The notes below the pieces were generated by a model. That model saw only the letters and a program-made list of their open reading frames with translations, made no database searches and was not told the origin of the DNA. Source: an uncultured Faecalibacterium sp. (GTDB taxonomy: Bacteria > Bacillota > Clostridia > Christensenellales > CAG-917). From it: a stretch of 64,000 nucleotides of DNA. Shown one piece after another: positions 1 to 64,000 of this stretch. The translations under genes were made by a program, and so were the position numbers. Every line of letters starts with the position of its first letter. The stretch's first letter is position 1. The stretch covers positions 2,127 through 66,126 of the forward strand of contig CAZBVO010000001.1 in assembly GCA_964495385.1 (NCBI GenBank). Reading direction: 5' to 3'.

Positions 1-287
1 TTTGCACGGCGAACGCGACCGCGTCTGACGATTTCGATCCTGTCGATTTTCGGGCTGTTAAGCGGGAAAGTCCTTTCTACGCCGATGCCGTAGCAGATAC
101 GACGAACGGTGAAAGTTTCACGAATGCCGCCGTTCTTTCTTGCGATGACGGTGCCTTCGTAAGCTTGAAGACGTTCCTTGTTGCCTTCAACGACTTTTAC
201 GAAAACCTTTACGGTGTCGCCTACGTTGAACTTAGGCAGGTCCTTGCGAATACCTTCGCTTTCAATTAAATCGATAATGTTGCTCAT
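1..287 (-). CDS. rplS: 50S ribosomal protein L19 (C-terminal end runs off the window edge)
   Basis: Minus-strand translation from the ATG at 285-287 reads [64 protein letters not shown]..., a canonical L19 N-terminus. It is absent from the ORF track because the frame stays open to position 1. Confidence 0.9.
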
Positions 288-361
288 TTGACTTTACCTC
301 CAAAATTTACTAAGCGTTCATGCCCTGTCGGCAGAGGACCGCCCGAAGTCATAATGCAGAT

Positions 362-390
362 ATTTTAGCATAAAATATAAAAACCGACAA
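362..390 (-). promoter_or_regulatory. candidate sigma-A promoter for rplS (TTGTCG-17-TAAAAT with TG extension)
   Basis: Complement of 362-370 is TGCTAAAAT (extended -10). TTGTCG lies 17 nt upstream (385-390). The leader to the rplS ATG is about 75 nt. This is a motif reading only. Confidence 0.35.
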
Positions 391-410
391 GCGTTTTGAC
401 GGGCTGTCGG
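372..410 (-). terminator. rho-independent terminator after yraN
   Basis: Stem CCGACA (384-389) / TGTCGG (405-410), followed on the minus strand by TTTTTATATTTT (372-383). It sits directly after the yraN stop. Confidence 0.6.
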
Positions 411-431
411 CAAAAAAATAAATTTTTTTTA

Positions 432-770
432 TCAAAAAGCATTGGCAACGTACTCTATCTCGTCGCCTATCACCGCTACGGCATCGAAACGCAGGTCTCT
501 GCCGAACAAACGGTGCCGCATAACGTACTCCTCCGCCATGCGCCTGTACTTGTATTGTTTGCGCTCGTCGATGGCCTCGAACGGATGCCCGAAACGCAAA
601 CTGCTTCTCGTTTTGACTTCGACAAAAACCAGAACGTTGCCGTCGGTGCAAATTACGTCTATTTCGCCCATAGTCATCCTGACGTTTTGCGCAACGATTT
701 TAAATCCCTTTTTTTTTAGGAACTCGACGGCCAGTTCTTCGCCGCTTATTCCCTCTTTTCTCGACGACAT
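432..770 (-). CDS. yraN: YraN/UPF0102 family endonuclease-like protein
   Basis: 112-aa ORF with the GEIDVI...VFVEVKTR core typical of YraN. It lies immediately downstream of rnhB, as in many Firmicutes. Confidence 0.85.
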   Translation of the reverse strand: MSSRKEGISGEELAVEFLKKKGFKIVAQNVRMTMGEIDVICTDGNVLVFVEVKTRSSLRFGHPFEAIDERKQYKYRRMAEEYVMRHRLFGRDLRFDAVAVIGDEIEYVANAF

Positions 771-1394
771 TCAATCCTCCGAAACAAAGTTTTTTATAAA
801 AGTTTTGCGATGAATCGGCGTCGGGCCGAACTCCTTAACGGCGGCAATGTGTTTAGCACTGCCGTAGCCCTTGTTGGACGCAAAGCCGTACTCGGGAAAA
901 ACTTTGTCGTATTCGACCATAAGTCTGTCTCGGTGAACTTTTGCCAAAATGGATGCCGCACCTATCGAATAGCTTAATGCGTCTCCGTGAATTATCGAGT
1001 GCGTCGGGTAAGGAAGTTGCAAATCTACGGCGTCTATCAAAACGACGTCGGGTTTTACGCTCAAACCGCAAACCGCCTGTTTCATTGCCTCTTTTGTGGC
1101 GTTTAAAATGTTTATTTCGTCAATAACCCCGTTGTCAAGGCTTACGATGTTGTAACAAACGGCGGCCTCGCGAATTTTGTCGAACAAGGCTTCGCGACGT
1201 TTTTCGGTAAGCTTTTTGCTGTCGTTTACGCCTTCAACCAAATTGTCCAAATCCATGATTACCGCACACACCGTAACCGGGCCTGCCAACGGGCCGCGCC
1301 CCACTTCGTCGACGCCGCAAACGTAGCGGTACCCCTTTTGCCTGTAAAAATTTTCGTAGGTCAACAGGGTTTGTATATCGGTTTGTTGTTTCAT
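771..1394 (-). CDS. rnhB: ribonuclease HII
   Basis: 207-aa ORF with GVDEVGRGPLAGPV and DSKKL motifs of RNase HII. It is adjacent to ylqF/rbgA. Confidence 0.93.
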   Translation of the reverse strand: MKQQTDIQTLLTYENFYRQKGYRYVCGVDEVGRGPLAGPVTVCAVIMDLDNLVEGVNDSKKLTEKRREALFDKIREAAVCYNIVSLDNGVIDEINILNATKEAMKQAVCGLSVKPDVVLIDAVDLQLPYPTHSIIHGDALSYSIGAASILAKVHRDRLMVEYDKVFPEYGFASNKGYGSAKHIAAVKEFGPTPIHRKTFIKNFVSED

Positions 1395-2248
1395 TTCTTT
1401 TCTCCGACGGGGTATTCCAAAATAATTTTTCCGAGCCGCTGTTTCCTGAAATCGTCCAGCACAGCCGCAGCAGTACGGTCGTAGTCGGTTTCGCCGCCTC
1501 TTACGACGTATCCCCTCGCCCTTGCTATCTGTTCGTAAATCTCAAGTGGCGTTTGGGCCAAAGCGTCCAATTTGTAACGCTCGACCAAATTTTCGGGATA
1601 GTGTTTTTGCATAAATTCCAAAAAGAACAGGCATATTTCGTTTTTGTCGACAACGTCGTCCTTGATGCTGCCGATGTAAACGAGGTGCTTTGCAAGCTCC
1701 TGATCCTCGAAACTCGGCCACAGAGTGCCCGGAGTGTCCAAAAGATCGATGCCCTTCGACACCGAAACCCATTGTTGCCCTTTGGTTACGCCCGGTCTGT
1801 CGCCCGTTACGGTTTTTTTGCCGCTGCAAAGGCTGTTTATGAGCGTGGATTTGCCACCGTTCGGTATGCCCAAAACCATGGCTCGGATGCTTGTGTTGAC
1901 GCCCTTATTCAAGTAGTTTTGAATTTTTGCCGAACACAGTTCCTTTATTTTTGAAATTATAAGTCCGCTTTCCTTTCCTGCCGCGCTGTTGGCCTTTACG
2001 TAGGTTTTACCCTGTGCGTCGAAAAAGTCGCACCACGGTTTGAGCATACCCGGCTCCACCGTGTCGGCCTTGTTGAAAACGTACAAAACGGGCTTGTTTT
2101 TTATTATCGAATCGAACTTCGGATTTATGCAGGCGTTTATGGCTCTGCTGTCCAAAACGTATATGACGACGTCGCACTTTTTAACGTTGGCTTCCATTTC
2201 GCGAGTCGCCTTGGTCATATGCCCCGGATACCACTGAATAATGGCCAT
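1391..2248 (-). CDS. rbgA: ribosome biogenesis GTPase A (YlqF/RbgA)
   Basis: Circularly permuted GTPase: NKADT (G4) precedes GIPNGGKST (G1). The start is set at the internal MAIIQWYPGHM, whose ATG overlaps the trmD stop (ATGA at 2246-2250). The longer track ORF (to 2317) would overlap trmD. Confidence 0.9.
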   Translation of the reverse strand: MAIIQWYPGHMTKATREMEANVKKCDVVIYVLDSRAINACINPKFDSIIKNKPVLYVFNKADTVEPGMLKPWCDFFDAQGKTYVKANSAAGKESGLIISKIKELCSAKIQNYLNKGVNTSIRAMVLGIPNGGKSTLINSLCSGKKTVTGDRPGVTKGQQWVSVSKGIDLLDTPGTLWPSFEDQELAKHLVYIGSIKDDVVDKNEICLFFLEFMQKHYPENLVERYKLDALAQTPLEIYEQIARARGYVVRGGETDYDRTAAAVLDDFRKQRLGKIILEYPVGEKK

Positions 2249-2928
2249 CACTCGCCCTCCTTCAACAAATCGGGCCTGCGTTCGCGCGTTATTTCCAAAG
2301 CTTTTTGCATGCGCCACTCGTCAACCAAGCGGTGATTTCCGCTGACAAGCACGTCCGGCACTTCGATCCCCATATAATTTTGCGGCCTCGTGTACTGCGG
2401 ATATTCCAACAAACCCGCGCTGAAACTTTCCTCTTCGGTGGATTGTTCGCTGCCAAGCACCTGCGGAACGTATCTTACAACCGCATTCAACGTAACCAAT
2501 GCCGCCAAATCGCCGCTGGTCAAAACGTAGTCGCCGATTGAAAGTTCCTCGTCGATATCCATGTCGATTACGCGCTGATCCACGCCTTCGTAGCTGCCGC
2601 ACAAAAACAGCAGATTTTGTTTTTTAGAAAGTTCAACCACTTTCTTCTGAGTCAAAACCTGTCCGCGCGGAGACATATAAATTCGCGTGCATTTATGCTC
2701 GGGATCGACCGCCGAAATTGCCTTGTGTATCGGATCGGGAGTCATAACCATGCCTGCGCCGCCTCCGAAAGGATAATCGTCGCAACGTTTGTGTTTGTCT
2801 TCGCTGTAATCGCGGATGTTTACCACTTCCACGCCAAAAAGACCGCGCTCGACGGCCTTTCCGACAATACCGCTGTGAAGCACGGAATAAACTTCCGGAA
2901 ACAAGGTGAGAATTTTAAAATCAATCAT
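2248..2928 (-). CDS. trmD: tRNA (guanine37-N1)-methyltransferase
   Basis: 226-aa ORF starting MIDFKILTLFPE..., with YDDYPFGGGAGMVM and GRYEGVDQRV-like (GSYEGVDQRV) motifs. It sits in the rimM-trmD order. Confidence 0.95.
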   Translation of the reverse strand: MIDFKILTLFPEVYSVLHSGIVGKAVERGLFGVEVVNIRDYSEDKHKRCDDYPFGGGAGMVMTPDPIHKAISAVDPEHKCTRIYMSPRGQVLTQKKVVELSKKQNLLFLCGSYEGVDQRVIDMDIDEELSIGDYVLTSGDLAALVTLNAVVRYVPQVLGSEQSTEEESFSAGLLEYPQYTRPQNYMGIEVPDVLVSGNHRLVDEWRMQKALEITRERRPDLLKEGE

Positions 2929-3421
2929 ATACGGCCAGACGCTCGAACGCCGCTGAATTTAAGGTTATTTTTTTGTTTTCGACGTCGACGTTTTCAAGTA
3001 TGCCTTCGGCCGACGGAAACATTATTTTGCCGTCGTCTAAAACGTAAACGTCAACCGGCGCATTTTGATTTACGTCGGTGACTTTGCCGATTCGCTTGCC
3101 GTCCAAAAACACCTCGCAACCTATCACGTCAACGATGAAGTAACGCCCTTTCGGAAGTTTAACCGCTTCCGCTCGAGGCACGCTTATCACCTGTCCTGCA
3201 AGTGTTTCGGCGTCGTTTCGGGTGGCGCATTCGACAAATTTGATGTAAATAAAACGATCGTCAAAACGCAAAAAATCGATGTTCAAAGGTCTGTTTTGAC
3301 CTATAAACACCGTTTTAAGCTTTTTGAAACGTTGCGCATCATCGGTCAGGGGTTCGACTTTAACTTCGCCCCTGATGCCCTGCGCCTTCAATATTTTTCC
3401 AACCGCAATAAAGTCAGTCAT
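2921..3421 (-). CDS. rimM: 16S rRNA processing protein RimM
   Basis: 166-aa ORF with the GKILKAQGIRGEVKV N-terminal motif and a PRC-barrel-like C-terminus. It lies between the KH protein gene and trmD. Confidence 0.9.
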   Translation of the reverse strand: MTDFIAVGKILKAQGIRGEVKVEPLTDDAQRFKKLKTVFIGQNRPLNIDFLRFDDRFIYIKFVECATRNDAETLAGQVISVPRAEAVKLPKGRYFIVDVIGCEVFLDGKRIGKVTDVNQNAPVDVYVLDDGKIMFPSAEGILENVDVENKKITLNSAAFERLAVYD

Positions 3422-3654
3422 TACTTTTCGTTGATGGTGACGACGTAACGTTTGCCGGTTTTGTTTCCGCCTGCTTTTACCAGCGTGCGGATTGCCTTTG
3501 CAATGCGTCCCTGCTTGCCGATAATCTTACCGATGTCGCTTTTCGGCGCGGTGATGATTATTTCGGAATTGTTGTCGTTTTCGATAAGTTCTACGTCGAT
3601 GTTTTCCGCGTCGTCAGCAAGGTTTGCTACTATAAACTGAACCAAATCCTGCAT
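3421..3654 (-). CDS. KH-domain RNA-binding protein (UPF0109/YlqC family)
   Basis: 77-aa ORF with the GKIIGKQGRIAKAIRTL KH motif. It occupies the conserved position between rpsP and rimM. Confidence 0.88.
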   Translation of the reverse strand: MQDLVQFIVANLADDAENIDVELIENDNNSEIIITAPKSDIGKIIGKQGRIAKAIRTLVKAGGNKTGKRYVVTINEK

Positions 3655-3669
3655 GCTGAACCTGCCAAA

Positions 3670-3921
3670 CTATTTGCTTTCGATAACGCCTGCGCTCTTG
3701 AGCAAAGAACGAACGGTTTCGGTAGGTTGTGCACCGTTTGCAATCCATTTTTTTGCAACTTCGGTGTCGATTTTGACAACTGCCGGTTCTTTGGTCGGAT
3801 CATAGTAACCGATTTGTTCGATATACTGTCCGTCGCGTGCTTTTCTGCCGTCCATAACAACGATACGATAGAAAGGTGCTTTCTTTGCGCCCATACGAGT
3901 GAGTCTGAGTTTAACTGCCAT
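3670..3921 (-). CDS. rpsP: 30S ribosomal protein S16
   Basis: 83-aa ORF starting [22 protein letters not shown], a canonical S16 N-terminus. Confidence 0.95.
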
Positions 3922-3991
3922 TTTTTTCTCCTTTTATCGGCCCTAAGGCCCGTTAGTGTATTTTATATTTTTCAACCTAAGGTTGATTTTG

Positions 3992-5320
3992 CTATTTCAT
4001 CCCCGGGAATCCGCCGCGCATGAAACGTTTTGCGCCCGAACCCGTCATTTGTTTCATCATTTCTTTGGAGGCCTCGAACTGCTTAAGCATTTGATTTACC
4101 TCCTGAATCGAAGTGCCGCTGCCGGCCGCGATTCTCTTGCGTTGCGATGCTTTCAAAATTTCCGGATGCGACCTTTCGTAAGGCGTCATCGACTGAATTA
4201 TCGCCTTTGTACGGGTGATTTTGGATTCGTCGATGTCGGCGTTGGCAAGCTTGCCCATGCCCGGAATCATTTTGAGCATATCTTTTATGCCGCCCATTTT
4301 CTTGACGCTGTCAAGCTGGTTCAAATAATCTTGCAAAGTGAAGGATTTTTCCTTCATTTTTTTGGTGAGAGCCAAGGCCTCCTCTTCCGAAAAAGCGTTT
4401 TGCGCCTTCTCGATGAGCGTCAGAACGTCGCCCATGCCGAGGATTCGGCTTGCCATGCGGTCGGGATAAAACGGTTCGATGTCCTCGGGTTTTTCGCCTA
4501 TGCCGCAAAACTTGATAGGTTTGCCGGTAACCGCTTTTATCGAAAGCGCCGCACCGCCACGGGTGTCGCCGTCGAGTTTGGTCAAAATAACGCCCGTTAC
4601 GTCAAGTTTTTTGTTGAAAGTTTCGGCAACGTTTACGGCATCTTGGCCGGTCATGCTGTCAACTACAAGCAAAATTTCCTGCGGGGAAACGGCTTGTTTT
4701 ACCCTTTGAAGTTCCTCCATCAACTGTTCGTCGATGTGCAAACGGCCCGCCGTGTCGATAATCAACGTGTCGGCACCCGTTTTTTGCGCCTCTTCTACGG
4801 CCGATTTTGCAATTTTTACGGGATCGATCTGCCCCATCGCAAACACCGGCGTTTTGACTTTTTCCCCGACAACCTGAAGCTGTTTTATGGCCGCAGGACG
4901 GTAGATGTCGCAGGCTGCGAGAAGAACTTTTTTGTTTTGCTTTTTAAGATGCAGCGCCAGTTTGCCGCACATCGTGGTTTTGCCTGCGCCCTGCAGACCG
5001 CACATCATGATGATTGTAGGCGGCTTGGACGACACCGAAAGCTTGGCATTGGTGCTGCCCATAAGGGCAATAAGCTCCTCATTGACGATTTTTATGATTT
5101 GTTGCGCAGGATTCAAACCTTTCAAAATGTCTTCACCGACCGCTTTGTCGGAAACCTTTTGGCAAAAATCCTTTGCTACGGCATAGTTTACGTCGGCCTC
5201 CAAAAGCGCAACCCTGATTTCACGCATGGTTTGCTTGATTTCAAGCTCGGTAACTTTGCCCTTATTTTTCAGTTTGGAAAAAATGTGGTTGATTTTGTCG
5301 CTTAAACTGTCAAATGCCAT
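3992..5320 (-). CDS. ffh: signal recognition particle protein Ffh
   Basis: 442-aa ORF with GLQGAGKTT (G1), DTAGR, TKLDGD and a Met-rich C-terminal M domain. Confidence 0.96.
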   Translation of the reverse strand: MAFDSLSDKINHIFSKLKNKGKVTELEIKQTMREIRVALLEADVNYAVAKDFCQKVSDKAVGEDILKGLNPAQQIIKIVNEELIALMGSTNAKLSVSSKPPTIIMMCGLQGAGKTTMCGKLALHLKKQNKKVLLAACDIYRPAAIKQLQVVGEKVKTPVFAMGQIDPVKIAKSAVEEAQKTGADTLIIDTAGRLHIDEQLMEELQRVKQAVSPQEILLVVDSMTGQDAVNVAETFNKKLDVTGVILTKLDGDTRGGAALSIKAVTGKPIKFCGIGEKPEDIEPFYPDRMASRILGMGDVLTLIEKAQNAFSEEEALALTKKMKEKSFTLQDYLNQLDSVKKMGGIKDMLKMIPGMGKLANADIDESKITRTKAIIQSMTPYERSHPEILKASQRKRIAAGSGTSIQEVNQMLKQFEASKEMMKQMTGSGAKRFMRGGFPGMK

Positions 5321-5321
5321 A

Positions 5322-5642
5322 TTATTCCTCCTCTACAAGTGCGGCCAAAAGCGATTCCGCACCTCTGCTGTCGCCTTCGCGCAAAAGCGAAAGACACTTT
5401 GTTAGCTTGGCTTTTTTTTCAACAAAGCCGAGTTTGCCCTCGAATTCGTTAAGCGAGCGCTCGCCTCTTACGATAGCGTCCCTAACGGCCTGACGGGAAA
5501 TCCCGTACTGTTCGGCAATTTCGTTTAAAGAAACGTCACAATCGTAATAAAGCTCCAAAAACTCCTTTTGCTTGTCAGTCAAAAGTTCGCCGTAAGCGGC
5601 GTTCAAATCGGAATAATTCAGATTTTTTTGAAATTCGATCAT
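5322..5642 (-). CDS. ylxM: YlxM/UPF0122 putative helix-turn-helix protein
   Basis: 106-aa ORF with LTDKQKEFLELYY...SLNEIAEQYGISRQAV (sigma-70 region-4-like HTH). It sits directly upstream of ffh. Confidence 0.88.
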   Translation of the reverse strand: MIEFQKNLNYSDLNAAYGELLTDKQKEFLELYYDCDVSLNEIAEQYGISRQAVRDAIVRGERSLNEFEGKLGFVEKKAKLTKCLSLLREGDSRGAESLLAALVEEE

Positions 5643-5678
5643 GACTTCCTCGGTGTAAAGGCCTCAACCTTTACAGAC

Positions 5679-5707
5679 ATCTTACATTTTTTTATCGTCT
5701 CTGTCAA
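5679..5707 (-). promoter_or_regulatory. candidate sigma-A promoter for ylxM-ffh (TTGACA-17-TAAGAT)
   Basis: Complement of 5702-5707 is TTGACA. After a 17-nt spacer, the complement of 5679-5684 is TAAGAT, ~35 nt upstream of the ylxM ATG. Confidence 0.5.
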
Positions 5708-5821
5708 GCAAAATTCAAGCACGCGGCAAACTTTTTTAATAAAAAAACAATAAAAACAGGCGCCCGAACAAGTTTTGGCCGCAAAAAAGAATTCGGCAGA
5801 GGGACAAATCGGTTTTTCGGC

Positions 5822-5850
5822 AAAAAAACACGGCCGCAAAAATGCGACCG
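5822..5850 (-). terminator. rho-independent terminator after the 19-codon mini-ORF
   Basis: Minus strand reads CGGTCGCA-tttt-TGCGGCCG, followed by TGTTTTTTT (5822-5830). It begins 7 nt after the mini-ORF stop. Confidence 0.6.
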
Positions 5851-5857
5851 TGAACAG

Positions 5858-5917
5858 TTAGGCCATTTTAACTAAGGCAACCAATGCAAACGAGGCAACC
5901 AAAAATATGAACAACAT
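5858..5917 (-). CDS. 19-aa hydrophobic peptide MLFIFLVASFALVALVKMA (unannotated mini-gene)
   Basis: ATG at 5915-5917 is preceded by GGAGGG with a 6-nt spacer. There are 19 hydrophobic codons and a TAA at 5858-5860. The ORF is flanked by its own promoter and terminator and is too short for the ORF track. Confidence 0.5.
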   Translation of the reverse strand: MLFIFLVASFALVALVKMA

Positions 5918-5934
5918 TTTTTACCCTCCGTTTT

Positions 5935-5963
5935 ATGATATTTGCGTTTGACGGTTTTGTCAA
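5935..5963 (-). promoter_or_regulatory. candidate sigma-A promoter for the mini-ORF (TTGACA-17-TATCAT)
   Basis: Complement of 5958-5963 is TTGACA. After a 17-nt spacer, the complement of 5935-5940 is TATCAT, ~18 nt upstream of the mini-ORF ATG. Confidence 0.5.
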
Positions 5964-5990
5964 AAATTCAGTCTTTTGTGTCAAAAATCA

Positions 5991-7421
5991 CTATATGTTT
6001 TTGCCGTTTTTGCGGATAAGCTCCATTTTGAGGTCGTAAAGTTTGTCCGAAAGGTCAACTTTGTACTCTGCCGGATAAAGCATGCGCTTGTATTCCTCGT
6101 GGAATTCGGCCATGCTTGCGTCCTCGTGACGGCCTATTTCGTGCAAGTTTGGAAGCTTATAAACCTGCTCGCCGTTTTTGAAAACGGTTATGCGCAAATC
6201 CTTTGCAGTGAAGTTTTCGAGAGTTTTTGAAATCCAATGCTTTTCGGGATGATAGATGGTGAGCGGTTTGGTGTCGTCGATAACTTCGTCCTCGAGTGCG
6301 ATAAGGTCGGCTTCGGCCATACCGTCCTTGTTGTAAAGCCTTACAACCTTTTTGAGGCCCGGGTTGGTCATTTTGACTTTGCTGTCGGACATTTTCATTT
6401 TCGGAACCAATTGTCCGTCGTCACCCTCGATTGCGGCAAGTTTGTAAACGCCGCCGAGACTCGGGCAACGGTAACTTGTTATAAGCCTTGTTCCTATGCC
6501 GTAAATGTCGATTTTCGCACCTTGAATTTGCAAGCTGAGCAAAACGTCTTCGTCGATGTCGCCGGAAGCGAAAATTTTGCAATCGGAATGGCCTGCCGCA
6601 TCCAGCATTTTTCTTGCCTGCTTACTTAAGTAAGCAAGGTCGCCGCTGTCAAGGCGGATTCCCGTAGGTTTGTAGCCTTTTGCTTTAAGTTCGTCAAACA
6701 CCTTGATTGCGTTTGGAACGCCGCTTTTTAGAGTGTCGTAGGTGTCGACAAGCAGCAAGCAATTGTCAGGATAAAGTTCGGCATACGCCCTGAATGCGGA
6801 CAGTTCGTCCGGGAAACTCATTACCCAAGCATGTGCGTGAGTGCCTTTAACCGCTATGTCGAACATTTGCCCGGCCAACACGTTGCTGGTGCTTCTGCAA
6901 CCGCCGATATAAGCCGCTCTTGCGCCGTAAATGCCTGCATCCGGGCCTTGCGCACGGCGCAGACCGAATTCCAATATGGTGGAATCCGTGGCGTTTGAAA
7001 GCCTACCGGCCTTAGTCGCTATAAGCGTCTGATGATTGAGGATGCACAAAATGGCAGTCTCTATAAGCTGTGCCTGAAACAGCGGAGCTTTGACCGTCAG
7101 CAACGGCTCGAACGGGAACATCACCGTACCTTCCGGAACGGAATAGACGTCGCCGGTGAACTTAAAGTTTTTAAGCGCAAGCAAAAACTCCTCGTCAAAG
7201 CAGTTCAAACCTCTTAAATATTCGATATCCTCGTCGTCGAAATGCAAATTGTTGATATATTCGACCACCTGCTCCAAACCGGCCGTAACGACGTAGCTGA
7301 GTTGCTCGCCGCCGCGATAAAACACGTCGAACACCGACTGTTTGTCGGCCGTACCGCATTTAAGATAGCCGTTCATCATGGTGAGTTGATAAAAATCGGT
7401 AAGTAAAGTTAAGTTTCTCAT
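5991..7421 (-). CDS. pncB: nicotinate phosphoribosyltransferase
   Basis: 476-aa ORF starting LLTDFYQLTMMNGY, a typical NAPRTase N-terminus, with a GTRL...GGVYK core. Its start overlaps the lgt stop. Confidence 0.9.
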   Translation of the reverse strand: MRNLTLLTDFYQLTMMNGYLKCGTADKQSVFDVFYRGGEQLSYVVTAGLEQVVEYINNLHFDDEDIEYLRGLNCFDEEFLLALKNFKFTGDVYSVPEGTVMFPFEPLLTVKAPLFQAQLIETAILCILNHQTLIATKAGRLSNATDSTILEFGLRRAQGPDAGIYGARAAYIGGCRSTSNVLAGQMFDIAVKGTHAHAWVMSFPDELSAFRAYAELYPDNCLLLVDTYDTLKSGVPNAIKVFDELKAKGYKPTGIRLDSGDLAYLSKQARKMLDAAGHSDCKIFASGDIDEDVLLSLQIQGAKIDIYGIGTRLITSYRCPSLGGVYKLAAIEGDDGQLVPKMKMSDSKVKMTNPGLKKVVRLYNKDGMAEADLIALEDEVIDDTKPLTIYHPEKHWISKTLENFTAKDLRITVFKNGEQVYKLPNLHEIGRHEDASMAEFHEEYKRMLYPAEYKVDLSDKLYDLKMELIRKNGKNI

Positions 7422-8341
7422 ATTTTTTTGCCCTCTACGGCTTTTGCTTCGGCAAGGGCAACCTCCTCTTGTATTTGAGTGCGTTTAATTTGCAAAATTC
7501 CGTGACGGTAGTGCAACACTCCGCCGACTATGCCTATGACCACGCAAAGCAACATTGCCATCTGCGTAACGCCGACGCCGCTTTCCGTAACCACCGCATC
7601 CATACGGATAAATTCCATAAAGAACCGTTTGGTGCAATACCAGACAAGATACATAAAAACCGACATTCCGCTGACCTTGCTCTTTCGCGTCAACAGGTAG
7701 ATGACAACCGCACCGATAAGGTTTATGACAAAAGCGTAAAAGAAGGTGGCAAGGTGCCATTCGCCCAGCGCGTCGATGTAAACGGCAAACGGGAACCATT
7801 GCCATTTCGCATTCGTCACCAACGAGCCGTAGGCCTCCTGATTCATGTAGTTGCCCCAACGGCCTATAGCCTGACACATCAACAGCACAGGCACGCATAT
7901 ATCGGCCAAAACGCCGAATTTGTATTTATATTTGCGACAGAAAAGCCAGCCGCCCAACAGACCGCCCATAACGCCGCCTACAATGGTGATGCCGCCTTCC
8001 CAAATCGCAAACAGATGTATCAAACTGTTTTCGGGAGTCGAACTGCCGATGCCGCCACGCTTTATCCACTCGGAAATTCCGAAAGATTTTATCGGAAAAT
8101 ACTCCGGCCTGACCGCAACGTAAACCACACGGGCCATAATCACGGCAAGCGGAATAATGTACAAAAACAGCGTTATCATGTCGTCGGAACAAACGCCCCG
8201 TTCCTTGCCTATGAGAATCATACAAACAAGGCCCAAAATCATTGCGGACGTGAGAATAAGTCCGTACCATTGAACTTCGATTTTACCTATGGTAAACGCC
8301 GTGTTGTTCGGCGCCGAAATAAGATAACTTAAAACGCTCAT
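7418..8341 (-). CDS. lgt: prolipoprotein diacylglyceryl transferase
   Basis: 307-aa polytopic membrane ORF with the GRWGNYMNQEAYG signature of Lgt. Its start overlaps the galK stop (ATGA). Confidence 0.92.
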   Translation of the reverse strand: MSVLSYLISAPNNTAFTIGKIEVQWYGLILTSAMILGLVCMILIGKERGVCSDDMITLFLYIIPLAVIMARVVYVAVRPEYFPIKSFGISEWIKRGGIGSSTPENSLIHLFAIWEGGITIVGGVMGGLLGGWLFCRKYKYKFGVLADICVPVLLMCQAIGRWGNYMNQEAYGSLVTNAKWQWFPFAVYIDALGEWHLATFFYAFVINLIGAVVIYLLTRKSKVSGMSVFMYLVWYCTKRFFMEFIRMDAVVTESGVGVTQMAMLLCVVIGIVGGVLHYRHGILQIKRTQIQEEVALAEAKAVEGKKI

Positions 8342-9684
8342 TTGCTACCTCCGAAATGCACTTTTTTAGCCCCGCTTTTTCTTATTGAGAGGTTGAAAAT
8401 ATTCTTTCCGCAAAAGAAGTTCTCGGTGCCTGAAAGGAACTTTTCGCTGCCTTCTTTGTCGACAAAACACAAAACCGTCCCTGCAAAACCGCCTCCGTGA
8501 ACACGGCACGCCTTAACTGCCGGGTGACGTTTCAGCACAGCAAGCGCAAGCGGTATATTTTGCGCATATTCGTTAGGATAGCAGTTTTGAAGTTTGTCGT
8601 AACTCGATTGGCCGCTTTCGTTTATCATTTGCAAAAACTTGCTTTCGTCGTTGTTTTTAATTGCGTCTACGGCATCGTCTACCCTGTGATTTTCCTCGAA
8701 AAAGTGCATTGCCCTAAGTATGGAACGCTGAGTGTTGCACTTTGAGGTTCGGGAAGCGACGGCGCTTAGGATAGGATGCTCGCTCCCTAACTTTTGCCCC
8801 GTTTGCTTTTCGGCGTTGAGGCTCATGACCGCACGGTAGAACTCCTCTTCGTCGACTTCTCGCAAAACGTGTTTCCCGAAGCAGGTTGCCACAAACTCCA
8901 TCTCCGAACGAATTGCCGCATAATTATCGGTTAGGTCGCTGTGATCGCCTCCGGTGTTTATGACAACGATGTCCAAATCGTCAAAAGGCAGGTCGTAATT
9001 TTTGACTTGCATCGAAGCAGGATCTTTAAAATCGATGTAAACAACGTCGCCCAAAGCAATGGCCGACTGATCCAAAAGTCCGCACGGTTTGCCGAAATAG
9101 CGATTTTCGGCATACTGGCTTGCAACGGCTTTTTCGACGTCGGTAACTTTGCCGCCGTTGTAAAGGTCGTTTAAAATTTCGGCAACGAGAACCTCAAACG
9201 AAGCACTCGAGGAGACGCCGGCACCTTTCATGACGTCGCTGACCATCGTGGCAACAAAACCGCCGACGTTGTATCCGTGTTCCTTAAACCAATTGCAAAC
9301 GCCTTTTACCAATGCAACACTGGTGCCTCGCTCCTCGTCGCAAGCATCCAATTGATCGAGGCGAACGGTCAGCATAGGATAACCGCCCGACAAAATTTTG
9401 ATGCAATTTGAATCGGTTTTAGTGACGCAGGCCAACGTGTCCAAGCTTATTGCCGCGGCAAGAACCTTGCCGTTGTTGTGGTCGGTATGGTTGCCCAAAA
9501 GCTCGATCCTTCCCGGCGACGAATAAAAATCGGCCGAAGAAACGTCAAAGTTTTTTAAGTGCGACTTAAAAAGATTTGCATACCTTTTTTGCTGCTTTTG
9601 AATATTGTGCCTACTGTACAAACCGTCCACAGCCGAGAAAAATATGTCGTTATTCTCTAAATAAAAGGTCGAATCAATTGCCAT
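8338..9684 (-). CDS. galK: galactokinase-family GHMP sugar kinase
   Basis: 448-aa ORF with PGRIELLGNHTDHNNG (a variant of the GalK GRxNLIGEHTDY signature) and the GHMP motif GAGVSSSASFEV. It is divergent from galT. Confidence 0.75.
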   Translation of the reverse strand: MAIDSTFYLENNDIFFSAVDGLYSRHNIQKQQKRYANLFKSHLKNFDVSSADFYSSPGRIELLGNHTDHNNGKVLAAAISLDTLACVTKTDSNCIKILSGGYPMLTVRLDQLDACDEERGTSVALVKGVCNWFKEHGYNVGGFVATMVSDVMKGAGVSSSASFEVLVAEILNDLYNGGKVTDVEKAVASQYAENRYFGKPCGLLDQSAIALGDVVYIDFKDPASMQVKNYDLPFDDLDIVVINTGGDHSDLTDNYAAIRSEMEFVATCFGKHVLREVDEEEFYRAVMSLNAEKQTGQKLGSEHPILSAVASRTSKCNTQRSILRAMHFFEENHRVDDAVDAIKNNDESKFLQMINESGQSSYDKLQNCYPNEYAQNIPLALAVLKRHPAVKACRVHGGGFAGTVLCFVDKEGSEKFLSGTENFFCGKNIFNLSIRKSGAKKVHFGGSK

Positions 9685-9719
9685 AACAACCCCCGAAGTG
9701 TATAATTATTATCAGTAAA

Positions 9720-9748
9720 ATTATATCACACATATTTTCAAAGAGCAA
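9720..9748 (-). promoter_or_regulatory. candidate promoter for galK-lgt-pncB (TTGCTC-17-TATAAT with TG extension)
   Basis: Complement of 9720-9728 is TGATATAAT. The complement of 9743-9748 is TTGCTC, 17 nt upstream. A GCAAC-N6-GTTGC palindrome (9745-9760) overlaps the -35. Confidence 0.45.
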
Positions 9749-9782
9749 CAATAACGTTGCAAATACTTTAAAAGAGGTTTAT

Positions 9783-11330
9783 ATGCCGAACTCAACCGAC
9801 CAAAACAAAATAGCAATCGCAATATCCGAACTGATGCTGTACGCCGAAGAAAAGCTTTCGCTGGACGCGGACAACAAAATTTACGTCAAAAATCTGTTGC
9901 TGGCCGAACTTAAAGTCACCGAACCGCACGGCGAGGTTTCCTCGCATAGACCGATTCAGCAGATACTTGACGAATTGACCGATTACGCCGTCGCCGAAGG
10001 ACTTACAAACGAACAGGACAAACTGCTGTTTGAAACCAAAATAATGGGCATCGTAACGCCGATGCCAAGCGACGTAATCAAAAAATTCGACGACCTCGCC
10101 GCGGACAAAGGCTCGATGGCGGCAACTTCGTTTTTGTTCGATTTGTCCGTTGCAAACAACTATATCCGCAAGTGCGACATCGACAAAAACATCGGCTGGG
10201 ACGTACCTACCGACAAAGGCACGGTTAAAATCACAATCAACCTTGCCAAGCCCGAAAAGGACCCTAAAGCCGTTTTGGCCGCATCCAAAGCTCCGCAAAC
10301 AAACTACCCTAAATGCCCGCTCTGTCCCGAAAACGTAGGCTGGTGCGGAAATGCCGCAAAACCCGCAAGACAGACTTTAAGGGCCATTCCGCTGTTCTTA
10401 AACAACGAAAAGTGGTGGTTGCAGTTCAGTCCGTACGTTTATTTCGACAACCATTGCATCTGCTTTTCCGACGAACACAGACCGATGAATTTGGACCTGT
10501 CGTCCTTTGTGCGCATGACGGAATTTGTGGATTTGTTCCCTCACTACTTCATCGGAAGCAACGCTCCGTTGCCTATCGTCGGCGGAAGCATTTTGGCTCA
10601 CGACCACTACCAAGGCGGCGCAAAGGTTTTGCCTGAAATGCACACCGCTACTCGCAAAAAATTTGTTCATCCGGATTTTGAAGGGGCTACCGCAGGCATT
10701 GCCGGCTGGTTCAACAGCGTGGTTCGTATCGAAAGCAATAGCGCCGACACCGCCGCAAAACTGGCCAATCACGTTTTGGAAAAATGGCAAAAATACTCGG
10801 ACAAAAGCGTGGACGTCGTTTCGCACACCGACAACGTTTTGCACAACACCGTAACCCCTGTTGCCTTAAAAACCGATGACGGAAAATATCGCTTTGACCT
10901 TATTCTCCGCAACAATCGCACCGACGAAAAACATCCGTACGGCATTTTCCACCCTACGGAGGATATGCACAACATCAAAAAAGAGGCAATCGGCATAATT
11001 GAAGTTATGGGCCTGTTTATTCTTCCGGGCCGACTCAGCCGCGAAGCTCACGAAATCCGCAAATACCTGACCGGCGAAACACCTTTGGATTTTAAGGCCC
11101 TGTCCGATCCGTCCAATCCTCTTTCTAAGCACGTCGGCATGATTGCTCAGCTCGCCAACGACCACGGAATCAATATGGAACCCGACCAAGCAGGCGACGT
11201 CATAACCGACTACATCAACAAAACCTGCATCAAAATTTTGGAAACCACCGCAGTGTTTAAAAACAACGAAAAAGGCCAAAAAGCATTTGACAAATTTATG
11301 GCAAAATGCGGCTTCGAAGCCATGGACTGA
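9783..11330 (+). CDS. galT: UDP-glucose--hexose-1-phosphate uridylyltransferase (GalT, long Firmicute type 2 form)
   Basis: 515-aa ORF. Its length and motifs (CPLCPEN..., HDHYQGG) fit the ~500-aa GalT family 2. RBS is AAGAGG upstream of the ATG. Confidence 0.88.
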   Translation: MPNSTDQNKIAIAISELMLYAEEKLSLDADNKIYVKNLLLAELKVTEPHGEVSSHRPIQQILDELTDYAVAEGLTNEQDKLLFETKIMGIVTPMPSDVIKKFDDLAADKGSMAATSFLFDLSVANNYIRKCDIDKNIGWDVPTDKGTVKITINLAKPEKDPKAVLAASKAPQTNYPKCPLCPENVGWCGNAAKPARQTLRAIPLFLNNEKWWLQFSPYVYFDNHCICFSDEHRPMNLDLSSFVRMTEFVDLFPHYFIGSNAPLPIVGGSILAHDHYQGGAKVLPEMHTATRKKFVHPDFEGATAGIAGWFNSVVRIESNSADTAAKLANHVLEKWQKYSDKSVDVVSHTDNVLHNTVTPVALKTDDGKYRFDLILRNNRTDEKHPYGIFHPTEDMHNIKKEAIGIIEVMGLFILPGRLSREAHEIRKYLTGETPLDFKALSDPSNPLSKHVGMIAQLANDHGINMEPDQAGDVITDYINKTCIKILETTAVFKNNEKGQKAFDKFMAKCGFEAMD

Positions 11331-11348
11331 CCGTTTAACAAACAAAAT

Positions 11349-11382
11349 AACGCCGCCCCATCAAGGAGCGGCGTTTGTTTTT
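11349..11382. terminator. terminator hairpin between the convergent galT and lacZ genes (usable in both directions)
   Basis: Stem AACGCCGC (11349-11356) / GCGGCGTT (11368-11375). TGTTTTT follows on the plus strand and TATTTTGTTTG follows on the minus strand. Confidence 0.65.
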
Positions 11383-11388
11383 AGTTCG

Positions 11389-11408
11389 ACTGCCTGAGGC
11401 AGTTTTTT

Positions 11409-11410
<2 letters not shown>
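11389..11410 (+). terminator. second plus-strand terminator hairpin after galT
   Basis: ACTGCC-tga-GGCAGT is followed by an 8-T run that runs into the lacZ stop codon. Confidence 0.55.
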
Positions 11411-15214
<3,804 letters not shown>

Positions 15215-15215
15215 T

Positions 15216-15986
15216 TTACAAAATCTCCTTGTTGTACGGATTTTTTTGGGCGGTTGCGGTTGCCGTTTCGACAACTCCCGACAAAAGCCCTTCAAATATT
15301 TTCACGAAGCTTATTTCGCTTGCAAAGTGACTGGTTTCTATTATTTTGAAACCCGCCGATTTTGCCGCTACGGCAACGTGATGTTTAAGTTCGGCAGTGA
15401 TATACACGTCCGCACCTTTTTTTATTGCCATGTTTACGTCTTCGGTGTCGCCTGCGGCTCCGGATACCGTGGCCACACACCTAACTTTGTCCGAAAGATT
15501 GCCGATGCTTCTGACGTTTTCGTCCGAAATTTCGCCGACTTTTTTGACAAGTTCGCCAAACGTCGTTTCCTCGACGTTTCCCACCGCACCGAAACCGTTT
15601 TCGAAAAGAGGTTCGATGCCTACCGCCCCGAGGTCCGCAAGAAGCCTGTGGCTCATTCCGTGCGCCATTGCGTCGACGTTGGTATGTGCCGCATAAACGC
15701 CTATGCCTGCCCTTATGGCCTTGGTCAAAGCATCTACGGTCGGGTAATCCGACGTAAATTTTTTGATGCCGTTCCAAATCACGGGATGATGACTCAAAAT
15801 AAAATCACACCCTTTTTCGACGGCTTCGTCCACCACTTCGGGCGTAACGTCCAATGTGATGAGAACCTTTTTTATTTCGTCCGACGCTCCGCCCACCAAA
15901 AGTCCCGGATTGTCATACGGCAACGCCGTATCCAACGGTGCAAGCGCTTCGATGTAGTCGGTAAATTGCTTAACTTTCATTTTCAA
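15216..15986 (-). CDS. Nif3-like dinuclear metal centre protein
   Basis: 256-aa ORF with the SHHP, AAHTNVD and ITAELKHH motifs of the NIF3/YqfO family. It follows trmK in the sigA operon. Confidence 0.88.
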   Translation of the reverse strand: MKMKVKQFTDYIEALAPLDTALPYDNPGLLVGGASDEIKKVLITLDVTPEVVDEAVEKGCDFILSHHPVIWNGIKKFTSDYPTVDALTKAIRAGIGVYAAHTNVDAMAHGMSHRLLADLGAVGIEPLFENGFGAVGNVEETTFGELVKKVGEISDENVRSIGNLSDKVRCVATVSGAAGDTEDVNMAIKKGADVYITAELKHHVAVAAKSAGFKIIETSHFASEISFVKIFEGLLSGVVETATATAQKNPYNKEIL

Positions 15987-16617
15987 GTTCCTCTATAAGT
16001 TTCAAACGCTCCGAAAGCTCGGATTCCCGTTGCTCGTTTACTTTGCCGAGAAGCGAAAGAATTTTTGTTTTTTCGTGAAGCAAATATTCCTTTGCGTCGC
16101 CCTCGTCGGTTTTTCCGAATTCAAGTTGAGCCTTCGAGTAGTCGTTTGCGGTTTTTTCGCCGTCGCCGGCCACGATTATTCTGTAAAACTTGCCCTTCGA
16201 AACTACGGGATAATCACGCTGAATCACTATTCCGTTTTTTATGACCGCCGCCCTAAGCTCGGCCTCGGAAGAATGCGGACACAAAACGTACTTTTTAAAA
16301 TTCAGTTTCCCGAGCATGCCGGCAATTTCCATGCCGCCCATTCCGGCAACCACCAGAGTGTCCGCCTCGCCGTCTGTAAGAACCGAAACGCCGTCGCCCA
16401 CCCTGAAATCGATCATGTCGTCCACTCCTGCCCGTTCGGCAAGTTCGACGGCCTTTCTCAAACTCGGTGCGGAAATATCCGTCGCTATCACGGGGTTGCC
16501 CGTAATTTTAACCGCCGCCACCGAAATTTTGCCGTGATCGCAACCGACGTCGGCCACGAAATCGCCTTCTTTCAGGTTGGCCGCAATTTCCGAAAGACGT
16601 CTGTCGAGTCCGTTCAT
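15970..16617 (-). CDS. trmK: tRNA (adenine22-N1)-methyltransferase TrmK-like
   Basis: 215-aa ORF with the DVGCDHGK SAM-binding start and AGMGG motif. It occupies the conserved position after sigA. Confidence 0.8.
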   Translation of the reverse strand: MNGLDRRLSEIAANLKEGDFVADVGCDHGKISVAAVKITGNPVIATDISAPSLRKAVELAERAGVDDMIDFRVGDGVSVLTDGEADTLVVAGMGGMEIAGMLGKLNFKKYVLCPHSSEAELRAAVIKNGIVIQRDYPVVSKGKFYRIIVAGDGEKTANDYSKAQLEFGKTDEGDAKEYLLHEKTKILSLLGKVNEQRESELSERLKLIEELENES

Positions 16618-17672
16618 TATTGATAGTCCTTAAGATGCTTTATGCGGTTCGGATGGCGAAGTTTTCTGAGTGCTTTCGCCTCGATTTGACGGATACGTTC
16701 ACGGGTAACGTTAAACTCTTTTCCGACTTCTTCAAGCGTCCTCGGATGACCGTCGTCAAGGCCGTAACGCAAGCGCAAAACCTTTTCTTCGCGCGGCGTA
16801 AGGGTGTTGAGAACCCTGACCAGCTGTTCCTTCAAAAGTTGACTTTCGGTGACTTCGACAGGGCTTAAAGCGCCTCTGTCTTCGACGAAATCGCCAAGGT
16901 GGCTGTCTTCTTCCTCGCCGATAGGCGTTTCGAGCGAAACAGGATCTTGCGCTATTTTTTGAATTTCACGCACCCTTTCTTCGCTGCAACCGAGATATTC
17001 CGCTATTTCGGCAGGAGTCGGTTCTCTGCCCAGCTTTTGCAAAAGTTGACGGGTTGCACGAACCTGCTTGTTGATTGTTTCAACCATATGTACCGGAATA
17101 CGGATTGTGCGTCCCTGATCCGCAATGGCACGGGTGATGGCCTGACGAATCCACCAGGTGGCATAAGTGCTGAACTTAAAACCTTTGGTGTAGTCAAACT
17201 TTTCGACGGCCTTCATAAGCCCCATGTTTCCTTCCTGAATGAGGTCCAAAAAATGCAAATTTCTGCCAACGTAACGTTTTGCGAGGTTGACTACCAGACG
17301 GAGGTTTGCTTCCGACAGTTTTGCTTTTGCCTCTTCGTCGCCTGCTTCCATGCGCTTTGCAAGCTCGATTTCTTCCTCCTTGGTCAACAGCGGAACCTTG
17401 CCGATGTCTTTCAAATAAACCTTTACAGAGTCGTCGACGTTTGCCTCGCTCATGATTTTTTCAACCAATTCGGCATCGTTGACCGGTTCGTCCTCTTTTA
17501 TCGACACGCCTGCGGCTTCCAAAGCTTTGAAAACCGTTTCCATATCCTCTGCGGTGGAATTCAAATGCTCGAGGCGAGCCATAATTTCGTCTTCGGTCAC
17601 CGTTCCTTTTTGCTTGCCCAAGGTTATAAGTTTGTCTATTTCAACCTGAAGCGGCGTTGCTTTATTGTCCAT
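16617..17672 (-). CDS. rpoD: primary RNA polymerase sigma factor (SigA/RpoD)
   Basis: 351-aa ORF with region 2 ([17 protein letters not shown]) and region 4 ([28 protein letters not shown]). It follows dnaG. Confidence 0.96.
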
Positions 17673-17674
17673 AT

Positions 17675-19498
17675 CTACCTCCCGGACGTCTGATTTTTTC
17701 TTATAAGTTGTTGGTATTTCTTTATTTCTTCGGCGATTGCCGTCTTTTTGCCGTCGTCGGCAGTCGAATACTCGGCCAGCAATCCCTTGACGATTTTGTT
17801 GTAATGTTCCTTTTTCAGTTTGTAAACGCAGTCGCCGTAAACACGCTTTGCCGACAAGTCGTCCATGGCGCCGAAATCGCCGTGAATGATTTCCAAAATG
17901 TCGTCGGTTCGCTCCATAAAGTCAAACAGCATGCCCGGAACGGGCGCCGAACCCGATTCGTCGGCAACTTTAAGATAGTCGTAAACTTCTTTGTGCGGAC
18001 CGAACACAAACCAATCCTTCTCGACTTCCGACAGCTTTGCAAACGGTTTTGCGTAAAGCAGGCATTTTAAAACAAATTCTGCCGACTGCATATACGGTCC
18101 CGTCGGTTTGTCCTCTGTAGGCTTGTCCGCTTCGTCCGAAATTTTGAGCGGCTGTTTAGGCGGCTCCTCGCGTTTTGCGGACACAAGTTCCAGTTCGCCG
18201 GAAAAATATTTTCTGAGCTGTTCGGCAGGTATTCTGCTCTTTTCGGAAACCACCCCGAAGTAAACCTCACGTTCGGCAGGGTTCGACAAAGTTTTCAGAA
18301 CTTCTATCGCACCCGTGGCATATTTTGCCCTTCCGTTTGCCGACGCCATGTTGCAACCGTTTTCAACCAGTTTGAGTTTGTAGTCGGTCAGAGGCAAAGC
18401 CTTTTCCATAAGGTCGAAAAAGCCCTTTTGACCAAGTTTGTTGGCAACGTCGTCGGGATCCATTCCGTCCGTCAGCGTTACGACAAAAATCTCCAACCCC
18501 GCCTTTTCCAAAACTTCCAAACTTTTTGCGGCGGCATTCTGCCCGGCTCCGTCGCCGTCATAGCAGACGTAAACTCGGTCGGAAAGATACTTAAGCTCTC
18601 GGGCTTGTCCGTCACAAAGTGCGGTGCCCATGCCGGCAACGGCATTTGCTATGCCCACCTTGTTCAGGCTTATTACGTCCATGTATCCTTCGACGATGAT
18701 AACTTCGCCGATTCCCGATTTTTGACGCTGCTTTTTGGCTATGTTGATGCCGAACAACGTTTTGTTTTTTTCAAATACAGGCGTGTTTGTGGTGTTTCGA
18801 TACTTTGCCACGCCGTCCTTTTTTTCAAGTATTCTGCCGCCGAAAGCAACCACTTTGTCGCTGCGGTTTATTATCGGCACGATAAGCCTGTCGGCCAATG
18901 CGTCGTAAAGCGAACCGTTTTTGTTTTTTGTTCCGACGCCCGACTCCAAAATCTCCCTGTCGCTAAAGCCCTTGGACCGCAAATAGTCGATGACGGAATT
19001 GAAATCCTTGCTGTAGCCGAGACCAAAACGAACCACTACGTCGGACGGAATGCGCCTCTTTGCCAAATAGTCCCTCGCCTTTTTGCCCACCTGAGGATCG
19101 GCAAGATTGCGATAATAATGCCCCGCCGCTTCTTTTAAAGCTTCGTACAGTCTGTCGCGTTTTTTCTTTTCGTTCATTATGGCTTCGCTTTGTTCGGTTT
19201 CCGGAACTTGCATGCCTGCCGCATCGGCAAGCAATTTTACCGCCTCCGGGAAGCCGACGTTTTCCATTTCCTGCACGAATTTAACTACGTCGCCGCCGAC
19301 GTGACAACCGAAACAATAGTAAAAACCCTCCCTCTGGTTCACCGTGAACGAAGGAGTTTTTTCGTGATGAAACGGACAGCATCCCCAATATCTTCCGCCC
19401 TTGTAGTCCAATCGAACGTAGCGAGAAACAACGGAGACGATGTCGTTTTTCGATTTAAGTTCGGCCATCCAATCTAAAGGATATCCTTCCCTTGCCAT
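17675..19498 (-). CDS. dnaG: DNA primase
   Basis: Zinc finger [12 protein letters not shown]...CFGC and a Toprim EGYMDV motif. The start is set at MAREGYP (ATG 19496-19498) with a GAGGTG RBS. The track start at 19576 lacks an RBS. Confidence 0.93.
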
Positions 19499-19711
19499 TT
19501 GCACCTCGAAAATCTTGCTAATAATATCTACGATATAAAAAGTAATTTTCCTTATATATTCAAAAATTTTTTGCAATTTTTTCGTTTTTTGCGATTTTTT
19601 TGAAAACTATTCTACATTTTGCGGCTTTTGCATAATACTTTTTGAAACATTTCCCTACAAAGTGGCCACTTTACCCCTGTTTTGGCAAAAATATCCGACT
19701 TGCAAACGCAA

Positions 19712-19739
19712 CAAAAAACAGCCGCATGAAAACGGCTGT
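19712..19739 (-). terminator. terminator after the nucleotidyltransferase gene
   Basis: ACAGCCG (19718-19724) / CGGCTGT (19733-19739), followed on the minus strand by TTTTTTG. Confidence 0.6.
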
Positions 19740-19769
19740 TTAGGCTTTTTTAAACCGATATTTAAACTT

Positions 19770-20519
19770 TCACAACAAATCGGCAAACAACTTGTTTAAG
19801 CTTTCCCAATCCTTTTCGTGCCTGTACGGCTGATTTTTTATTTGCTCTTCGATTTCGGCCATGGCCTTTTCGAAATATTTGTCTACCCTGTCAAAGCGTT
19901 TGACTTCGGCGATTTCCCGAGCGTTTGTTTTTAGGTCAAGCATTTTAAGCACGTCGGGTTTAATGTCCTCGTCCAAGTATTTGTCGGCCAACGTCTTAAA
20001 AAGCATAGGAGGCGGCGTGCCTTCGGCCATTATCCACTTGCAGGCAAGTATCGGCCTAAGCACGTAAAAGTATTTTTTCAGCTTTACCGTTTCGCCTTTA
20101 AAATACTCCTTATAGTTTGCTTTGGCGGTGCTTAAATAATGATAAAGTCCCGACCTCGACACAAAATAACCGTCGATAGTTTTAGATATTTTCTCCCACT
20201 CTTTTGTGGTTTTGTAAACGATTGGCGACGAGTTCCATTCAAAAACCGTCGGGTTTGATTTATACAACAACTGCAACGCCTTTTTGATGTCCCAGCCGTT
20301 GATGTCCAAAGTTTCGTCCAACTGCCACTCGATGACGTCGCGAGTTTTGTCCAGCCTTAAATAAAATTCCTCGGGACGGACGTAAAAAAATCTGACGTCG
20401 TAGTCGCTGTCCGGCGAAGCAAAACCCCATGCCCTGCTGCCCGATTCGACACAATGCAAAATTTTTACGTTCTCTTTTTGTTCTATTTCGTTAAGCTTTT
20501 CTATAATTACGTCTTTCAT
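19770..20519 (-). CDS. stand-alone pol-beta-superfamily nucleotidyltransferase (PF10127/RlaP-like, as recalled)
   Basis: 249-aa ORF with the GSRAWGFASPDSDYDVR NTase signature (GS...DxD). It is monocistronic and flanked by AT-rich spacers and terminators. Confidence 0.7.
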   Translation of the reverse strand: MKDVIIEKLNEIEQKENVKILHCVESGSRAWGFASPDSDYDVRFFYVRPEEFYLRLDKTRDVIEWQLDETLDINGWDIKKALQLLYKSNPTVFEWNSSPIVYKTTKEWEKISKTIDGYFVSRSGLYHYLSTAKANYKEYFKGETVKLKKYFYVLRPILACKWIMAEGTPPPMLFKTLADKYLDEDIKPDVLKMLDLKTNAREIAEVKRFDRVDKYFEKAMAEIEEQIKNQPYRHEKDWESLNKLFADLL

Positions 20520-20595
20520 ATTGCCACCGTGTGTTTATGTTGCTATGAATAGGATGACACAAAAACGAGCAAATGTAAAGTGTCAACCGCAAAAC

Positions 20596-20613
20596 TGTCA
20601 AAACTTTTTGACA
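20596..20613. promoter_or_regulatory. perfect 18-bp palindrome TGTCAAAA-CT-TTTTGACA upstream of the nucleotidyltransferase gene
   Basis: The 8-bp arms are exact reverse complements. Another TGTCAA lies at 20581-20586. The site is 77-94 bp upstream of the ATG at 20519. It could be an operator or back-to-back -35 boxes. Confidence 0.4.
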
Positions 20614-20629
20614 AACGGTCAATTTAAAC

Positions 20630-20659
20630 ACAAAAAGAGTCTGCACTTTTGCACAGACT
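20630..20659 (-). terminator. second (distal) terminator-like hairpin downstream of ppdK
   Basis: AGTCTGCA (20638-20645) / TGCACAGACT (20650-20659) with a 2-nt bulge. It is flanked by A5 and T4-5 runs, so it is bidirectional in form. Confidence 0.45.
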
Positions 20660-20793
20660 TTTTAAATTATTGTTATTTAGTTCTATCCTTCCCGATATGC
20701 TTTTAGCAACACGGTGGATGCGGAAAAGTGCAACTTTTGAGAAACTGCTCCTCTTTTGTTGACATAATTTTGGCCGAGTCCGAAATTTTAGGA

Positions 20794-20830
20794 GAAAAAA
20801 AGTAGTCACTCTACTTAAAGAATGACTACT
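20794..20830 (-). terminator. rho-independent terminator after ppdK
   Basis: AGTAGTCA (20801-20808) / TGACTACT (20823-20830), followed on the minus strand by a 7-T run (20794-20800). It lies 22 nt after the ppdK stop. Confidence 0.7.
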
Positions 20831-20851
20831 TAGAAGTTGTTTTATTAAACC

Positions 20852-23497
20852 TTAGCCTCTCGGGTTGCGGATGTTAGCTTGTGCTGCTGCGAGGCGAGCT
20901 ATTGGCACGCGGAACGGCGAGCAGGAAACGTAATCGAGGCCGATTTCGTGGCAGAATTCGATGCTGGAAGGATCGCCGCCGTGTTCGCCGCAAATGCCGC
21001 AATGAATGTTCTTGCGAGTTGCGCGACCGAGTTCGACGCCCATCTTCATAAGTCTGCCTACGCCGACGGTGTCAAGCCTTGCAAACGGATCGGATTCGTA
21101 AATCTTTGCCGAATAGTAGCTCGGGAGGAACTTACCGGCATCGTCACGGCTGAAGCCGAAAGTAAGCTGTGTAAGGTCGTTTGTGCCGAAGCAGAAGAAT
21201 TCCGCTTCCTTGGCGATTTCGTCGGCCGTAAGGGCTGCACGAGGGATTTCGATCATGGTGCCGACTTCGTAATGGAGGTCGACGCCTGCTTCCTTGATGA
21301 TGCTGTCGGCGGTTTCGACAACGGTCTTTTTGCAGAAGGACAATTCCTTGATTTCGCCGATAAGCGGAATCATGATTTCAGGAACGATGTTCCAATCCGG
21401 ATGACGTTGTTTAACTGCGATGGCGGCTTTGATGATAGCCTTGGTCTGCATAACGGCGATTTCCGGATAGGTAACGGCCAGACGGCATCCACGGTGTCCC
21501 ATCATAGGGTTGACTTCGTGCAAGCTGTCGCAAAGAAGTTTGATTTCCTTAACGGTTTTGCCCTTTGCTTTTGCAAGGTCGGCGATGTCCTTTTCGTCGG
21601 TCGGAACGAACTCGTGAAGAGGAGGATCGAGGAAACGAATGGTAACCGGATGTCCTTTCAAAGCTTCCATAAGGCCTTCGAAGTCAGCCTGTTGCATCGG
21701 TTCGATTGCGTCGAGGGCTTTGATGCGCTCTTCTGCGGTTTCGGAGCAAATCATCTCACGGAATTTGTCGATTCTGCCCGGGCCGAAGAACATGTGTTCG
21801 GTACGGCAGAGGCCGATACCGGTAGCTCCGAGGTCGGCAGCGCGTTTTGCGTCTGCAGGAGTGTCGGCATTGGTTCTTACTTCCATAGCCTTATATTTGT
21901 CGGCAAGTTGCATAATACGTCCGAAGTAGCCGCTGTTAGGATCTGCCGGGACGGTTTTGATTGCGATGTCGTAGATGTTGCCGGTGGAGCCGTCCAACGA
22001 GAGGTCGTCGCCTTCGTGGAAAACTTTGCCGCCGAGTTCAAACCACTTCTCTTCTTCGTGCATCTTGATGTCGCCGCAACCGGAAACGCAGCAGGTTCCC
22101 ATTCCGCGAGCAACAACTGCAGCGTGAGAGGTTTGTCCGCCTCTGACGGTGAGGATGCCCTGAGCATATTTCATACCTTCGATGTCTTCCGGAGAGGTTT
22201 CCAAACGAACGAGGATGACTTTCTTGCCGTCTTTGCCGAGTTTAACCGCATCTTCCGGGGTGAACACGATGGTGCCTGCCGCTGCGCCCGGAGAAGCTGC
22301 GATGCCCTTGCCTACGACGTTGTTTTTGTCTGCCGATTTCAAAGCCTTAGCGTCGAATTGATCGTGCAGAAGCATATCCAAAGTTTTGGCATCGATTTGC
22401 AAAAGTGCTTCCTGTTCGGAAATCATACCTTCGTCGATAAGGTCGCAAGCGATTCTGATAGCTGCGGCTGCGGTACGTTTGCCGTTTCTGGTTTGAAGCA
22501 TGTAAAGTTTTTTCTGCTGGATGGTGAATTCCATATCCTGCATATCTCTGTAGTGGTTCTCAAGAATTTTGCAAACGCCTTGGAACTGTTCGTAAACTTC
22601 AGGCAAAACCTTTGCCATTTCGGAGATAGGCATCGGGGTGCGAACGCCGGCAACGACGTCTTCGCCCTGAGCGTTCATCAAAAATTCGCCCATGAGGCCC
22701 GGTTCGCCGGTTGCAGGGTTACGTGTGAAAGCAACGCCCGTGCCGCAATCGTCGCCCATGTTGCCGAATGCCATCATCTGAACGTTTACTGCCGTGCCCC
22801 AGCTGTAAGGGATGTCGTGGTCCATACGGTAGATGTTTGCACGAGGGTTGTCCCAGCTGCGGAAAACTGCTTTGATAGCTTCGAACAACTGTTCCTTCGG
22901 ATCGGACGGGAACGGCTTGCCGATTTTTGCCTGATATTCCGCTTTGAACTGACCAGCAAGTTCCTTGAGGTCTTCGGCGGTAAGTTCGACGTCGTAAGTA
23001 ACGCCCTTTCTTTCTTTAAGTTCGTCGATAAGTGCTTCGAAGTATTTTTTGCCGACTTCCATAACAACGTCGCTGAACATTTGGATAAAGCGTCTGTAGC
23101 AGTCCCATGCCCATCTCGGATTGCCGGATTTTTTGGCAAGAACTTCAACAACGTCGTCGTTGAGACCGAGGTTTAAGATGGTGTCCATCATGCCAGGCAT
23201 AGAAGCCCTTGCGCCGGAACGTACGGATACGAGAAGAGGGTTTTCCTTGTCGCCGAATTTCATGCCGGCCTTTTCTTCCAACATTCTGACGTTTTCAAGA
23301 ATTTCGGCCTTAATTTCATCGTTGATTTGTCTGCCGTCTTCATAGTACTGAGTGCAGGCCTCGGTGGTGATGGTGAAGCCGAACGGTACAGGCAGACCGA
23401 TGTGTGTCATTTCGGCAAGGTTAGCGCCTTTGCCACCCAAAAGGTTGCGCATATCCTTGTTGCCTTCGGAAAATTTGTAAACAAACTTCTTTGCCAT
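20852..23497 (-). CDS. ppdK: pyruvate, phosphate dikinase
   Basis: 881-aa ORF. It has an N-terminal ATP-grasp (GGKGANLAEM), the phosphohistidine motif GGQTSHAAVVARG and a C-terminal PEP-utilising TIM barrel (CGEHGGDP). Confidence 0.96.
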   Translation of the reverse strand: MAKKFVYKFSEGNKDMRNLLGGKGANLAEMTHIGLPVPFGFTITTEACTQYYEDGRQINDEIKAEILENVRMLEEKAGMKFGDKENPLLVSVRSGARASMPGMMDTILNLGLNDDVVEVLAKKSGNPRWAWDCYRRFIQMFSDVVMEVGKKYFEALIDELKERKGVTYDVELTAEDLKELAGQFKAEYQAKIGKPFPSDPKEQLFEAIKAVFRSWDNPRANIYRMDHDIPYSWGTAVNVQMMAFGNMGDDCGTGVAFTRNPATGEPGLMGEFLMNAQGEDVVAGVRTPMPISEMAKVLPEVYEQFQGVCKILENHYRDMQDMEFTIQQKKLYMLQTRNGKRTAAAAIRIACDLIDEGMISEQEALLQIDAKTLDMLLHDQFDAKALKSADKNNVVGKGIAASPGAAAGTIVFTPEDAVKLGKDGKKVILVRLETSPEDIEGMKYAQGILTVRGGQTSHAAVVARGMGTCCVSGCGDIKMHEEEKWFELGGKVFHEGDDLSLDGSTGNIYDIAIKTVPADPNSGYFGRIMQLADKYKAMEVRTNADTPADAKRAADLGATGIGLCRTEHMFFGPGRIDKFREMICSETAEERIKALDAIEPMQQADFEGLMEALKGHPVTIRFLDPPLHEFVPTDEKDIADLAKAKGKTVKEIKLLCDSLHEVNPMMGHRGCRLAVTYPEIAVMQTKAIIKAAIAVKQRHPDWNIVPEIMIPLIGEIKELSFCKKTVVETADSIIKEAGVDLHYEVGTMIEIPRAALTADEIAKEAEFFCFGTNDLTQLTFGFSRDDAGKFLPSYYSAKIYESDPFARLDTVGVGRLMKMGVELGRATRKNIHCGICGEHGGDPSSIEFCHEIGLDYVSCSPFRVPIARLAAAQANIRNPRG

Positions 23498-23670
23498 AAG
23501 ATATAAATCCTCCTAAAAAAACTGTAAATTTATCTGTATTATGTGAAAACTGAATAATTTTGTGCTATACGCACCCGGTTATACCTTAAAAATTCTATAC
23601 TAAATTCTTAATTTTGGCAAGTAAAATGCCGCCCATAGGCAAAATTTGCACAAATAAAATTATGCGACCG

Positions 23671-24381
23671 CTAAAGCCGCATAAATTGTTCGAGGTTGGA
23701 TGCTTTTATGCCGGTGAGTCTCATAAGCACGGTTGCAAGGGAATAAAACGCCGACTTTGCCTCGGCTTCGCTGCCCCGCTCCGAATTTTTCACGCATTCG
23801 AACGCCCCTGCCGAAAACGGAACGTTGTCGGTGGTTTTATAGTGGCGGTCGACAAACCCTCCCGACACCAAATCGAAGCCCACGTCTCCCGTCAAAGGCA
23901 AGCCGCTGACGGCACAAACGTCGGTGTTTAGTCCGTAGCCCGACAACGCAAGAACGTCCTTAACGTAATCTATCAACGGCCTTATCGCCGACGGACTGTC
24001 GCCGTAGCAAAGTTCCTTAAGACATTCGACGGCCCTGACCGTAAGCCGCGCGGTGGATTCGACGTCCTCCGACGACAGTTTTTCGGTTATTTCCAAAACA
24101 AAAAAACCCGCATAAAATTTCACTATATCTTCGGCCAACGTGCCGAAAGTGTCGTATGCGGTGCAGCCGGTAACGGAATAATGTCCGTTTGGCGATTTGT
24201 TCAATATGTACTCGCCGAAGCAAAAAGGGCTTGCGGCAAAACGGAGTTTGGATTTTGGGGACTTGCAACTGCGAATTTTGGCAAGCAATTTCCCGCCCTC
24301 CACAGTGCACAGCGACAGCAGCCTGTCGTTGTCCTTATAATCAATCGTTCTGACGCAAAGCGCATTTAATTTAACTTCCAT
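23671..24381 (-). CDS. recO: DNA repair protein RecO
   Basis: 236-aa ORF with an N-terminal OB-fold pattern (ALCVRTIDYKDNDRLLSL). It sits in the conserved era-yqzL-recO order. Confidence 0.85.
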   Translation of the reverse strand: MEVKLNALCVRTIDYKDNDRLLSLCTVEGGKLLAKIRSCKSPKSKLRFAASPFCFGEYILNKSPNGHYSVTGCTAYDTFGTLAEDIVKFYAGFFVLEITEKLSSEDVESTARLTVRAVECLKELCYGDSPSAIRPLIDYVKDVLALSGYGLNTDVCAVSGLPLTGDVGFDLVSGGFVDRHYKTTDNVPFSAGAFECVKNSERGSEAEAKSAFYSLATVLMRLTGIKASNLEQFMRL

Positions 24382-24497
24382 TAGTGTTTAAACCTGTTTT
24401 CAGTCTTTTGCCCGACGGCCTTATACAATCTGTAGTAGCACGGATTTCCCGTGGTTTTGAAAAGTTGCCAAGCCAGTTTTTCGACGTCGTTGTTCAT
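24381..24497 (-). CDS. yqzL: YqzL-family small protein (38 aa), not in the ORF track
   Basis: Minus-strand ORF MNNDVEKLAWQLFKTTGNPCYYRLYKAVGQKTENRFKH. Its TAA overlaps the recO ATG (TAATG). Its position between era and recO matches Bacillus yqzL. Confidence 0.75.
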   Translation of the reverse strand: MNNDVEKLAWQLFKTTGNPCYYRLYKAVGQKTENRFKH

Positions 24498-24545
24498 ACT
24501 TCACCTCGAAACTATGGTTTGCAAATTTCAAAAAAATATGCACGT

Positions 24546-25439
24546 TTACAAATCGGTTGAATCGTAGCCCAATTCCTTAAGCATAAAATCGCTGTCGCGC
24601 CACTCTTCCTTCACTCTAACCCACAGCGTGAGATAAACTTTGCCGTCCAACATTTCCTCGATATCCCGTCTGGCCTCCGAAGCGATACGCTTAAGCATTT
24701 CGCCTTTTTTGCCGATGATGATGGCCTTGTGGCTCTGTTTTTCGCAAATGACGTCGGCATCGATGTCCGTGATTATTCCGTCCGGACGGGTTTCGAATTT
24801 GTTGACGTAAACGCCTATGCCGTACGGAATTTCCTTATCCAGCAGTTTCAATGCCTTTTCTCGAATGATTTCGGCGGTCATAAAACGTACCGAACGGTCG
24901 GTGAAAACGTCTTCCGGATAATACTCGGCACCCTCAGGCAGCAAGCCGATAATCTGCTGTTTGAGTTCGTCCACCGCATCGCCGCGTTTTGCGCTTATAG
25001 GAACAACACAGTACAAGCCTTCCACTTCGGTCAGTCTTGCCAAAACCGCCAGAACGTTTTCCGGAGCGACGGTGTCTATTTTGTTTACGGCAACCAGCGT
25101 TTTCGTGCCGCTTTTTACGCTTTTTGAAATATAGTCGACGTCGTAGTCGTCAATGCCCTTTTCGGCGTTTACGACGTAAAGAACGGCGTCAACGTCGTTA
25201 AGTGCGGACTTGACGCTTTTCATCATATAGTCGCCCAAGTGGTTTTTTGCGGTATGCAAACCCGGCGTATCCAAAAATACGGCCTGGTATCCGTCGCCGT
25301 GCATAATGCCCGTGATTTTGTTTCTGGTTGTTTGCGGACGCCAGGAAACTATTGCAACCTTTTCTCCGACAAGTGCATTTACGAGTGTCGATTTGCCCGC
25401 GTTAGGTTTGCCGACTATTGTTATAAAACCCGATTTCAT
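24546..25439 (-). CDS. era: GTPase Era
   Basis: 297-aa ORF with GKPNAGKST, DTPG, NKID and a C-terminal KH domain. Confidence 0.95.
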   Translation of the reverse strand: MKSGFITIVGKPNAGKSTLVNALVGEKVAIVSWRPQTTRNKITGIMHGDGYQAVFLDTPGLHTAKNHLGDYMMKSVKSALNDVDAVLYVVNAEKGIDDYDVDYISKSVKSGTKTLVAVNKIDTVAPENVLAVLARLTEVEGLYCVVPISAKRGDAVDELKQQIIGLLPEGAEYYPEDVFTDRSVRFMTAEIIREKALKLLDKEIPYGIGVYVNKFETRPDGIITDIDADVICEKQSHKAIIIGKKGEMLKRIASEARRDIEEMLDGKVYLTLWVRVKEEWRDSDFMLKELGYDSTDL

Positions 25440-25448
25440 TTTATCCTC

Positions 25449-25922
25449 TCAATCTCTGGTGATGTTCAATTGGTTAAGCACGGCTTCCTCGTGCATTCTC
25501 ATGACGGCTTTGTCCTCTTCCGTTTCGTGATCGAAGCCCAAAAGATGCAAAATGCCGTGCAAAGTCAAATATGCCGCTTCCCTTTCTTCCGAATGGCCGT
25601 ATTCGGCGGCCTGCTCCTTAACTTTGTCGTAGCAAATAACTATGTCGCCCAGCAAAAGCTTGCCGCTGTCGTAGTCAATATCCATAGGATATTGTTTTTT
25701 GGTTACAGGCAGCGAATTTATGGTCAGCGTCGGAAAAGACAAAACGTCCGTAACTCTGTCCACTCCGCGTTCGTCATTGTTTATTTGCCTGATTTCGTCG
25801 GCGGAAACAATTTCGATTTCAACCGAAAACACGTCCGATTGCCCAAAATGTTTTAAGGCCGCACGGTAAACTTTTTTTATCAGTTTTTGTTGTTTTTCAG
25901 GTACGTTGTAAAAATTTATCAT
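25449..25922 (-). CDS. ybeY: rRNA maturation endoribonuclease YbeY
   Basis: HGILHLLGFDH zinc motif. The start is set at MINFYNV (ATG 25920-25922), just after the upstream gene's stop at 25925. The longer track ORF overlaps that gene. Confidence 0.9.
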   Translation of the reverse strand: MINFYNVPEKQQKLIKKVYRAALKHFGQSDVFSVEIEIVSADEIRQINNDERGVDRVTDVLSFPTLTINSLPVTKKQYPMDIDYDSGKLLLGDIVICYDKVKEQAAEYGHSEEREAAYLTLHGILHLLGFDHETEEDKAVMRMHEEAVLNQLNITRD

Positions 25923-25924
25923 AG

Positions 25925-27367
25925 CTATTTTTTGTACTCCACTCTCGTATGGAACGCACCGGCAAGCACCGAAACGATGGCGTCGACGATTTTTGACAAA
26001 TCGCTCATAGTTATGTCGCATTCGTCAAACTGACCGTCGGCAATGCGTTCGTTCACCATTTTTTTGGCGAGGTCCTCTATTTCCTCCGCTCTGTGCAAAT
26101 TCATTGCCCTTGCCGCCGCCTCGACGGTGTCGCAAATCATTATGATTGCGGCGATTTTCGTGGAAGGTTTCGGACCGTCGTAACGGTAAAGTTCGTCATC
26201 GAGGCCGCCGCCGTCGGTAAGCTTCAAAGCTTTGTAATAAAATGCCTTTATTGGCGTTGTCCCGTGGTGTTCCATGGCGACTTTTGCAAGTTCCTCCGGA
26301 AGTCTGTTTTCCCTGATGATTTGCGCGCCGTTTTTGGTGTGTTTGGAAATAACCGAAACGCTGACGTCCGGGATGAGGTCGTCGTGCGGATTGTGTCCGC
26401 CGGCCTGGTTTTCGATAAAGAAAGCAGGCGATTTAAGTTTACCTACGTCGTGATAATAGGCCGCCGCCCTTGCCATATGCGTGTTTTCGCCGATTGCCAA
26501 AGCGCATTTTTCGGCCAAGTTGCTGACAATTATGCTGTGATTGAAAGTGCCCGGAGCTTCGTCGGACAACCGCTTGATCAAAGGTGCGCTGTAACTGCAA
26601 AGCTCGTCCAGTTTATAGTCGGTTACGGCATTGAACGTCGTTTCCATTATAGGCACGATAGGCATCTGCAAAACTATGGCTATGCAGTTTGACAGAACCA
26701 CCCAAATTGCGTTTTGCAAAATTTCCGAACTGCCCTGCCCGAGTGCCAGCGTCAAAATGGCCGAAAACGGAGCAAACAAAAATCCGACACCGGCACCTGC
26801 GCCGATAAACTTGATTCTGGTCAGCCTCAACGAGCCCAAATACAACAGCACGAAGCCGCCTATGCAGCCGCAGAACACGCTTGCCACCACGCCTGCCATC
26901 GTCTCGGACGAGTACGGCGCTTTGACAAAAAAGATTATAAGCATCAGCGGAACCAATGCGATGTTCGCAACCGAAGCAACGCTCGGCGCAATCAACAGAC
27001 ACACGACTATGGCGCAAAGCTGAATAGGCATTGCGTAAACGTTAAGCATGTCCGAGCAAACACAACTTATGACCGCCGCCAAAACGATGTTAAGATAAAC
27101 TATGACGATGTTTTTGGAGGTAAGATATTTGCCTCCGAAATAATACATATAGGCGTACACCGCCAGAAGGATGAACGCCATAATGGCAAACAACGCCATA
27201 TTTTCAAAAAACTTATCCGACGCAAGGCCTTCGGAAGGCGTCGCTCCGTACCACACCGCCACAAACAGCGTAAGCAATCCGGCAAACACGCACACCATAA
27301 CAAGACTCAACAAAAAGGTTTTTGCAAAATTTTTGCCGTCGGTCGTTTTGAAAGAAGTATTCTGCAT
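25925..27367 (-). CDS. pgpH: 7TM-HD (HDIG) membrane phosphohydrolase, PgpH/YqfF family
   Basis: 480-aa ORF with about 7 TM helices followed by an HD domain (AAAYYHDVGKLK ... MEHHGT). It occupies the conserved position upstream of ybeY. Confidence 0.8.
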   Translation of the reverse strand: MQNTSFKTTDGKNFAKTFLLSLVMVCVFAGLLTLFVAVWYGATPSEGLASDKFFENMALFAIMAFILLAVYAYMYYFGGKYLTSKNIVIVYLNIVLAAVISCVCSDMLNVYAMPIQLCAIVVCLLIAPSVASVANIALVPLMLIIFFVKAPYSSETMAGVVASVFCGCIGGFVLLYLGSLRLTRIKFIGAGAGVGFLFAPFSAILTLALGQGSSEILQNAIWVVLSNCIAIVLQMPIVPIMETTFNAVTDYKLDELCSYSAPLIKRLSDEAPGTFNHSIIVSNLAEKCALAIGENTHMARAAAYYHDVGKLKSPAFFIENQAGGHNPHDDLIPDVSVSVISKHTKNGAQIIRENRLPEELAKVAMEHHGTTPIKAFYYKALKLTDGGGLDDELYRYDGPKPSTKIAAIIMICDTVEAAARAMNLHRAEEIEDLAKKMVNERIADGQFDECDITMSDLSKIVDAIVSVLAGAFHTRVEYKK

Positions 27368-27397
27368 ATTTTCTCCTTAGGTTCGGACAAACGTCCG

Positions 27398-28513
27398 TTA
27401 GCCGACGTCTATGCGCATTTCGGCCTCGACTACGGCACGAACGACATATCCGTCTTGTGTCTTTTTAATTTCCGTCCTGCCCCCTCGCACGGTTGCCGAC
27501 GGAGGGACTTGACTTATCGCAAGAGCGGTTGCCTGACTTTCAAGCTGCTCTCTTACCGTTTCGAAACCGTATTTCGGCAAACGGTATTCCGTTTCCCTAA
27601 ATTCGACGGTAACGTATTCGTACGGCAAAAAAATGCCGACTGTTCTTTTTTTGACAACGGTGTCGTAGTTTTCAAATTCCGGCTTGAAATCGAAACCGTT
27701 GAAGCCAAAAAAATTCAAATAGGTTTTTTTGACACTGCGACCGGTGTAGCACAGCTGCTTTTGATCGGAAAAATATCCGACTTCCGCCGTAAAATAGCAA
27801 ATGCCGTACACTTCGCCCGAAGCCGCACAGGCAATTTTTTCGTCCCCAACCAAAGTGTAGCCGCCGATAAGCAAATCGCCCGTTTTTACCGCGCGTCCGC
27901 TTTCGCACTCGGCAGTTCCGGACCAAACGATCACCCTTGTGACCAAAGCGTTTTTTAAAGACCGTATTTCCGCCTTGTCGAAATCGAAAAAAGTTTCGCC
28001 GTCCAAACTCTCGGCAAGTTTAACGTCAAGTCGGTTGCCTGTTTTTTTGACGGATGCAAACGACACCTTTTCAATGCCGGCCACCAACGCGTCTTCCATT
28101 TGCTTTTCCGAAGCGATGATGCGCCCCGAAAGGTCGATGCCTGCTTTTTTTAGCGTCTGCCTGACTTCGTATTCCGTCACCGACGGAGCATCGACGGCAA
28201 CTTTAAAAACAAAACCGTCCGAAAACAACACAAAGGCAACATACGCCACAACCGCAAACAAAACGCCGCCCGATTTGATGCGCCTGAAAATTCGGTCCCG
28301 AAAACTTTCGTACTCCACCGATTTGTAATTATAACACATTCTGTCAAATAAAGCAATTATATTTGACGACTGTTTTTTTAAGCAATAAACAAGCAAACCC
28401 CGCCCGCATTTTTCGGCCCGTTCGACAAAAATACCCTCGGCAATAAGTTTTGACAAAATTCGTCCGTGATTGGGTTCGTCGATCAAAAAACAGCTCAGTC
28501 TTTTAGTCGTCAT
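27398..28513 (-). CDS. yqfD: sporulation protein YqfD (stage IV-type)
   Basis: About 370 aa with a single central TM segment and the YqfD-like layout. It immediately follows yqfC. The start is set at MTTKRL (ATG 28511-28513) after a G-rich RBS, overlapping yqfC by 11 nt. Confidence 0.75.
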   Translation of the reverse strand: MTTKRLSCFLIDEPNHGRILSKLIAEGIFVERAEKCGRGLLVYCLKKQSSNIIALFDRMCYNYKSVEYESFRDRIFRRIKSGGVLFAVVAYVAFVLFSDGFVFKVAVDAPSVTEYEVRQTLKKAGIDLSGRIIASEKQMEDALVAGIEKVSFASVKKTGNRLDVKLAESLDGETFFDFDKAEIRSLKNALVTRVIVWSGTAECESGRAVKTGDLLIGGYTLVGDEKIACAASGEVYGICYFTAEVGYFSDQKQLCYTGRSVKKTYLNFFGFNGFDFKPEFENYDTVVKKRTVGIFLPYEYVTVEFRETEYRLPKYGFETVREQLESQATALAISQVPPSATVRGGRTEIKKTQDGYVVRAVVEAEMRIDVG

Positions 28514-28760
28514 ACCCCACCCCCGAAATTTCGCCCGATACGGTAAGGGCCGTAGAAGACAGCTGCCGAATAACCAAATTTTTGCCGCGAACGGCAATTA
28601 GTCCGTCGGGCAGTCTGATTTTCACCTCGTCGGGGCTAAACGACAAAACCCCTTTTTGCCCCTCAACCAACACCGCCGTCCGTCCGAACAGCGTCAGCCG
28701 ATACGGCACCAAATCGCATCCGAGTTTTTTGAAAATATCCGCAATTTTTTCTTCAAACAT
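28503..28760 (-). CDS. yqfC: sporulation protein YqfC (YabP family)
   Basis: 85-aa ORF of YabP/YqfC size with that family's beta-rich pattern (RLTLFGRTAVLVEG...LVIRQL). It is paired with yqfD. Confidence 0.75.
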   Translation of the reverse strand: MFEEKIADIFKKLGCDLVPYRLTLFGRTAVLVEGQKGVLSFSPDEVKIRLPDGLIAVRGKNLVIRQLSSTALTVSGEISGVGYDD

Positions 28761-28801
28761 GCTAAAAATTATTCAGCAAAATCAATCAATATTCCTCAAC
28801 G

Positions 28802-28823
28802 AAAAAACGGCGCAAGCGCGCCG
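28802..28823 (-). terminator. terminator after the dnaB-type helicase gene
   Basis: CGGCGC (28808-28813) / GCGCCG (28818-28823), followed on the minus strand by TTTTTTC. Confidence 0.6.
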
Positions 28824-28839
28824 CTTTTAAATGCGTTGA

Positions 28840-30576
28840 TTAAAATTCGATGTCTCCGCCGTCATCGGAAACTTTTTTCAGGTTCAAATCCGAAAATGCC
28901 GACTCCTCGAAAGCGGGATCGTAAGTTTCGAAAGTCTCTTCCTTAAAGTCGCCGTCCGTTTCAAAAACGACCTCGCCTCCCACGTTGTCGTCAAGGTCAA
29001 ACGGGACGTCGTCCTGAACGGGTTTAAGCACTATTTCGGCGTCCGCCTCGGCATCCGGCTTTACCGTTTCTGTTTGCGGAACGGCTATTTTTTCAGGCAT
29101 ATTTGCAGGTTTAACTTCCGTTTCGGTTGTTTTACCCTCGTTTTTGTTTTGCTTCAAAACAGGTGCGTAATTGTCTGAATCAGGCACTTCGATCGGCACG
29201 AAACGTTGCAGATGTCCCTGCCATTCGAACGCAAGTTTGCCCAGTTCGCCGTGGCGGTTTTTCTTTACGAACATTTCAACCACGTTAGGCACGCTGTAAA
29301 TAGATTGCACCGCTTTTGCCGCCGGGATGTTTTCGTTGGCATTTGCCTCGGCAGGATTGTAGCGTTGCAAAAATGCTACGAAGTCGGCGTCTTGTTCGAT
29401 ACTTCCCGATTCCCTCAGGTCCGACAATTTCGGTTCGCCTCCCCTCATTTCGCCGGCGCGGTTAAGCTGCGACAAAACCAAAAACGGAACGTCCAATTCC
29501 TTTGCGTATTTTTTGATGTTTCGGCTCATATCCGAAACTTCCTGCTGTCTGCCTTCGCGTCTGTCGGAAGCGTTTTCGGAGCTCATAAGTTGCAAATAGT
29601 CCACGATAACGAGGTCCAAACCGTGCTGAACTTTCATTCTGCGGCACTTGCTTAAAATGGATGCCGGCGTGTTTTCGACGCTGACGTCGATGTAAATTTC
29701 GCTGTTGCCCAAAGCCACGTTGGCCTCGTAAAGCTTTTTGATTTGCGACGGAGCCAAAGCCCTCGGCGTTTCCTGATATTTTTTAGGGATGCCGGAAAGT
29801 TGAGTCTGCATACGGCCGACAAGTTCCTGTTTGCTCATTTCGAGGTTGAAAATTGCAATCCTCTTCCCTTCGTTTACGCCCAAGTGAGTGGCAACGGCAA
29901 GTGCGAATGCGGTTTTACCGACACCCGGACGGGCGGCGATAAGATTAAACGTACCCGGGCGCAAACCGCCGATGATTTCGTCCAAATTGTCGAATCCCGT
30001 CGGAAGGCCTTTGTCGTCCAAATGTCCCTTTTGGATGCGCTCGATGCGGTCGTAAGCGAGGTTGCTGGCCTCGGAAATTTGCTCCAGATCGGACTTATCG
30101 AGGCTTTCGGAGATGTCAAACACGCATTTTTCGGCATTGCGCAAAGCGGATTCGCCGCTTTCGGCACGGTAGCCGTAGTCGCTGATATCCACGCCGCAAC
30201 GGATGACTCTGCGGATAAGATAATCGCGATAAATATTGTCCAAATAGGCTTTTGCACCCGCCGAAGAGGCTACGTTTTCGGTGATGCTGTACAAATAATC
30301 TATACCGCCCGATTGCTCGAGCTTTCCCGATTTTTCAAGCTTGTCGCTGACGGTAACGATATCTACCGGCTTACCCTCTTTGTAAAGCGAAAAACAGGCA
30401 TCGTAGATGTTTTTGTGTGCCTCGATGAAAAAGTAATTGGCATTGATTCCCGACACGAGGTCGTTGCAAACTTCGCCGTCAATCAAGAAGCATCCCAAAA
30501 GAGCGGCCTCGTTGGCGCTGTTGTACGGAAGTTGCTTTGCCGTAGGAACGTGTGCGGTGTTTGTATTTTTTGGCAT
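28840..30576 (-). CDS. dnaB: replicative DNA helicase (DnaB family) with a ~117-aa acidic C-terminal extension
   Basis: The N-terminal DnaB domain (NSANEAALLGCFL) is followed by Walker A ARPGVGKTAF, Walker B LVIVDYLQL and SQLNR. Residues ~462-578 are an extra D/E-rich tail. Confidence 0.9.
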   Translation of the reverse strand: MPKNTNTAHVPTAKQLPYNSANEAALLGCFLIDGEVCNDLVSGINANYFFIEAHKNIYDACFSLYKEGKPVDIVTVSDKLEKSGKLEQSGGIDYLYSITENVASSAGAKAYLDNIYRDYLIRRVIRCGVDISDYGYRAESGESALRNAEKCVFDISESLDKSDLEQISEASNLAYDRIERIQKGHLDDKGLPTGFDNLDEIIGGLRPGTFNLIAARPGVGKTAFALAVATHLGVNEGKRIAIFNLEMSKQELVGRMQTQLSGIPKKYQETPRALAPSQIKKLYEANVALGNSEIYIDVSVENTPASILSKCRRMKVQHGLDLVIVDYLQLMSSENASDRREGRQQEVSDMSRNIKKYAKELDVPFLVLSQLNRAGEMRGGEPKLSDLRESGSIEQDADFVAFLQRYNPAEANANENIPAAKAVQSIYSVPNVVEMFVKKNRHGELGKLAFEWQGHLQRFVPIEVPDSDNYAPVLKQNKNEGKTTETEVKPANMPEKIAVPQTETVKPDAEADAEIVLKPVQDDVPFDLDDNVGGEVVFETDGDFKEETFETYDPAFEESAFSDLNLKKVSDDGGDIEF

Positions 30577-30594
30577 ATTGTCCTCCCTCTGACG

Positions 30595-31344
30595 CTATGC
30601 GACAGATCGATCTTGCTTTTTTCGTTTCTTAATTAGTATTATTGCGGTCGCCGTGGCAGCAACAAAAACCGCCGTTGCGGCCAAAGTGCCGTACCAAGCC
30701 GCCTGATTTACCTGACGGTAGCGATACTTCACAACGGCATCTTCGTTAAGGTCGTAGCGCAAAACTTTAAGTTCGCCGTCGGTGTACTCCTCGCCGTTGT
30801 CGGCAAACATCGAGCGATACTTCGATGCGTATTCGTAGGTGAATTTAAGGCTGTTCGGATCTATTATAACATCTCCGTCCGAGTATTGCAAGGCCTTCCT
30901 CAGCACCGTAAAATAAACGTAATCGTACATCGCATCCGACGATTTTGTAAACGCCGTATGCCCTTCGTGGCAGACGTTTGTGAAGAAGAAGCCTTTTTTG
31001 ACTTGGGTTTTGTCCTCGATGTAGCCGGTTTTTAAGGCGTTCTCCTGCCCCGCGTCGCCTTTTAGCGATAAAGTGGCCACGACGGTCAGGTTTTCTAAAT
31101 CCTTTGTTACGGAATATCCTTCGTCTTCAAAAGCGGCGGCAATGCTGTCCAACACCTTTGACGGTTTGTAACCGTTGCGCACGAGAAGCTCGCCGTCGAG
31201 ATTCACCGTCACCGTTTGATAGGACGAGTTTCCGTCGTCGGTGTAACGGAAAGTTACCTCCGCACATCCCGAAGCCGCCGCCGCAAAAGCGACCAGCAGC
31301 ACCGAGACAAGCAGAATTTTAAGTTTTAAATTACCTTTTTTCAA
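30595..31344 (-). CDS. hypothetical lipoprotein with C-terminal TM anchor
   Basis: The signal peptide ends in the lipobox AASGC. The C-terminus has a hydrophobic segment plus KKRKK. The TTG start overlaps the pepF TGA (TTGA). Confidence 0.6.
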   Translation of the reverse strand: MKKGNLKLKILLVSVLLVAFAAAASGCAEVTFRYTDDGNSSYQTVTVNLDGELLVRNGYKPSKVLDSIAAAFEDEGYSVTKDLENLTVVATLSLKGDAGQENALKTGYIEDKTQVKKGFFFTNVCHEGHTAFTKSSDAMYDYVYFTVLRKALQYSDGDVIIDPNSLKFTYEYASKYRSMFADNGEEYTDGELKVLRYDLNEDAVVKYRYRQVNQAAWYGTLAATAVFVAATATAIILIKKRKKQDRSVA

Positions 31345-33125
31345 TATATTTTGATAAGTTCGTTGAGAGTGTCCTTAAACTCCTTCATTGCAACCTTGAA
31401 AGGTTGTTCGGTGGTAAGATCCACGCCTGCCAACTTCAAAATTTCGATAGGAGGCATGCTTCCGCCTGCGGAAAGGAACTGCTTATAGCCCTTAACCGCT
31501 TTGTCGCCGTTTTTCAAAATGTTGTTTACGATTGAAATTGCGGCGGTTATGCCGGTTGCATACTGATAAACGTAGAAGCTGGTGTAGAAGTGCGGAATTC
31601 TTGCCCATTCGTATTTGATAAGATCGTTGTGCGTAACCGCCTTGCCGTAGTATTTTTTGTTGAGGCCATAGTAGATGTCGTTAAGCGTGTTGGCGGTGAT
31701 AGGAGTGTTCTGCTCGGCAAGTTTGTGCGCTTCCAGCTCGAATTCGGCAAACATGGTCTGTCTAAACAACGTGGTGCGGAACATATCCAAATAGTAGCTG
31801 AGCAAATACTTCTTCATTTCGACGTCTTTGGTTTTGGAAATGAGATATTTGAGCATCAAAACTTCGTTTACGGTGCTTGCTATTTCGGCGACGAAAATGA
31901 CGTAATCGCTCTTAGAGAACGGTTGATTTTTCTGGCTGTAATAGCTGTGCATTGCGTGGCCGAGTTCGTGTGCGACGGTGAAAATGTCGTGGCTGGTTTG
32001 TTGATAATTCAACAAAACGTACGGATGGCAACCGTAAGTCGAAGTGCTGTATGCGCCGCTCCTCTTGCCTTTCGTTTCGCAAACGTCAATCCAACCGTTG
32101 GAATAAGCTTCGTCCAAAAGTCCTTGATATTCCTCGCCCAAAGGCATAAGAGCTTCCTTGACCATCTTGTACGCCTTCTCGTACGGTACGGAAAGTTCGA
32201 CGTCTTTGACGATGGAAGTGTGCAAATCCCACATGTTCAGTTTGTCCAAACCGAGAGCCTTTTTCCTGAACGCCATGTATTTGTGCATGTATTTGCAGTT
32301 GTCGTTGACGGTTTTGATAAGGTTGTTGTAAGCGGCCGGATCGACGTCGTTGTTTTCCAAAGCCATGTTCAGGCAGCTGTCGTAGTGACGGGTTCTTGCC
32401 ATAAAAGCGTTTTTCTTGACGTGGTTTCCGTAAAGAGCGGCAATGGTGTTGATGTGATCTTTGTAGGCTTCGAACATGCTTTCGAAAGCATCTTGGCGGG
32501 TAGCCTGATCACTGCTCTGCAAAGCAAAGCCGTAAACGCCGTGGCTCATTTCGGTTTCGACACCGTCTATTTTGATTTTGCGGAATTTTACGTCGGCGTT
32601 GTCAAACATCGAAAACGCTTCGCTGAATCCGCCCGAAAAACTGCCGATGTTTGCCAAAACGTTCTCCACTTCCTCCGACAAAACGTGTTTTTTGTCCTTA
32701 GCGAGTTTTTTGGCCATATAATCGTAATCGGAAAATTCCGGCTTTTCGGCAAGGGCCAAAAGTTCCTCGGCACTGCGCTGGCAGATTTCCGTTTCGACAA
32801 AGCTCAGCGAGCTTCCGATCATTACAAACGCCGTCTGAATGCGACGTTGCATCTGCTGATAGTTGTCGTCGCGAGTATCGACGTCGGAATTCATGTGAGC
32901 GTACAAATACAACTTTATAAGTTCAACCATGAGTTCGTCCTGTTTTTTCAAAAAGTCCAACAGCACGGCGTCGTCGCCCAATTTTCCTTTGTAAGTCGGA
33001 AGAATTTTGACGTCTTCCATAAGTTTTGCAAACTTTTCGTTCCAGACTTCGTCGTTTTCGATAACGTGCGAAACCTTCCATTTGTATTTTTCGTTGACTT
33101 TTTTCCTTTCAAGAACTTTTGCCAT
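31341..33125 (-). CDS. pepF: oligoendopeptidase F (M3B metallopeptidase)
   Basis: 594-aa ORF with the HELGHAMH zinc motif and M3B-type length and layout. Confidence 0.9.
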   Translation of the reverse strand: MAKVLERKKVNEKYKWKVSHVIENDEVWNEKFAKLMEDVKILPTYKGKLGDDAVLLDFLKKQDELMVELIKLYLYAHMNSDVDTRDDNYQQMQRRIQTAFVMIGSSLSFVETEICQRSAEELLALAEKPEFSDYDYMAKKLAKDKKHVLSEEVENVLANIGSFSGGFSEAFSMFDNADVKFRKIKIDGVETEMSHGVYGFALQSSDQATRQDAFESMFEAYKDHINTIAALYGNHVKKNAFMARTRHYDSCLNMALENNDVDPAAYNNLIKTVNDNCKYMHKYMAFRKKALGLDKLNMWDLHTSIVKDVELSVPYEKAYKMVKEALMPLGEEYQGLLDEAYSNGWIDVCETKGKRSGAYSTSTYGCHPYVLLNYQQTSHDIFTVAHELGHAMHSYYSQKNQPFSKSDYVIFVAEIASTVNEVLMLKYLISKTKDVEMKKYLLSYYLDMFRTTLFRQTMFAEFELEAHKLAEQNTPITANTLNDIYYGLNKKYYGKAVTHNDLIKYEWARIPHFYTSFYVYQYATGITAAISIVNNILKNGDKAVKGYKQFLSAGGSMPPIEILKLAGVDLTTEQPFKVAMKEFKDTLNELIKIY

Positions 33126-33140
33126 AAATATTCTCCTTTT

Positions 33141-34625
33141 TTAGTTATCGTATAAATTCTGACTCGCAAAGCGAGGTTCTGACGTGACGTTGATTTGCAA
33201 CTTTCTGAGCATGTTTTCGTCCACAGGAAGCAACATACGGCTGGAATGCAGTTCGGTGTGTTTAAGTTCTTCCAGTTTTTCCACGGTATCTCGAACGATA
33301 TCGTTGGTGGCGGCGCAAATGCTAAGTGCTATAAGCACTTCTTCAAGGTTCAATCTGAAATTCTTGTCGCCCAAAGTTTGCTGTTTAAGCTTGGTTATAG
33401 GTTCCAAAACGTTGGGTGCCAACAATTTGAACCTGTCCGGAACTTTTGCAAGCACCTTGACCGCGTTTATGATGCAACTTGCCGGAGCGGTCATAAGTTT
33501 GGTGTTTTTGCCGGTAACCACGGTTCCGTCCGCAAGTTCCAACGCACAGCAGCATTCTCCGCATTTGCTCTCTTTTTCAAGTGCCGGCCAAACAGCTTTT
33601 CTGTCCGTCGATTTAAGCCCGAGTTCGCTCATCAACAGCTCCAGTTTTTCCACGGTTTCCGAGTCGGCGGATCCGTTTTTGTGGTCGCACAAACCTTTGA
33701 AATAGCGGCGAATAATTTCCTGAGAGGCGGCCTCTCGGCACGCTTCGTCGTCGGTTATGGCATAGCCTGCCATATTCACGCCCATGTCCGTCGGCGATTT
33801 GTAATTCAAACCGTTGTCGCTGATTTTGCCGAGAATGGACCTGACCACCGGAAACACTTCGATGTCCCTGTTGTAGTTTACGGTAGTGGCGCCGTAAGCT
33901 TCGAGGTGGAAATAGTCTATCATGTTCACGTCCTTAATGTCGGCCGTTGCGGCCTCGTAAGCGATGTTCACCGGATGTTTCAAAGGCAAATTCCACACAG
34001 GGAAAGTTTCAAACTTGGCGTATCCCGCCTTGACTCCCCTTTTGTATTCGTGATAAAGCTGGCACAGACAGGTGGCAAGCTTGCCGCTGTTAGGGCCCGG
34101 TGCGTTCACGACAACCAAAGGCCTTGTGGTTTCGATGTACGGATTGCGCCCGTAGCCTTCGTCGCTGACGATAGTGTCTACGTCGGTCGGATAGCCCTTG
34201 GTGAGCGTGTGGATGTACACTTTAACCCCCCTGTTTTCCAGTTTTGTTTTGTAGGCGACGGCCTGCGGCTGATCCTTAAACTTGGTGATAACCACGCTGT
34301 TGACCATAATCCCCATATCGGTCATCACGTCGATAAGTCTCATAATTTCGGTGCCGTAAGTGATGCCGTAATCGGCACGAATCTTGTTGCGAGCTATGTC
34401 GTCGGCAGAAATGGCGAAAATGATTTCCGCCTTGTCTTTCAACTTTTGCAAAAGTTTTATTTTTGCGTTTGCGTCGAAACCGGGCAACACTCTTGCGGCG
34501 TGCAAATCGTCAAAAAGCTTGCCGCCGAACTCCAAATACAGTTTTCCGCCGGCCGCTTCGATGCGCTCCAAAATGTGCTCGTACTGCTTTTTCATGTAAA
34601 GCTTTGAATCGAATCCGATTTTCAT
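33141..34625 (-). CDS. UPF0371/DUF1846 family protein (conserved, function unknown)
   Basis: The N-terminus MKIGFDSKLYMKKQYEHILERI...LYLEFGGKLFDDLHAARVLPGF is characteristic of DUF1846. The start is set at ATG 34623-34625 with a GGAGGA RBS. The track start at 34655 lacks an RBS and overlaps parC. Confidence 0.8.
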   Translation of the reverse strand: MKIGFDSKLYMKKQYEHILERIEAAGGKLYLEFGGKLFDDLHAARVLPGFDANAKIKLLQKLKDKAEIIFAISADDIARNKIRADYGITYGTEIMRLIDVMTDMGIMVNSVVITKFKDQPQAVAYKTKLENRGVKVYIHTLTKGYPTDVDTIVSDEGYGRNPYIETTRPLVVVNAPGPNSGKLATCLCQLYHEYKRGVKAGYAKFETFPVWNLPLKHPVNIAYEAATADIKDVNMIDYFHLEAYGATTVNYNRDIEVFPVVRSILGKISDNGLNYKSPTDMGVNMAGYAITDDEACREAASQEIIRRYFKGLCDHKNGSADSETVEKLELLMSELGLKSTDRKAVWPALEKESKCGECCCALELADGTVVTGKNTKLMTAPASCIINAVKVLAKVPDRFKLLAPNVLEPITKLKQQTLGDKNFRLNLEEVLIALSICAATNDIVRDTVEKLEELKHTELHSSRMLLPVDENMLRKLQINVTSEPRFASQNLYDN

Positions 34626-34641
34626 CTGTTCCTCCGAATTT

Positions 34642-37077
34642 TTATCTTTCGGCATCCACTATGTGTTTTAAAGCCGAAACCTTTTTGCCTTTTACAAGTG
34701 CTTTACCCCGTCCCGTGCGGCTGTCCAAAGCGATGTCCTCGGTCGAGAAACCGTACACTTTTTCGCCGTCCGACAACATGACGTCGTAAGGCAGTTTGAC
34801 GTACGAAACCAGCGCAACCTTTGCTTTTGGCGGCAAATCCACCAGTTTTACGCCCTTGTTGTAACGCTTTGACGAATCGAAGCTCCACGCCAACACGCGT
34901 TTTGCGAAGCCCTCGTCGGTAACCACCACTATTTCGCCTTCGTCGTTAATCATCATGGCCGATTGCAACCTGTCGCCGTCGTTCAACTTAATTCCCTTAA
35001 CGCCTGCCGCATTACGCCCCTGCGTCGGGATTTCGTCCGCCTCGTAGACAAGGCAGATGCCGCCTTCGGTTGCCATAAACACCCTATACTCCGGCAAAAC
35101 CTCCTCAACGGACGTAAGCTTGTCGTCGTCGGTGAGATTTATGACCTTGAAAACGTTTTTCTGAACGTCCAATTCCTGCCACGGCGTACGTTTGACTGTG
35201 CCCGACGAAGTGAACATGACCGCATCGCCTTCCGGCAGAACGTCGAATGCAAAAACTTTGACTATTTTTTCCGTGGCGGAAGCACTCTTGTTAAGTTTTC
35301 CTATGCTTGCGCCCGACTCTCTCCATTTCTTTTCCGGAAGTTCGTCAAGCGACAGCCTGAAGCAATTTCCAAGGTCGGAAAACGCATAAATTTTTTGTTT
35401 GTTGTTTGCCGAGAGTGCCTGCGCAACCGCCGCCGAAACGTCGTTGTCCGCCGCCCTTCTCATTGCGCCGCCGAAACCTCTGTTGGTAACGAATTTCAGG
35501 CCTCCGTCCGCATTAAGCACCAGCACGCCCTCTTTGTAAACGACTTCGTCTTCGCTGTGATATTTCACTTCAATGTCCGCGCCTTCGGCCTTAATGTCGG
35601 TCATACGAGGTGTTTTGAACGCCTTTTTAATTTCCAACAGCTCTTTTTGCATAAGGCTGTTTTGGCGTCTGCGGCTTTGCAACAAAGCGGTGAGGTCTTC
35701 GATTTTTTTCTTTAACTCGACAAGTTCGTCCTCCAACGCCTTAACGTCCAAACCGGTGAGTCTGCGCAGTTTCATTTCCAAAATGGCCTGCGTCTGTCTG
35801 TCGGACAAATCGAACCTGCGTTTGAGTTCGTCGGCAGCGGCCGAAGCGGTCGGAGCCTTTTTGATTATTTTGATGACTTCGTCGATATTTTTTATGGCAA
35901 TAAACAAACCTTCGACGATTTCCGCCCTCAGTTTTGCCGCTTTAAGGTCGTACGTCGCTCTGCGAACGATAACCTGCCTTTGGTAATCGACGTAGTACTG
36001 AAGCATTTCGATAAGCCCCAGTTGCTTAGGTTTTCCGTCGGCAATGGCAACCATGTTGAAATTGTAGTTGCATTCCAAAGCGGTTTGTTTAAACAAAAAT
36101 CGCAAAATCTGTTCGGCGTTGCCGTCCTTTTTGACTTTGATAACCGCCCTCATACCCTCTCGGTCGCTCTCGTCGACTATGTCGGCGATGTATTGCAGGC
36201 AGGTATCCTTTTTTGCCTCCCTAAGCTCCAAAATTTTGGTAAGCAAATCGGTTTTTTTAAGCTGATACGGAATTTCGGTTATTACGATGTTCTTTTTGTC
36301 GCCTACGTCGTCTTCGATAAAGGCCTTTGCGCGCATCTTGACTTTGCCCTTGCCCGTTTCGTAAGCTTGCACCAGTTCGGGACCGCAAACTATGGTTCCG
36401 CCGGTAGGGAAATCCGGACCTTTAATATAGGTCATCATTTCCTCAAGCTTCATTTTAGGTTTGTCGATAAGTGCAACCGCACCGTCTATGACCTCGCCGA
36501 GGTTGTGCGGAGGGATGCTTGTGGACAAGCCGACCGCTATGCCGTCCGTTCCGTTTACCAACAGATTGGGGAATCTGCACGGAAGCGTAACGGGTTCTTT
36601 GAGGCTGTCGTCGAAGTTCCATTGCATTTCGACGGTGTCTTTGTCTAAATCTTTAAGCATTTCCAACGCAAGCGGCGTAAGCCTTGCTTCGGTGTAACGC
36701 ATTGCCGCCGCACCGTCGCCGTCCACGCTGCCGAAGTTGCCGTGTCCGTCAACCAACGTCATACGCATGTTGAACGGCTGTGCCAACCTTACCAAAGCTC
36801 CGTAAACGCTGCTGTCGCCGTGCGGATGGTATTTACCCAAGCAATCGCCGACGATACGGGCGCATTTTCTGTGCGGCTTGTCCGGGGTAACGTCAAGCTC
36901 GTACATGCTGTAAAGCACCCTTCTCTGAACAGGTTTCAAACCGTCTTCCACACGAGGCAAAGCACGGTCCAAAATAACCGTTTCCGAGTACGGCATCATG
37001 CTTTCGTGCATAACCGTCTCGAGAGGTTTTTCGTAAACGACCGAATTATCCGCTTCGATAATTTTTTCCTTAGCCAT
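34642..37077 (-). CDS. parC: type IIA topoisomerase subunit A (ParC-like; no GyrA box seen)
   Basis: 811-aa ORF with [12 protein letters not shown] and the active-site [10 protein letters not shown]. The C-terminal domain lacks a QRRGGKG-type GyrA box, which favours topoisomerase IV over gyrase. Confidence 0.7.
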
Positions 37078-39041
37078 TATCTGTTACCTCCCGTCGGTTT
37101 TTCGAAATTGTCTTCCTTGTTGAAGTTTGCGTAAGCGTAAATATATTCCTTTCTCGGCTCGACCTTGTCGCCCATAAGCGTGCTTATGCGCTTGTCGGCA
37201 AGGGCTGCATCCTGAATGGTAACCCTGACCAAAGCCCTCTTTGACGGATCCATAGTGGTTTCCCAAAGCTGCTCCGGATTCATTTCGCCAAGGCCTTTGT
37301 AGCGTTGCAAATTATAGTTTCTGCCAAAGTCTTTTCTGGCTTCTTCCAGTTCATCGTCGTCATAGCAGTAGCGCACCTGATCTTTTTTCTGAAGCTTATA
37401 AAGCGGCGGCATTCCGATATAAACGTGTCCGCGCTGAATAAGCTCGCGCATGTGTCTGAAAAAGAAAGTCAGCAGCAACGCCCTGATGTGCGCGCCGTCG
37501 TAGTCGGCATCGGCCAAGATGATGATTTTGTGATATTTCAAGTCGCCGAGGTCGAAGTCCTCGTCGATGCCCGTGCCGAGAGCCGTGATTATCGTCCTTA
37601 TTTCGGCATTGTCCAAAATTTTGTCAATCGACGCCTTTTCGACGTTCAACGGTTTGCCTCGAAGAGGCAAAATAGCCTGAGTTCTGCGGTCTCTGCCCTG
37701 TTTTGCACTGCCGCCTGCCGAGTCGCCCTCAACGATAAAAAGCTCGTTAAATTCGGCTTTTCTGCCGCTGCAGCTGGCAAGTTTGCCCAACAAAGGCGCG
37801 CCGTCGAGGCTGTTTTTCTTTCGGCTGATTTCCTTTGCTTTTTTGACGCTTTCACGGGTTTTGGCCGCACCTGCCGCCTTGTTCAAAATCTTTTCGACGG
37901 TAGCTTTTGACGACTTAAGTCCCAAAAATTCCTCAAGCTTTTGGCCGACTATTTGCTCGGTCAAAATTTTTGCTTCGGGGTTTCCGAGTTTGGTTTTGGT
38001 CTGCCCCTCGAACTGAATGTTCTGCATCTTTATGGACAGAACCGCTGTCATACCCTCTCTGAAGTCCTCGCCCAAAAAGTTTTGGTCCTTATCCTTCAAA
38101 AAGCCGCTTTTTCTGGCATAGTCGTTCAAAGCCCTGGTTATTGCCGATTTGAAACCGACTTCGTGAGTGCCGCCGTCGGTGGTCGGGATGTTGTTGACGT
38201 AGCTTATGATGTTTTCCGAATAGGTATAGGTGTGCTGAAAAGCCACCGAAACCAAAAAGTTGCCGTCCGAACCCTCAAGCAAAATAGGATTGCGGTAAAT
38301 GGCGTCTTTTTCCTCGTTGATGTATTGCACGAAGTCCGAAACACCGCCCTCGTAGTGGAAAGTATCCGACTTGCCCGTGCCGCCGAAAAACGGCAAACGT
38401 TCGTCTTTAAGAACAAGCGTAACCTGTTTGTTCAAAAATGCGATTTCACGAAGACGCTCGGAAATGGTTTCGTAGCTGAAACGCTCGTTTCCGAACACTC
38501 TTTCGTCCGCTTTAAAGGTAACTCGTGTGCCAGTTTCCTTGGTTTTGCCGACGATTTTAAGGTCGGAAAGTTTGACGCCCGACTTGATTTTGCCGCCCAC
38601 TTCGGGGCTGTGGAAATCCTGTCTGTAATGGTTGCCGTCCTTAAAAACCTCAACGGTAAGCCATTCACTCAAAGCGTTTGTAACCGATGCGCCCACGCCG
38701 TGCAAACCGCCCGAAAAACCGTAGCTTTCGTTGTCGAACTTAGCGCCTGCGTGCAATTGGGTGTAAACAACCTCTACGCCCGAAATACCAAGCTTCGGAT
38801 GTTTGTCGACAGGCACGCCTCGCCCGTTGTCGGTAACGCGCATAACGTTGTCGTCAAGCATTTCGACTTCAACTTTGTTTCCGTGACCGTTGGTGATTTC
38901 GTCGATGCCGTTGTCGATGATTTCCCAAAGTATATGATGCAGGCCCTTGTTGCCGGTAGTACCGATATACATACCCGGACGCAACCTTACCGCGTCCAAA
39001 CCTTCCAGAACCTGTATGTCTTTTGCTTTATAATCTGCCAT
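37077..39041 (-). CDS. parE: type IIA topoisomerase subunit B (ParE/GyrB family)
   Basis: 654-aa ORF with GHKL ATPase motifs ([17 protein letters not shown]), Toprim EGDSAGG and PLRGK. It overlaps the A-subunit start. Confidence 0.7.
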
Positions 39042-39300
39042 TTAAACCCCCGTAAATCCCAAGTGGGTGCGTGTAAATAAAATAATAACTCAATCATTAT
39101 AGCATAGTTTTCGCCAAAAAGATAGCACTGGAGACGGCAAAATCGGTTTTTGAAAAAATTTTTTACTTGCTTAACCGTCGTTATTGACAGAATTGACCGT
39201 ATTTTTGACACAAAGCATCGTATTTGACGGCTCCTGTTTTAAATTTTAAAGCCGAAGGCAACAATTGCCCGTATCGTACATAAACTTATTTGAGGTGAAC

Positions 39301-40344
39301 ATGAAAACAGTAGTTTTGACCGGCGGAGGCACGGCAGGCCACGTCATACCGCTTATCGCGCTTTTGCCCGAACTTGAAAAAAGATTTGACAAAATTTATT
39401 TTATCGGCGGTTGCGGTCCCGAAAAAGAACTTGCAAAAAAGGCCGGCCTTACCTATTTTCAAACCCAAACGATAGCTTTAAAGCGCAGCTTTTCGCCCAA
39501 AAACCTCGCAATACCCTTTATTCTCGAAAAAGGCGTGCGCCAAGCAGAGGCGCACCTTGAAAACGTAAACCCTTCCGTCGTTATCGGGAAAGGCGGCTAT
39601 GCGTCGCTGCCGACAATGCTTGCGGCAAAAAGGCTCGGAGTGCCTTCGGTTGCTCACGAAAGCGACCTGACCGTCGGTTTGGCAAACAAAATCGCTTGCA
39701 AATCCGGCAGAGCGTTGCTTCTGACCTCATTTCCCGAAACCAAAGGTTTCGGCCGAACGGTTTACACCGGGTTTCCTCTTCGCGAGTCGCTGTCGGAAGG
39801 CAACAAATTTCAAGCGGCAAAATCGCTTGATTTAAACCTTGACAAGCCCGTTCTTCTCGTAATGGGCGGTTCGTCGGGCGCCGAAGCCATAAACAAAGCC
39901 GTCGCGCTTGCCCTCGACAAACTGCTTGCTCAATTCAACGTTGTGCATATTGTCGGCAAACGCAATCCGCTTCCGCCCCTAAGGCAAAACTACCGTCCGC
40001 TTTCCTATTCCGATGACGTACAAAATCTTTACGCACTTGCCGACGTCGTCGTCTCCCGAGCAGGTGCAGGTGCCGTTTCCGAGCTGTCGTACCTAAAAAA
40101 ATCGGTGGTTTTGATACCGTTGCCGTCAAAAGCCAGCCGAGGCGACCAGCTTGACAACGCTCGCTATGCGCAAAGTTTCGGTGCGGTTGTTCTCGAACAG
40201 CAAAATCTTACGCCCGACACGCTTCTGTCCGCCGTCTGCCAAGCAAGAAACGTCAAAATGCGACCGCTGTCTACACCCGCAAACAAAATCATTGCCGACA
40301 TACTTGTTTCCGAAGCAAACGGAAACGGCAAAAAAATATTTTGA
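39301..40344 (+). CDS. murG: undecaprenyldiphospho-muramoylpentapeptide beta-N-acetylglucosaminyltransferase (MurG-like)
   Basis: GT28 family with the N-terminal TGGGTAGHVIP motif and a C-terminal GAGAVSEL motif. The start is set at ATG 39301 after a GAGGTG RBS. Confidence 0.8.
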   Translation: MKTVVLTGGGTAGHVIPLIALLPELEKRFDKIYFIGGCGPEKELAKKAGLTYFQTQTIALKRSFSPKNLAIPFILEKGVRQAEAHLENVNPSVVIGKGGYASLPTMLAAKRLGVPSVAHESDLTVGLANKIACKSGRALLLTSFPETKGFGRTVYTGFPLRESLSEGNKFQAAKSLDLNLDKPVLLVMGGSSGAEAINKAVALALDKLLAQFNVVHIVGKRNPLPPLRQNYRPLSYSDDVQNLYALADVVVSRAGAGAVSELSYLKKSVVLIPLPSKASRGDQLDNARYAQSFGAVVLEQQNLTPDTLLSAVCQARNVKMRPLSTPANKIIADILVSEANGNGKKIF

Positions 40345-40407
40345 CTTATTTTGAAACTTGCCGCCACCTCGAAAAAACGTCTGTTAAACTGCTTGCGGAG
40401 GTGGCAC

Positions 40408-41727
40408 ATGAAAAACTCATCGACCAAATGGCTTTTAGTAACCTTTCTTATCGGCATAAGCGTGTTGTGTTTTGCGCTTTACGAACAGTATTTTACCTCT
40501 GACACTCCGCCCGACACACCCCCTGCGGCCGCCGAACCGGAATCGCCCGACCCTCCTCAGACCGAGCCCGAGCAGCCGACCGTAACCCGAGTTTACAGCG
40601 AGTTTCCCAAAAAGGCCGAAGTATACGAAGGCATGGTAGCGCAAAACGTAGGCGGCTTAGGATGCGAGCGGCTGTTTGAAACGTACGCCGTCGGCGATAA
40701 TTATTACGTGTTTTTCGACAGCACTTCCGACAGCTACGACGTAAACTCCGACGGGGCAACCAAAGCGGTTTGCATGGCGAAAATCAACTCCAAACTCACT
40801 CTCGAAAGCGTATCCGTCATCGCAACCGAACAAACGGTAAAAGCCGTAAAAATCACGCCTACGGGATTTTTCGTGGCAACCGCGGCCGAGGATTTCGGCA
40901 AAATTTACGACGTTTCGTTTGACGGTGCCGTTCAAAACCAAGCGTTCACCGACCTGCCGACCGACGCAAAAATGTATCTTACAAACGGCGAAGTCCTTTG
41001 TTTTTTGACCGCAAAAAACAAAATCGAATGTCTTGTTTACAGCAATTCATTCGATCTTCTTCGCAGCTACAGCAAGTCGTTTTCCGGCGCCGAAAGCATA
41101 AATTCGGTGCTTCCTTCGGCAACCGGCTACACCGTAGCGGCCTGCTCGGACAGCGGATTTACTTTGTTCAATTTTGACCGAAACAGCGGTTTTAACGAAA
41201 CATTACTGTCCGTAAACGGCACGTTGTGCAATTTTGAACCAATTATATACAACAACAGCCAATGCTATTTGCTTGCCTGTTTGTCCGACGATGCGTTTGC
41301 GGTCACGCTTCTCGATTCAAACTTCGACGAACTTTACAAAACCACCCTAAATCGCCCCGAACAGGCTACCGCAATCCCCGTTGAGGACGGCTTTTTGCTC
41401 ATCACAACCGACGGCGATCAAACAAAATGGTTGCTTTATTGCGAGCATCTCGACTTCGTTTTGAATCTCAACGTCAACCTCAACGTAAGCCGTTTATGCT
41501 TTCACCAAACCTTAAATGACGGCGAACGTTTGTGCTTCGAATCGGACGGTTCTCTTGTCTACGCAACCTTCAAAAACGGCAATTTGGCCGTGGAACAAGC
41601 CTTCGAGGGCGCTTCGGGAGGCATAGCGATAGACGGCGTTCTGTGTTTCAACGCCAACGCAAAAAATGGTTTTTTCAAAAAATCTTTCGGCGACGACGAC
41701 GTCTACGTCCTAAAACCTGCCGCCTAA
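40408..41727 (+). CDS. hypothetical membrane-anchored extracytoplasmic protein (Pro/Glu-rich linker, beta-rich body)
   Basis: It has an N-terminal TM (WLLVTFLIGISVLCFALY), then a TPPDTPPAAAEPESPDPPQTEPEQP linker, then ~370 aa with no motif I recognise. The start is set at ATG 40408 after GGAGGTG. Confidence 0.55.
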   Translation: MKNSSTKWLLVTFLIGISVLCFALYEQYFTSDTPPDTPPAAAEPESPDPPQTEPEQPTVTRVYSEFPKKAEVYEGMVAQNVGGLGCERLFETYAVGDNYYVFFDSTSDSYDVNSDGATKAVCMAKINSKLTLESVSVIATEQTVKAVKITPTGFFVATAAEDFGKIYDVSFDGAVQNQAFTDLPTDAKMYLTNGEVLCFLTAKNKIECLVYSNSFDLLRSYSKSFSGAESINSVLPSATGYTVAACSDSGFTLFNFDRNSGFNETLLSVNGTLCNFEPIIYNNSQCYLLACLSDDAFAVTLLDSNFDELYKTTLNRPEQATAIPVEDGFLLITTDGDQTKWLLYCEHLDFVLNLNVNLNVSRLCFHQTLNDGERLCFESDGSLVYATFKNGNLAVEQAFEGASGGIAIDGVLCFNANAKNGFFKKSFGDDDVYVLKPAA

Positions 41728-41734
41728 CAAAAAA

Positions 41735-41765
41735 ATCCACCGCAAGTGCGATGGATTTATTTTTA
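41735..41765. terminator. bidirectional terminator at the left edge of the phage-derived island
   Basis: ATCCACCGCA / TGCGATGGAT stem (one mismatch), flanked by A7 on the left and TTTATTTTT on the right. The holin TAA (41763-41765) lies inside the T tract. Confidence 0.65.
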
Positions 41766-41978
41766 TACTATTTGTTCTTCGTTGCCGTCCGAGCCTCCGC
41801 CCTTACCGTTGTCCTTAATAATTCCCGCAACAACCAAAATGCCGCAAAACGCCGTCACCAATTCGTTGACGTACGGAGCGTCGATTTTGACTCCCGCAGT
41901 TTGCAAAAACACCACAATCGCGCCCGACAAAGCAAGCCAAAAGGTTTTGCTTTTCAGTTTTTCCTTAAAGTCGTTCAT
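41763..41978 (-). CDS. phage holin-like protein (71 aa, two TM segments)
   Basis: It has two hydrophobic helices (FWLALSGAIVVFL; LVTAFCGILVVAGII) and a charged C-terminal tail. It is the last gene of the phage operon, and its ATG overlaps the upstream stop (ATGA). Confidence 0.65.
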   Translation of the reverse strand: MNDFKEKLKSKTFWLALSGAIVVFLQTAGVKIDAPYVNELVTAFCGILVVAGIIKDNGKGGGSDGNEEQIV

Positions 41979-42235
41979 ACGGCAGTGTCCTTTGTCGACG
42001 GTTTGGTTCTGCCGGATGCGATGCCGTGATTTTTCATTTCGTCCAAACTGTTTTGGATGTCTTCCAACTTTTCCTTAACGTCGGTGCTCTGCTTGAGGCT
42101 TGCCGACAGCGATTCGATGGTTTTGGTGTATTTAAGTTCTCTTGTTCGCCCGTCTTTCAGCTGATAGAAAAACAGAAACACAAACAAAGCCGCCCAAATT
42201 CCGTTTGCGGTTGCAAGCTTTAAAATTTCCGTCAA
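41975..42235 (-). CDS. BhlA/UviB-family holin-like peptide
   Basis: The N-terminal TM NGIWAALFVFLFFYQLK is followed by RE.KY and a coiled-coil tail, as in BhlA/UviB. The TTG start overlaps the upstream TGA (TTGA) and has no SD. Confidence 0.65.
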   Translation of the reverse strand: MTEILKLATANGIWAALFVFLFFYQLKDGRTRELKYTKTIESLSASLKQSTDVKEKLEDIQNSLDEMKNHGIASGRTKPSTKDTAV

Positions 42236-43260
42236 GTTATGCCGTAGCGGTCGGAGTTGTTTGCACGCTCTTTAAGCAACGATTTCAATTTGTCGTAGTA
42301 GTTTCCCAAATAGTATTTCATGTTTGCGCTCGACTCGAACGCCTGCAAAGCGATGTCGCTGTCGACCGTAAGGTAGTAGCGCAAAGCCAAATCGTAGCGT
42401 TTGGCATAGTTTTCCTGTTTTTCGCTCGAATAGCCGTATTTCTTTTCGTAAGTGGCCTGTTTTTCGGCAGCCTCGGCGGCCTTTTTTGCGCTGTCTGATT
42501 TGTAGTTTTCGATATCTTTCAACCTGTCGGCATCCAGCTGTGCCTGTTTTTTGGCGATATCGTTGTTTGCTTCGATTGCCTCGTTCGACAGTTTCAAGCG
42601 TTCTTCTTTAAGCTCGTCTATCCTTTCGGAAAGTTTTTTCGCATAATCCAAATCGAGGTCGGCAATACTTTTTTGTTTTTCCGTTTCGAGGCTACCGATT
42701 TCTTTTTCGACGTCCGAAATTTTTGCATTGTAAGTATTTACCAAATCTGCGGTTTTTTCGATGCCTGCCTTGTCGTAGCCGCCCAAAATTTCCGAAACGA
42801 TGCTGCTTCTGCCAAGACCTCGTTTCAGCATGTCGTCCGAAGCCGAACTTTTTGCCGAAGCCACGGCGTCTGCGGTTTCTTTTAAAGCCGCCGCCTTGTC
42901 CGTCTCGAGCTTTTGACCGTACTCGGCAAGCTGCTCGCCTTTGTTTTTGGTGTAATCCGAAAGGTTTTGAATCTCTTTGGCGTAGTCACCCGAAAGTTCC
43001 GACTCGGCCTTTAGTTGCAATTGTTCGTCCGTCGACGGAGTATATTCAACCTTTTCCAGCGTGATTTTCGGGAAAAGAGCATCATAATCCGGCTCGGCGG
43101 ACTGATTTTTGGATTCGAGCTGTTGTTCGAGTTGTTTCAGTGCGTCCACAAGTCCGCTGGTCGTTTCTCCCTCGATGGCCGCACCTGCACGTTGGGCCTC
43201 GTCGTCGGCCGCTTCCGATTTTGTTTTAAAAAGATCTTTAATATCATCCCAAATTGACAT
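42232..43260 (-). CDS. phage coiled-coil structural protein (needle/plug- or fibre-like candidate)
   Basis: 342 aa, mostly heptad-rich Ala/Lys/Glu sequence with a Tyr-rich C-terminal knob. It sits after the hub-size gene. The start is set at MSIWDD (ATG 43258-43260) with GGAGG 6 nt upstream. Confidence 0.5.
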   Translation of the reverse strand: MSIWDDIKDLFKTKSEAADDEAQRAGAAIEGETTSGLVDALKQLEQQLESKNQSAEPDYDALFPKITLEKVEYTPSTDEQLQLKAESELSGDYAKEIQNLSDYTKNKGEQLAEYGQKLETDKAAALKETADAVASAKSSASDDMLKRGLGRSSIVSEILGGYDKAGIEKTADLVNTYNAKISDVEKEIGSLETEKQKSIADLDLDYAKKLSERIDELKEERLKLSNEAIEANNDIAKKQAQLDADRLKDIENYKSDSAKKAAEAAEKQATYEKKYGYSSEKQENYAKRYDLALRYYLTVDSDIALQAFESSANMKYYLGNYYDKLKSLLKERANNSDRYGIT

Positions 43261-43369
43261 TTCCATCCTCCGTTTGTTGTAAAAGTTTGATTTTGTTTTC
43301 CAAAACGGCAACTCTGCGTTCCAATCTTTCGACCGCCGCAAGAAGCCCTTCGATTCTAATGTCCGTCAT
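43244..43369 (-). CDS. unannotated 41-aa leucine-zipper-like ORF (MTDIRIEGLLAAVERLERRVAVLENKIKLLQQTEDGNVNLG)
   Basis: Its ATG (43367-43369) overlaps the TGA of the 488-aa gene (ATGA). Its TGA (43244-43246) lies 17 nt inside the next gene. The heptad pattern of L/V/I is clean. It fills an otherwise empty 105-nt gap. Confidence 0.5.
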   Translation of the reverse strand: MTDIRIEGLLAAVERLERRVAVLENKIKLLQQTEDGNVNLG

Positions 43370-44832
43370 GCCAAATCCGCCTCCACCGTAATTGCCGACA
43401 CAAGCGGATCTTTTTTGTCGGTATCAACGGCAAATCCCACGGTTTTGCCTTTTTTGTTGACAACTATTTTCTTCGGTTCCGTGCCGCCTTTGACAAAATA
43501 AGTTTTGCTTTTTCCGTCCAAAGTCACCGTAAAGTTCAAATCCGTCGAAGTGCTTACGTTCACGGTTCTGACGGTCTTGGTTTTATCGGCACGCCCGAGG
43601 TCGGTTTGCGCGCTTTCCCAATGTTTTGGAAGCAGCGTCGAAAACAGCTTTCCCGATTCCGACATCATTCCGATATCGTGCGAATGCTCGCCCCTGAAAA
43701 ACACCAGCATCTCGCTTATGTGCAAGCATTCGACGGAAACAAGGCCTTTTACGTCCGCCCCTCTCAATATGTCGGTATCGCCCGTTTTAAGGTTGATGCG
43801 AACGACGCAATTGTTCGTGCTTCCGTGGTCGGTTTCGGACAAAATTTCTTTTTCGTCCGCGCGCAGGCGGCAAGCAAGATAATAATGCCCCTTAACGTAT
43901 GCTCCCCTTGCTTCGGTGCGATCGCCGTAAAACAAATTTTCAATTTTAGACGCAATATGGGTGAGCGTATAACCGTTAAACGAAAACAGCCCTTCGTCGG
44001 TCAAAAACACTATTCGGTCGCCGCACAGAGCGATGGTGTCGGCAATGATTCTGGATGCGGAAGCGTAAATTTTCGACACCGAGTAATTCTCTTGCGAACC
44101 GTACGCCGTAAGCCTGACAATGCCGTAATCCCTAAAAACGTAAACGTGGTCCAAAAAACTGACGGCCTTTATGACTCTGCCTCCGTCGTCGTCAAAGTTG
44201 ATAAAGCCGCCCTCTTCAAGCGACGTGTTCCAGTTGGACGGATCGAAGTCGTCCGAAAACCACAGGCTGTTCGATTCGCCGGCAACGGTGGCGTAAATGC
44301 GCTCGTAATGCACGCACATGCTTGTAATGCTGGGGGCGTTTTGCGCATACGAAATGCTTTCGCCGTCATAGATATACAGTCCGCCTCCCTTGCCCGCAAC
44401 AATCAAAACGTCCTTGCCGTTGAAGCGGTAGTTCACACTGCAATCGTCGCCGGTAACTGCAATGCCGTCGATTTTGTCAAACGTACCCGTGCTCCAACAA
44501 GGGGCAACGTAATAACTTCCCGTATTTGTCCTAACAACAATTTTATCGTCTCTTTTTGACTCGGTAAAATTATATTTTCGGTAAAAGTGCAAATTTTCGA
44601 TTTTTTCGTTTTCGGGCAAAGCCGGCAAATAATGCCTGAATTTTTTGTCCGTCAACAGCCCCAATTCCGCCTTATCTATCCCTATTTTGGCTCTCAAAGC
44701 TCCGCCTGAAAAAGTAAAATTGTAAGTGTTCGGGCTGAAATTCGGTGCCAAAAGCGAAGCGGCCGTCGAGGCGTCAACACCTTTAAACGGCGATATTCTC
44801 AATCTTACCCGACTTACTTTGGTGCCTCTCAT
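43366..44832 (-). CDS. phage structural protein, tail-hub size and position (P22 gp10-like candidate)
   Basis: 488 aa and beta-rich. The segment SLWFSDDFDPSNW...GRVIKAVSFLDHVYVFRDYGIVRL resembles what I recall of the P22 gp10 'stabilisation protein'. The ATG at 44830-44832 follows GGAGGTG and overlaps the upstream TGA. Confidence 0.45.
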   Translation of the reverse strand: MRGTKVSRVRLRISPFKGVDASTAASLLAPNFSPNTYNFTFSGGALRAKIGIDKAELGLLTDKKFRHYLPALPENEKIENLHFYRKYNFTESKRDDKIVVRTNTGSYYVAPCWSTGTFDKIDGIAVTGDDCSVNYRFNGKDVLIVAGKGGGLYIYDGESISYAQNAPSITSMCVHYERIYATVAGESNSLWFSDDFDPSNWNTSLEEGGFINFDDDGGRVIKAVSFLDHVYVFRDYGIVRLTAYGSQENYSVSKIYASASRIIADTIALCGDRIVFLTDEGLFSFNGYTLTHIASKIENLFYGDRTEARGAYVKGHYYLACRLRADEKEILSETDHGSTNNCVVRINLKTGDTDILRGADVKGLVSVECLHISEMLVFFRGEHSHDIGMMSESGKLFSTLLPKHWESAQTDLGRADKTKTVRTVNVSTSTDLNFTVTLDGKSKTYFVKGGTEPKKIVVNKKGKTVGFAVDTDKKDPLVSAITVEADLA

Positions 44833-45371
44833 TGCGGCCACCTCCTGCTTTTTACAAACAGCCTGATGCTTTTGTTTTTCAGGTATTTAAGGCCGTCGGT
44901 GAAACGTTTGTATGCCGCCGCCGCTTCGGTAGGCATATTTTCGGCATAGCAAAATTCGGCCGCAACACCCTCGGCGACAAGCCATTTTGCAAGACGTTTA
45001 TCCTCGATTTCGCCGTCCAAAGTCAAATCGTCCGCAAGGTAAGCGTATTCCACTGCGGCCTCGCCGTCAAAAGTCGATTCGACGTAGTTTGCTCTCATCT
45101 TAAAGCATTTCGTTTCGCCGTGCGATTTGACCGAAACTATGTAAAGCAAAGGCTTTGTCAGTTCGTCGTAGCGCAACACTCCTTCCGTAAATCGGACGTC
45201 CTCCACGGTCGTCAACGGCAAGTATTCCGTTTCTATTTGCTGATAAACGAGGTTCAAGCACTTCAATGCTTTTTCAACCAACGCATTTTCTTCGGAGGTC
45301 ATCTCCTCAAAATCGATGTCGCCGTAACCGAGTTTAAACAATGCGGCGGCGATTATTTCTTTAACAGTCAT
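44829..45371 (-). CDS. phage head-tail adaptor-size protein
   Basis: 180 aa with an AGGAGG RBS. It lies between the capsid and hub-size genes, where podovirus adaptor (gp4-type) genes sit. I recognised no motif. Confidence 0.4.
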   Translation of the reverse strand: MTVKEIIAAALFKLGYGDIDFEEMTSEENALVEKALKCLNLVYQQIETEYLPLTTVEDVRFTEGVLRYDELTKPLLYIVSVKSHGETKCFKMRANYVESTFDGEAAVEYAYLADDLTLDGEIEDKRLAKWLVAEGVAAEFCYAENMPTEAAAAYKRFTDGLKYLKNKSIRLFVKSRRWPQ

Positions 45372-45380
45372 ACAGTCCTC

Positions 45381-45767
45381 CTATAGTTCGTCGTACAAAG
45401 GAACTTCGGCCCCGCCGTTTTCGAGATAACTTACCAGATTTTTAAGCTTATATTCCCTTTCGTCCCTAGCCGCCTCGCGCCGATTTTCGGCAAGGCGTTC
45501 GTTTGAGCGGTCAATTTCTCCGATAAGGTTTTCGGCATTTTCGGGAGACGTTTGCAAAAAGTAAGTCAAGCTTCTTCCGTCCAATTCTTCAAACGGAAGC
45601 ACCGCACGCCTCTCGTCGCCCATATATACTTCAAAGCGGTTTTTTTCGCGGTTGAAAAAAACTTTCAGCCGCGAATCTATGCCCTTAAATCGGTCCGCTA
45701 TGTCAAAAACGTCCCGACGTATTTCAACCAATTTTCCGTTCAAAAGGTCTCTTCTCAAAAACGACAC
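45381..45767 (-). CDS. phage hypothetical protein (128 aa)
   Basis: GTG start with a GGAGGA RBS. It is the first gene after the major capsid gene. The C-terminal half is charged. I recognised no motif. Confidence 0.4.
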   Translation of the reverse strand: MSFLRRDLLNGKLVEIRRDVFDIADRFKGIDSRLKVFFNREKNRFEVYMGDERRAVLPFEELDGRSLTYFLQTSPENAENLIGEIDRSNERLAENRREAARDEREYKLKNLVSYLENGGAEVPLYDEL

Positions 45768-45793
45768 GGCCGTTTCCTCCTACAATTTATTTG

Positions 45794-46975
45794 CTAAGCG
45801 GTTATGCCGCAAAGTTTGATTTGACCGCTCGGTCTTTCGCAAAGCAAGTCCGCATACTTAACCAAAGTCGCATAATAGGTCGGAGTGCCTGCCATTTGAT
45901 GAAGCACACTGCCGCCCTCGCCCTCGATCCAACGCCAATCGCAAAGCTGATGCAGCTTAAAGTCGTCGGTGTTAAGCATATACATGGTTCCGTCCGCAAC
46001 AAATCTGTCGGCCACCATAGGGATGCCGCTGTAGCTTATGGCTTTGAAGCCGCCGTCAACGTTCATAACGTCGATGTTGGTTGCCTTAGCGGTGACGGTT
46101 TCGATGTATTTGCGACGCACGTCGTAGCTGGCGGAAATGAAATTGATTTCGCTGCCGGAGGCGATTTCCGCTTCGTCGATGGCATTTTGCATCACGTCGA
46201 TAGACAGCGTGCCGCAATCGGATTTAACGTACGGTTTGAGGAAATCGTAATCCGCTCTGTTCAAGCCGTAAAGAGTTTCGCTGTCGCCGAAAATCGCTTC
46301 CAAACCGGTCAGTTCGGCGTCCTTGCTGTTTTGAACGTAAACGGTGCTGCCTGCGGCAAAAGCCGAGCTCGGCACGACGGAAATTCTGATTCTCTGTCCT
46401 GCCTTGTCGATGCCGACGATGCGTTTGTTCTTGCCTGCGGCGGTAATCGTGCCGGAAGCGGTGGCAATATCCACGGTCATGCCCAAAACGAATTTGGAAA
46501 CGTCGTCCACTTTGATGTAGTCGTTGGCGGAACTGTCGGACACGTCTTTTGCCACAACAGTCGCGAGTTTGCCGCTGCCGTCGCCGTAAAGCATACGTCC
46601 GAAGTTCAGTCTGCTTGCTTTAAGCAAGCCGTCCATTTCGGCGTTCAAAAGGTTGATGAATGCGCCGCCGTCGGTCTGAGAAGCACGCAATGCCTTGTCG
46701 GAAATTTCAATTTTTCCGAAAAAGTTTTTAAGCGAAAGTTTAAACTGTTCGTAACCGTTGCCGCCGGCAGTCGGAAGGTTTCCGGTTTCGCTTCCTGCGC
46801 CCACGCCGCCGTTTACGCCGTAAGTGCAAAGTTTGACTATTTCCTTACCTGCAACATCGGCGGAAGTCTGCTCGATTTTTGCAAGAAGCGGATTGATTTT
46901 GCTGTTAAGCTGATCGGTTATAACCGAAAGATAAAAAGATTTGAGTGCCTTTTCGGCGGTTTGAAAATTGATCAT
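45794..46975 (-). CDS. phage major capsid protein (HK97-fold type)
   Basis: 393 aa, preceded by the scaffold gene and by a GGAGA RBS. The Gly/Ala-rich sequence, with FGKIEISDKALRAS and GRMLYGDGSG-type segments, resembles major capsid families. Confidence 0.75.
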   Translation of the reverse strand: MINFQTAEKALKSFYLSVITDQLNSKINPLLAKIEQTSADVAGKEIVKLCTYGVNGGVGAGSETGNLPTAGGNGYEQFKLSLKNFFGKIEISDKALRASQTDGGAFINLLNAEMDGLLKASRLNFGRMLYGDGSGKLATVVAKDVSDSSANDYIKVDDVSKFVLGMTVDIATASGTITAAGKNKRIVGIDKAGQRIRISVVPSSAFAAGSTVYVQNSKDAELTGLEAIFGDSETLYGLNRADYDFLKPYVKSDCGTLSIDVMQNAIDEAEIASGSEINFISASYDVRRKYIETVTAKATNIDVMNVDGGFKAISYSGIPMVADRFVADGTMYMLNTDDFKLHQLCDWRWIEGEGGSVLHQMAGTPTYYATLVKYADLLCERPSGQIKLCGITA

Positions 46976-47004
46976 TTTTTTCTCCTTTAAATTTTATTGT
47001 GACA

Positions 47005-47610
47005 TTACTTAAACATATCTTCCGCCATTTGCTTAGCCTCACGAAGCGACTTCGGCTTTTTTGGCGGAGTTATGATCGTGCGTCCGCTGTCACCCACGGT
47101 TTTAGGATTTCTGTTTGCGCTTTTTGCGTCAAAAAATCTTTCGGCGCAGGCGGCGACGACGTCCTTGTTCGACAATACGTAGTCTTCCAAAAATCCTTCA
47201 CTGTTCAAAATATCTTCGGCAGAACGGTATTTTGGCGCAAGCAGCTGTCCCAAAGCACACCAAAGTGCCGCTTCGTCCTCGACGTCCACCCCCTCAAACG
47301 ATAGGGCAATTTCGTCTTGAATCGGCAACAGATTTGGATACTTCGATACCGTTTCGGCCACTGCCGTTTGCGTCTTGATTTTGCCTTCCTCTTTCAGGAG
47401 ATTTGCTTTATTTAAGTCGTCAATTTGCTTTTCAAGGGTTTTAAGTCGCTGACTACGACGTGTAAACTCCTTTTCCAGCGCACTGTAGGCCGCATAAAGT
47501 TCGTCCTTGTTGGAAAATTTTCCGATTGCTTCCTCTTTTTCGGCGGTCGGATTAACCTCTTTGCCGTTTTCGGTCTCGACTGCTTCGTTTTCGGAAATTT
47601 GATCTTTCAT
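47005..47610 (-). CDS. phage scaffolding protein
   Basis: 201 aa, acidic and helical, with the ELYAAYSALEKEFTRRSQRLK motif common in scaffold (DUF4355-like) proteins. It lies between the portal and capsid genes. Confidence 0.65.
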   Translation of the reverse strand: MKDQISENEAVETENGKEVNPTAEKEEAIGKFSNKDELYAAYSALEKEFTRRSQRLKTLEKQIDDLNKANLLKEEGKIKTQTAVAETVSKYPNLLPIQDEIALSFEGVDVEDEAALWCALGQLLAPKYRSAEDILNSEGFLEDYVLSNKDVVAACAERFFDAKSANRNPKTVGDSGRTIITPPKKPKSLREAKQMAEDMFK

Positions 47611-47621
47611 TGTCGTTCCTC

Positions 47622-49484
47622 CTAAATATTTTCCGTTGATTTAATCATGGTCGCAAGTTGTCCGTGCTGTTCGATATGCTCGGTAATTTTGCGCTTAACT
47701 TCGCTGTCGCCGTCATATTCTTGCGACAGAATAAATTTCGTATGTTCGGCGATATGGATGCTGTGTTCGTCCGTTTTGTCCGGCTCGACGTCGGTTCCGT
47801 CGGCCATTTTCAAATTTTCTCTCATGGCCTTTTTGATGTTCAATTCTTCGATGTCTTTGCTGTGTTCCCAGTTTCCGAAGCCCAAAATCTCCAACACTCT
47901 GGCCTTGTTTCTCGGCGAAACCGAGCCGTTTTCTTCGTTCAAAAGCCCCATGCTCAAAATCTGCATAACCATGCTTCTTCTCGAAGCGGCAGTGTCGGAC
48001 AAATCGTTTTCAGTGTCGAAAGCGATGTCGTCGGACGTGAGGTCGTTGCCGACAAAGTACACCAAATCCACCTCGCCGTTTTCGCCGGCAATACGTTTGA
48101 GTCGGCGCGTAGTGGCAAACTGTTTATACAAACGCAAAATCTGTTTGCCGATTTCCAAAATGGCGGCGCGCAAATTGTTTGCGGTTATGCTCATACGGGT
48201 ATCGTCCTGTTCGATTATGAGGCTTATCGCCGTACCGCTGGTTACGTTTTCGGGAACTCTGCTGTATCCCATAACTTCCGAAACGCCGGAAATCATGGTA
48301 AACTCTTGCAAAAGTCGGTCCTCCTCTCGCTGGAAATCCGCCGGAACGCTGCCGGCATTCATCATAACGGGAGGGTTACTACCCTGTCTGTAAACCAAAA
48401 TTTTGCCCGGACAAAGCCCTTCGTCCGCAAGCTGTTCGGTGTCCACGCTTCCGTCCTCAACCGCCAAAACACCCATGGCGATTCTGTTCAAAAATTCCAG
48501 TTTTCGGTTTTTGACCGCATTGTAAGCTCGCTGTACGGGGATACATCTTTCCACTATGCTTGCGCCGAAAAACGCACCGGCATTGTCCAGCGACACCTGC
48601 TTAACGAACGGATATTTCCGTTTTCCGCCCTCGCCGTTCATGTACGGAAGTTCGCCGTAGTGGCAAAGTTTGTCGCCTGCAACGATAATGTGTCTGCCGT
48701 TAGGAAACTCGGAAGTCGGCATTTCGAATTTTTCAATCACCACAACGGCATCTTCTTTTATTTCCGTATCCGCCGCCGGCACCGTCGAGCCGTAACCGAA
48801 TCCGCCGTGAACGGTCATATTTTCCATGTTAAAAACGTTCACTCTTTGCGGTTCGGCCTTAACGCCCCAAATGTCTTCGACGTCTTTTACCGAGTAGGCC
48901 TTAACGTGCATAACGGAAGGTTGTTTATCCAAATCGCCGTCCAAAGTTTCGGGATAAATTTCAAACGGCGGCACAACCATAACCGAAACGTCGCCGTCGG
49001 TTGCCGTTCGGCCTTCGAAAGAATATTTCGGTCCCTTGTCTCCGTCCCAAACCACCTTGTAAAACACCGTTCCGCAAATTTCGCTCCAATAGTTTGCCGC
49101 CGAAAGAAGATTCGGAAGCTTGTTTTCGGCAATAATGCTGTTTAATATTTGCGTGCTGAGTTTTGCGGCCGAAACGTCTTGTTCGTCGGTGGTCAGCGGA
49201 CGCACCGTAACGCCGCTACGCACTCTCGACAGCTTTGCAAGCCTTGTCTCGACTATAGGCGCAATGTGGTTAAAAACAGACCTTTTCTGCCAATAAAACT
49301 GTTTGTTTTCCTCGTCCAATTCGCCCCGAGCGTTGATTTCGCTGAATTGATTGCCTGCCATAAAATTCATATTCAATCGCCATGCCTGTTCGGTTGTTCG
49401 CCTTGCATGACGGCGTTTTTCGAAATCGGCCCTGACGTCGGCAACCAACTGTTCCTGAAATACGTTTGTAAGTTTGTTATTCAT
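47622..49484 (-). CDS. phage portal protein
   Basis: 620 aa, immediately downstream of the terminase. Size and position are typical of a portal. The acidic C-terminus is consistent with that call. Confidence 0.75.
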   Translation of the reverse strand: MNNKLTNVFQEQLVADVRADFEKRRHARRTTEQAWRLNMNFMAGNQFSEINARGELDEENKQFYWQKRSVFNHIAPIVETRLAKLSRVRSGVTVRPLTTDEQDVSAAKLSTQILNSIIAENKLPNLLSAANYWSEICGTVFYKVVWDGDKGPKYSFEGRTATDGDVSVMVVPPFEIYPETLDGDLDKQPSVMHVKAYSVKDVEDIWGVKAEPQRVNVFNMENMTVHGGFGYGSTVPAADTEIKEDAVVVIEKFEMPTSEFPNGRHIIVAGDKLCHYGELPYMNGEGGKRKYPFVKQVSLDNAGAFFGASIVERCIPVQRAYNAVKNRKLEFLNRIAMGVLAVEDGSVDTEQLADEGLCPGKILVYRQGSNPPVMMNAGSVPADFQREEDRLLQEFTMISGVSEVMGYSRVPENVTSGTAISLIIEQDDTRMSITANNLRAAILEIGKQILRLYKQFATTRRLKRIAGENGEVDLVYFVGNDLTSDDIAFDTENDLSDTAASRRSMVMQILSMGLLNEENGSVSPRNKARVLEILGFGNWEHSKDIEELNIKKAMRENLKMADGTDVEPDKTDEHSIHIAEHTKFILSQEYDGDSEVKRKITEHIEQHGQLATMIKSTENI

Positions 49485-49773
49485 TTTGTCTCCTTTTTTC
49501 CTCGCTTTCTTTTAGCGCTGAAAGCAATCGCTGTTTCTCTTCCAAAAGGCGGCTTTCGGACAGTTCGCCCAGTTCCGACTGTCCGCCCGACAACTCCGCA
49601 ACCGATTTAATGGCCACGGTATCGGGCGGATAGTATTTTTTGGTAACCTTTTTTTTCAAAAGCACAAAATCGCCGTCGGCATTGGTGCCGTACTCTTCCA
49701 CTATTTCGTCGGCGGTAAAGCCCGTCGCCTTTTTGGTCAAAGCAGCCTTTAATTTTTTTGGTAAGCCGTTCAT
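49477..49773 (-). CDS. small phage protein between TerL and portal (98 aa)
   Basis: It is coupled by an ATGA overlap to TerL and overlaps the portal start by 8 nt. The segment KKVTKKYYPPDTVAIK resembles a motif I associate with some small-terminase proteins, but this is a weak call. Confidence 0.4.
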   Translation of the reverse strand: MNGLPKKLKAALTKKATGFTADEIVEEYGTNADGDFVLLKKKVTKKYYPPDTVAIKSVAELSGGQSELGELSESRLLEEKQRLLSALKESEEKRRQNE

Positions 49774-51203
49774 TTTTTGTTCCTTTTGTTAAGTTTAATA
49801 AGACATTCGATATCTCGCTGGATTTCGGTTTTTTGCAATTTCGAGGCGTGCGGCACGGGATCGGACATAACAAAATACCTGAGTTCGTCCAAAGCGTGAT
49901 CGTCGATTTTTTTCGGTCTGTCGCCCTCCGCCCACGCATAGCCTTTAAGTTCGCGAATAAGGTTCACGCAGGAAGAAAAAATTGCGATTTTCGGCGGCCT
50001 TGCGGCAAAAAGATTTTTCAGTTTTGCAATTCCCGAAAACAAATCCTTGTTGACTTTTGCGTTCACGATTATGCCTTTTTCGCAAAACAGTTCCGACACG
50101 CTTTTTTTGGATGCAAGCGTTTTTTGGTTGGCCGCGCTGTCTATCAACGCATGAAGTCGGCCTTTCGAGTCACGCTTCCAGCCGATGGCGTCGGCGATTT
50201 TTTTGATTTTTTCGACGTGGTAATCTATTTCCCTTCCCGCTTCGTAGTGTTCCGCCACGACGTAAATCACTCCGTCACCGTCAACTGCGTAAAAGTGGCA
50301 GCTGAGCGGATTATTTAAGCCGGGATCGACGGATATATCCGCCTGCCATTCCTCGGGAACGTCAAAAGGATCGACAACGTGAACGTTGACGTCAAATTCC
50401 GGATAAACAAGGCCGTTCAAGCGTTTAAACCGTCCGTATCTTCTGGTTTCTTTCACGTCGTCCGACAGCGAATCGGACAGCGTTTTAACCTCGTTTTCGT
50501 CCAAAAATGGATTGTCCGCCCACTCCATCTGCTCGTACCAAACCTCGGGATTTCCGCCTTGATTCAAATAAATCTCGTCGTACACCCAGGTCTGGCCTTT
50601 AAGCGGAGTCATCGTTCCGAAAAGGTCGCCTTTTTTGTCCAGAACACGCATTTGACATTCCCTGTAAACGTCCTCCGGCGGCTCCTCGTCGAACCACACG
50701 AAATCCAGCGACGCACCCTGAAATTTTTCTCGCCCCTGATCGGCGGACTTAAAGCCCAACGTCGACCTGCCTCCAAACACGTTTTTCACCACGATTTTGT
50801 CGATAACGCCCGTTTCGGGGCTGTCCTTTTTGCCCGAAAGCATCACGATATCCTCAATCCAATCGGCCGACAGATACGACATTATCTTTTTTTGCGCCAC
50901 CTCCCGTTGCACCTCGTAACTCACCGAAACGGCCCATCCCTCGACGTTGTCTCTGTTTTGCCGATAGGGATGAATGCCTCTCAGCATCCAAACCGTCTCC
51001 ACCGCTCCGCATTCCGTTTTACCGCTTCTGTTGCCGCCGAAAACCCACCTGTTCCGTTTTTGACATTTGTGAAAATCCAGCTGTTTTTGATGCTTGATTT
51101 GCCCGGAATTATATTGTTGCAAACGTTTTTTACCCTTTCGTTTTTCCAGCTCGGCCTCTATTTCCAAAATGCGTATAATCCTTTCTTTTTCCGAATTTGC
51201 CAT
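49770..51203 (-). CDS. terL: phage terminase large subunit
   Basis: 477 aa with Walker A GGNRSGKTE, Walker B LDFVWFDEEP and a C-terminal RNase-H-like nuclease region. RBS is AGGAG. Confidence 0.88.
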   Translation of the reverse strand: MANSEKERIIRILEIEAELEKRKGKKRLQQYNSGQIKHQKQLDFHKCQKRNRWVFGGNRSGKTECGAVETVWMLRGIHPYRQNRDNVEGWAVSVSYEVQREVAQKKIMSYLSADWIEDIVMLSGKKDSPETGVIDKIVVKNVFGGRSTLGFKSADQGREKFQGASLDFVWFDEEPPEDVYRECQMRVLDKKGDLFGTMTPLKGQTWVYDEIYLNQGGNPEVWYEQMEWADNPFLDENEVKTLSDSLSDDVKETRRYGRFKRLNGLVYPEFDVNVHVVDPFDVPEEWQADISVDPGLNNPLSCHFYAVDGDGVIYVVAEHYEAGREIDYHVEKIKKIADAIGWKRDSKGRLHALIDSAANQKTLASKKSVSELFCEKGIIVNAKVNKDLFSGIAKLKNLFAARPPKIAIFSSCVNLIRELKGYAWAEGDRPKKIDDHALDELRYFVMSDPVPHASKLQKTEIQRDIECLIKLNKRNKK

Positions 51204-51280
51204 AATACTCCTAAAAATGCTTTATTTTTGCAGACATTTGGTATATAATTTAATGTGTATAAGTATTTAATGAGGTAACT

Positions 51281-52324
51281 ATGAAGCGCTTAATTTTGCT
51301 TACCGCAATTTTGTCACTCTTTGTTGCGGCAATCATACCTACAACCGAAGCCGTTGCCGTCGCCGACTCGACGACGCTTGTAACCGGAGAGTATCTTAAA
51401 GTTGACGAATCCGTCACCTTAATTTCGGCAAACTTCAGCAAAAACGAGATTTTTACCGTTCCTGCATCCTACTACGTTCAGTATCTCGGCTATGACGAAG
51501 ACAACGAAATTCATCTGTTCAAGTATATGGACGTCGAAGGCACTCTTTCGGACAGCGACGTTCAAAAGCTTTCCAAGCAAACCGACAGCGACTTTCAAGA
51601 TGCCGAAACCGACCGCAATCCTAATTTGGATCTCACCGTCGTAACCGACATCACCGACGTAAGCATCGTCGCCATAAAAAGCACCAAAAACGGCAAGAAA
51701 TCCGAAGTCGCCGTAGCCGATTTTTCGGCAGGCACCGCCTTCACTTTCTACGGATTTTTAAATCACGACGCCACCGATTATGCCTTTGTTAAGGGCGCAG
51801 ACGGAAGTTACTGGTACATCCCTACCTCCGTTTTGCTGGTGACCTCGGTTGAAGGAAGCACCGTAAACGCCGAAAGGCTGTCGTCCTACACTCTGCCGCA
51901 ACACTACTATTCCCGTCCGCCGGTCGAAATCATCGATCCGTCCGACAACCAAAACAGCGGCGGCACAAGCGGTTCGAACAATCTTTTGAACGTCGACAAC
52001 AACGTGCTTCGCATCATGCTTATCATCGGAATAGTTCTGCCGGCAGTCATCATAATGTTTTTGCTTTTCAAGCCGGTTGCCAAAAAGAAAGGCGGCTACG
52101 ACTACGACCGCAACAGAAGTTACGATCAAGGCCCGTCCCCTTACGACCAACCGCGCAGCCGTTATCGCGATGACGATTATTACGACCGCAGGTATCGCCG
52201 AGACGACCGCTACGACAACCGCGACCGCCGTGACGACCGCAACTACCGTGACGACCGCGATTACCGCGATTATCGCGACTACCGTGACGACCGTGATCGC
52301 CGCGACTACGACGACCGCTATTGA
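51281..52324 (+). CDS. signal-peptide/TM protein with SH3-like ectodomain repeats and an Arg-Asp-Tyr repeat cytoplasmic tail
   Basis: It has a signal peptide MKRLILLTAILSLFVAAIIPTTEA, a ~230-aa ectodomain, a TM segment LRIMLIIGIVLPAVIIMFLLF and an 84-aa tail (…RYRRDDRYDNRDRRDDRNYRDDRDYRDYRDYRDDRDRRDYDDRY). RBS is GAGGT. It is the only plus-strand gene in the island. Confidence 0.7.
   Translation: MKRLILLTAILSLFVAAIIPTTEAVAVADSTTLVTGEYLKVDESVTLISANFSKNEIFTVPASYYVQYLGYDEDNEIHLFKYMDVEGTLSDSDVQKLSKQTDSDFQDAETDRNPNLDLTVVTDITDVSIVAIKSTKNGKKSEVAVADFSAGTAFTFYGFLNHDATDYAFVKGADGSYWYIPTSVLLVTSVEGSTVNAERLSSYTLPQHYYSRPPVEIIDPSDNQNSGGTSGSNNLLNVDNNVLRIMLIIGIVLPAVIIMFLLFKPVAKKKGGYDYDRNRSYDQGPSPYDQPRSRYRDDDYYDRRYRRDDRYDNRDRRDDRNYRDDRDYRDYRDYRDDRDRRDYDDRY
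52141..52321 (+). repeat. imperfect tandem CGN-GAC/TAC coding repeats (RD/Y low-complexity tail)
   Basis: Runs of cgcgac/cgtgac/cgcgat/taccgc units. The absence of stop codons in several frames produces four overlapping spurious track ORFs here. Confidence 0.85.
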
Positions 52325-52329
52325 AACCC

Positions 52330-52357
52330 ACCGCACCGTTTCGGTGCGGTTTTATTT
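52330..52357. terminator. terminator between the convergent RD-tail gene and the island regulator gene
   Basis: ACCGCACCG (52330-52338) / CGGTGCGGT (52342-52350), followed by TTTATTTG on the plus strand. It abuts the regulator's stop codon at 52352. Confidence 0.65.
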
Positions 52358-52852
52358 GCCCGAAATTTCGGCGAGTTTCTCCTCCGAGCGGCGTTTTTCA
52401 AGTTCGTAAAGAGGCATCGACTTAAACTCGTCTTTTAGTGCCGCAAATTCTCTGCTTTCCGCCAAAAGCGTTGCCAGCTGTCTGGTTGCGGCGTCGTAAC
52501 GTCTGAAACAATTTCGAAGCGACCAGCCCGCCTTGTCGGCGATATCGGCAAATTGCAAATGTTCGACAAATCTTTGCGTCAACAGTTTTTCGTCCTCGGT
52601 TTTTGACAGGATTTTTTCGACGACCGAACGAAAACGGAGGTAGGTTTCCTTTGTTTCAATCAGATCGATGATTTTGTTGCATTGGTCAAGCGTCGACGAG
52701 CCGCGCTTATAGTTGAAGCTTGCCAACGCCGATTTCAAAATCTGTCTTTCGATGGCTCTGATTGCGCCTGCCGTTTTTGCGTAAACACGCATAACGATCT
52801 TTGCTTCTTCTGTTTCCCAAACGGTCGGGCAAAGTTGCGAATTGTTTGTCAT
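52352..52852 (-). CDS. phage late-gene activator candidate (RinA/ArpU/sigma-70 region-4-like)
   Basis: 166 aa. The segment LLTQRFVEHLQFADIADKAGWSLRNCFRRYDAATRQLATLL has the look of a sigma region-4 HTH, as in RinA/DUF1492-type phage activators. It is the first gene of the island. RBS is GGAGA. Confidence 0.5.
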   Translation of the reverse strand: MTNNSQLCPTVWETEEAKIVMRVYAKTAGAIRAIERQILKSALASFNYKRGSSTLDQCNKIIDLIETKETYLRFRSVVEKILSKTEDEKLLTQRFVEHLQFADIADKAGWSLRNCFRRYDAATRQLATLLAESREFAALKDEFKSMPLYELEKRRSEEKLAEISGK

Positions 52853-52885
52853 AAGTGGTTCTCCTTTCCTTCGAATTTATCGTCT

Positions 52886-52938
52886 TTCTAAAAATTCAAC
52901 CCACCCGAAATTGCGGGAAGGTTGAATTTATTTTTGCC
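52886..52938. terminator. compound hairpin/terminator in the 5' leader of the island regulator gene
   Basis: AATTCAACC (52893-52901) .. CCCG..CGGG .. GGTTGAATT (52920-52928). TTTAG follows on the minus strand and TATTTTTG follows on the plus strand. It lies between the predicted promoter and the ORF. Confidence 0.55.
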
Positions 52939-52969
52939 CGAATCGGGGCTTATGGGGTGCGATGTGCCT

Positions 52970-52999
52970 ATCTTAACGCCGAAAAACTGCATTTGTCAA
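52970..52999 (-). promoter_or_regulatory. candidate sigma-A promoter for the island regulator (TTGACA-18-TAAGAT)
   Basis: Complement of 52994-52999 is TTGACA. After an 18-nt spacer, the complement of 52970-52975 is TAAGAT. The -35 is embedded in TTTGTCAAA (52992-53000). Confidence 0.5.
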
Positions 53000-53049
53000 A
53001 CTTTTATGACATCAAACGGCAAGGCATATTTTGCAATATTTTGATTTCG

Positions 53050-53088
53050 TTTGTCGAATTTTAAAAGTACTTAAATATATTTGTCGAA
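53050..53088 (+). promoter_or_regulatory. two exact TTTGTCGAA motifs 30 bp apart (Spo0A 0A-box-like)
   Basis: TTTGTCGAA occurs at 53050-53058 and 53080-53088 in an AT-rich spacer upstream of the regulator promoter. The core TGTCGAA equals the classical 0A box. Confidence 0.4.
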
Positions 53089-53154
53089 ATATGTTGAAAT
53101 CAATACAAAATCCACAGAAATTATCAAATAAAACTGTAAAATAAATTTTTTTGA

Positions 53155-53188
53155 CACAAAAAATCGCAACGCCGTTTGCGTTGCGATT
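53155..53188 (-). terminator. rho-independent terminator after the rluA-family gene (right edge of the island)
   Basis: AATCGCAACGC (53162-53172) / GCGTTGCGATT (53178-53188), followed on the minus strand by TTTTTGTGTC. Confidence 0.7.
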
Positions 53189-53212
53189 CAAATTAAACTA
53201 TTTACCCCCGGC

Positions 53213-53932
53213 TTATGCTCTGCCGTCCGACAAAAATGTTTCGACGTTAAAATATTTCCAAGGTCTTTCGTCTTCAGGCGGATAAACTCTGAAAACCATC
53301 TGCGCGTCCTTCACCGGATGTTTAAACCTAAGCTCGGTGGCCCAAAGTGCGAGGTTGCAATTTGCCTTCGGCCTCGAGCCGGAGTACTTGACGTCCCCCA
53401 CAAGCGGATGACCTATGTGCGCCATTTGAACCCTTATCTGATGGCTTCTGCCCGTATCCAATTTTACCAAACAAAGGCTGATGCGGCTGCTTTCGTCGCT
53501 GCAAAGCAACTTGTAATCCAATTCCGCACGCTTCGCCCCTTCGGTCAGCATCGGCACGACGGACACGACGTTCGACGTTTCGTCCTTTTTCAAAAAGTTT
53601 GACAAATGTGCCTGCCTGTCCTTTGGAACTCCGTACACTACCGCCAGGTATTTTTTGTCGACTTCGCCGTCGGAAATTGCCTTGCAAAGTCTTGCGGCGG
53701 CTTTGGAGGTTTTTGCAAAAACCATAACTCCGCCCGTCGGACGGTCCAGCCTTTGAACCAGCCCCAAATAAGCCTCGCCCGGCTTTTGATAGGTTTCCTG
53801 CAAATATTGCTTCAACATCGAAAGCATATCCGGATCCTTGCTGCTGTCGGCCTGAACGGGAACATTCTGCGGCTTCACCACAACCAGAATGTGATTGTCT
53901 TCATAAACGATTTTAATGTCTTTGTAGTCCAT
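53213..53932 (-). CDS. RluA-family pseudouridine synthase
   Basis: 239 aa with VHRLDRPTGG-like (VQRLDRPTGGVMV) catalytic Asp motif and HQIRVQMAHIGHPLVGD. Confidence 0.88.
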   Translation of the reverse strand: MDYKDIKIVYEDNHILVVVKPQNVPVQADSSKDPDMLSMLKQYLQETYQKPGEAYLGLVQRLDRPTGGVMVFAKTSKAAARLCKAISDGEVDKKYLAVVYGVPKDRQAHLSNFLKKDETSNVVSVVPMLTEGAKRAELDYKLLCSDESSRISLCLVKLDTGRSHQIRVQMAHIGHPLVGDVKYSGSRPKANCNLALWATELRFKHPVKDAQMVFRVYPPEDERPWKYFNVETFLSDGRA

Positions 53933-53946
53933 ATTATTCTCCTCGG

Positions 53947-54810
53947 TTACTTGTTGAAAACGGCAAACGCACTTGCTCCTGCCGGCAGAATCATTCCGCC
54001 CTCTTCGGTCGGAAGGCCGATTTCGTCGGCATCGATGACCGCATCCGTACCCAGCGCACGGGTTAAGATGTTGGCCATAACGGTGGGTTGCAAACCCGTT
54101 GTATAGCTGTTTATCAAATAAAACAGCGGCTTATCCGACAACAAATCTTTGGTAAGTTTGACCAAATCGAAAATGCTGTCCTCGATTTTCCAAGTCTCGC
54201 CGTTAGGCCCGCGCCCGAAACTCGGCGGATCCATAATCACCGCATCGTATTTGCGGCCTCGCTTTATTTCGCGTCTGACAAACTTTTCGCAATCGTCTAT
54301 TATGTATCTGACGGGTTTGTTCTCCAGGCCCGAAAGGCGGATGTTTTCGCCTGCCCGTTCAACCATGGCTTTTGCGCTGTCCACGTGGCAAACCTTCGCC
54401 CCTGCCGACAGACACGCAACCGTTGCGCCGCCGGTGTAAGCAAACAGATTCAAAACCTCGATAGGCCTGCCTGCCCCTTTTATAAGGTCAATCATTCTGG
54501 CCCAGTTTACGGCCTGCTCAGGAAACAGTCCCGTGTGCTTAAAGCCCATAAGCTTAAGTTTGAATTTCAAATCACGCCAGCCGACGACAAAATCGGACGG
54601 CATTTTGCCGTTGTAGTGCCAAGCGCCGCCGCCCGTTTCGCTGCGAGTGTAGTAAGCGGTAAGCCCTTTGTAATTTTTCAACGGGAAAGCCGCAGGCCAA
54701 ATAACCTGCGGATCGGGACGAAGCAAAATATACTTGCCCCACCTTTCCAATTTTTCTCCGTCTCCCGTAGCGATGACGGAATAGTCGGTCCACTCGTTGT
54801 TAAATTTCAT
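53947..54810 (-). CDS. class I SAM-dependent RNA methyltransferase (COG1092/RlmI-K-like catalytic domain)
   Basis: 287 aa with SAM-binding VLNLFAYTGGATVA and a DPPSFG motif typical of this rRNA methyltransferase group. Confidence 0.75.
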   Translation of the reverse strand: MKFNNEWTDYSVIATGDGEKLERWGKYILLRPDPQVIWPAAFPLKNYKGLTAYYTRSETGGGAWHYNGKMPSDFVVGWRDLKFKLKLMGFKHTGLFPEQAVNWARMIDLIKGAGRPIEVLNLFAYTGGATVACLSAGAKVCHVDSAKAMVERAGENIRLSGLENKPVRYIIDDCEKFVRREIKRGRKYDAVIMDPPSFGRGPNGETWKIEDSIFDLVKLTKDLLSDKPLFYLINSYTTGLQPTVMANILTRALGTDAVIDADEIGLPTEEGGMILPAGASAFAVFNK

Positions 54811-54812
54811 GC

Positions 54813-57800
54813 CTAACCTATTTTCTTAACCGAAAGCATTACGTTTTCGCCGTTGATATCCCATTCTTTTACGTAGCCGTCAAGCTCGTCGACGACGTCT
54901 TCGGCAAGCGTAACGCGCTTGACAAATGCGTTTGCGATAGCGGCCTGTTTGATCTCGTCGGAAGCTTTAAGTCCGATGACGATGTGGTCAACAACCTCGA
55001 AGCCGGCTTCTTTGCGCATTGTCTGAACCTTCGAAACGATTTCCCTTGCCAAGCCTTCGCTGACAAGTTCCGGCGTAACGGCAGTGTTCAAAATAACGGT
55101 GACGTCGCCTTCCGTTTCGGCGGCGAAGCCTTCGCGATCTTTTACCGACACAAGCAAATCGTCTTTTGAAAATTCAACGGTTTTTCCGTCAATTTCGGTG
55201 GTATAAACCCCGTTTTCGATTGCATCGACAATTTCAAAACCGTCTGCCGAAGCCAAAAACGCCTTGATTTTCCCAAGCAACGGACCGTATTTAGGCCCTA
55301 TGGTTTTCAGTTGCGGTTTAAGTTCATAGGTGATAAATTCTCTGTCGCTTGCACTTGACGAAACCTCCTTAACGTTCAATTCGTCTGCAACCAACGCTTT
55401 CAATTCGTCGGTCAGAGGTTTGCCCTTGACGTACAAAACGCTGAGCGGTTGACGGTTCTTGACGTTTGCCTTATTGCGGCAAGCACGCCCCAACGTAACC
55501 ACCTTTATAACCTCTTTCATGCCGTCCTCGAGGCTCTTGTCGATGGCCGTAAAATCGGCCTTCGGGAACTGGCACAGGTGCACCGAAACGGGTGCGTTTT
55601 TGTCAAAGTTTTTAGCAAGGTTCTGATAAATCTGCTCAGCCATAAACGGAACGAACGGAGCTATCACCTTTGACAATTCGATGAGGACGTGCGACAAAGT
55701 GGTGTATGCCGCCTCTTTGTCCTTGGTCATATCGCTGCCCCAGAAACGTTCTCTCGAGCGGCGGACGTACCAGTTGGACAAATCGTCCACGAAATCGCCT
55801 ATTGCCCTTGCGCTTTCGGTGATTTTATATTCGTTAAGTGCTTCGTCGACGTATGCGATAAGGCTGTTTAACGACGACAGCAACCACTTATCCATAGTGG
55901 TGAGTTGCTGATCTTCCAGCTTATGTTCGCACGGATTGAATTTGTCGATATCCGCATACAAAACGTAAAAAGCATAAGTGTTCCACAGCGTGCCCATAAA
56001 CTTGCGTTGCGCTTCGCTTACGTTGTCCGCCGAGAATCTGGACGGCAACCAAGGTGCGCTTGCGGTGTAGAAATACCATCTCACGGCATCTGCGCCCTGC
56101 ACGTCCAAAACGCTGAACGGATCAACCACGTTGCCCTTATGTTTGCTCATTTTGATGCCGTTTTTGTCGTTAACGTGGCCCAAAACGATGCAGTTTTCAA
56201 ACGGATTTTTGTCAAACAGCAAGGTGGAAATTGCCAAAAGCGTGTAGAACCAACCTCTTGTCTGATCGACTGCTTCCGAAATGAAGTTTGCCGGGAAAAC
56301 CTTTTCAAAAGTTTCCTTGTTTTCAAACGGATAGTGCCATTGAGCAAACGGCATGCTGCCGCTGTCGTACCAGCAGTCCATAACTTCCGGAGTTCTTCTG
56401 AAAGTTCCGCCGCAATCGCAATCCCAAGTTATAGGATCCAAATACGGTTTATGCAGTTCCGGAGCTTTTTCAAGGCCCGCAAGTTCGCAAAGTTCTTTTC
56501 TGCTTCCGATGACGTGACGTTTGCCGCACTTGTCGCAAATCCAGATAGGCAACGGAGTTCCCCAATAGCGTTCTCTGCTAAATCCCCAGTCGATAACGTT
56601 TTCAAGGAAGTTGCCCATGCGGCCATTTTTGATGGATGCAGGCATCCAGTTGACGGCGTTGTTGTTTTTGAGCAAGTTATCCCTCACAGCCGTCATTTTT
56701 ATAAACCAGCTGCTGCGAGCAAAGTAAATAAGCGGAGTGTCGCAACGCCAGCAGAACGGATAGCTGTGTTCGAATTCGGCCTTTTTGAACAAAAGTCCTG
56801 CCTCTTTCAGCTTTCTCAAAACCACCTTGTCGGCGTCTTTGACAAACAAACCTTCCAAATCTTCTCCGCACTCGGCGGTCATTTTGCCTCTGGTGTCGAC
56901 AAATTGAACCAGTGGCAAGCCGTAAGCACGACCTACCTGAGTGTCGTCCTCACCGAACGCCGGAGCGATATGTACCACGCCCGTACCGTCGGTAGTGGTA
57001 ACGTACTCGGCATTTGTGACGAAAAACGCTTTTTTGCCTTCCTTATAAAAGTCGAAAAGCGGCTCGTATTCGACGTATTCGTAGTCCTTACCTTTTTTTC
57101 TGTCGACAATTTCGTAATCTTCAAAAAGGCTCGGAACAAGCGATTCGGCAAGAATATACTTTTCGTCGCCGACCTTGATTTTGACGTAATCGGTTTTTGC
57201 GTTCATGCACAGGGCAACGTTGGACGGGAGCGTCCAAGGAGTGGTTGTCCAAGCGAGGAAGAACGTCCCTTCCTCCCCTTTGACCTTAAACTTAACGTAA
57301 GCGGACGTATCCTTGACGTCCTTATATCCCTGAGCAACCTCGTGGCTGGACAAAGCCGTTCCGCATCTCGGGCAGTAAGGCACAACCTTGTGTCCCTTGT
57401 AGATGAGGTCTTTTTTGTCGATTTCCTTCAAACTCCACCACACCGACTCGATGTAGTTGTCGTCGTAAGTGACGTACGGATTGTCCATATCCGCCCAATA
57501 GCCTACTCTGTCGGACATGACCTCCCATTCGTGCTTATATTTCCAAACACTTTCCTTGCACTTTTGAATAAAAGGTTCGACGCCGTATTTTTCGATTTCG
57601 GGTTTTCCGTCGATGCCCAAAAGCTTTTCGACTTCCAGCTCGACAGGCAAACCGTGAGTGTCCCAACCGGCCTTTCTGAGGACGTGGTAGCCCTTCATGG
57701 TTTTGTAACGAGGGATAATATCCTTCATAACACGGGTGAGAATATGTCCGATGTGCGGTTTTCCGTTGGCCGTAGGAGGGCCGTCGAAGAAACTGAATTC

Positions 57801-57917
57801 CGGATTGCCTTCATTTTTCTCTACACTTTTCTTAAAAACGTCGTTTTCTTTCCAGAATGCCAAAACCTCTTTTTCTCTGTCCACGAAATTGAGGCCGGTA
57901 TCAACTTTTTTATACAT
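54813..57917 (-). CDS. ileS: isoleucine--tRNA ligase (long type 2 form)
   Basis: HIGH (GKPHIGH), KMSKS (KMSKHKGN) and a CP1 editing domain. The start is set at MYKKVDTGLNF (ATG 57915-57917) after GAGGAG, giving ~1034 aa. Confidence 0.95.
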   Translation of the reverse strand: MYKKVDTGLNFVDREKEVLAFWKENDVFKKSVEKNEGNPEFSFFDGPPTANGKPHIGHILTRVMKDIIPRYKTMKGYHVLRKAGWDTHGLPVELEVEKLLGIDGKPEIEKYGVEPFIQKCKESVWKYKHEWEVMSDRVGYWADMDNPYVTYDDNYIESVWWSLKEIDKKDLIYKGHKVVPYCPRCGTALSSHEVAQGYKDVKDTSAYVKFKVKGEEGTFFLAWTTTPWTLPSNVALCMNAKTDYVKIKVGDEKYILAESLVPSLFEDYEIVDRKKGKDYEYVEYEPLFDFYKEGKKAFFVTNAEYVTTTDGTGVVHIAPAFGEDDTQVGRAYGLPLVQFVDTRGKMTAECGEDLEGLFVKDADKVVLRKLKEAGLLFKKAEFEHSYPFCWRCDTPLIYFARSSWFIKMTAVRDNLLKNNNAVNWMPASIKNGRMGNFLENVIDWGFSRERYWGTPLPIWICDKCGKRHVIGSRKELCELAGLEKAPELHKPYLDPITWDCDCGGTFRRTPEVMDCWYDSGSMPFAQWHYPFENKETFEKVFPANFISEAVDQTRGWFYTLLAISTLLFDKNPFENCIVLGHVNDKNGIKMSKHKGNVVDPFSVLDVQGADAVRWYFYTASAPWLPSRFSADNVSEAQRKFMGTLWNTYAFYVLYADIDKFNPCEHKLEDQQLTTMDKWLLSSLNSLIAYVDEALNEYKITESARAIGDFVDDLSNWYVRRSRERFWGSDMTKDKEAAYTTLSHVLIELSKVIAPFVPFMAEQIYQNLAKNFDKNAPVSVHLCQFPKADFTAIDKSLEDGMKEVIKVVTLGRACRNKANVKNRQPLSVLYVKGKPLTDELKALVADELNVKEVSSSASDREFITYELKPQLKTIGPKYGPLLGKIKAFLASADGFEIVDAIENGVYTTEIDGKTVEFSKDDLLVSVKDREGFAAETEGDVTVILNTAVTPELVSEGLAREIVSKVQTMRKEAGFEVVDHIVIGLKASDEIKQAAIANAFVKRVTLAEDVVDELDGYVKEWDINGENVMLSVKKIG

Positions 57918-57958
57918 AGATGCTCCTCTAAATGCCGTTTGGCTCAAATTATTTTCGT

Positions 57959-59446
57959 TTATGCGACGATGACGTAATTGACCGTCAACAGTCTGCCGCC
58001 GGCCCAGCCGACGTAAATTTCGTTTTCTCTTTCGGTGTTCATGTCGATGTCGTCCGGTGTCAAGCGCACCATATCCGGCACCGTCAGCAAAATGACCGAC
58101 CTTGTGTCTGCATTAAGCTGTTGTTGCAAATTCAATTCCTTAGTGCTTCCGTCGTCATAGGTCATCAAAACGTAGGCATCGCCGAAATCGAAGGTGTCGC
58201 CTGCCGAATAAACCAGCGTAACGGTGCCGCTCGCCTCGGAATAGGACGTAAAGCCCTTCATGCTTTCAACGTTTTTGACCTCCATTTTTTCAACCCTTGC
58301 GGTAACGATGTACTCTGTTTCGCAGCAGTACTCGGTGCCGTTTGGCGTAGTGTAAAACACGTTGAGCTTGAATCTGCCGCCTTTTGACGTATCGAAGCCG
58401 CTTTCTTCGATTCTGACAGATGCGTCGCTTACTCCCACTTCTGCGGTAACGCCGCCGACAAATTTGATTTTCAGCGTGCTTTCGACAATGTTTATTTTGT
58501 CGCCGACGTAGTAGTTAAGCTCGCCGGTTGCCGCCGAAAACACAACGGATTCTATTTGATTTTCGTCGTAAACGGTGTAAGTGAACGCAATTTCGAAACT
58601 CGCGTCGCAATCGCTGAGCGACGGAGTGTATTTAAGCGTCATTTTTTTGTCCGTGCCCGTCTCGGACGAATCGAAGCCCGAAATCATATCGGCGGTAACT
58701 TGGACCGTCGCACTCTCGCCGAGGCTGGTTTCCGTCAGCAGTTGCAAATTACCCACGTCGACGTCTTCGCTTTTAAGATAGACCGTGCGAGGGGTACCCG
58801 TCAATGCAATAGAATGCACGAAAGGATAGCCCACCACCTTGTAATCGAGTTCGTAAATTTCGGCCAGGAAGGTAACTTTAAGTTTATACTCGCCGGCAAC
58901 TTCCGTCGAAAATCCCGAAACCGAAAAGTTGTAGCCCGTTTTGTTGGCCGCCGCCGTAACTTTAAGCACGGTGGACGACGTCGAATTTCTCTTTTTGATG
59001 CTAAATTTAGACGAACCCCACAAAACGGAATTTCCCACCGTGTATACCGATTGGAAATCTTCCGAGTCAAACTCTACTCCGTCGTAGGTCGACGACACCA
59101 TGTACGGAACGTTCACCGACTGTCCGCCCGTCGACACCTTTATAAATCCGACGGTTTCGTCGACAGCGGTGCCCGTGGTCATCACGGAAAAATCGTTTTC
59201 GTTTAAATTGATGTCCTTTTCGGTGCCGTCCGAGTAGCGAACCGTTATGACACAACCGTCAAACAGCACGTCTTCGCCCGGCAAATAGTACCTTTTTGTC
59301 GGCAGATTTTTGATTTCGAGCGAGCTTACCGACAGCGAATCGGGCTTGTCCTCCGAGCGGAACAAAACCACCGCCGCAATCACCGCCGAAACGGCAATCA
59401 CCGCAATAAGCAACAGCACGATAAGTTTTTTGTTTTTGTCGTTCAT
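57959..59446 (-). CDS. membrane-anchored surface protein with tandem bacterial Ig-like repeats
   Basis: It has an N-terminal TM (LIVLLLIAVIAVSAVIAAVVLF), then ~5 beta-rich modules with recurring ...GD.FDF.G..V.V.YSDGT.K...L motifs (Big_3-like). Confidence 0.6.
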   Translation of the reverse strand: MNDKNKKLIVLLLIAVIAVSAVIAAVVLFRSEDKPDSLSVSSLEIKNLPTKRYYLPGEDVLFDGCVITVRYSDGTEKDINLNENDFSVMTTGTAVDETVGFIKVSTGGQSVNVPYMVSSTYDGVEFDSEDFQSVYTVGNSVLWGSSKFSIKKRNSTSSTVLKVTAAANKTGYNFSVSGFSTEVAGEYKLKVTFLAEIYELDYKVVGYPFVHSIALTGTPRTVYLKSEDVDVGNLQLLTETSLGESATVQVTADMISGFDSSETGTDKKMTLKYTPSLSDCDASFEIAFTYTVYDENQIESVVFSAATGELNYYVGDKINIVESTLKIKFVGGVTAEVGVSDASVRIEESGFDTSKGGRFKLNVFYTTPNGTEYCCETEYIVTARVEKMEVKNVESMKGFTSYSEASGTVTLVYSAGDTFDFGDAYVLMTYDDGSTKELNLQQQLNADTRSVILLTVPDMVRLTPDDIDMNTERENEIYVGWAGGRLLTVNYVIVA

Positions 59447-59447
59447 G

Positions 59448-60986
59448 TTAAATAAGTGCGTTTCCGGTCATTTCGTTCGGAACCGGAATCTCCATCATTT
59501 TCAGCATGGTAGGCGCAAGGTCCGAAAGCCTGCCGCCTTCTCTCAATTTACCGTATTCGACTTTGTCGTCCACAAGAATAACCGGCACCGGATTGGTGGT
59601 GTGTGCGGTAAACGGACTGCCGTCTTCGGCAACCATTTTGTCGGCATTGCCGTGATCTGCGGTTACGATGGCCATGCCGCCAACCGACAGAATCGCATCC
59701 AACACGGTTTTGAGGCAATCTTCAACTGCGGCAACGGCTTTTTCGGCCGCTTCCATAATGCCAGTGTGGCCGACCATATCGCAGTTTGCAAAATTCAAAA
59801 TCATTGCGCCGTACTTGCCGCTTTTTATTGCTTCGGCCGCCTTTTCGGCGACTTCGTACGCGCTCATTTCAGGTTTGAGGTCGTAAGTGGCAACCTTCGG
59901 AGACGGAACCAAAATGCGGTCCTCGCCCTCGTTAGGCGCTTCTACTCCGCCGTTAAAGAAAAACGTGACGTGCGCATATTTTTCCGTTTCGGCAATTCTC
60001 AACTGCTTTATGCCTTGGCTTGCAAAATATTCGCCCAAAGTATTTTTGAGGCTTTGCGGTTTGAAGGCAACTTCCAAATTGTCGAAAGTGGCGTCGTAAC
60101 GAGTCATCGAAACGTACGTCAAATCGAGGTAGCCGCATTTTCTGTCAAAACCGTCAAAATCTTTGAAGGTGAAGGCACGGGTAATTTCCCTTGCACGGTC
60201 CGGACGGAAATTGAAAAACACGACGCTGTCGCCCTTTTCGATTTTTGCCACCGGTTCGCCGTCGGCGCCCAAAATCACGCTCGGCACCACAAATTCGTCG
60301 GTAACGCCTCTTGCGTAACTATCCTCGATGGCTTCGGCCGCACTATTAAATTTCAGCCCTTCGCCCAGCGTCATTGCGTCAAAGCCTTTTTCCACCCTGT
60401 CCCAGCGGTTGTCGCGGTCCATAGGATAATACCTGCCCGCAACCGTTGCGATTTTGCCGAAACCGATTTCGGCCATGTAAGCTTCCAGCTCCCTGACAAA
60501 TTCGATGCCGCTTGTCGGCGGAACGTCTCTGCCGTCCATAAAGCAATGGACGTAAACGTTGTCAAGCCCCTGCTCTTTTGCCATTTTGATAAGCGCTTTC
60601 AGGTGCACGATATGGCTGTGAACGCCGCCGTTGCCCAAAAGCCCCATGACGTGAAGTTTTTTGCCGTTACGCTTGGCGTTGTCCATTGCGTGCAAAAATG
60701 CTTCATTCTCAAAAAAGTCGCCGTCGTCGATGGCCTTTGTGATTTTTGTAAGTTCCTGATAAACGATGCGCCCGGCGCCCATGTTCAGATGTCCCACTTC
60801 ACTGTTGCCCATCTGGCCGTCGGGAAGCCCTACGTCCATGCCGCTAGCGCCGATAAGGGTGTTGCTGTAACGGGACGTAAGTTTGTTGATGTAAGGCGTG
60901 CCTTCGGCGTAAATGGCATTGCCCGAAGTGCTTTCGGAAATGCCGAATCCGTCCAAAATTATAAGGCCGCAAAATCTGTTGTTCAT
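59448..60986 (-). CDS. gpmI: 2,3-bisphosphoglycerate-independent phosphoglycerate mutase
   Basis: LIILDGFG, NSEVGHLNMGAGR and ADHGN motifs. The start is set at MNNRFCGL (ATG 60984-60986) after GGAGGAGG. The track ORF's 43 extra codons cover the terminator region. Confidence 0.94.
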   Translation of the reverse strand: MNNRFCGLIILDGFGISESTSGNAIYAEGTPYINKLTSRYSNTLIGASGMDVGLPDGQMGNSEVGHLNMGAGRIVYQELTKITKAIDDGDFFENEAFLHAMDNAKRNGKKLHVMGLLGNGGVHSHIVHLKALIKMAKEQGLDNVYVHCFMDGRDVPPTSGIEFVRELEAYMAEIGFGKIATVAGRYYPMDRDNRWDRVEKGFDAMTLGEGLKFNSAAEAIEDSYARGVTDEFVVPSVILGADGEPVAKIEKGDSVVFFNFRPDRAREITRAFTFKDFDGFDRKCGYLDLTYVSMTRYDATFDNLEVAFKPQSLKNTLGEYFASQGIKQLRIAETEKYAHVTFFFNGGVEAPNEGEDRILVPSPKVATYDLKPEMSAYEVAEKAAEAIKSGKYGAMILNFANCDMVGHTGIMEAAEKAVAAVEDCLKTVLDAILSVGGMAIVTADHGNADKMVAEDGSPFTAHTTNPVPVILVDDKVEYGKLREGGRLSDLAPTMLKMMEIPVPNEMTGNALI

Positions 60987-61043
60987 ATATGCCTCCTCCG
61001 CCTTTCGGCGGAAATTTATTTTCGAAATAAGGCCGATAGTCGG

Positions 61044-61072
61044 CAAAAAAATACCGCTTGAAAAGAAGCGGT
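61044..61072 (-). terminator. terminator/attenuator between tpiA and gpmI
   Basis: ACCGCTT (61053-61059) / AAGCGGT (61066-61072), followed on the minus strand by ATTTTTTTG. A second GC-rich hairpin lies at 61081-61102. Confidence 0.55.
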
Positions 61073-61118
61073 TTTCAGCCGCGCCCTTGCAAGCAAGGGC
61101 GCAACCAAAATCCAAAGG

Positions 61119-61874
61119 TTATGCGTCGTAGTTTACGACAAGGCTGAAGTCAACTGCCTTAAGGCTTGCTCCGCCGATGAGGCCGCCGTCGATTTCAGGC
61201 ATGGCCATAAGTTCTTTAACGTTTTTAGGGTTCATGCTGCCGCCGTACTGAATGCGAACTTTGTTTTCGGCACAATTTGCGCAGTAAAGGTTCTTGACGG
61301 TGTCGCGAATGATTCTGATGGTGTCGTTTGCAACTTCTGCGGTTGCGGTTTTGCCGGTTCCGATTGCCCAAACCGGTTCATAAGCGATGACTACTCTGTC
61401 CAGATCGTCGGAAGAAACGTCTTTCAAAGCTTCGGTGGTTTGACGAACCAAAACTTCTTCGACTTTGCCGCCTTCTCTTTCTTCGAGAGTTTCGCCTACG
61501 CAAACGATAGGTTTAAGCCCTTTTGCCAAAGCGGTTTTGACGCGAGCGTTTACGGTTTGATCGGTTTCGCCGAAATACTGACGGCGTTCGCTGTGGCCGA
61601 TGATAACGTATTCTACGCCAAGTTCCAAAAGCATGTCTGCGGAAATTTCACCGGTAAACGCACCTTTTTCTGCCCAGTGCACGTTTTCGGCTCCGACTTT
61701 AACGTTGCTGCCCTTGGTCATTTCGACTGCGGTTGCGAGATCGGTGTACGGAGTGCAAATGACTACGTCGCAATTTGCGTCCTTAACCAGCGGAAGCAAA
61801 TCGGTGATAAGAGCCTTGGTGGCAGCGATGGTGTTGTTCATTTTCCAGTTGCCGGCAATGATAGGTTTTCTCAT
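61119..61874 (-). CDS. tpiA: triosephosphate isomerase
   Basis: 251 aa with IAGNWKMN, IGHSERR, YEPVWAIGTG and GGASL motifs. Confidence 0.96.
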   Translation of the reverse strand: MRKPIIAGNWKMNNTIAATKALITDLLPLVKDANCDVVICTPYTDLATAVEMTKGSNVKVGAENVHWAEKGAFTGEISADMLLELGVEYVIIGHSERRQYFGETDQTVNARVKTALAKGLKPIVCVGETLEEREGGKVEEVLVRQTTEALKDVSSDDLDRVVIAYEPVWAIGTGKTATAEVANDTIRIIRDTVKNLYCANCAENKVRIQYGGSMNPKNVKELMAMPEIDGGLIGGASLKAVDFSLVVNYDA

Positions 61875-61932
61875 TTTAATACCTCTTTAAAATTTTTTTA
61901 TTGTAAAACGCCTTGCGGCAGGTTTTCGATTT

Positions 61933-62133
61933 TTAGTCTTTCGTTACAATTTTGGTGATGTAAATTCTGTTCACAAGCTGAAACTTCTTTTTGAAGTTGC
62001 GCTGTTCGCTTTCCAGTTTAATAAAGCCGTCGTCAAAATCAACAACCTTACCTTTTACGGCAAAGTCGTTCATAACGCAGACAGACACTTCCGTGCCGTC
62101 CTCTTTAAGTTGCGAAAGCAATTTGTTGTCCAT
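61933..62133 (-). CDS. small beta-rich protein (66 aa) with an Sm/Hfq-like sequence pattern, between pgk and tpiA
   Basis: MDNKLLSQLKEDGTEVSVCVMNDFAVKGKVVDFDDGFIKLESEQ...RIYITKI. The start is set at ATG 62131-62133 with AGGAG 6 nt upstream. The longer track ORF has no RBS. Confidence 0.5.
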   Translation of the reverse strand: MDNKLLSQLKEDGTEVSVCVMNDFAVKGKVVDFDDGFIKLESEQRNFKKKFQLVNRIYITKIVTKD

Positions 62134-62273
62134 AACGTACTCCTTATTTGAAATAACGGCAAGTGCGGATTGCCTTTGCTCCGCCCGTTGAGCCTCAAAA
62201 ACGGCAAAAGCCGACGAGCCTGCCGCCATGATAGCGGCATAGTTGGGTGGATTTTGCCTTTGCGCCGCCACTT

Positions 62274-63590
62274 TTAGTCGCGATCGTTAAGGCAAGCGAT
62301 GCCCGGCAATACTTTGCCTTCAAACAGCTCGAGGCTTGCGCCGCCGCCCGTGGAAATGTGAGTCATTTTGTCCGCAAAACCGAGTTGGGCAACCGCAGCC
62401 GCACTGTCGCCGCCGCCGATTATGGTTGTTGCGTCGCTTGCTTCCGCAAGAGCTTTTGCCACAGCAATAGTGCCTTTTGCAAGAGTCGGATTTTCAAACA
62501 CGCCCATCGGTCCGTTCCAAATTACGGATTTTGCATTTTTGATTTCGGCCGCATAAAGCTCGGCCGTCTTAGGTCCGATATCCATGCCCATCATGTCGGC
62601 AGGGATTTTGTCGATGTCAACGACTTTGGTTTGAATTTCGGCATCGATAGGAGCAGGGAAAGATGCGGTGCAAACGGCATCTACCGGCAGAAGCAATTTT
62701 TTGCCGAGTTCGTTTGCCTTTTCGATCATCTTCTTGCAGTAGTCGAGTTTGGTGTCGTCGCAAAGGGACAGGCCTATTTCGTTGCCCTGCGCTTTTGCGA
62801 ACGTATAGCTCATGCCGCCGCCGATGATAAGGGTGTCGCATTTTGTAAGCAAATTGTCGATAACGTTAAGTTTGTCGGCAACTTTTGCTCCGCCCAAAAT
62901 GGCAACGAACGGACGAACCGGATGTTCCAAAGTGTCGGCCATAACCGACAGTTCTTTTTCGATAAGGAAACCGCAAACCGCAGTTTTTACAAAGCCGTAT
63001 TCGGCGATGGCGGCCGTAGTTGCGTGCGAACGGTGTGCCGTGCCGAAAGCGTCGTTAACGTAAATATCGCAATAAGTTGCCAATTTTTTGCAAAGTGCTT
63101 CGTCTCGTTTTTCTTCGCCTTTGTCGAAACGGGTGTTTTCAAGCAAAACGACTTCGCCGTCCTTGATTTCGGCAACCAATTTGTCGCTGCAAGGGCCTAC
63201 GAAATCATCGCTCATCTTGACGGTTTGTCCCAATTTTTCCGAAAGTTTTTCGGCAACCGGACGCAACGAAAGTTTTTGACGGTCCTTTGCTGCCTTTTTA
63301 AGCATTTCGGCTTCGGCGGCCGCCCTGTCTGCTTCAGGCATAGCTTCGAGCTTTGCCTTTTCCTTTTTGTTAAGTCCCCAATTTTCGGACAAAACGTTGT
63401 GCGGCTTGCCCATGTGCGAGCAAAGTATGACCTTGGCACCGTGAGCGACAAGATATTCTATTGTCGGCAATGCGCCGTTGATGCGGTTTTCGTCGGTGAT
63501 GACACCGTCTTTCATCGGTACGTTAAAGTCGCACCTTACCAAGCATTTTTTACCTTTGACGTCAACGTCTCTGACAGTTTTTTTATTCAT
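62274..63590 (-). CDS. pgk: phosphoglycerate kinase (with a ~35-40-aa insertion after the SHxGxP loop)
   Basis: [24 protein letters not shown] and STGGGASLE motifs. The start is set at [10 protein letters not shown] (ATG 63588-63590) after GGAGA. It is 438 aa, against the usual ~395. Confidence 0.94.
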
Positions 63591-63629
63591 AAAAAGAACT
63601 CTCCTTTTAATATTCAATAATCTTTTGAT

Positions 63630-63658
63630 ATTATATCATACACATATAATTTTTGCAA
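63630..63658 (-). promoter_or_regulatory. candidate sigma-A promoter for pgk (TTGCAA-17-TATAAT)
   Basis: Complement of 63653-63658 is TTGCAA. After a 17-nt spacer, the complement of 63630-63635 is TATAAT, ~40 nt upstream of the pgk ATG. Confidence 0.55.
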
Positions 63659-63678
63659 CCTTTCCAAAACTATTTTAC

Positions 63679-63705
63679 AAAAAAGCCCGCGGAAATTTCC
63701 GCAGG
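63679..63705 (-). terminator. terminator after trmL
   Basis: GCGGAAA/TTTCCGC palindrome (63689-63702), followed on the minus strand by GGGCTTTTTTG. Confidence 0.6.
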
Positions 63706-63713
63706 CAGCAAAA

Positions 63714-64000
63714 TCAATATTTAGTCAAATGTCCGATTTCGTTTAAACCTTCAAAATTTTGCTGGCGCAACGCCTCGTACAAAATAATCGCAACGCTGTT
63801 TGAAAGGTTCAAACTTCTTAGGTCGGAAAACATCGGAATGCGTATACAAGAGCCGTAATTGTCGTGCAACAAATCCTCGGGAAGCCCCCTCGTTTCCGGC
63901 CCGAAAATAAGGTAATCGTCGGGCAAAAAGTCAACCTTGTCGTATCTTTGCGCCGACTTTGTGCTTGCATAAAAATACCGTCCCTTATTTTTCGACTTAA
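63714..64000 (-). CDS. trmL: tRNA (cytidine/uridine-2'-O)-methyltransferase TrmL, SpoU family (N-terminus outside the window)
   Basis: The C-terminal sequence DYLIFGPETRGLPEDLL...IRIPM...RSLNLSNSVAIILYEALRQ is typical of TrmL. The frame stays open upstream of the track's TTG start, all the way to position 64000. Confidence 0.85.
   Translation of the reverse strand, partial: KSKNKGRYFYASTKSAQRYDKVDFLPDDYLIFGPETRGLPEDLLHDNYGSCIRIPMFSDLRSLNLSNSVAIILYEALRQQNFEGLNEIGHLTKY

Follow-up and report, generated by a model that had tools for sequence, protein, structure and literature searches.

A compact block of phage morphogenesis genes, lying between housekeeping genes on a gut Clostridia chromosome, raises the question of whether it is the leftover of a lost prophage, a satellite that exploits a helper phage, or a phage module that the host lineage has retained as a maker of particles. 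We addressed this question for an ~11-kb island on the minus strand at positions 41,763–52,852 of the window, that is, of the whole 64,000-nt (64-kb) stretch of DNA analysed. Coordinates below refer to the window and to its minus strand unless marked otherwise.

Boundaries and surroundings of the island

The island encodes a regulator, the large terminase subunit (TerL), a TerS remnant, a portal, a scaffold, an HK97-fold capsid, 128-aa and 180-aa proteins, a tail hub, a 41-aa peptide, a DUF7934 protein, BhlA and a holin, and it includes one membrane-protein gene that is read divergently. All listed ORFs, including the minus-strand ORFs claimed in a first-pass annotation of this DNA, were found in place. 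Tight packing had been noted there as well, and ORF coordinates showed overlaps at 7 of the 11 junctions in the operon: 4 nt at holin/BhlA, BhlA/DUF7934, 41-aa peptide/hub, hub/180-aa protein and TerS remnant/TerL, 8 nt at portal/TerS remnant, and 17 nt at DUF7934/41-aa peptide. The operon ends at an intrinsic terminator (41733..41758; 11-bp stem and T run) located 5 nt past the holin stop codon. A strong hairpin terminator (52330..52350, plus strand), in which a T run follows a 9-bp stem with 7 GC pairs, separates the convergent membrane-protein and regulator genes, and a hairpin scan detected an additional terminator-like hairpin at 53189–53161.

The GC content was flat (0.47–0.49) over the island and its flanks, bearing out the earlier impression of a uniform base composition. 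The flanks are core genes, as had been proposed, with parC/parE/murG on one side and pseudouridine synthase, SAM methyltransferase and ileS genes on the other, and the window outside the island consists of housekeeping genes. Pfam, PHROG and NCBIfam scans of the island ORFs and flanks revealed no integrase, replication or immunity genes, and no endolysin, tail spike/fibre or ejection protein was found in the island or in the rest of the 64-kb window, in agreement with the absences listed at first reading. The island itself showed no tRNA, Rfam match or flanking direct (att) repeat.

Packaging and head genes

Profile searches, which had been suggested as a check on the first-pass annotation, supported its terminase, portal, capsid, holin and sigma-like regulator calls. 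The 477-aa TerL (49770..51203; Walker A GGNRSGKT) matched Terminase_6N (E 8e-13), Terminase_6C (E 6e-4) and the PDB terminases 5oe8/5oea (E 3e-9), with 61–83% identity in most loci and a dN/dS of 0.10. The 98-aa ORF between the TerL and portal genes (49477..49773) turned out to be a fragment of the phrog_309 TerS, correcting the statement that no TerS was recognizable. All members of its family (31/31) matched phrog_309, of which the window copy spans only profile positions 197–239 of 319. The family profile aligned to residues 64–124 of the 165-aa full TerS in the phage-like contig L133, in which residues 8–48 match a DNA-binding family; the island protein is thus a TerS remnant without the N-terminal DNA-binding domain. 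The adjacent 620-aa portal (47622..49484; dN/dS 0.09) is of the P22/SU10 type, with matches to PF16510 (P22_portal, E 8e-25), PF23899 (E 3e-10) and phrog_156 (E 4e-39).

The interval between portal and capsid contains a 201-aa scaffolding-protein candidate (47005..47610), proposed from this position; profile scans gave no family match for the protein itself, and its family profile matched same-slot proteins in the phage-like contigs L133, L138, L139 and L140. The 393-aa major capsid protein (MCP; 45794..46975; dN/dS 0.10) matched NF033394 (capsid_maj_Podo, NCBIfam; E 2.4e-83) and phrog_14242 (E 5e-59), and its AF2 model (pLDDT 91.3) was placed by Foldseek with probability 1.0 among HK97-fold capsids at an identity of ≤13%, substantiating the HK97-type call. 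Its identity to known phages was ≤29.5%. The accompanying guess of a T=7 head holding several times the length of the island found no support: particles of FpGTA, a podovirus-like gene transfer agent of Faecalibacterium prausnitzii (Nat Commun 2026; PMC12946183), are ~40 nm and contain 8.4–8.9 kb of random host DNA, and the GTA-like packaging in Christensenellaceae, which has no assigned locus, involves 4.1–6.3-kb host fragments, both below the size of the ~11-kb locus.

Connector, hub and lysis genes

Downstream of the capsid gene, a 128-aa protein (45381..45767) occupies by position the slot of P22 orf69; it had no family match in profile scans, and a protein of ~100–130 aa fills the same slot in relatives. 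The next, 180-aa protein (44829..45371) is a candidate head-to-tail adaptor on the basis of its position and size, which correspond to the P22 gp4 and FpGTA adaptor slots; it had no profile or PDB match, and hhalign aligned it with P22 gp4 over 15 N-terminal residues only (E 0.11). The 488-aa tail hub/nozzle of the P22 gp10 class (43366..44832) matched phrog_3287 (E 8e-11). Its orthologue in locus L009 carries PF11134 (Phage_stabilise), and its homologue in L133 matches phrog_578, "head closure Hc3", which is the product name of gene 10 in the P22 record; a weak match to the 1005-aa SU10 chain 7z47_G (E 0.005) was also detected.

The hub is followed by a 41-aa coiled-coil-like peptide (43244..43369) in a conserved slot, where L001, L005, L010 and L149 keep an ORF of 33–46 aa; it is 65% identical to the L001 copy, with a dN/dS of 0.26. 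The 342-aa product of the next gene (42232..43260) belongs to DUF7934 (PF25588, E 5e-107) and is a probable virion component. Its AF2 model (pLDDT 88) consists of a long antiparallel helical hairpin and a C-terminal helical bundle, for which no significant PDB fold match was obtained, the sole phage match being T7 8e4g_a (probability 0.89, E 2.3). The sizes first given for the DUF7934 protein and the hub, 342 and 488 aa, correspond to the best-supported starts (43260 and 44832), the longest ORFs being 369 and 491 aa. The equation of this coiled-coil protein with the P22 gp26 needle found no support, as hhalign detected no similarity to gp26. The operon closes with an 86-aa BhlA-family holin-like peptide (41975..42235; PF10960, E 7e-16) and a 71-aa phage holin (41763..41978; PF04531, E 1.7e-4; phrog_297, E 1.6e-11).

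Regulator, membrane protein and promoter-like sites

The 166-aa regulator (52352..52852) carries a sigma-70 region-4-type helix-turn-helix, assigned from family profile matches, and is a candidate late activator of the RinA/ArpU/ECF-like kind. Such a regulator had been called at first reading, and the call held at the family level, where Sigma70_r4 matched 10/10 members (best 1.6e-6), Sigma70_r4_2 9/10 (best 3.2e-10), DUF1492 four and Sigma70_ECF three; the window sequence alone was marginal (Sigma70_r4, E 0.1). The conserved block of the family reads L.MRF.K.K.F.DIA..L.ISLR.VFR.YD.AL. Upstream of the regulator gene, a consensus scan predicted a sigma-70-type promoter-like site, TTGACA-18-TAAGAT (52970..52999), which accounts for one of the three copies of T(T/C)GACAAA in the 310-bp intergenic region. 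A second motif, AATTATATAcc-N10-AAAAATAAAG (51220..51250), lies 17 nt ahead of the TerL start codon and occurs once in the window, with 0 occurrences expected by chance. It is kept in loci L001–4, L009–11 and L058 and, in a shortened form, in L007/L008/L043, and is a candidate promoter of the structural operon.

Divergently from TerL, the plus strand encodes a 347-aa membrane protein (51281..52324) that has a signal peptide and a single transmembrane helix at the C-terminal end, as well as a tail of Arg/Asp/Tyr repeats. Profile scans returned no family match, and blastp found the protein in 36 of 66 complete loci, with a dN/dS of 0.18. Wherever gene calls were read, including loci at other chromosomal sites, its gene is found on the strand opposite to TerL, immediately upstream of it.

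Conservation across relatives

The alignment of the locus across related genomes, another proposed check, found the island intact and syntenic at the same parE/murG–rluA/ileS site in relatives whose ParE proteins are 54–91% identical. Relatives of the MCP are present in at least 587 species-representative genomes. The order of the core genes was kept in 65 of the 66 fetched loci long enough to include the whole core, and in the 60 loci compared the core genes have full-length counterparts within a nearly constant TerL-to-DUF7934 span (median 9337 bp, SD 364). Island genes showed dN/dS values of 0.08–0.27, compared to 0.05–0.07 for the flanking genes of the same relative, all of them rough because dS was near saturation (about 1–2.7). 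These values cover the regulator and membrane-protein genes and 11 of the 12 genes in the minus-strand operon, the exception being BhlA, which was saturated. The identity of the island tracked that of ParE (Spearman 0.81–0.88), and island-local GC followed host GC across a range of 26–62%.

Five neighbourhoods, four of them in distinct chromosomal contexts and the fifth from a close relative with the island at the same site as in the window, contained no integrase or replication genes within 10 kb on either side, as judged from precomputed Pfam annotation. A full-length prophage with an integrase at this site, which the first-pass annotation had named as evidence against its own reading, was absent from the relatives' neighbourhoods examined, and none of the other observations listed there as refuting the reading turned up. 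The nearest phage-like contig, L133 (MCP 39% identical), encodes a complete TerS along with a replication initiator and a tail spike, none of which the island has, and IMG/VR holds many 4–17-kb contigs with the same gene block. Taken together, the shared site, the constant span, the low dN/dS and the divergence tracking ParE indicate, by comparison of sequences, that the element is domesticated and vertically inherited rather than a decaying prophage, as first suggested from its intact frames.

Proposed function and alternatives

These results point to the island probably being a domesticated, chromosomally fixed P22/SU10-like morphogenesis-and-lysis module, comparable in kind to FpGTA operon I. 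Its most likely products are small particles with packaged host DNA; particle formation, random packaging and a small head would each follow from the analogy with known agents, by which its particles may also deliver DNA to recipients. In the proposed sequence of events, a host signal would switch on the sigma-region-4-like regulator, which would drive transcription from the AT-rich motif upstream of TerL. Scaffold, capsid protein and portal would assemble a small procapsid, which TerL and the TerS remnant, devoid of its DNA-recognition domain, would fill by a headful mechanism from any chromosomal DNA, as the anatomy of the island and the examples of FpGTA and RcGTA suggest. The portal vertex would then be closed by the adaptor candidate, the gp10-like hub, the 41-aa peptide and the DUF7934 protein, and BhlA and the holin, together with a cell-wall hydrolase encoded elsewhere, would free the particles by lysing some of the cells.

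A domesticated particle maker may have been selected for something other than gene transfer, its packaged DNA never being delivered; proposed roles of this kind are to kill competitors, as PBSX does, to supply the population with DNA or cell contents, and to interfere with infecting phages. Such a role would accord with the lack of a receptor-binding protein, ejection proteins and endolysin in the island or window, with the presence of two holin-type genes, one of them in the bacteriocin-associated BhlA family, and with the fact that the FpGTA authors leave DNA delivery open (PMC12946183). However, the missing tail and lysis genes are weak evidence here, because the tail-fibre/receptor-binding, anchor, endolysin and holin genes of FpGTA sit in a second locus, operon II (PMC12946183), and a complete, conserved motor, with dN/dS of about 0.09–0.10 for TerL and portal, is hard to explain if the DNA is irrelevant. 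We consider a role outside gene transfer rather unlikely.

A tailless set of head, packaging and connector genes, and the many short IMG/VR contigs, are also what would be expected of a cf-PICI-like satellite, which forms capsids of its own and spreads by means of the tails and the replication or induction functions of a helper phage. Capsid-forming PICIs are recognized by an integrase, a replication module, att sites and mobility between sites, none of which the island displays: it lacks integrase, primase/replicase, excisionase and att repeats, keeps its position over deep host divergence while co-diverging with ParE, and has a TerS without the domain for recognizing the element's own DNA, all making a satellite very unlikely. 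A functionless defective prophage, reduced by deletion and kept by chance, could have the same content, as many remnants consist of structural genes alone, but it is extremely improbable given the full-length core and constant span in 60 loci, dN/dS well below 1 in every gene computed, the same site in hosts down to 54% ParE identity and the lack, among the neighbourhoods examined, of a relative with a full prophage there.

The reading of the island as a domesticated, FpGTA-like module has consequences beyond this locus. To our knowledge, gene transfer agents have long been known almost solely from Alphaproteobacteria, and a podovirus-like agent was first described in a gut commensal in 2024–2026, for Faecalibacterium only. 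On the reading proposed here, hundreds of further species of gut Clostridia, most of them uncultured, carry the same kind of element intact and under selection, and some have kept it at a fixed chromosomal site over very deep divergence. Several of its parts go beyond the published FpGTA description, namely the cis holins, the sigma-like regulator, the divergently read membrane protein and the conserved promoter-like motif. The island also offers a concrete candidate locus for the unexplained packaging of host DNA in Christensenellaceae, and it thereby becomes directly testable how much gene flow in the gut is mediated by capsids. Tentatively, the island family, and not FpGTA proper, could be the cluster behind the 4–6-kb packaging in Christensenellaceae and other gut Clostridia, an ancient podovirus-derived agent with a conserved site and its own sigma-like factor that was fixed before the Clostridia orders diverged. 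If so, it would be the most widespread gene transfer agent lineage outside Alphaproteobacteria.

Comparison with known systems

The claim that the island mirrors the P22 module (genes 3-2-1-8-5-orf69-4-10-26) stood for gene order and similar sizes from TerL through the hub-size protein, with no detectable similarity to gp4 or gp26 themselves. The portal (PF16510) and the hub family (PF11134, phrog_578) are of P22 type, although hhalign of island proteins against P22 gp4, gp10 and gp26 gave no significant signal, and neither hhalign nor family scans of the ORFs found a gp4 adaptor, the gp26 needle, the gp14/7/20/16 ejection proteins or the gp9 tailspike. Unlike in P22, TerS is truncated and lies downstream of TerL, and the capsid is of a plain HK97 type rather than of the P22 coat family. 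Another Gram-positive bacterium, Bacillus subtilis, carries the domesticated phage-like element PBSX, which packages host DNA in short random pieces and lyses the cells that produce it. PBSX is, however, a myovirus-like tailocin: it is ~28 kb long, has a contractile tail and encodes a repressor and an endolysin of its own. No homology to the island was detected other than in the generic terminase fold (TIGR01547, E 6e-5, well short of the cutoff).

As in gene transfer agents generally, the island consists of chromosomal structural genes without replication, integration or immunity genes of their own, and is vertically inherited under purifying selection. RcGTA-type agents of Alphaproteobacteria share these traits in a head-packaging cluster, with auxiliary genes scattered elsewhere, which we count as a further shared trait, and the RcGTA TerS is said to lack specific DNA recognition. 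In contrast to the island, with its P22-type portal, gp10-type hub, sigma-region-4-like regulator and no tail tube, RcGTA is of siphovirus type, its cluster includes genes for a long tail, and it is controlled by CckA-CtrA/GafA; no sequence relationship beyond shared folds was detectable.

The closest counterpart is operon I of FpGTA, a chromosomal cluster of ~9.6–10.5 kb and ten ORFs without replication or integration genes, in the order TerL, portal, X, MCP, x, adaptor, nozzle, x and an abundant coiled-coil "TolA", as taken from accessions and locus tags in the proteomics table (PMC12946183). The island differs in having two holins in cis, an attached sigma-like regulator and a divergent membrane protein, in the placement of the TerS remnant between TerL and portal, and in its capsid and scaffold labels, which are "N4-gp56 family" and "Prp" in FpGTA, compared to NF033394 only and no Prp domain in the island family; operon II (tail fibre, endolysin) has no counterpart in the 64-kb window. 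Both elements combine a TerS without a DNA-binding domain, short-tailed-phage ancestry and gut Clostridia hosts, and island relatives such as L149 also have exactly ten ORFs. No Faecalibacterium sequence was among the named database matches. Compared by gene order, the island and the FpGTA proteins RCH50844–RCH50852 match slot for slot, with the DUF7934 protein in the slot of the abundant "TolA"-labelled particle protein. Together with the profile searches and the syntenic relatives, this match supports the GTA-like reading first given to the locus.

An intact phage head operon between housekeeping genes

The island comprised 13 minus-strand ORFs and one plus-strand ORF, bounded at 41758-41733 by a strong terminator on the minus strand and at 53189-53161 by a terminator downstream of the pseudouridine-synthase gene, and seven of its gene junctions overlapped by 4-17 nt. 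Its neighbours were parC, parE and murG at one border and, at the other, ileS and the genes for the pseudouridine synthase and a methyltransferase, and the window outside it consisted of housekeeping genes. Profile searches identified the terminase TerL (49770-51203, −; Terminase_6N, E 8e-13), a P22/SU10-type portal (47622-49484, −; PF16510, E 8e-25), the major capsid protein (MCP; 45794-46975, −; NCBIfam capsid_maj_Podo, E 2.4e-83), a helical 342-aa DUF7934 protein (minus strand; Pfam, E 5e-107), and a BhlA-family peptide and a holin, both on the minus strand, supporting the terminase, portal, capsid and holin calls of the first-pass annotation. GC content was flat at 0.47-0.49 across the island and its flanks, as had been judged by eye. 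No tRNA was found in the window, a scan of the whole 64 kb returned no Rfam family, T-box included, and a search for a direct-repeat pair at the island borders detected none. The ORF calls and profile matches, the overlapping junctions, the flat GC, the housekeeping borders and the absence of tRNAs and repeats therefore confirmed the initial observation of an intact phage head operon.

Elsewhere in the window, GC dipped to 0.43 at 19001-21000 around a gene of the RlaP family of RNA-repair-associated nucleotidyltransferases (19770-20519) and rose to 0.52 in the neighbouring pyruvate phosphate dikinase gene. The ileS gene (54813-57947) was of the long type, its product ending in a C-terminal DUF5915 domain. 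The gene directly beyond it, outside the island (57959-59446, −), encodes a possible surface protein of 495 aa that contains an Ig-like domain of the Big_3 family.

The AlphaFold model of the MCP (pLDDT 91.3) matched HK97-fold capsids at probability 1.0 with sequence identity of at most 13%, and profile-to-PDB sequence searches with the MCP, portal, TerL, DUF7934 protein, 488-aa hub and 180-aa o180 gave weak or generic matches only. The capsids of a large group of relatives (homologues P0006, P0010, P0027 and many others; L005:10001-11401 and L149:6623-7999 in the compared loci) carried an extra C-terminal Flg_new domain of ~70 aa (PF09479, Listeria-Bacteroides repeat), which would be a built-in surface decoration.

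Small terminase remnant and neck proteins

The 98-aa ORF o98, located between TerL and the portal, belonged to a family in which 31 of 31 orthologues matched phrog_309, a family of small terminases (best E 1.8e-9), identifying it as a remnant of the small terminase (TerS) that the first-pass annotation had considered unrecognisable. The window copy spanned only profile positions 197-239 of 319, and the o98 family profile aligned with residues 64-124 of the 165-aa TerS encoded directly upstream of TerL on the 60-kb phage-like contig L133. This full-length TerS covered positions 131-284 of phrog_309 and matched a DNA-binding family over its residues 8-48. Since o98 spans only part of the L133 protein, what the island retains is the core of TerS, minus the end that would recognise DNA.

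The hub matched phrog_3287; its orthologue in locus L009 contained PF11134, the P22 gp10 family, and its homologue in L133 matched phrog_578 'head closure Hc3', the label of P22 gene 10. Profile searches run on o180 and the 128-aa o128 returned no match, leaving o180 as an adaptor candidate by position alone. A homologue search with o180 recovered only four proteins. The DUF7934 protein was modelled as a very long antiparallel helical hairpin with a small helical bundle (pLDDT 88), for which a fold search recovered generic coiled coils only and no meaningful structural neighbour. Alignment of the family profiles with P22 gp4, gp10 and gp26 by hhalign gave no signal, and the earlier placement of this coiled coil in the P22 gene 26 slot was not upheld, as DUF7934 has no similarity to the gp26 needle. 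In one Christensenellales lineage the slot of the 41-aa o41 was occupied by a 342-aa beta-rich protein (L007:13554-14582, +), which could be a fibre or receptor-binding protein in cis; the idea that o41 is its shortened form was rejected because the sequences are not similar.

Regulator, upstream motif and divergent membrane protein

The family of the 166-aa protein upstream of the structural genes matched Sigma70_r4 in all ten members (best E 1.6e-6) and Sigma70_r4_2 in nine of the ten (best E 3.2e-10), some members also matching ECF and DUF1492, which bears out the sigma-region-4-like regulator proposed initially. An AT-rich motif, AATTATATA(c/a)c-N10-AAAAATAAAG, was located at 51220-51250 (−), 17 nt upstream of the start of TerL. 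Its window form, AATTATATAcc-N10-AAAAATAAAG, occurred once in the window, and the motif was kept in the same-site relatives L001-4, L009-11, L058 and L007; in another group, the loci shared GTGACATAA..TTTG and AAATTGAAAGTCTTT ahead of TerL instead. These motifs may represent promoters for the sigma-like factor of the element. Spaced over 52970-53095 (−), within the 310 bp that precede the regulator gene, T(T/C)GACAAA also occurred three times, possibly as promoter-like sites that overlap or as the units of an operator array.

The divergent 347-aa protein, which had no family match in profile searches, had, besides its signal peptide, a single C-terminal membrane helix and a cytoplasmic tail of Arg/Asp/Tyr tripeptide repeats encoded by 11 tandem 9-nt units at the 3′ end of its gene (52183-52323, +).

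Conservation of the island in relatives and its distance from phages

A word-indexed search recovered more than 5,800 capsid relatives, and a full HMMER scan matched 4,104 50%-identity clusters at E ≤1e-3 and 623 at ≤1e-30; at least 587 carriers were counted among species-representative genomes in one scan, with host GC at carrier loci ranging from 26 to 62%. The relative with the closest capsid (85% identity) carried the island at the same site and in the same order, with every gene about as long as in the window. The same site, between the rluA side and murG/parE, was occupied in Christensenellales and other Clostridia with capsids 59-62% identical. Acutalibacteraceae and one very prevalent gut organism had the block at different sites, and there no holins lay in cis. 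The core order of TerL, TerS remnant, portal, scaffold, MCP, o128, o180, hub and DUF7934 was kept in the 90 loci fetched first, and the TerL-to-DUF7934 span had a median of 9337 bp (SD 364, n=60). None of the neighbourhoods examined had an integrase or replication gene within 10 kb.

In comparison with the 85% relative, dS was near saturation and dN/dS was 0.09-0.10 for MCP, portal and TerL, 0.08-0.27 for the other computable island genes and 0.05-0.07 for flanking core genes; the BhlA value was not computable owing to saturated dS. A syntenic island at the same site in relatives with dN/dS well below 1, named in the first-pass annotation as a check of its reading, was thus observed. Island identity dropped with ParE identity (Spearman 0.81-0.88, loci with ParE on the same locus).

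Deposited phages showed capsid identity of at most 29.5%, and the IMG/VR entries were for the most part pieces of this island, 4-17 kb long. Of the true phage-like contigs the nearest was L133 (MCP 39%), which encoded a replication initiator, a full TerS and a tail spike, all absent from the island. Recurrent ~16-kb contigs carrying capsid homologue P0361 were considered as a small free phage and rejected, being chromosomal fragments with housekeeping flanks.

Next to the island, murG and an adjoining 458-aa membrane-anchored ORF (39265-41727, +) shared 59% and 53% identity with their counterparts in the closest relative, and the surrounding parE, rluA and ileS 88-91% identical. The 458-aa gene, which has no family, adjoined the island in all 11 of the same-site loci with a detected copy and was not detected in ~10 other loci also containing parE/murG. 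A more distant relative contained a minimal 8-kb version between housekeeping genes (L146 and L147), consisting of TerL, an 81-aa ORF, portal, a 182-aa ORF, MCP, ORFs of 106, 175 and 497 aa, and BhlA, and devoid of DUF7934, regulator and membrane protein.

Proposed working and alternatives

Starting from the gene identities, conservation and selection established here, the remaining steps can be proposed by reference to the island's anatomy and to FpGTA and RcGTA, the gene transfer agents of Faecalibacterium (podovirus-like) and of Alphaproteobacteria. The sigma-like factor would drive the structural operon from the motif before TerL, and a small HK97-fold head would assemble on the portal with the scaffold. 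TerL and the DNA-blind TerS remnant would then package host DNA by a headful mechanism, o180, hub, o41 and DUF7934 would complete the portal vertex, and BhlA and the holin would open the membrane, with a hydrolase and any fibre supplied from elsewhere in the genome.

A functionless remnant is spoken against by the constant TerL-to-DUF7934 span and the low dN/dS. Taken together with the same site and order, the co-divergence with ParE and the distance from phages, the span and the dN/dS values exclude both a decaying remnant and a derivative of a recent deletion, and argue for long-term vertical inheritance of the island under selection. A capsid-forming satellite is likewise disfavoured, because the chromosomal site is fixed, the island co-diverges with the host, and no integrase or replication gene accompanies it. 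A domesticated particle serving a purpose other than transfer, such as that of PBSX or lysis for release, appears unlikely, though less remote than these two. The central reading of the first-pass annotation, a domesticated GTA-like particle locus, is supported by conservation, selection and the FpGTA-like gene order, while its suggestion of an ordinary T=7 head holding several island lengths probably errs in direction, the packaged DNA likely being shorter than the locus.

Comparison with FpGTA

Elements of this kind were described in one paper (PMC12946183, Nat Commun 2026; preprint 2024), in which nanopore sequencing of capsid-packaged stool DNA revealed GTA-like short random host fragments in Ruminococcaceae, Oscillospiraceae and Christensenellaceae, the last with peaks at 4.1 kb (HGM11616) and 6.3 kb (QANA01). 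FpGTA particles are ~40 nm without a visible tail and contain ~8.5-9 kb of DNA, and a second operon of 5.5 kb encodes receptor-binding protein, anchor, endolysin and holin (PMC12946183). Its proteomics gave the order TerL (RCH50852), portal (RCH50851), unknown (RCH50850), MCP (RCH50849), unknown (RCH50848), adaptor (RCH50847), tail nozzle (RCH50846), one undetected gene, and RCH50844, a very abundant 'TolA'-labelled protein (PMC12946183). The published homologue survey listed 16 genomes in three genera only, with no locus assigned in Christensenellaceae (PMC12946183).

From portal to DUF7934, the gene order of the window matched that of FpGTA slot for slot. The annotation labels differed: the FpGTA capsid is labelled 'N4-gp56 family' and its scaffold-slot protein 'Prp', whereas all 13 window-family capsids matched NF033394 only, no family member tested matched TIGR04387 (N4-gp56), and no scaffold-slot protein tested contained a Prp domain, differences that argue for some distance between the two. 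No Faecalibacterium-named protein was seen among the capsid and DUF7934 homologues, cluster members or 50%-identity representatives; the cluster of the 85%-identical capsid was named both 'Faecalibacterium sp.' and Eubacteriales bacterium by sources. The very prevalent carrier represented by L149-151 has 47% GC, and true Faecalibacterium lies nearer 56-57%, so this carrier is probably not a true Faecalibacterium.

The window locus would, we suggest, work like FpGTA as the same kind of element, and the proteins of the two are rather likely to be distant homologues. This kind of element is already known and the locus is not a new category; what extends beyond the published FpGTA is the wide distribution, the conservation of the chromosomal site, and the attached regulator, motif and membrane protein.

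Follow-up and report, generated by a model that had tools for sequence, protein, structure and literature searches.

We consider it probable that the gene of a small sigma-region-4-like activator, which heads a domesticated, GTA-like, head-only island in the 64,000-nt stretch of clostridial DNA analysed here (the window), is transcribed from a promoter that is controlled by Spo0A boxes and gated by a terminator in the leader. Conserved copies of the Spo0A motif, together with a conserved stop signal in the leader, suggest that the host's stationary-phase or sporulation decision controls particle production. The control region of the activator gene occupies positions 52853-53212.

A phage-derived structural cluster and its regulator

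The structural genes of the island (42232..51203, minus strand) encode TerL, a 98-aa ORF, a P22-like portal, a 201-aa ORF, a podovirus-type major capsid protein (MCP), proteins of 128, 180 and 491 aa, and DUF7934, on which the literature yielded nothing useful. The MCP matches only NF033394 (capsid_maj_Podo) at E <= 0.01. The cluster is flanked by murG/topoisomerase and rluA/ileS, and no integrase, replication or lysis genes were found between murG and rluA. It is located at the same chromosomal position in three lineages and its GC content equals that of its flanks; by these signs it is a structural-only phage cluster that has been vertically retained and ameliorated. Homologues of its TerL form more than 4,900 clusters in uncultured Clostridia and are widespread on large chromosomal contigs, and the island family as a whole is very widespread, previously uncharacterised, podovirus-like and head-only. 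Genome and metagenome scans based on the regulator matched only the CAG:1138 species.

The regulator is a 166-aa ORF with a sigma-70 region-4-like HTH, which together with its ribosome-binding site (RBS) occupies 52352..52870 on the minus strand. It has a profile match to sigma-factor region 4 (3hug, E = 3.5e-4) and matches PHROG families of transcriptional regulators and activators (phrog_36 at 1.3e-5, and phrog_248). Pfam matches of the window regulator itself are only sub-threshold; in the regulators at the orthologous position of L037, L032 and L042, Sigma70_r4_2 and DUF1492 score above the cutoff. The proposal of the initial annotation that this ORF is the regulator of a structural-only phage locus is supported by the region-4-like HTH, by the PHROG matches and by its place at the head of the cluster. 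Between the regulator and the structural genes, a spacer upstream of TerL (51204..51280, minus strand) carries a TAAATTATATACC...AAAAATAAAGC motif that is conserved in the window, L001, L007, L014 and L055. This spacer contains no 0A-type box; it is a candidate late promoter and may be the site of action of the regulator.

The regulator promoter is conserved

The regulatory spacer is limited upstream by the intrinsic terminator of an rluA-type pseudouridine synthase gene (an assignment that rests on PF00849), which lies at 53161..53189 on the minus strand and consists of a 12-bp stem followed by TTTTTT. The same strand carries the -35 hexamer TTGACA (52999-52994) and the -10 hexamer TAAGAT (52970..52975), separated by 18 nt as initially annotated, and the resulting TTGACA-N18-TAAGAT has 10/12 consensus matches in a promoter scan. 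There are two other known lineages of the window regulator, L001 and L007, with regulators 56-60% identical, and in both of them the promoter hexamers are either unchanged or improved (the -10 reads TAATAT). Within the otherwise diverged spacer, the proximal 0A-type box, the -35 block, the -10, the leader hairpin with its T-run and the RBS stand out as invariant islands. Because the promoter is invariant in relatives and the same design, TTGACW-N18-TATAMT, recurs in most lineages of the island family, TTGACA-N18-TAAGAT is, on this comparative evidence, a real promoter, for which a transcription start near 52963 is predicted. From this start, the leader of the regulator would be ~111 nt long.

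Five nt upstream of the -35 lies a TGTCATA element (53005..53011, minus strand), which belongs to the invariant block GTCATAAAAGTTTGACAAATG, and the pattern TGWCAYA-N6-TTGAC recurs through the island family. The RBS, AGGAAAGGAG (52870-52861, minus strand), precedes the ATG at 52852 and is likewise the same in the window, L001 and L007.

Several other candidate elements were considered and discarded. For a second promoter 3' of the hairpin, the hexamers of TTGAAT-N14-TAAATT are wrongly spaced and lack conservation; a lone TGTGGATTT near 53115, resembling a DnaA box, is not conserved either; and a 59-aa ORF (53012-53191) was treated as spurious, as it starts within the rluA terminator and is likewise not conserved. 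A LexA/Cheo-like box in the window, CGAAATATGTTGA, has its halves spaced by N3 instead of N4, and no GAAC-N4-GTTC with at most one mismatch is present. In other island lineages, SOS boxes are seen at the regulator promoter.

Spo0A-box-like motifs in the window and across the island family

On the plus strand, the spacer contains two exact copies of TTTGTCGAA situated 30 bp apart, each comprising an exact TGTCGAA core (53052-53058 and 53082-53088) and its A/T flanks. The proximal box (53050..53058, ~-95 to -87 from the predicted start) stands by itself. The distal one (53080-53088) is part of a tandem 0A-type site, TGTCGAA-ATA-TGTTGAA (53080..53098, ~-135 to -117), where a second box of the same orientation follows 3 bp away. 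A further 0A-type box with one mismatch, TTTGTCAAA (52992..53000), coincides with the -35 TTGACA on the opposite strand; taken alone it says little, because other -35 regions in the window (5956, 20607) give rise to the same 9-mer. The two exact copies and the variant over the -35 had been listed in the initial annotation, and their positions were confirmed.

Could these motifs be chance matches in an AT-rich spacer? In favour of this explanation, TGTCGAA is over-represented in the coding DNA of the window (TTTGTCGAA occurs 10 times against 2.3 expected, and 8/10 copies are in coding DNA), and a repeated 9-mer of any sequence arises in 30% of the shuffles of the spacer. The latter figure, however, implies that it is the identity of the motif and not its repetition that is unusual: when the 360-nt spacer was shuffled 20,000 times, at least one TTTGTCGAA appeared in 0.5% of the shuffles and two or more in none of the 20,000. 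In ~3.9 kb of non-coding window sequence, moreover, the two spacer boxes are the only copies of TGTCGAA or TTTGTCGAA, so that the similar density in other spacers against which the initial annotation had cautioned is not seen. As the proximal box is also invariant in the orthologues and, as detailed below, its core is the top-enriched word across the island family, chance is effectively refuted by orthologue conservation, family enrichment and density contrast, and we assign it a practically negligible probability.

In L001 and L007, the proximal block TTTCGACAAA is unchanged, and the distance of 59 nt from the start of the box to the start of the -35 is maintained. The proximal box is kept, but neither the position of the distal box nor the 30-bp phasing, to which the initial annotation had drawn attention, is found in the relatives.

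For a family-wide test, 19 divergent islands were picked by TerL homology and k-mers were counted without guidance by the motif. Within 300 nt upstream of the regulator, no 7-mer was more enriched than TTCGACA, i.e. the reverse complement of TGTCGAA, which was present in 12/19 loci versus 0.35 expected (P about 5e-15); in a 13th locus the box has the opposite orientation, and 6/19 loci lack a perfect box. When the enriched k-mers TTTCGAC, TTCGACA, TCGACAA and CGACAAA are overlapped, they yield TTTGTCGAAA. Upstream of the regulator TTCGACA reaches 2.41 per kb, compared with 0.08 in other non-ORF DNA and 0.15 in ORFs, which corresponds to a density about 30-fold above that of other non-coding DNA. 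The position of the box varies from lineage to lineage, which argues for selection on the motif and against an inherited alignment. Tandems of the 7+3+7 type occur in the window, L001, L007, L015, L032 and L033, with -ACT-TGTCGAG in L001, -ACT-TGTCGCA in L007, TGTCGCA-ACT-TGTCGAA in L015 and -ACT-TGTCAAG in L032. Judged by these comparisons, TGTCGAA at the regulator promoter is a genuine cis-element under selection and corresponds to the 0A box, and the initial recognition of the word as the classical 0A box is upheld both by its match to the core and by its selection in the promoter region across the 19-locus family.

Spo0A as the candidate binding factor

The extended form of the Spo0A consensus is TTTGTCRAA; on the extended string, too, the literature yielded nothing useful. 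The 0A-box core itself, TGTCGAA, has been defined in earlier work (PMC2731898, PMC3485338), its specificity holds from Bacillus to Clostridia, and flanking A/T residues have been noted (PMC3485338). In phage Nf, dimers of Spo0A~P footprint two boxes placed 3 bp apart, TGTtGAA variants included (PMC2731898). The box stays exact while the regulators diverge down to 19-29% identity, and the conserved motif upstream of TerL is devoid of it, both of which favour a conserved host factor over one encoded by the island. We infer that this factor is Spo0A.

The window itself provides indirect evidence for a host that encodes Spo0A. The initial annotation had placed the sporulation genes yqfC and yqfD in it, two members of the core set of genes for sporulation (PMC3533761). 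The yqfD assignment (27398-28597) is borne out by TIGR02876 at E = 3.5e-27, with 95 bits falling below the cutoff of 257, whereas yqfC amounts to a yqfC-like ORF just upstream that was judged by eye only. The host lineage is the uncultured clostridial order 4C28d-15/CAG-917, and nothing useful was found in the literature on sporulation in order 4C28d-15. A tblastn search detected no spo0A in the window or in loci L001-L096, and none of the 80 Spo0A-domain loci from an IMG/VR scan is on an island contig.

Alternatively, the boxes, though functional, could be bound by another conserved host regulator, be it a response regulator that recognises direct repeats spaced by one helical turn or a CtsR-like protein that binds heptad repeats, their likeness to 0A boxes being coincidental. 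In favour of this, spo0A was not located in the sequences searched, and some island hosts may be non-sporulating. Models for such a factor are at hand: many winged-helix response regulators read direct repeats with a 10-bp period, and the CtsR operator is a 7+3+7 heptad repeat of A/GGTCAAA. The enriched heptad, however, differs from that of CtsR at two positions and is identical to TGTCGAA, with flanks (TT...A) that are likewise those of the Spo0A consensus; for an unrelated factor, agreement with the best-known motif of Firmicutes at all 7-9 positions would be improbable. The TGTtGAA half-site and the 3-bp spacer, too, agree with footprinted Spo0A sites. We therefore regard a different host regulator as unlikely, while allowing it some weight.

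Autoregulation deserves consideration as well, in that the boxes could serve the island's own sigma-region-4-like regulator for feedback on its own promoter. TCGACA is one mismatch away from the -35 hexamer read by region 4, the regulator has an HTH of just this type, a promoter scan scores TCGACA-N18-TAAAAT and TCGACA-N18-CAAAAT at the two boxes as promoter-like, and the boxes are specific to the regulator promoter region. Nevertheless, a site read by the regulator would hardly stay exact through the divergence described above, it would be expected upstream of TerL, the regulator's presumed target, and it should not be missing from the six lineages that have the same regulator arrangement and no box. 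Taking both sides together, we find autoregulation very improbable, and Spo0A is the factor that we carry forward into the model.

A conserved terminator-like hairpin in the leader

Between the promoter and the RBS, the minus strand encodes a terminator-like hairpin (52890..52929), ~+35 to +74 from the predicted start, with its stem at 52929-52892 and a T5 run at 52894-52890. The arms (52892-52910 and 52911-52929) fold into 11 bp + 4 bp with a dG of -20.2 kcal/mol (z = -5.1), and the structure was also flagged by a terminator scan; its base contains A-U pairs and its U-tract is only five U long. In L001 and L007 the stem and the T-run are invariant, save for one U.G to U-A change that preserves pairing, whereas the sequence from the -10 to the hairpin is not conserved. 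The initial annotation had described U-rich tracts in both orientations, and the plus strand of the window indeed has one; it is, however, absent from L001, and a bidirectional terminator was rejected on this account.

The 40 nt from the hairpin to the ATG contain no promoter-like hexamers, and regulator mRNA from the predicted promoter must therefore cross the hairpin. Non-homologous leader terminators are found at the same leader position in two unrelated lineages, L014 and L037. The hairpin probably terminates transcription, and it may act as the second checkpoint that had been suggested initially: the conserved hairpin and T-run of this clade speak for it, but neither an antiterminator structure nor a known RNA family was found. 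No structure competes with the MFE fold of the leader, a search of 52300-53300 against Rfam at E <= 10 returned noise only, with no riboswitch or T-box, and leader-peptide attenuation was rejected since the leader contains no start codon. ANTAR-type dual hexaloops were also dismissed on account of the loop sequences (CGAUUC and CAAUUU) and because the relatives do not have the first hairpin.

These negative results leave some room for an alternative in which the hairpin is no attenuator at all and control is exerted only at initiation, the hairpin being either the terminator or insulator of a short non-coding transcript or an element that stabilises or processes the RNA. That the stem is invariant rather than covarying would fit such a role, as would the fact that leader terminators recur in only three lineages and are missing from most. 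Against it stand the passage of the regulator mRNA through the hairpin, the conservation of the sense T-run but not of the antisense one, and the independent hairpins with U-tracts in L014 and L037. On balance we think this alternative rather unlikely, although it is the most serious competitor to a terminator that gates the regulator.

A model for control of the island

In the mechanism that we propose, the housekeeping-type promoter TTGACA-N18-TAAGAT would start transcription of the regulator gene, and dimers of phosphorylated Spo0A would bind the high-affinity 0A-type boxes upstream of it, namely the TGTCGAA-ATA-TGTTGAA tandem and the single TTTGTCGAA, with the weak box located over the -35. 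Expression of the island activator would in this way be tied to the stationary-phase or sporulation state of the host. Most transcripts would probably be stopped by the conserved leader hairpin, which would keep basal levels of the regulator low and set a threshold or second checkpoint. Transcripts that read through would yield regulator, which would in turn switch on the separate conserved promoter before the terminase gene.

As to the direction of control, other lineages have the box between the -35 and the -10 or within the leader, both being repression geometries, and repression is, by this comparison, at least as likely as activation. Being near consensus, the promoter has no obvious need for an activator, which counts against the model. 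The analogy with CtrA-like activation that had been drawn for the island is unproven, and the geometry in other lineages places the island closer to repression of phi29 by Spo0A than to activation of RcGTA by CtrA.

A broader interpretation, which we offer only tentatively, is that the activator promoter in this GTA-like family of uncultured Clostridia serves as a hub that reads Spo0A~P at 0A boxes and, elsewhere in the family, LexA at SOS boxes. Spo0A would then decide between making capsids, with presumable lysis, and commitment to dormancy, and the leader terminator in the window clade would be a threshold or feedback device.

Relation to known systems

As a first precedent, Spo0A represses promoters of the Bacillus phages phi29 and Nf, in which promoters of both the early and the late class carry 0A boxes (PMC2731898). 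The likeness extends to TGTCGAA boxes in a phage-derived regulatory region, to imperfect partners 3 bp away, TGTtGAA among them, to boxes that overlap or flank sigma-A promoters and, as we propose for the island, to a host sporulation regulator that gates a phage programme. In contrast to these infecting lytic phages, the island is a chromosomal, structural-only element of uncultured Clostridia, the gene targeted would be that of a sigma-like activator, and binding is predicted from the sequence.

The second precedent is the gene transfer agent of Rhodobacter capsulatus (RcGTA), whose stationary-phase-linked production is reportedly controlled by CtrA together with GafA. There, too, a global response regulator of the host governs a domesticated phage structural cluster via a dedicated small activator, and production is tied to stationary phase, both of which are proposals in the case of the island. 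The two systems differ in phylum, regulator family and motif, and several island lineages show a box geometry of the repression type; packaging of host DNA is, for the island, a putative trait.

Among promoters of the host's own genes, spoIIG has strong Spo0A sites upstream plus a weak site over the -35, which is the layout that we also see in the window clade. The spoIIG promoter, however, has an over-long spacer, whereas that of the island is 18 nt long and accompanied by a consensus -35, and the boxes of the island (-90 and -120) lie at a greater distance from the core promoter. The boxes in the leaders of L032 and L033 are instead reminiscent of abrB and spo0A Pv, where Spo0A represses by roadblock (PMC12090719). 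A strong promoter with an intrinsic terminator within about 75 nt recalls late control in lambdoid phages, with its constitutive promoter, short leader, terminator and antiterminator Q, and a small sigma-region-4-like/DUF1492-type regulator directly upstream of terminase genes recalls the late activators of the RinA/ArpU type in phages of Firmicutes. Unlike in the lambdoid phages, the terminator of the island precedes the regulator gene and not the structural genes, no antiterminator was identified, and most island lineages have no leader terminator.

A further parallel is FpGTA of Faecalibacterium, a 10.5-kb, ten-ORF podovirus-like GTA operon whose product is made in late stationary phase (PMC12946183). 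It resembles the island in size, gene order (TerL, portal, scaffold-like, MCP, hypotheticals), podovirus affinities and host group (gut Clostridia), and differs, by annotation, in an MCP of the N4-gp56 family versus NF033394. According to the same study, gut Clostridia commonly package host DNA in a GTA-like manner; the study does not address how this is controlled and describes no regulation of FpGTA (PMC12946183). The present analysis contributes a concrete regulatory model for a related, very widespread island family. Should Spo0A indeed bind, these uncultured gut anaerobes would couple both the production of particles and horizontal gene transfer to the stationary-phase/sporulation decision, 0A boxes at the regulator promoter would provide a simple sequence marker to predict when such elements fire, and the paradigms established for phi29 and Spo0A and for RcGTA and CtrA would be extended to a new, phylum-wide system.

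Promoter and boxes upstream of the island regulator

Read on the minus strand, a 360-nt spacer separates an rluA-type gene (53213-53932), which has its own terminator at 53189-53161, from the 166-aa regulator ORF (52352-52852, minus strand) that heads the phage-like island. The promoter, hairpin and boxes that the initial annotation had described were all recovered when this spacer was read out by coordinate. The minus-strand promoter consists of a -35 TTGACA (52999-52994), an 18-nt spacer and a -10 TAAGAT (52975-52970), with 10 of 12 consensus matches; the leader is ~111 nt long, and a strong RBS lies ahead of the ATG at 52852. Two exact plus-strand copies of TTTGTCGAA form a proximal (53050-53058) and a distal box (53080-53088), and TTTGTCAAA (52992-53000) overlies the -35.

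Could such words simply be common in AT-rich spacers? On a curated gene map of the window, the two boxes are the only instances of TGTCGAA or TTTGTCGAA in ~3.9 kb of non-coding DNA, with no further copy in the other spacers. Over the whole window TTTGTCGAA occurs 10 times (2.3 expected), 8 of the 10 within genes. Among 20,000 shuffles of the spacer, one copy of TTTGTCGAA arose in 0.5% and two in none; since some 9-mer was repeated in 30% of the shuffles, what is unusual is which motif occurs here, not that it is repeated. The only other tandem in the window with at most one mismatch is a near-perfect 0A-type site, TGTCGAA-CCC-TGCCGAA (18272-18288, minus strand), inside the dnaG coding sequence ~600 nt upstream of sigA.

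Homologues of the regulator form only three clusters (56-60% identity), and one relative is 'Faecalibacterium sp. CAG:1138' (GTDB genus CAG-1138, family CAG-917, order 4C28d-15). The relatives' loci are syntenic (ileS, methyltransferase, rluA, regulator, membrane protein and TerL, the large terminase), with a cupin gene after rluA in the relatives. When the spacers of this window clade, namely the window and loci L001 and L007 of two other lineages, are aligned, conservation collapses outside five blocks: TTTCGACAAA, which is the proximal box, at an identical 59 nt from the -35; GTCATAAAAGTTTGACAAATG; the -10 (TAATAT in the relatives); the hairpin and its T-run, with one U.G pair altered to U-A by a G-to-A change; and the RBS. 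The alignment thus upholds conservation of the proximal box, but of neither the distal box nor the 30-bp phasing. Every lineage of the clade instead carries a tandem whose two boxes are 3 bp apart (TGTCGAA-ATA-TGTTGAA in the window, TGTCGAA-ACT-TGTCGAG in L001 and TGTCGAA-ACT-TGTCGCA in L007). The 0A box is TGTCGAA, and Spo0A~P dimers protect 25-30 bp that hold a pair of boxes separated by 3 bp; binding extends to imperfect TGTtGAA boxes (PMC2731898), and the specificity is shared by C. difficile Spo0A (PMC3485338).

The box across a widespread island family

The island (42232-52852, minus strand) is a ~10.6-kb, head-only, podovirus-like cluster. Beside the regulator lie a conserved opposite-strand membrane protein, TerL, a 98-aa ORF, a P22-like portal and a 201-aa protein, followed by a podovirus-type major capsid protein and four more proteins, the last being DUF7934; murG and topoisomerase subunits lie beyond. 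No integrase, replication, tail or lysis genes are in view in the island, its GC content is that of its flanks, and three lineages share its chromosomal site; the remainder of the window carries core chromosomal genes, among them sigA, dnaG, era, ybeY and yqfD. Between regulator and TerL, most islands examined encode a counterpart (239-360 aa) of a 347-aa protein (51281-52324, plus strand). This protein combines a hydrophobic segment at the N terminus with a membrane segment at the C terminus and a low-complexity tail rich in Arg, Asp and Tyr, and it gave no family hits.

The regulator matches PHROG transcriptional regulator and activator families, a profile built from the ORF together with its positional homologues hits sigma-factor region 4 (3hug, E = 3.5e-4), and relatives pass the Sigma70_r4_2 and DUF1492 cutoffs of Pfam. 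Just upstream of TerL, a motif TAAATTATATACC...AAAAATAAAGC is conserved in the window (51204-51280, minus strand), L001, L007, L014 and L055; it is a candidate late promoter that the sigma-region-4-like regulator might read, and it is devoid of the 0A-type box.

More than 4,900 TerL homologue clusters (E < 1e-30) come from uncultured Clostridia, with an identity plateau of 64-69% and on chromosomal contigs as long as 980 kb, and the island is apparently a domesticated (GTA-like) element with a very wide distribution. Family loci, fetched by TerL alone, keep the arrangement of regulator, opposite-strand membrane protein and TerL, and regulator identity falls to 19-29%. In an unbiased 7-mer count over 19 loci, covering the 300 nt ahead of each regulator, regions with few 10-mers in common, TTCGACA, the reverse complement of the 0A box, ranks first (12 of 19 loci against 0.35 expected, P ~5e-15), ahead of the -35 word, the RBS and all other words; overlapping enriched words lengthen the motif to TTTGTCGAAA. 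In a 13th locus, L015, a tandem TGTCGCA-ACT-TGTCGAA lies in the opposite orientation, and six loci are missing a perfect box. Box density per kb is 2.41 upstream of regulators, against 0.08 in other non-ORF DNA and 0.15 in ORFs. It is thus very probable that the boxes are functional sites of some factor.

Their position varies: ~-90 and ~-120 in the window clade, ~-90 in L042, ~-65 in L015, inside the -35/-10 spacer (TTGACTtTTCGACA) in L038, L043, L047, L050 and L051, and ~36 nt from the start codon, a probable leader position, in L032 and L033. The promoters themselves follow a family-wide design, TG(T/A)CA(T/C)A-N6-TTGAC(A/T)-N18-TATA(A/C)T, in which the 18-nt spacer hardly varies. Its TGWCAYA part (window 53005-53011, minus strand) recurs in most related loci and also turns up where a lineage has no 0A-type box; it may serve as a UP-like element, as an operator half-site or in autoregulation. 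Close to the regulator promoter, L015 (leader, -42), L038 (-139) and L043 (-127) carry LexA/SOS-type boxes (GAAC-N4-GTTC), and L047, L051, L068 and L033 carry them with one mismatch; the window clade has none. SOS and 0A-type inputs seem to be combined in different lineages.

The leader hairpin

As proposed initially, a terminator-like hairpin sits between promoter and regulator ORF (minus-strand arms 52892-52910 and 52911-52929, 11 + 4 bp, T5 run next; dG -20.2 kcal/mol, z = -5.1). Its stem is invariant in the clade. U-rich tracts had been noted in both orientations; the sense-strand T-run is likewise invariant, but the antisense tract varies. Since no possible promoter lies between hairpin and ATG, the regulator mRNA must cross the hairpin. 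The leader revealed no alternative fold, leader peptide or Rfam family, and we read the hairpin as a putative leaky, constitutive attenuator setting a threshold; an antiterminator acting there is possible. Related loci L014 and L037 have non-homologous hairpin-plus-U-tract elements at the same position, and most island lineages are without such an element. In L001 (5893-5975) and L007 (4130-4215), though not in the window, a 9-bp long-range stem of GCAGCGAU with AUUGCUGUG encloses the terminator.

Binding protein and direction of control

Because the box stays exact while the regulators diverge, and because the TerL-upstream motif is without it, a conserved host factor is favoured over autoregulation. 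We consider Spo0A, as initially suggested, a reasonably likely candidate. The Spo0A DNA-binding domain is unique to Firmicutes, and the core set of sporulation genes includes yqfC and yqfD (PMC3533761). Both had been reported in the window and are present in divergent form: a full-length YqfD homologue (27398-28597, minus strand; 95 bits against an NCBIfam cutoff of 257) and, just upstream, a yqfC-like ORF (28598-28760, minus strand). No spo0A was found by tblastn in the window or loci L001-L096. Many viral-classed IMG/VR contigs (L097-L176) carry genes with the Spo0A C-terminal DNA-binding domain, several of ~60% identity and from a single metagenome; these may represent flanking host DNA or Spo0A-like genes borne by phages, and none is on an island contig.

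Boxes within the -35/-10 spacer or leader are, by analogy, repression geometries; roadblock repression by Spo0A is described at abrB and spo0A Pv (PMC12090719), and promoter occlusion in phi29 and Nf (PMC2731898). A near-consensus promoter throughout the island family is likewise in keeping with repression. By contrast, the strong upstream boxes and the weak box over the -35 in the window clade resemble the design of spoIIG, a Spo0A-activated promoter. Given these mixed features, box geometry is compatible with repression or activation, and the initially drawn analogy with CtrA-style activation is not established.

Comparison with known systems

The closest mechanistic precedent is phi29/Nf under Spo0A control, and the closest conceptual one is RcGTA under CtrA/GafA control. 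The closest element is the gene transfer agent FpGTA, which matches the island in size and gene order and is likewise podovirus-like (PMC12946183); its particles appear in late stationary phase, and no regulation is described for it (PMC12946183). The island's architecture resembles that of FpGTA I, but the FpGTA capsid protein carries a different family name, and the island is a possible rather than an established member of that family. What is new is a conserved 0A-type box at the promoter of the putative activator in a clostridial capsid island of very wide distribution, to which other lineages add SOS boxes and some a leader terminator.
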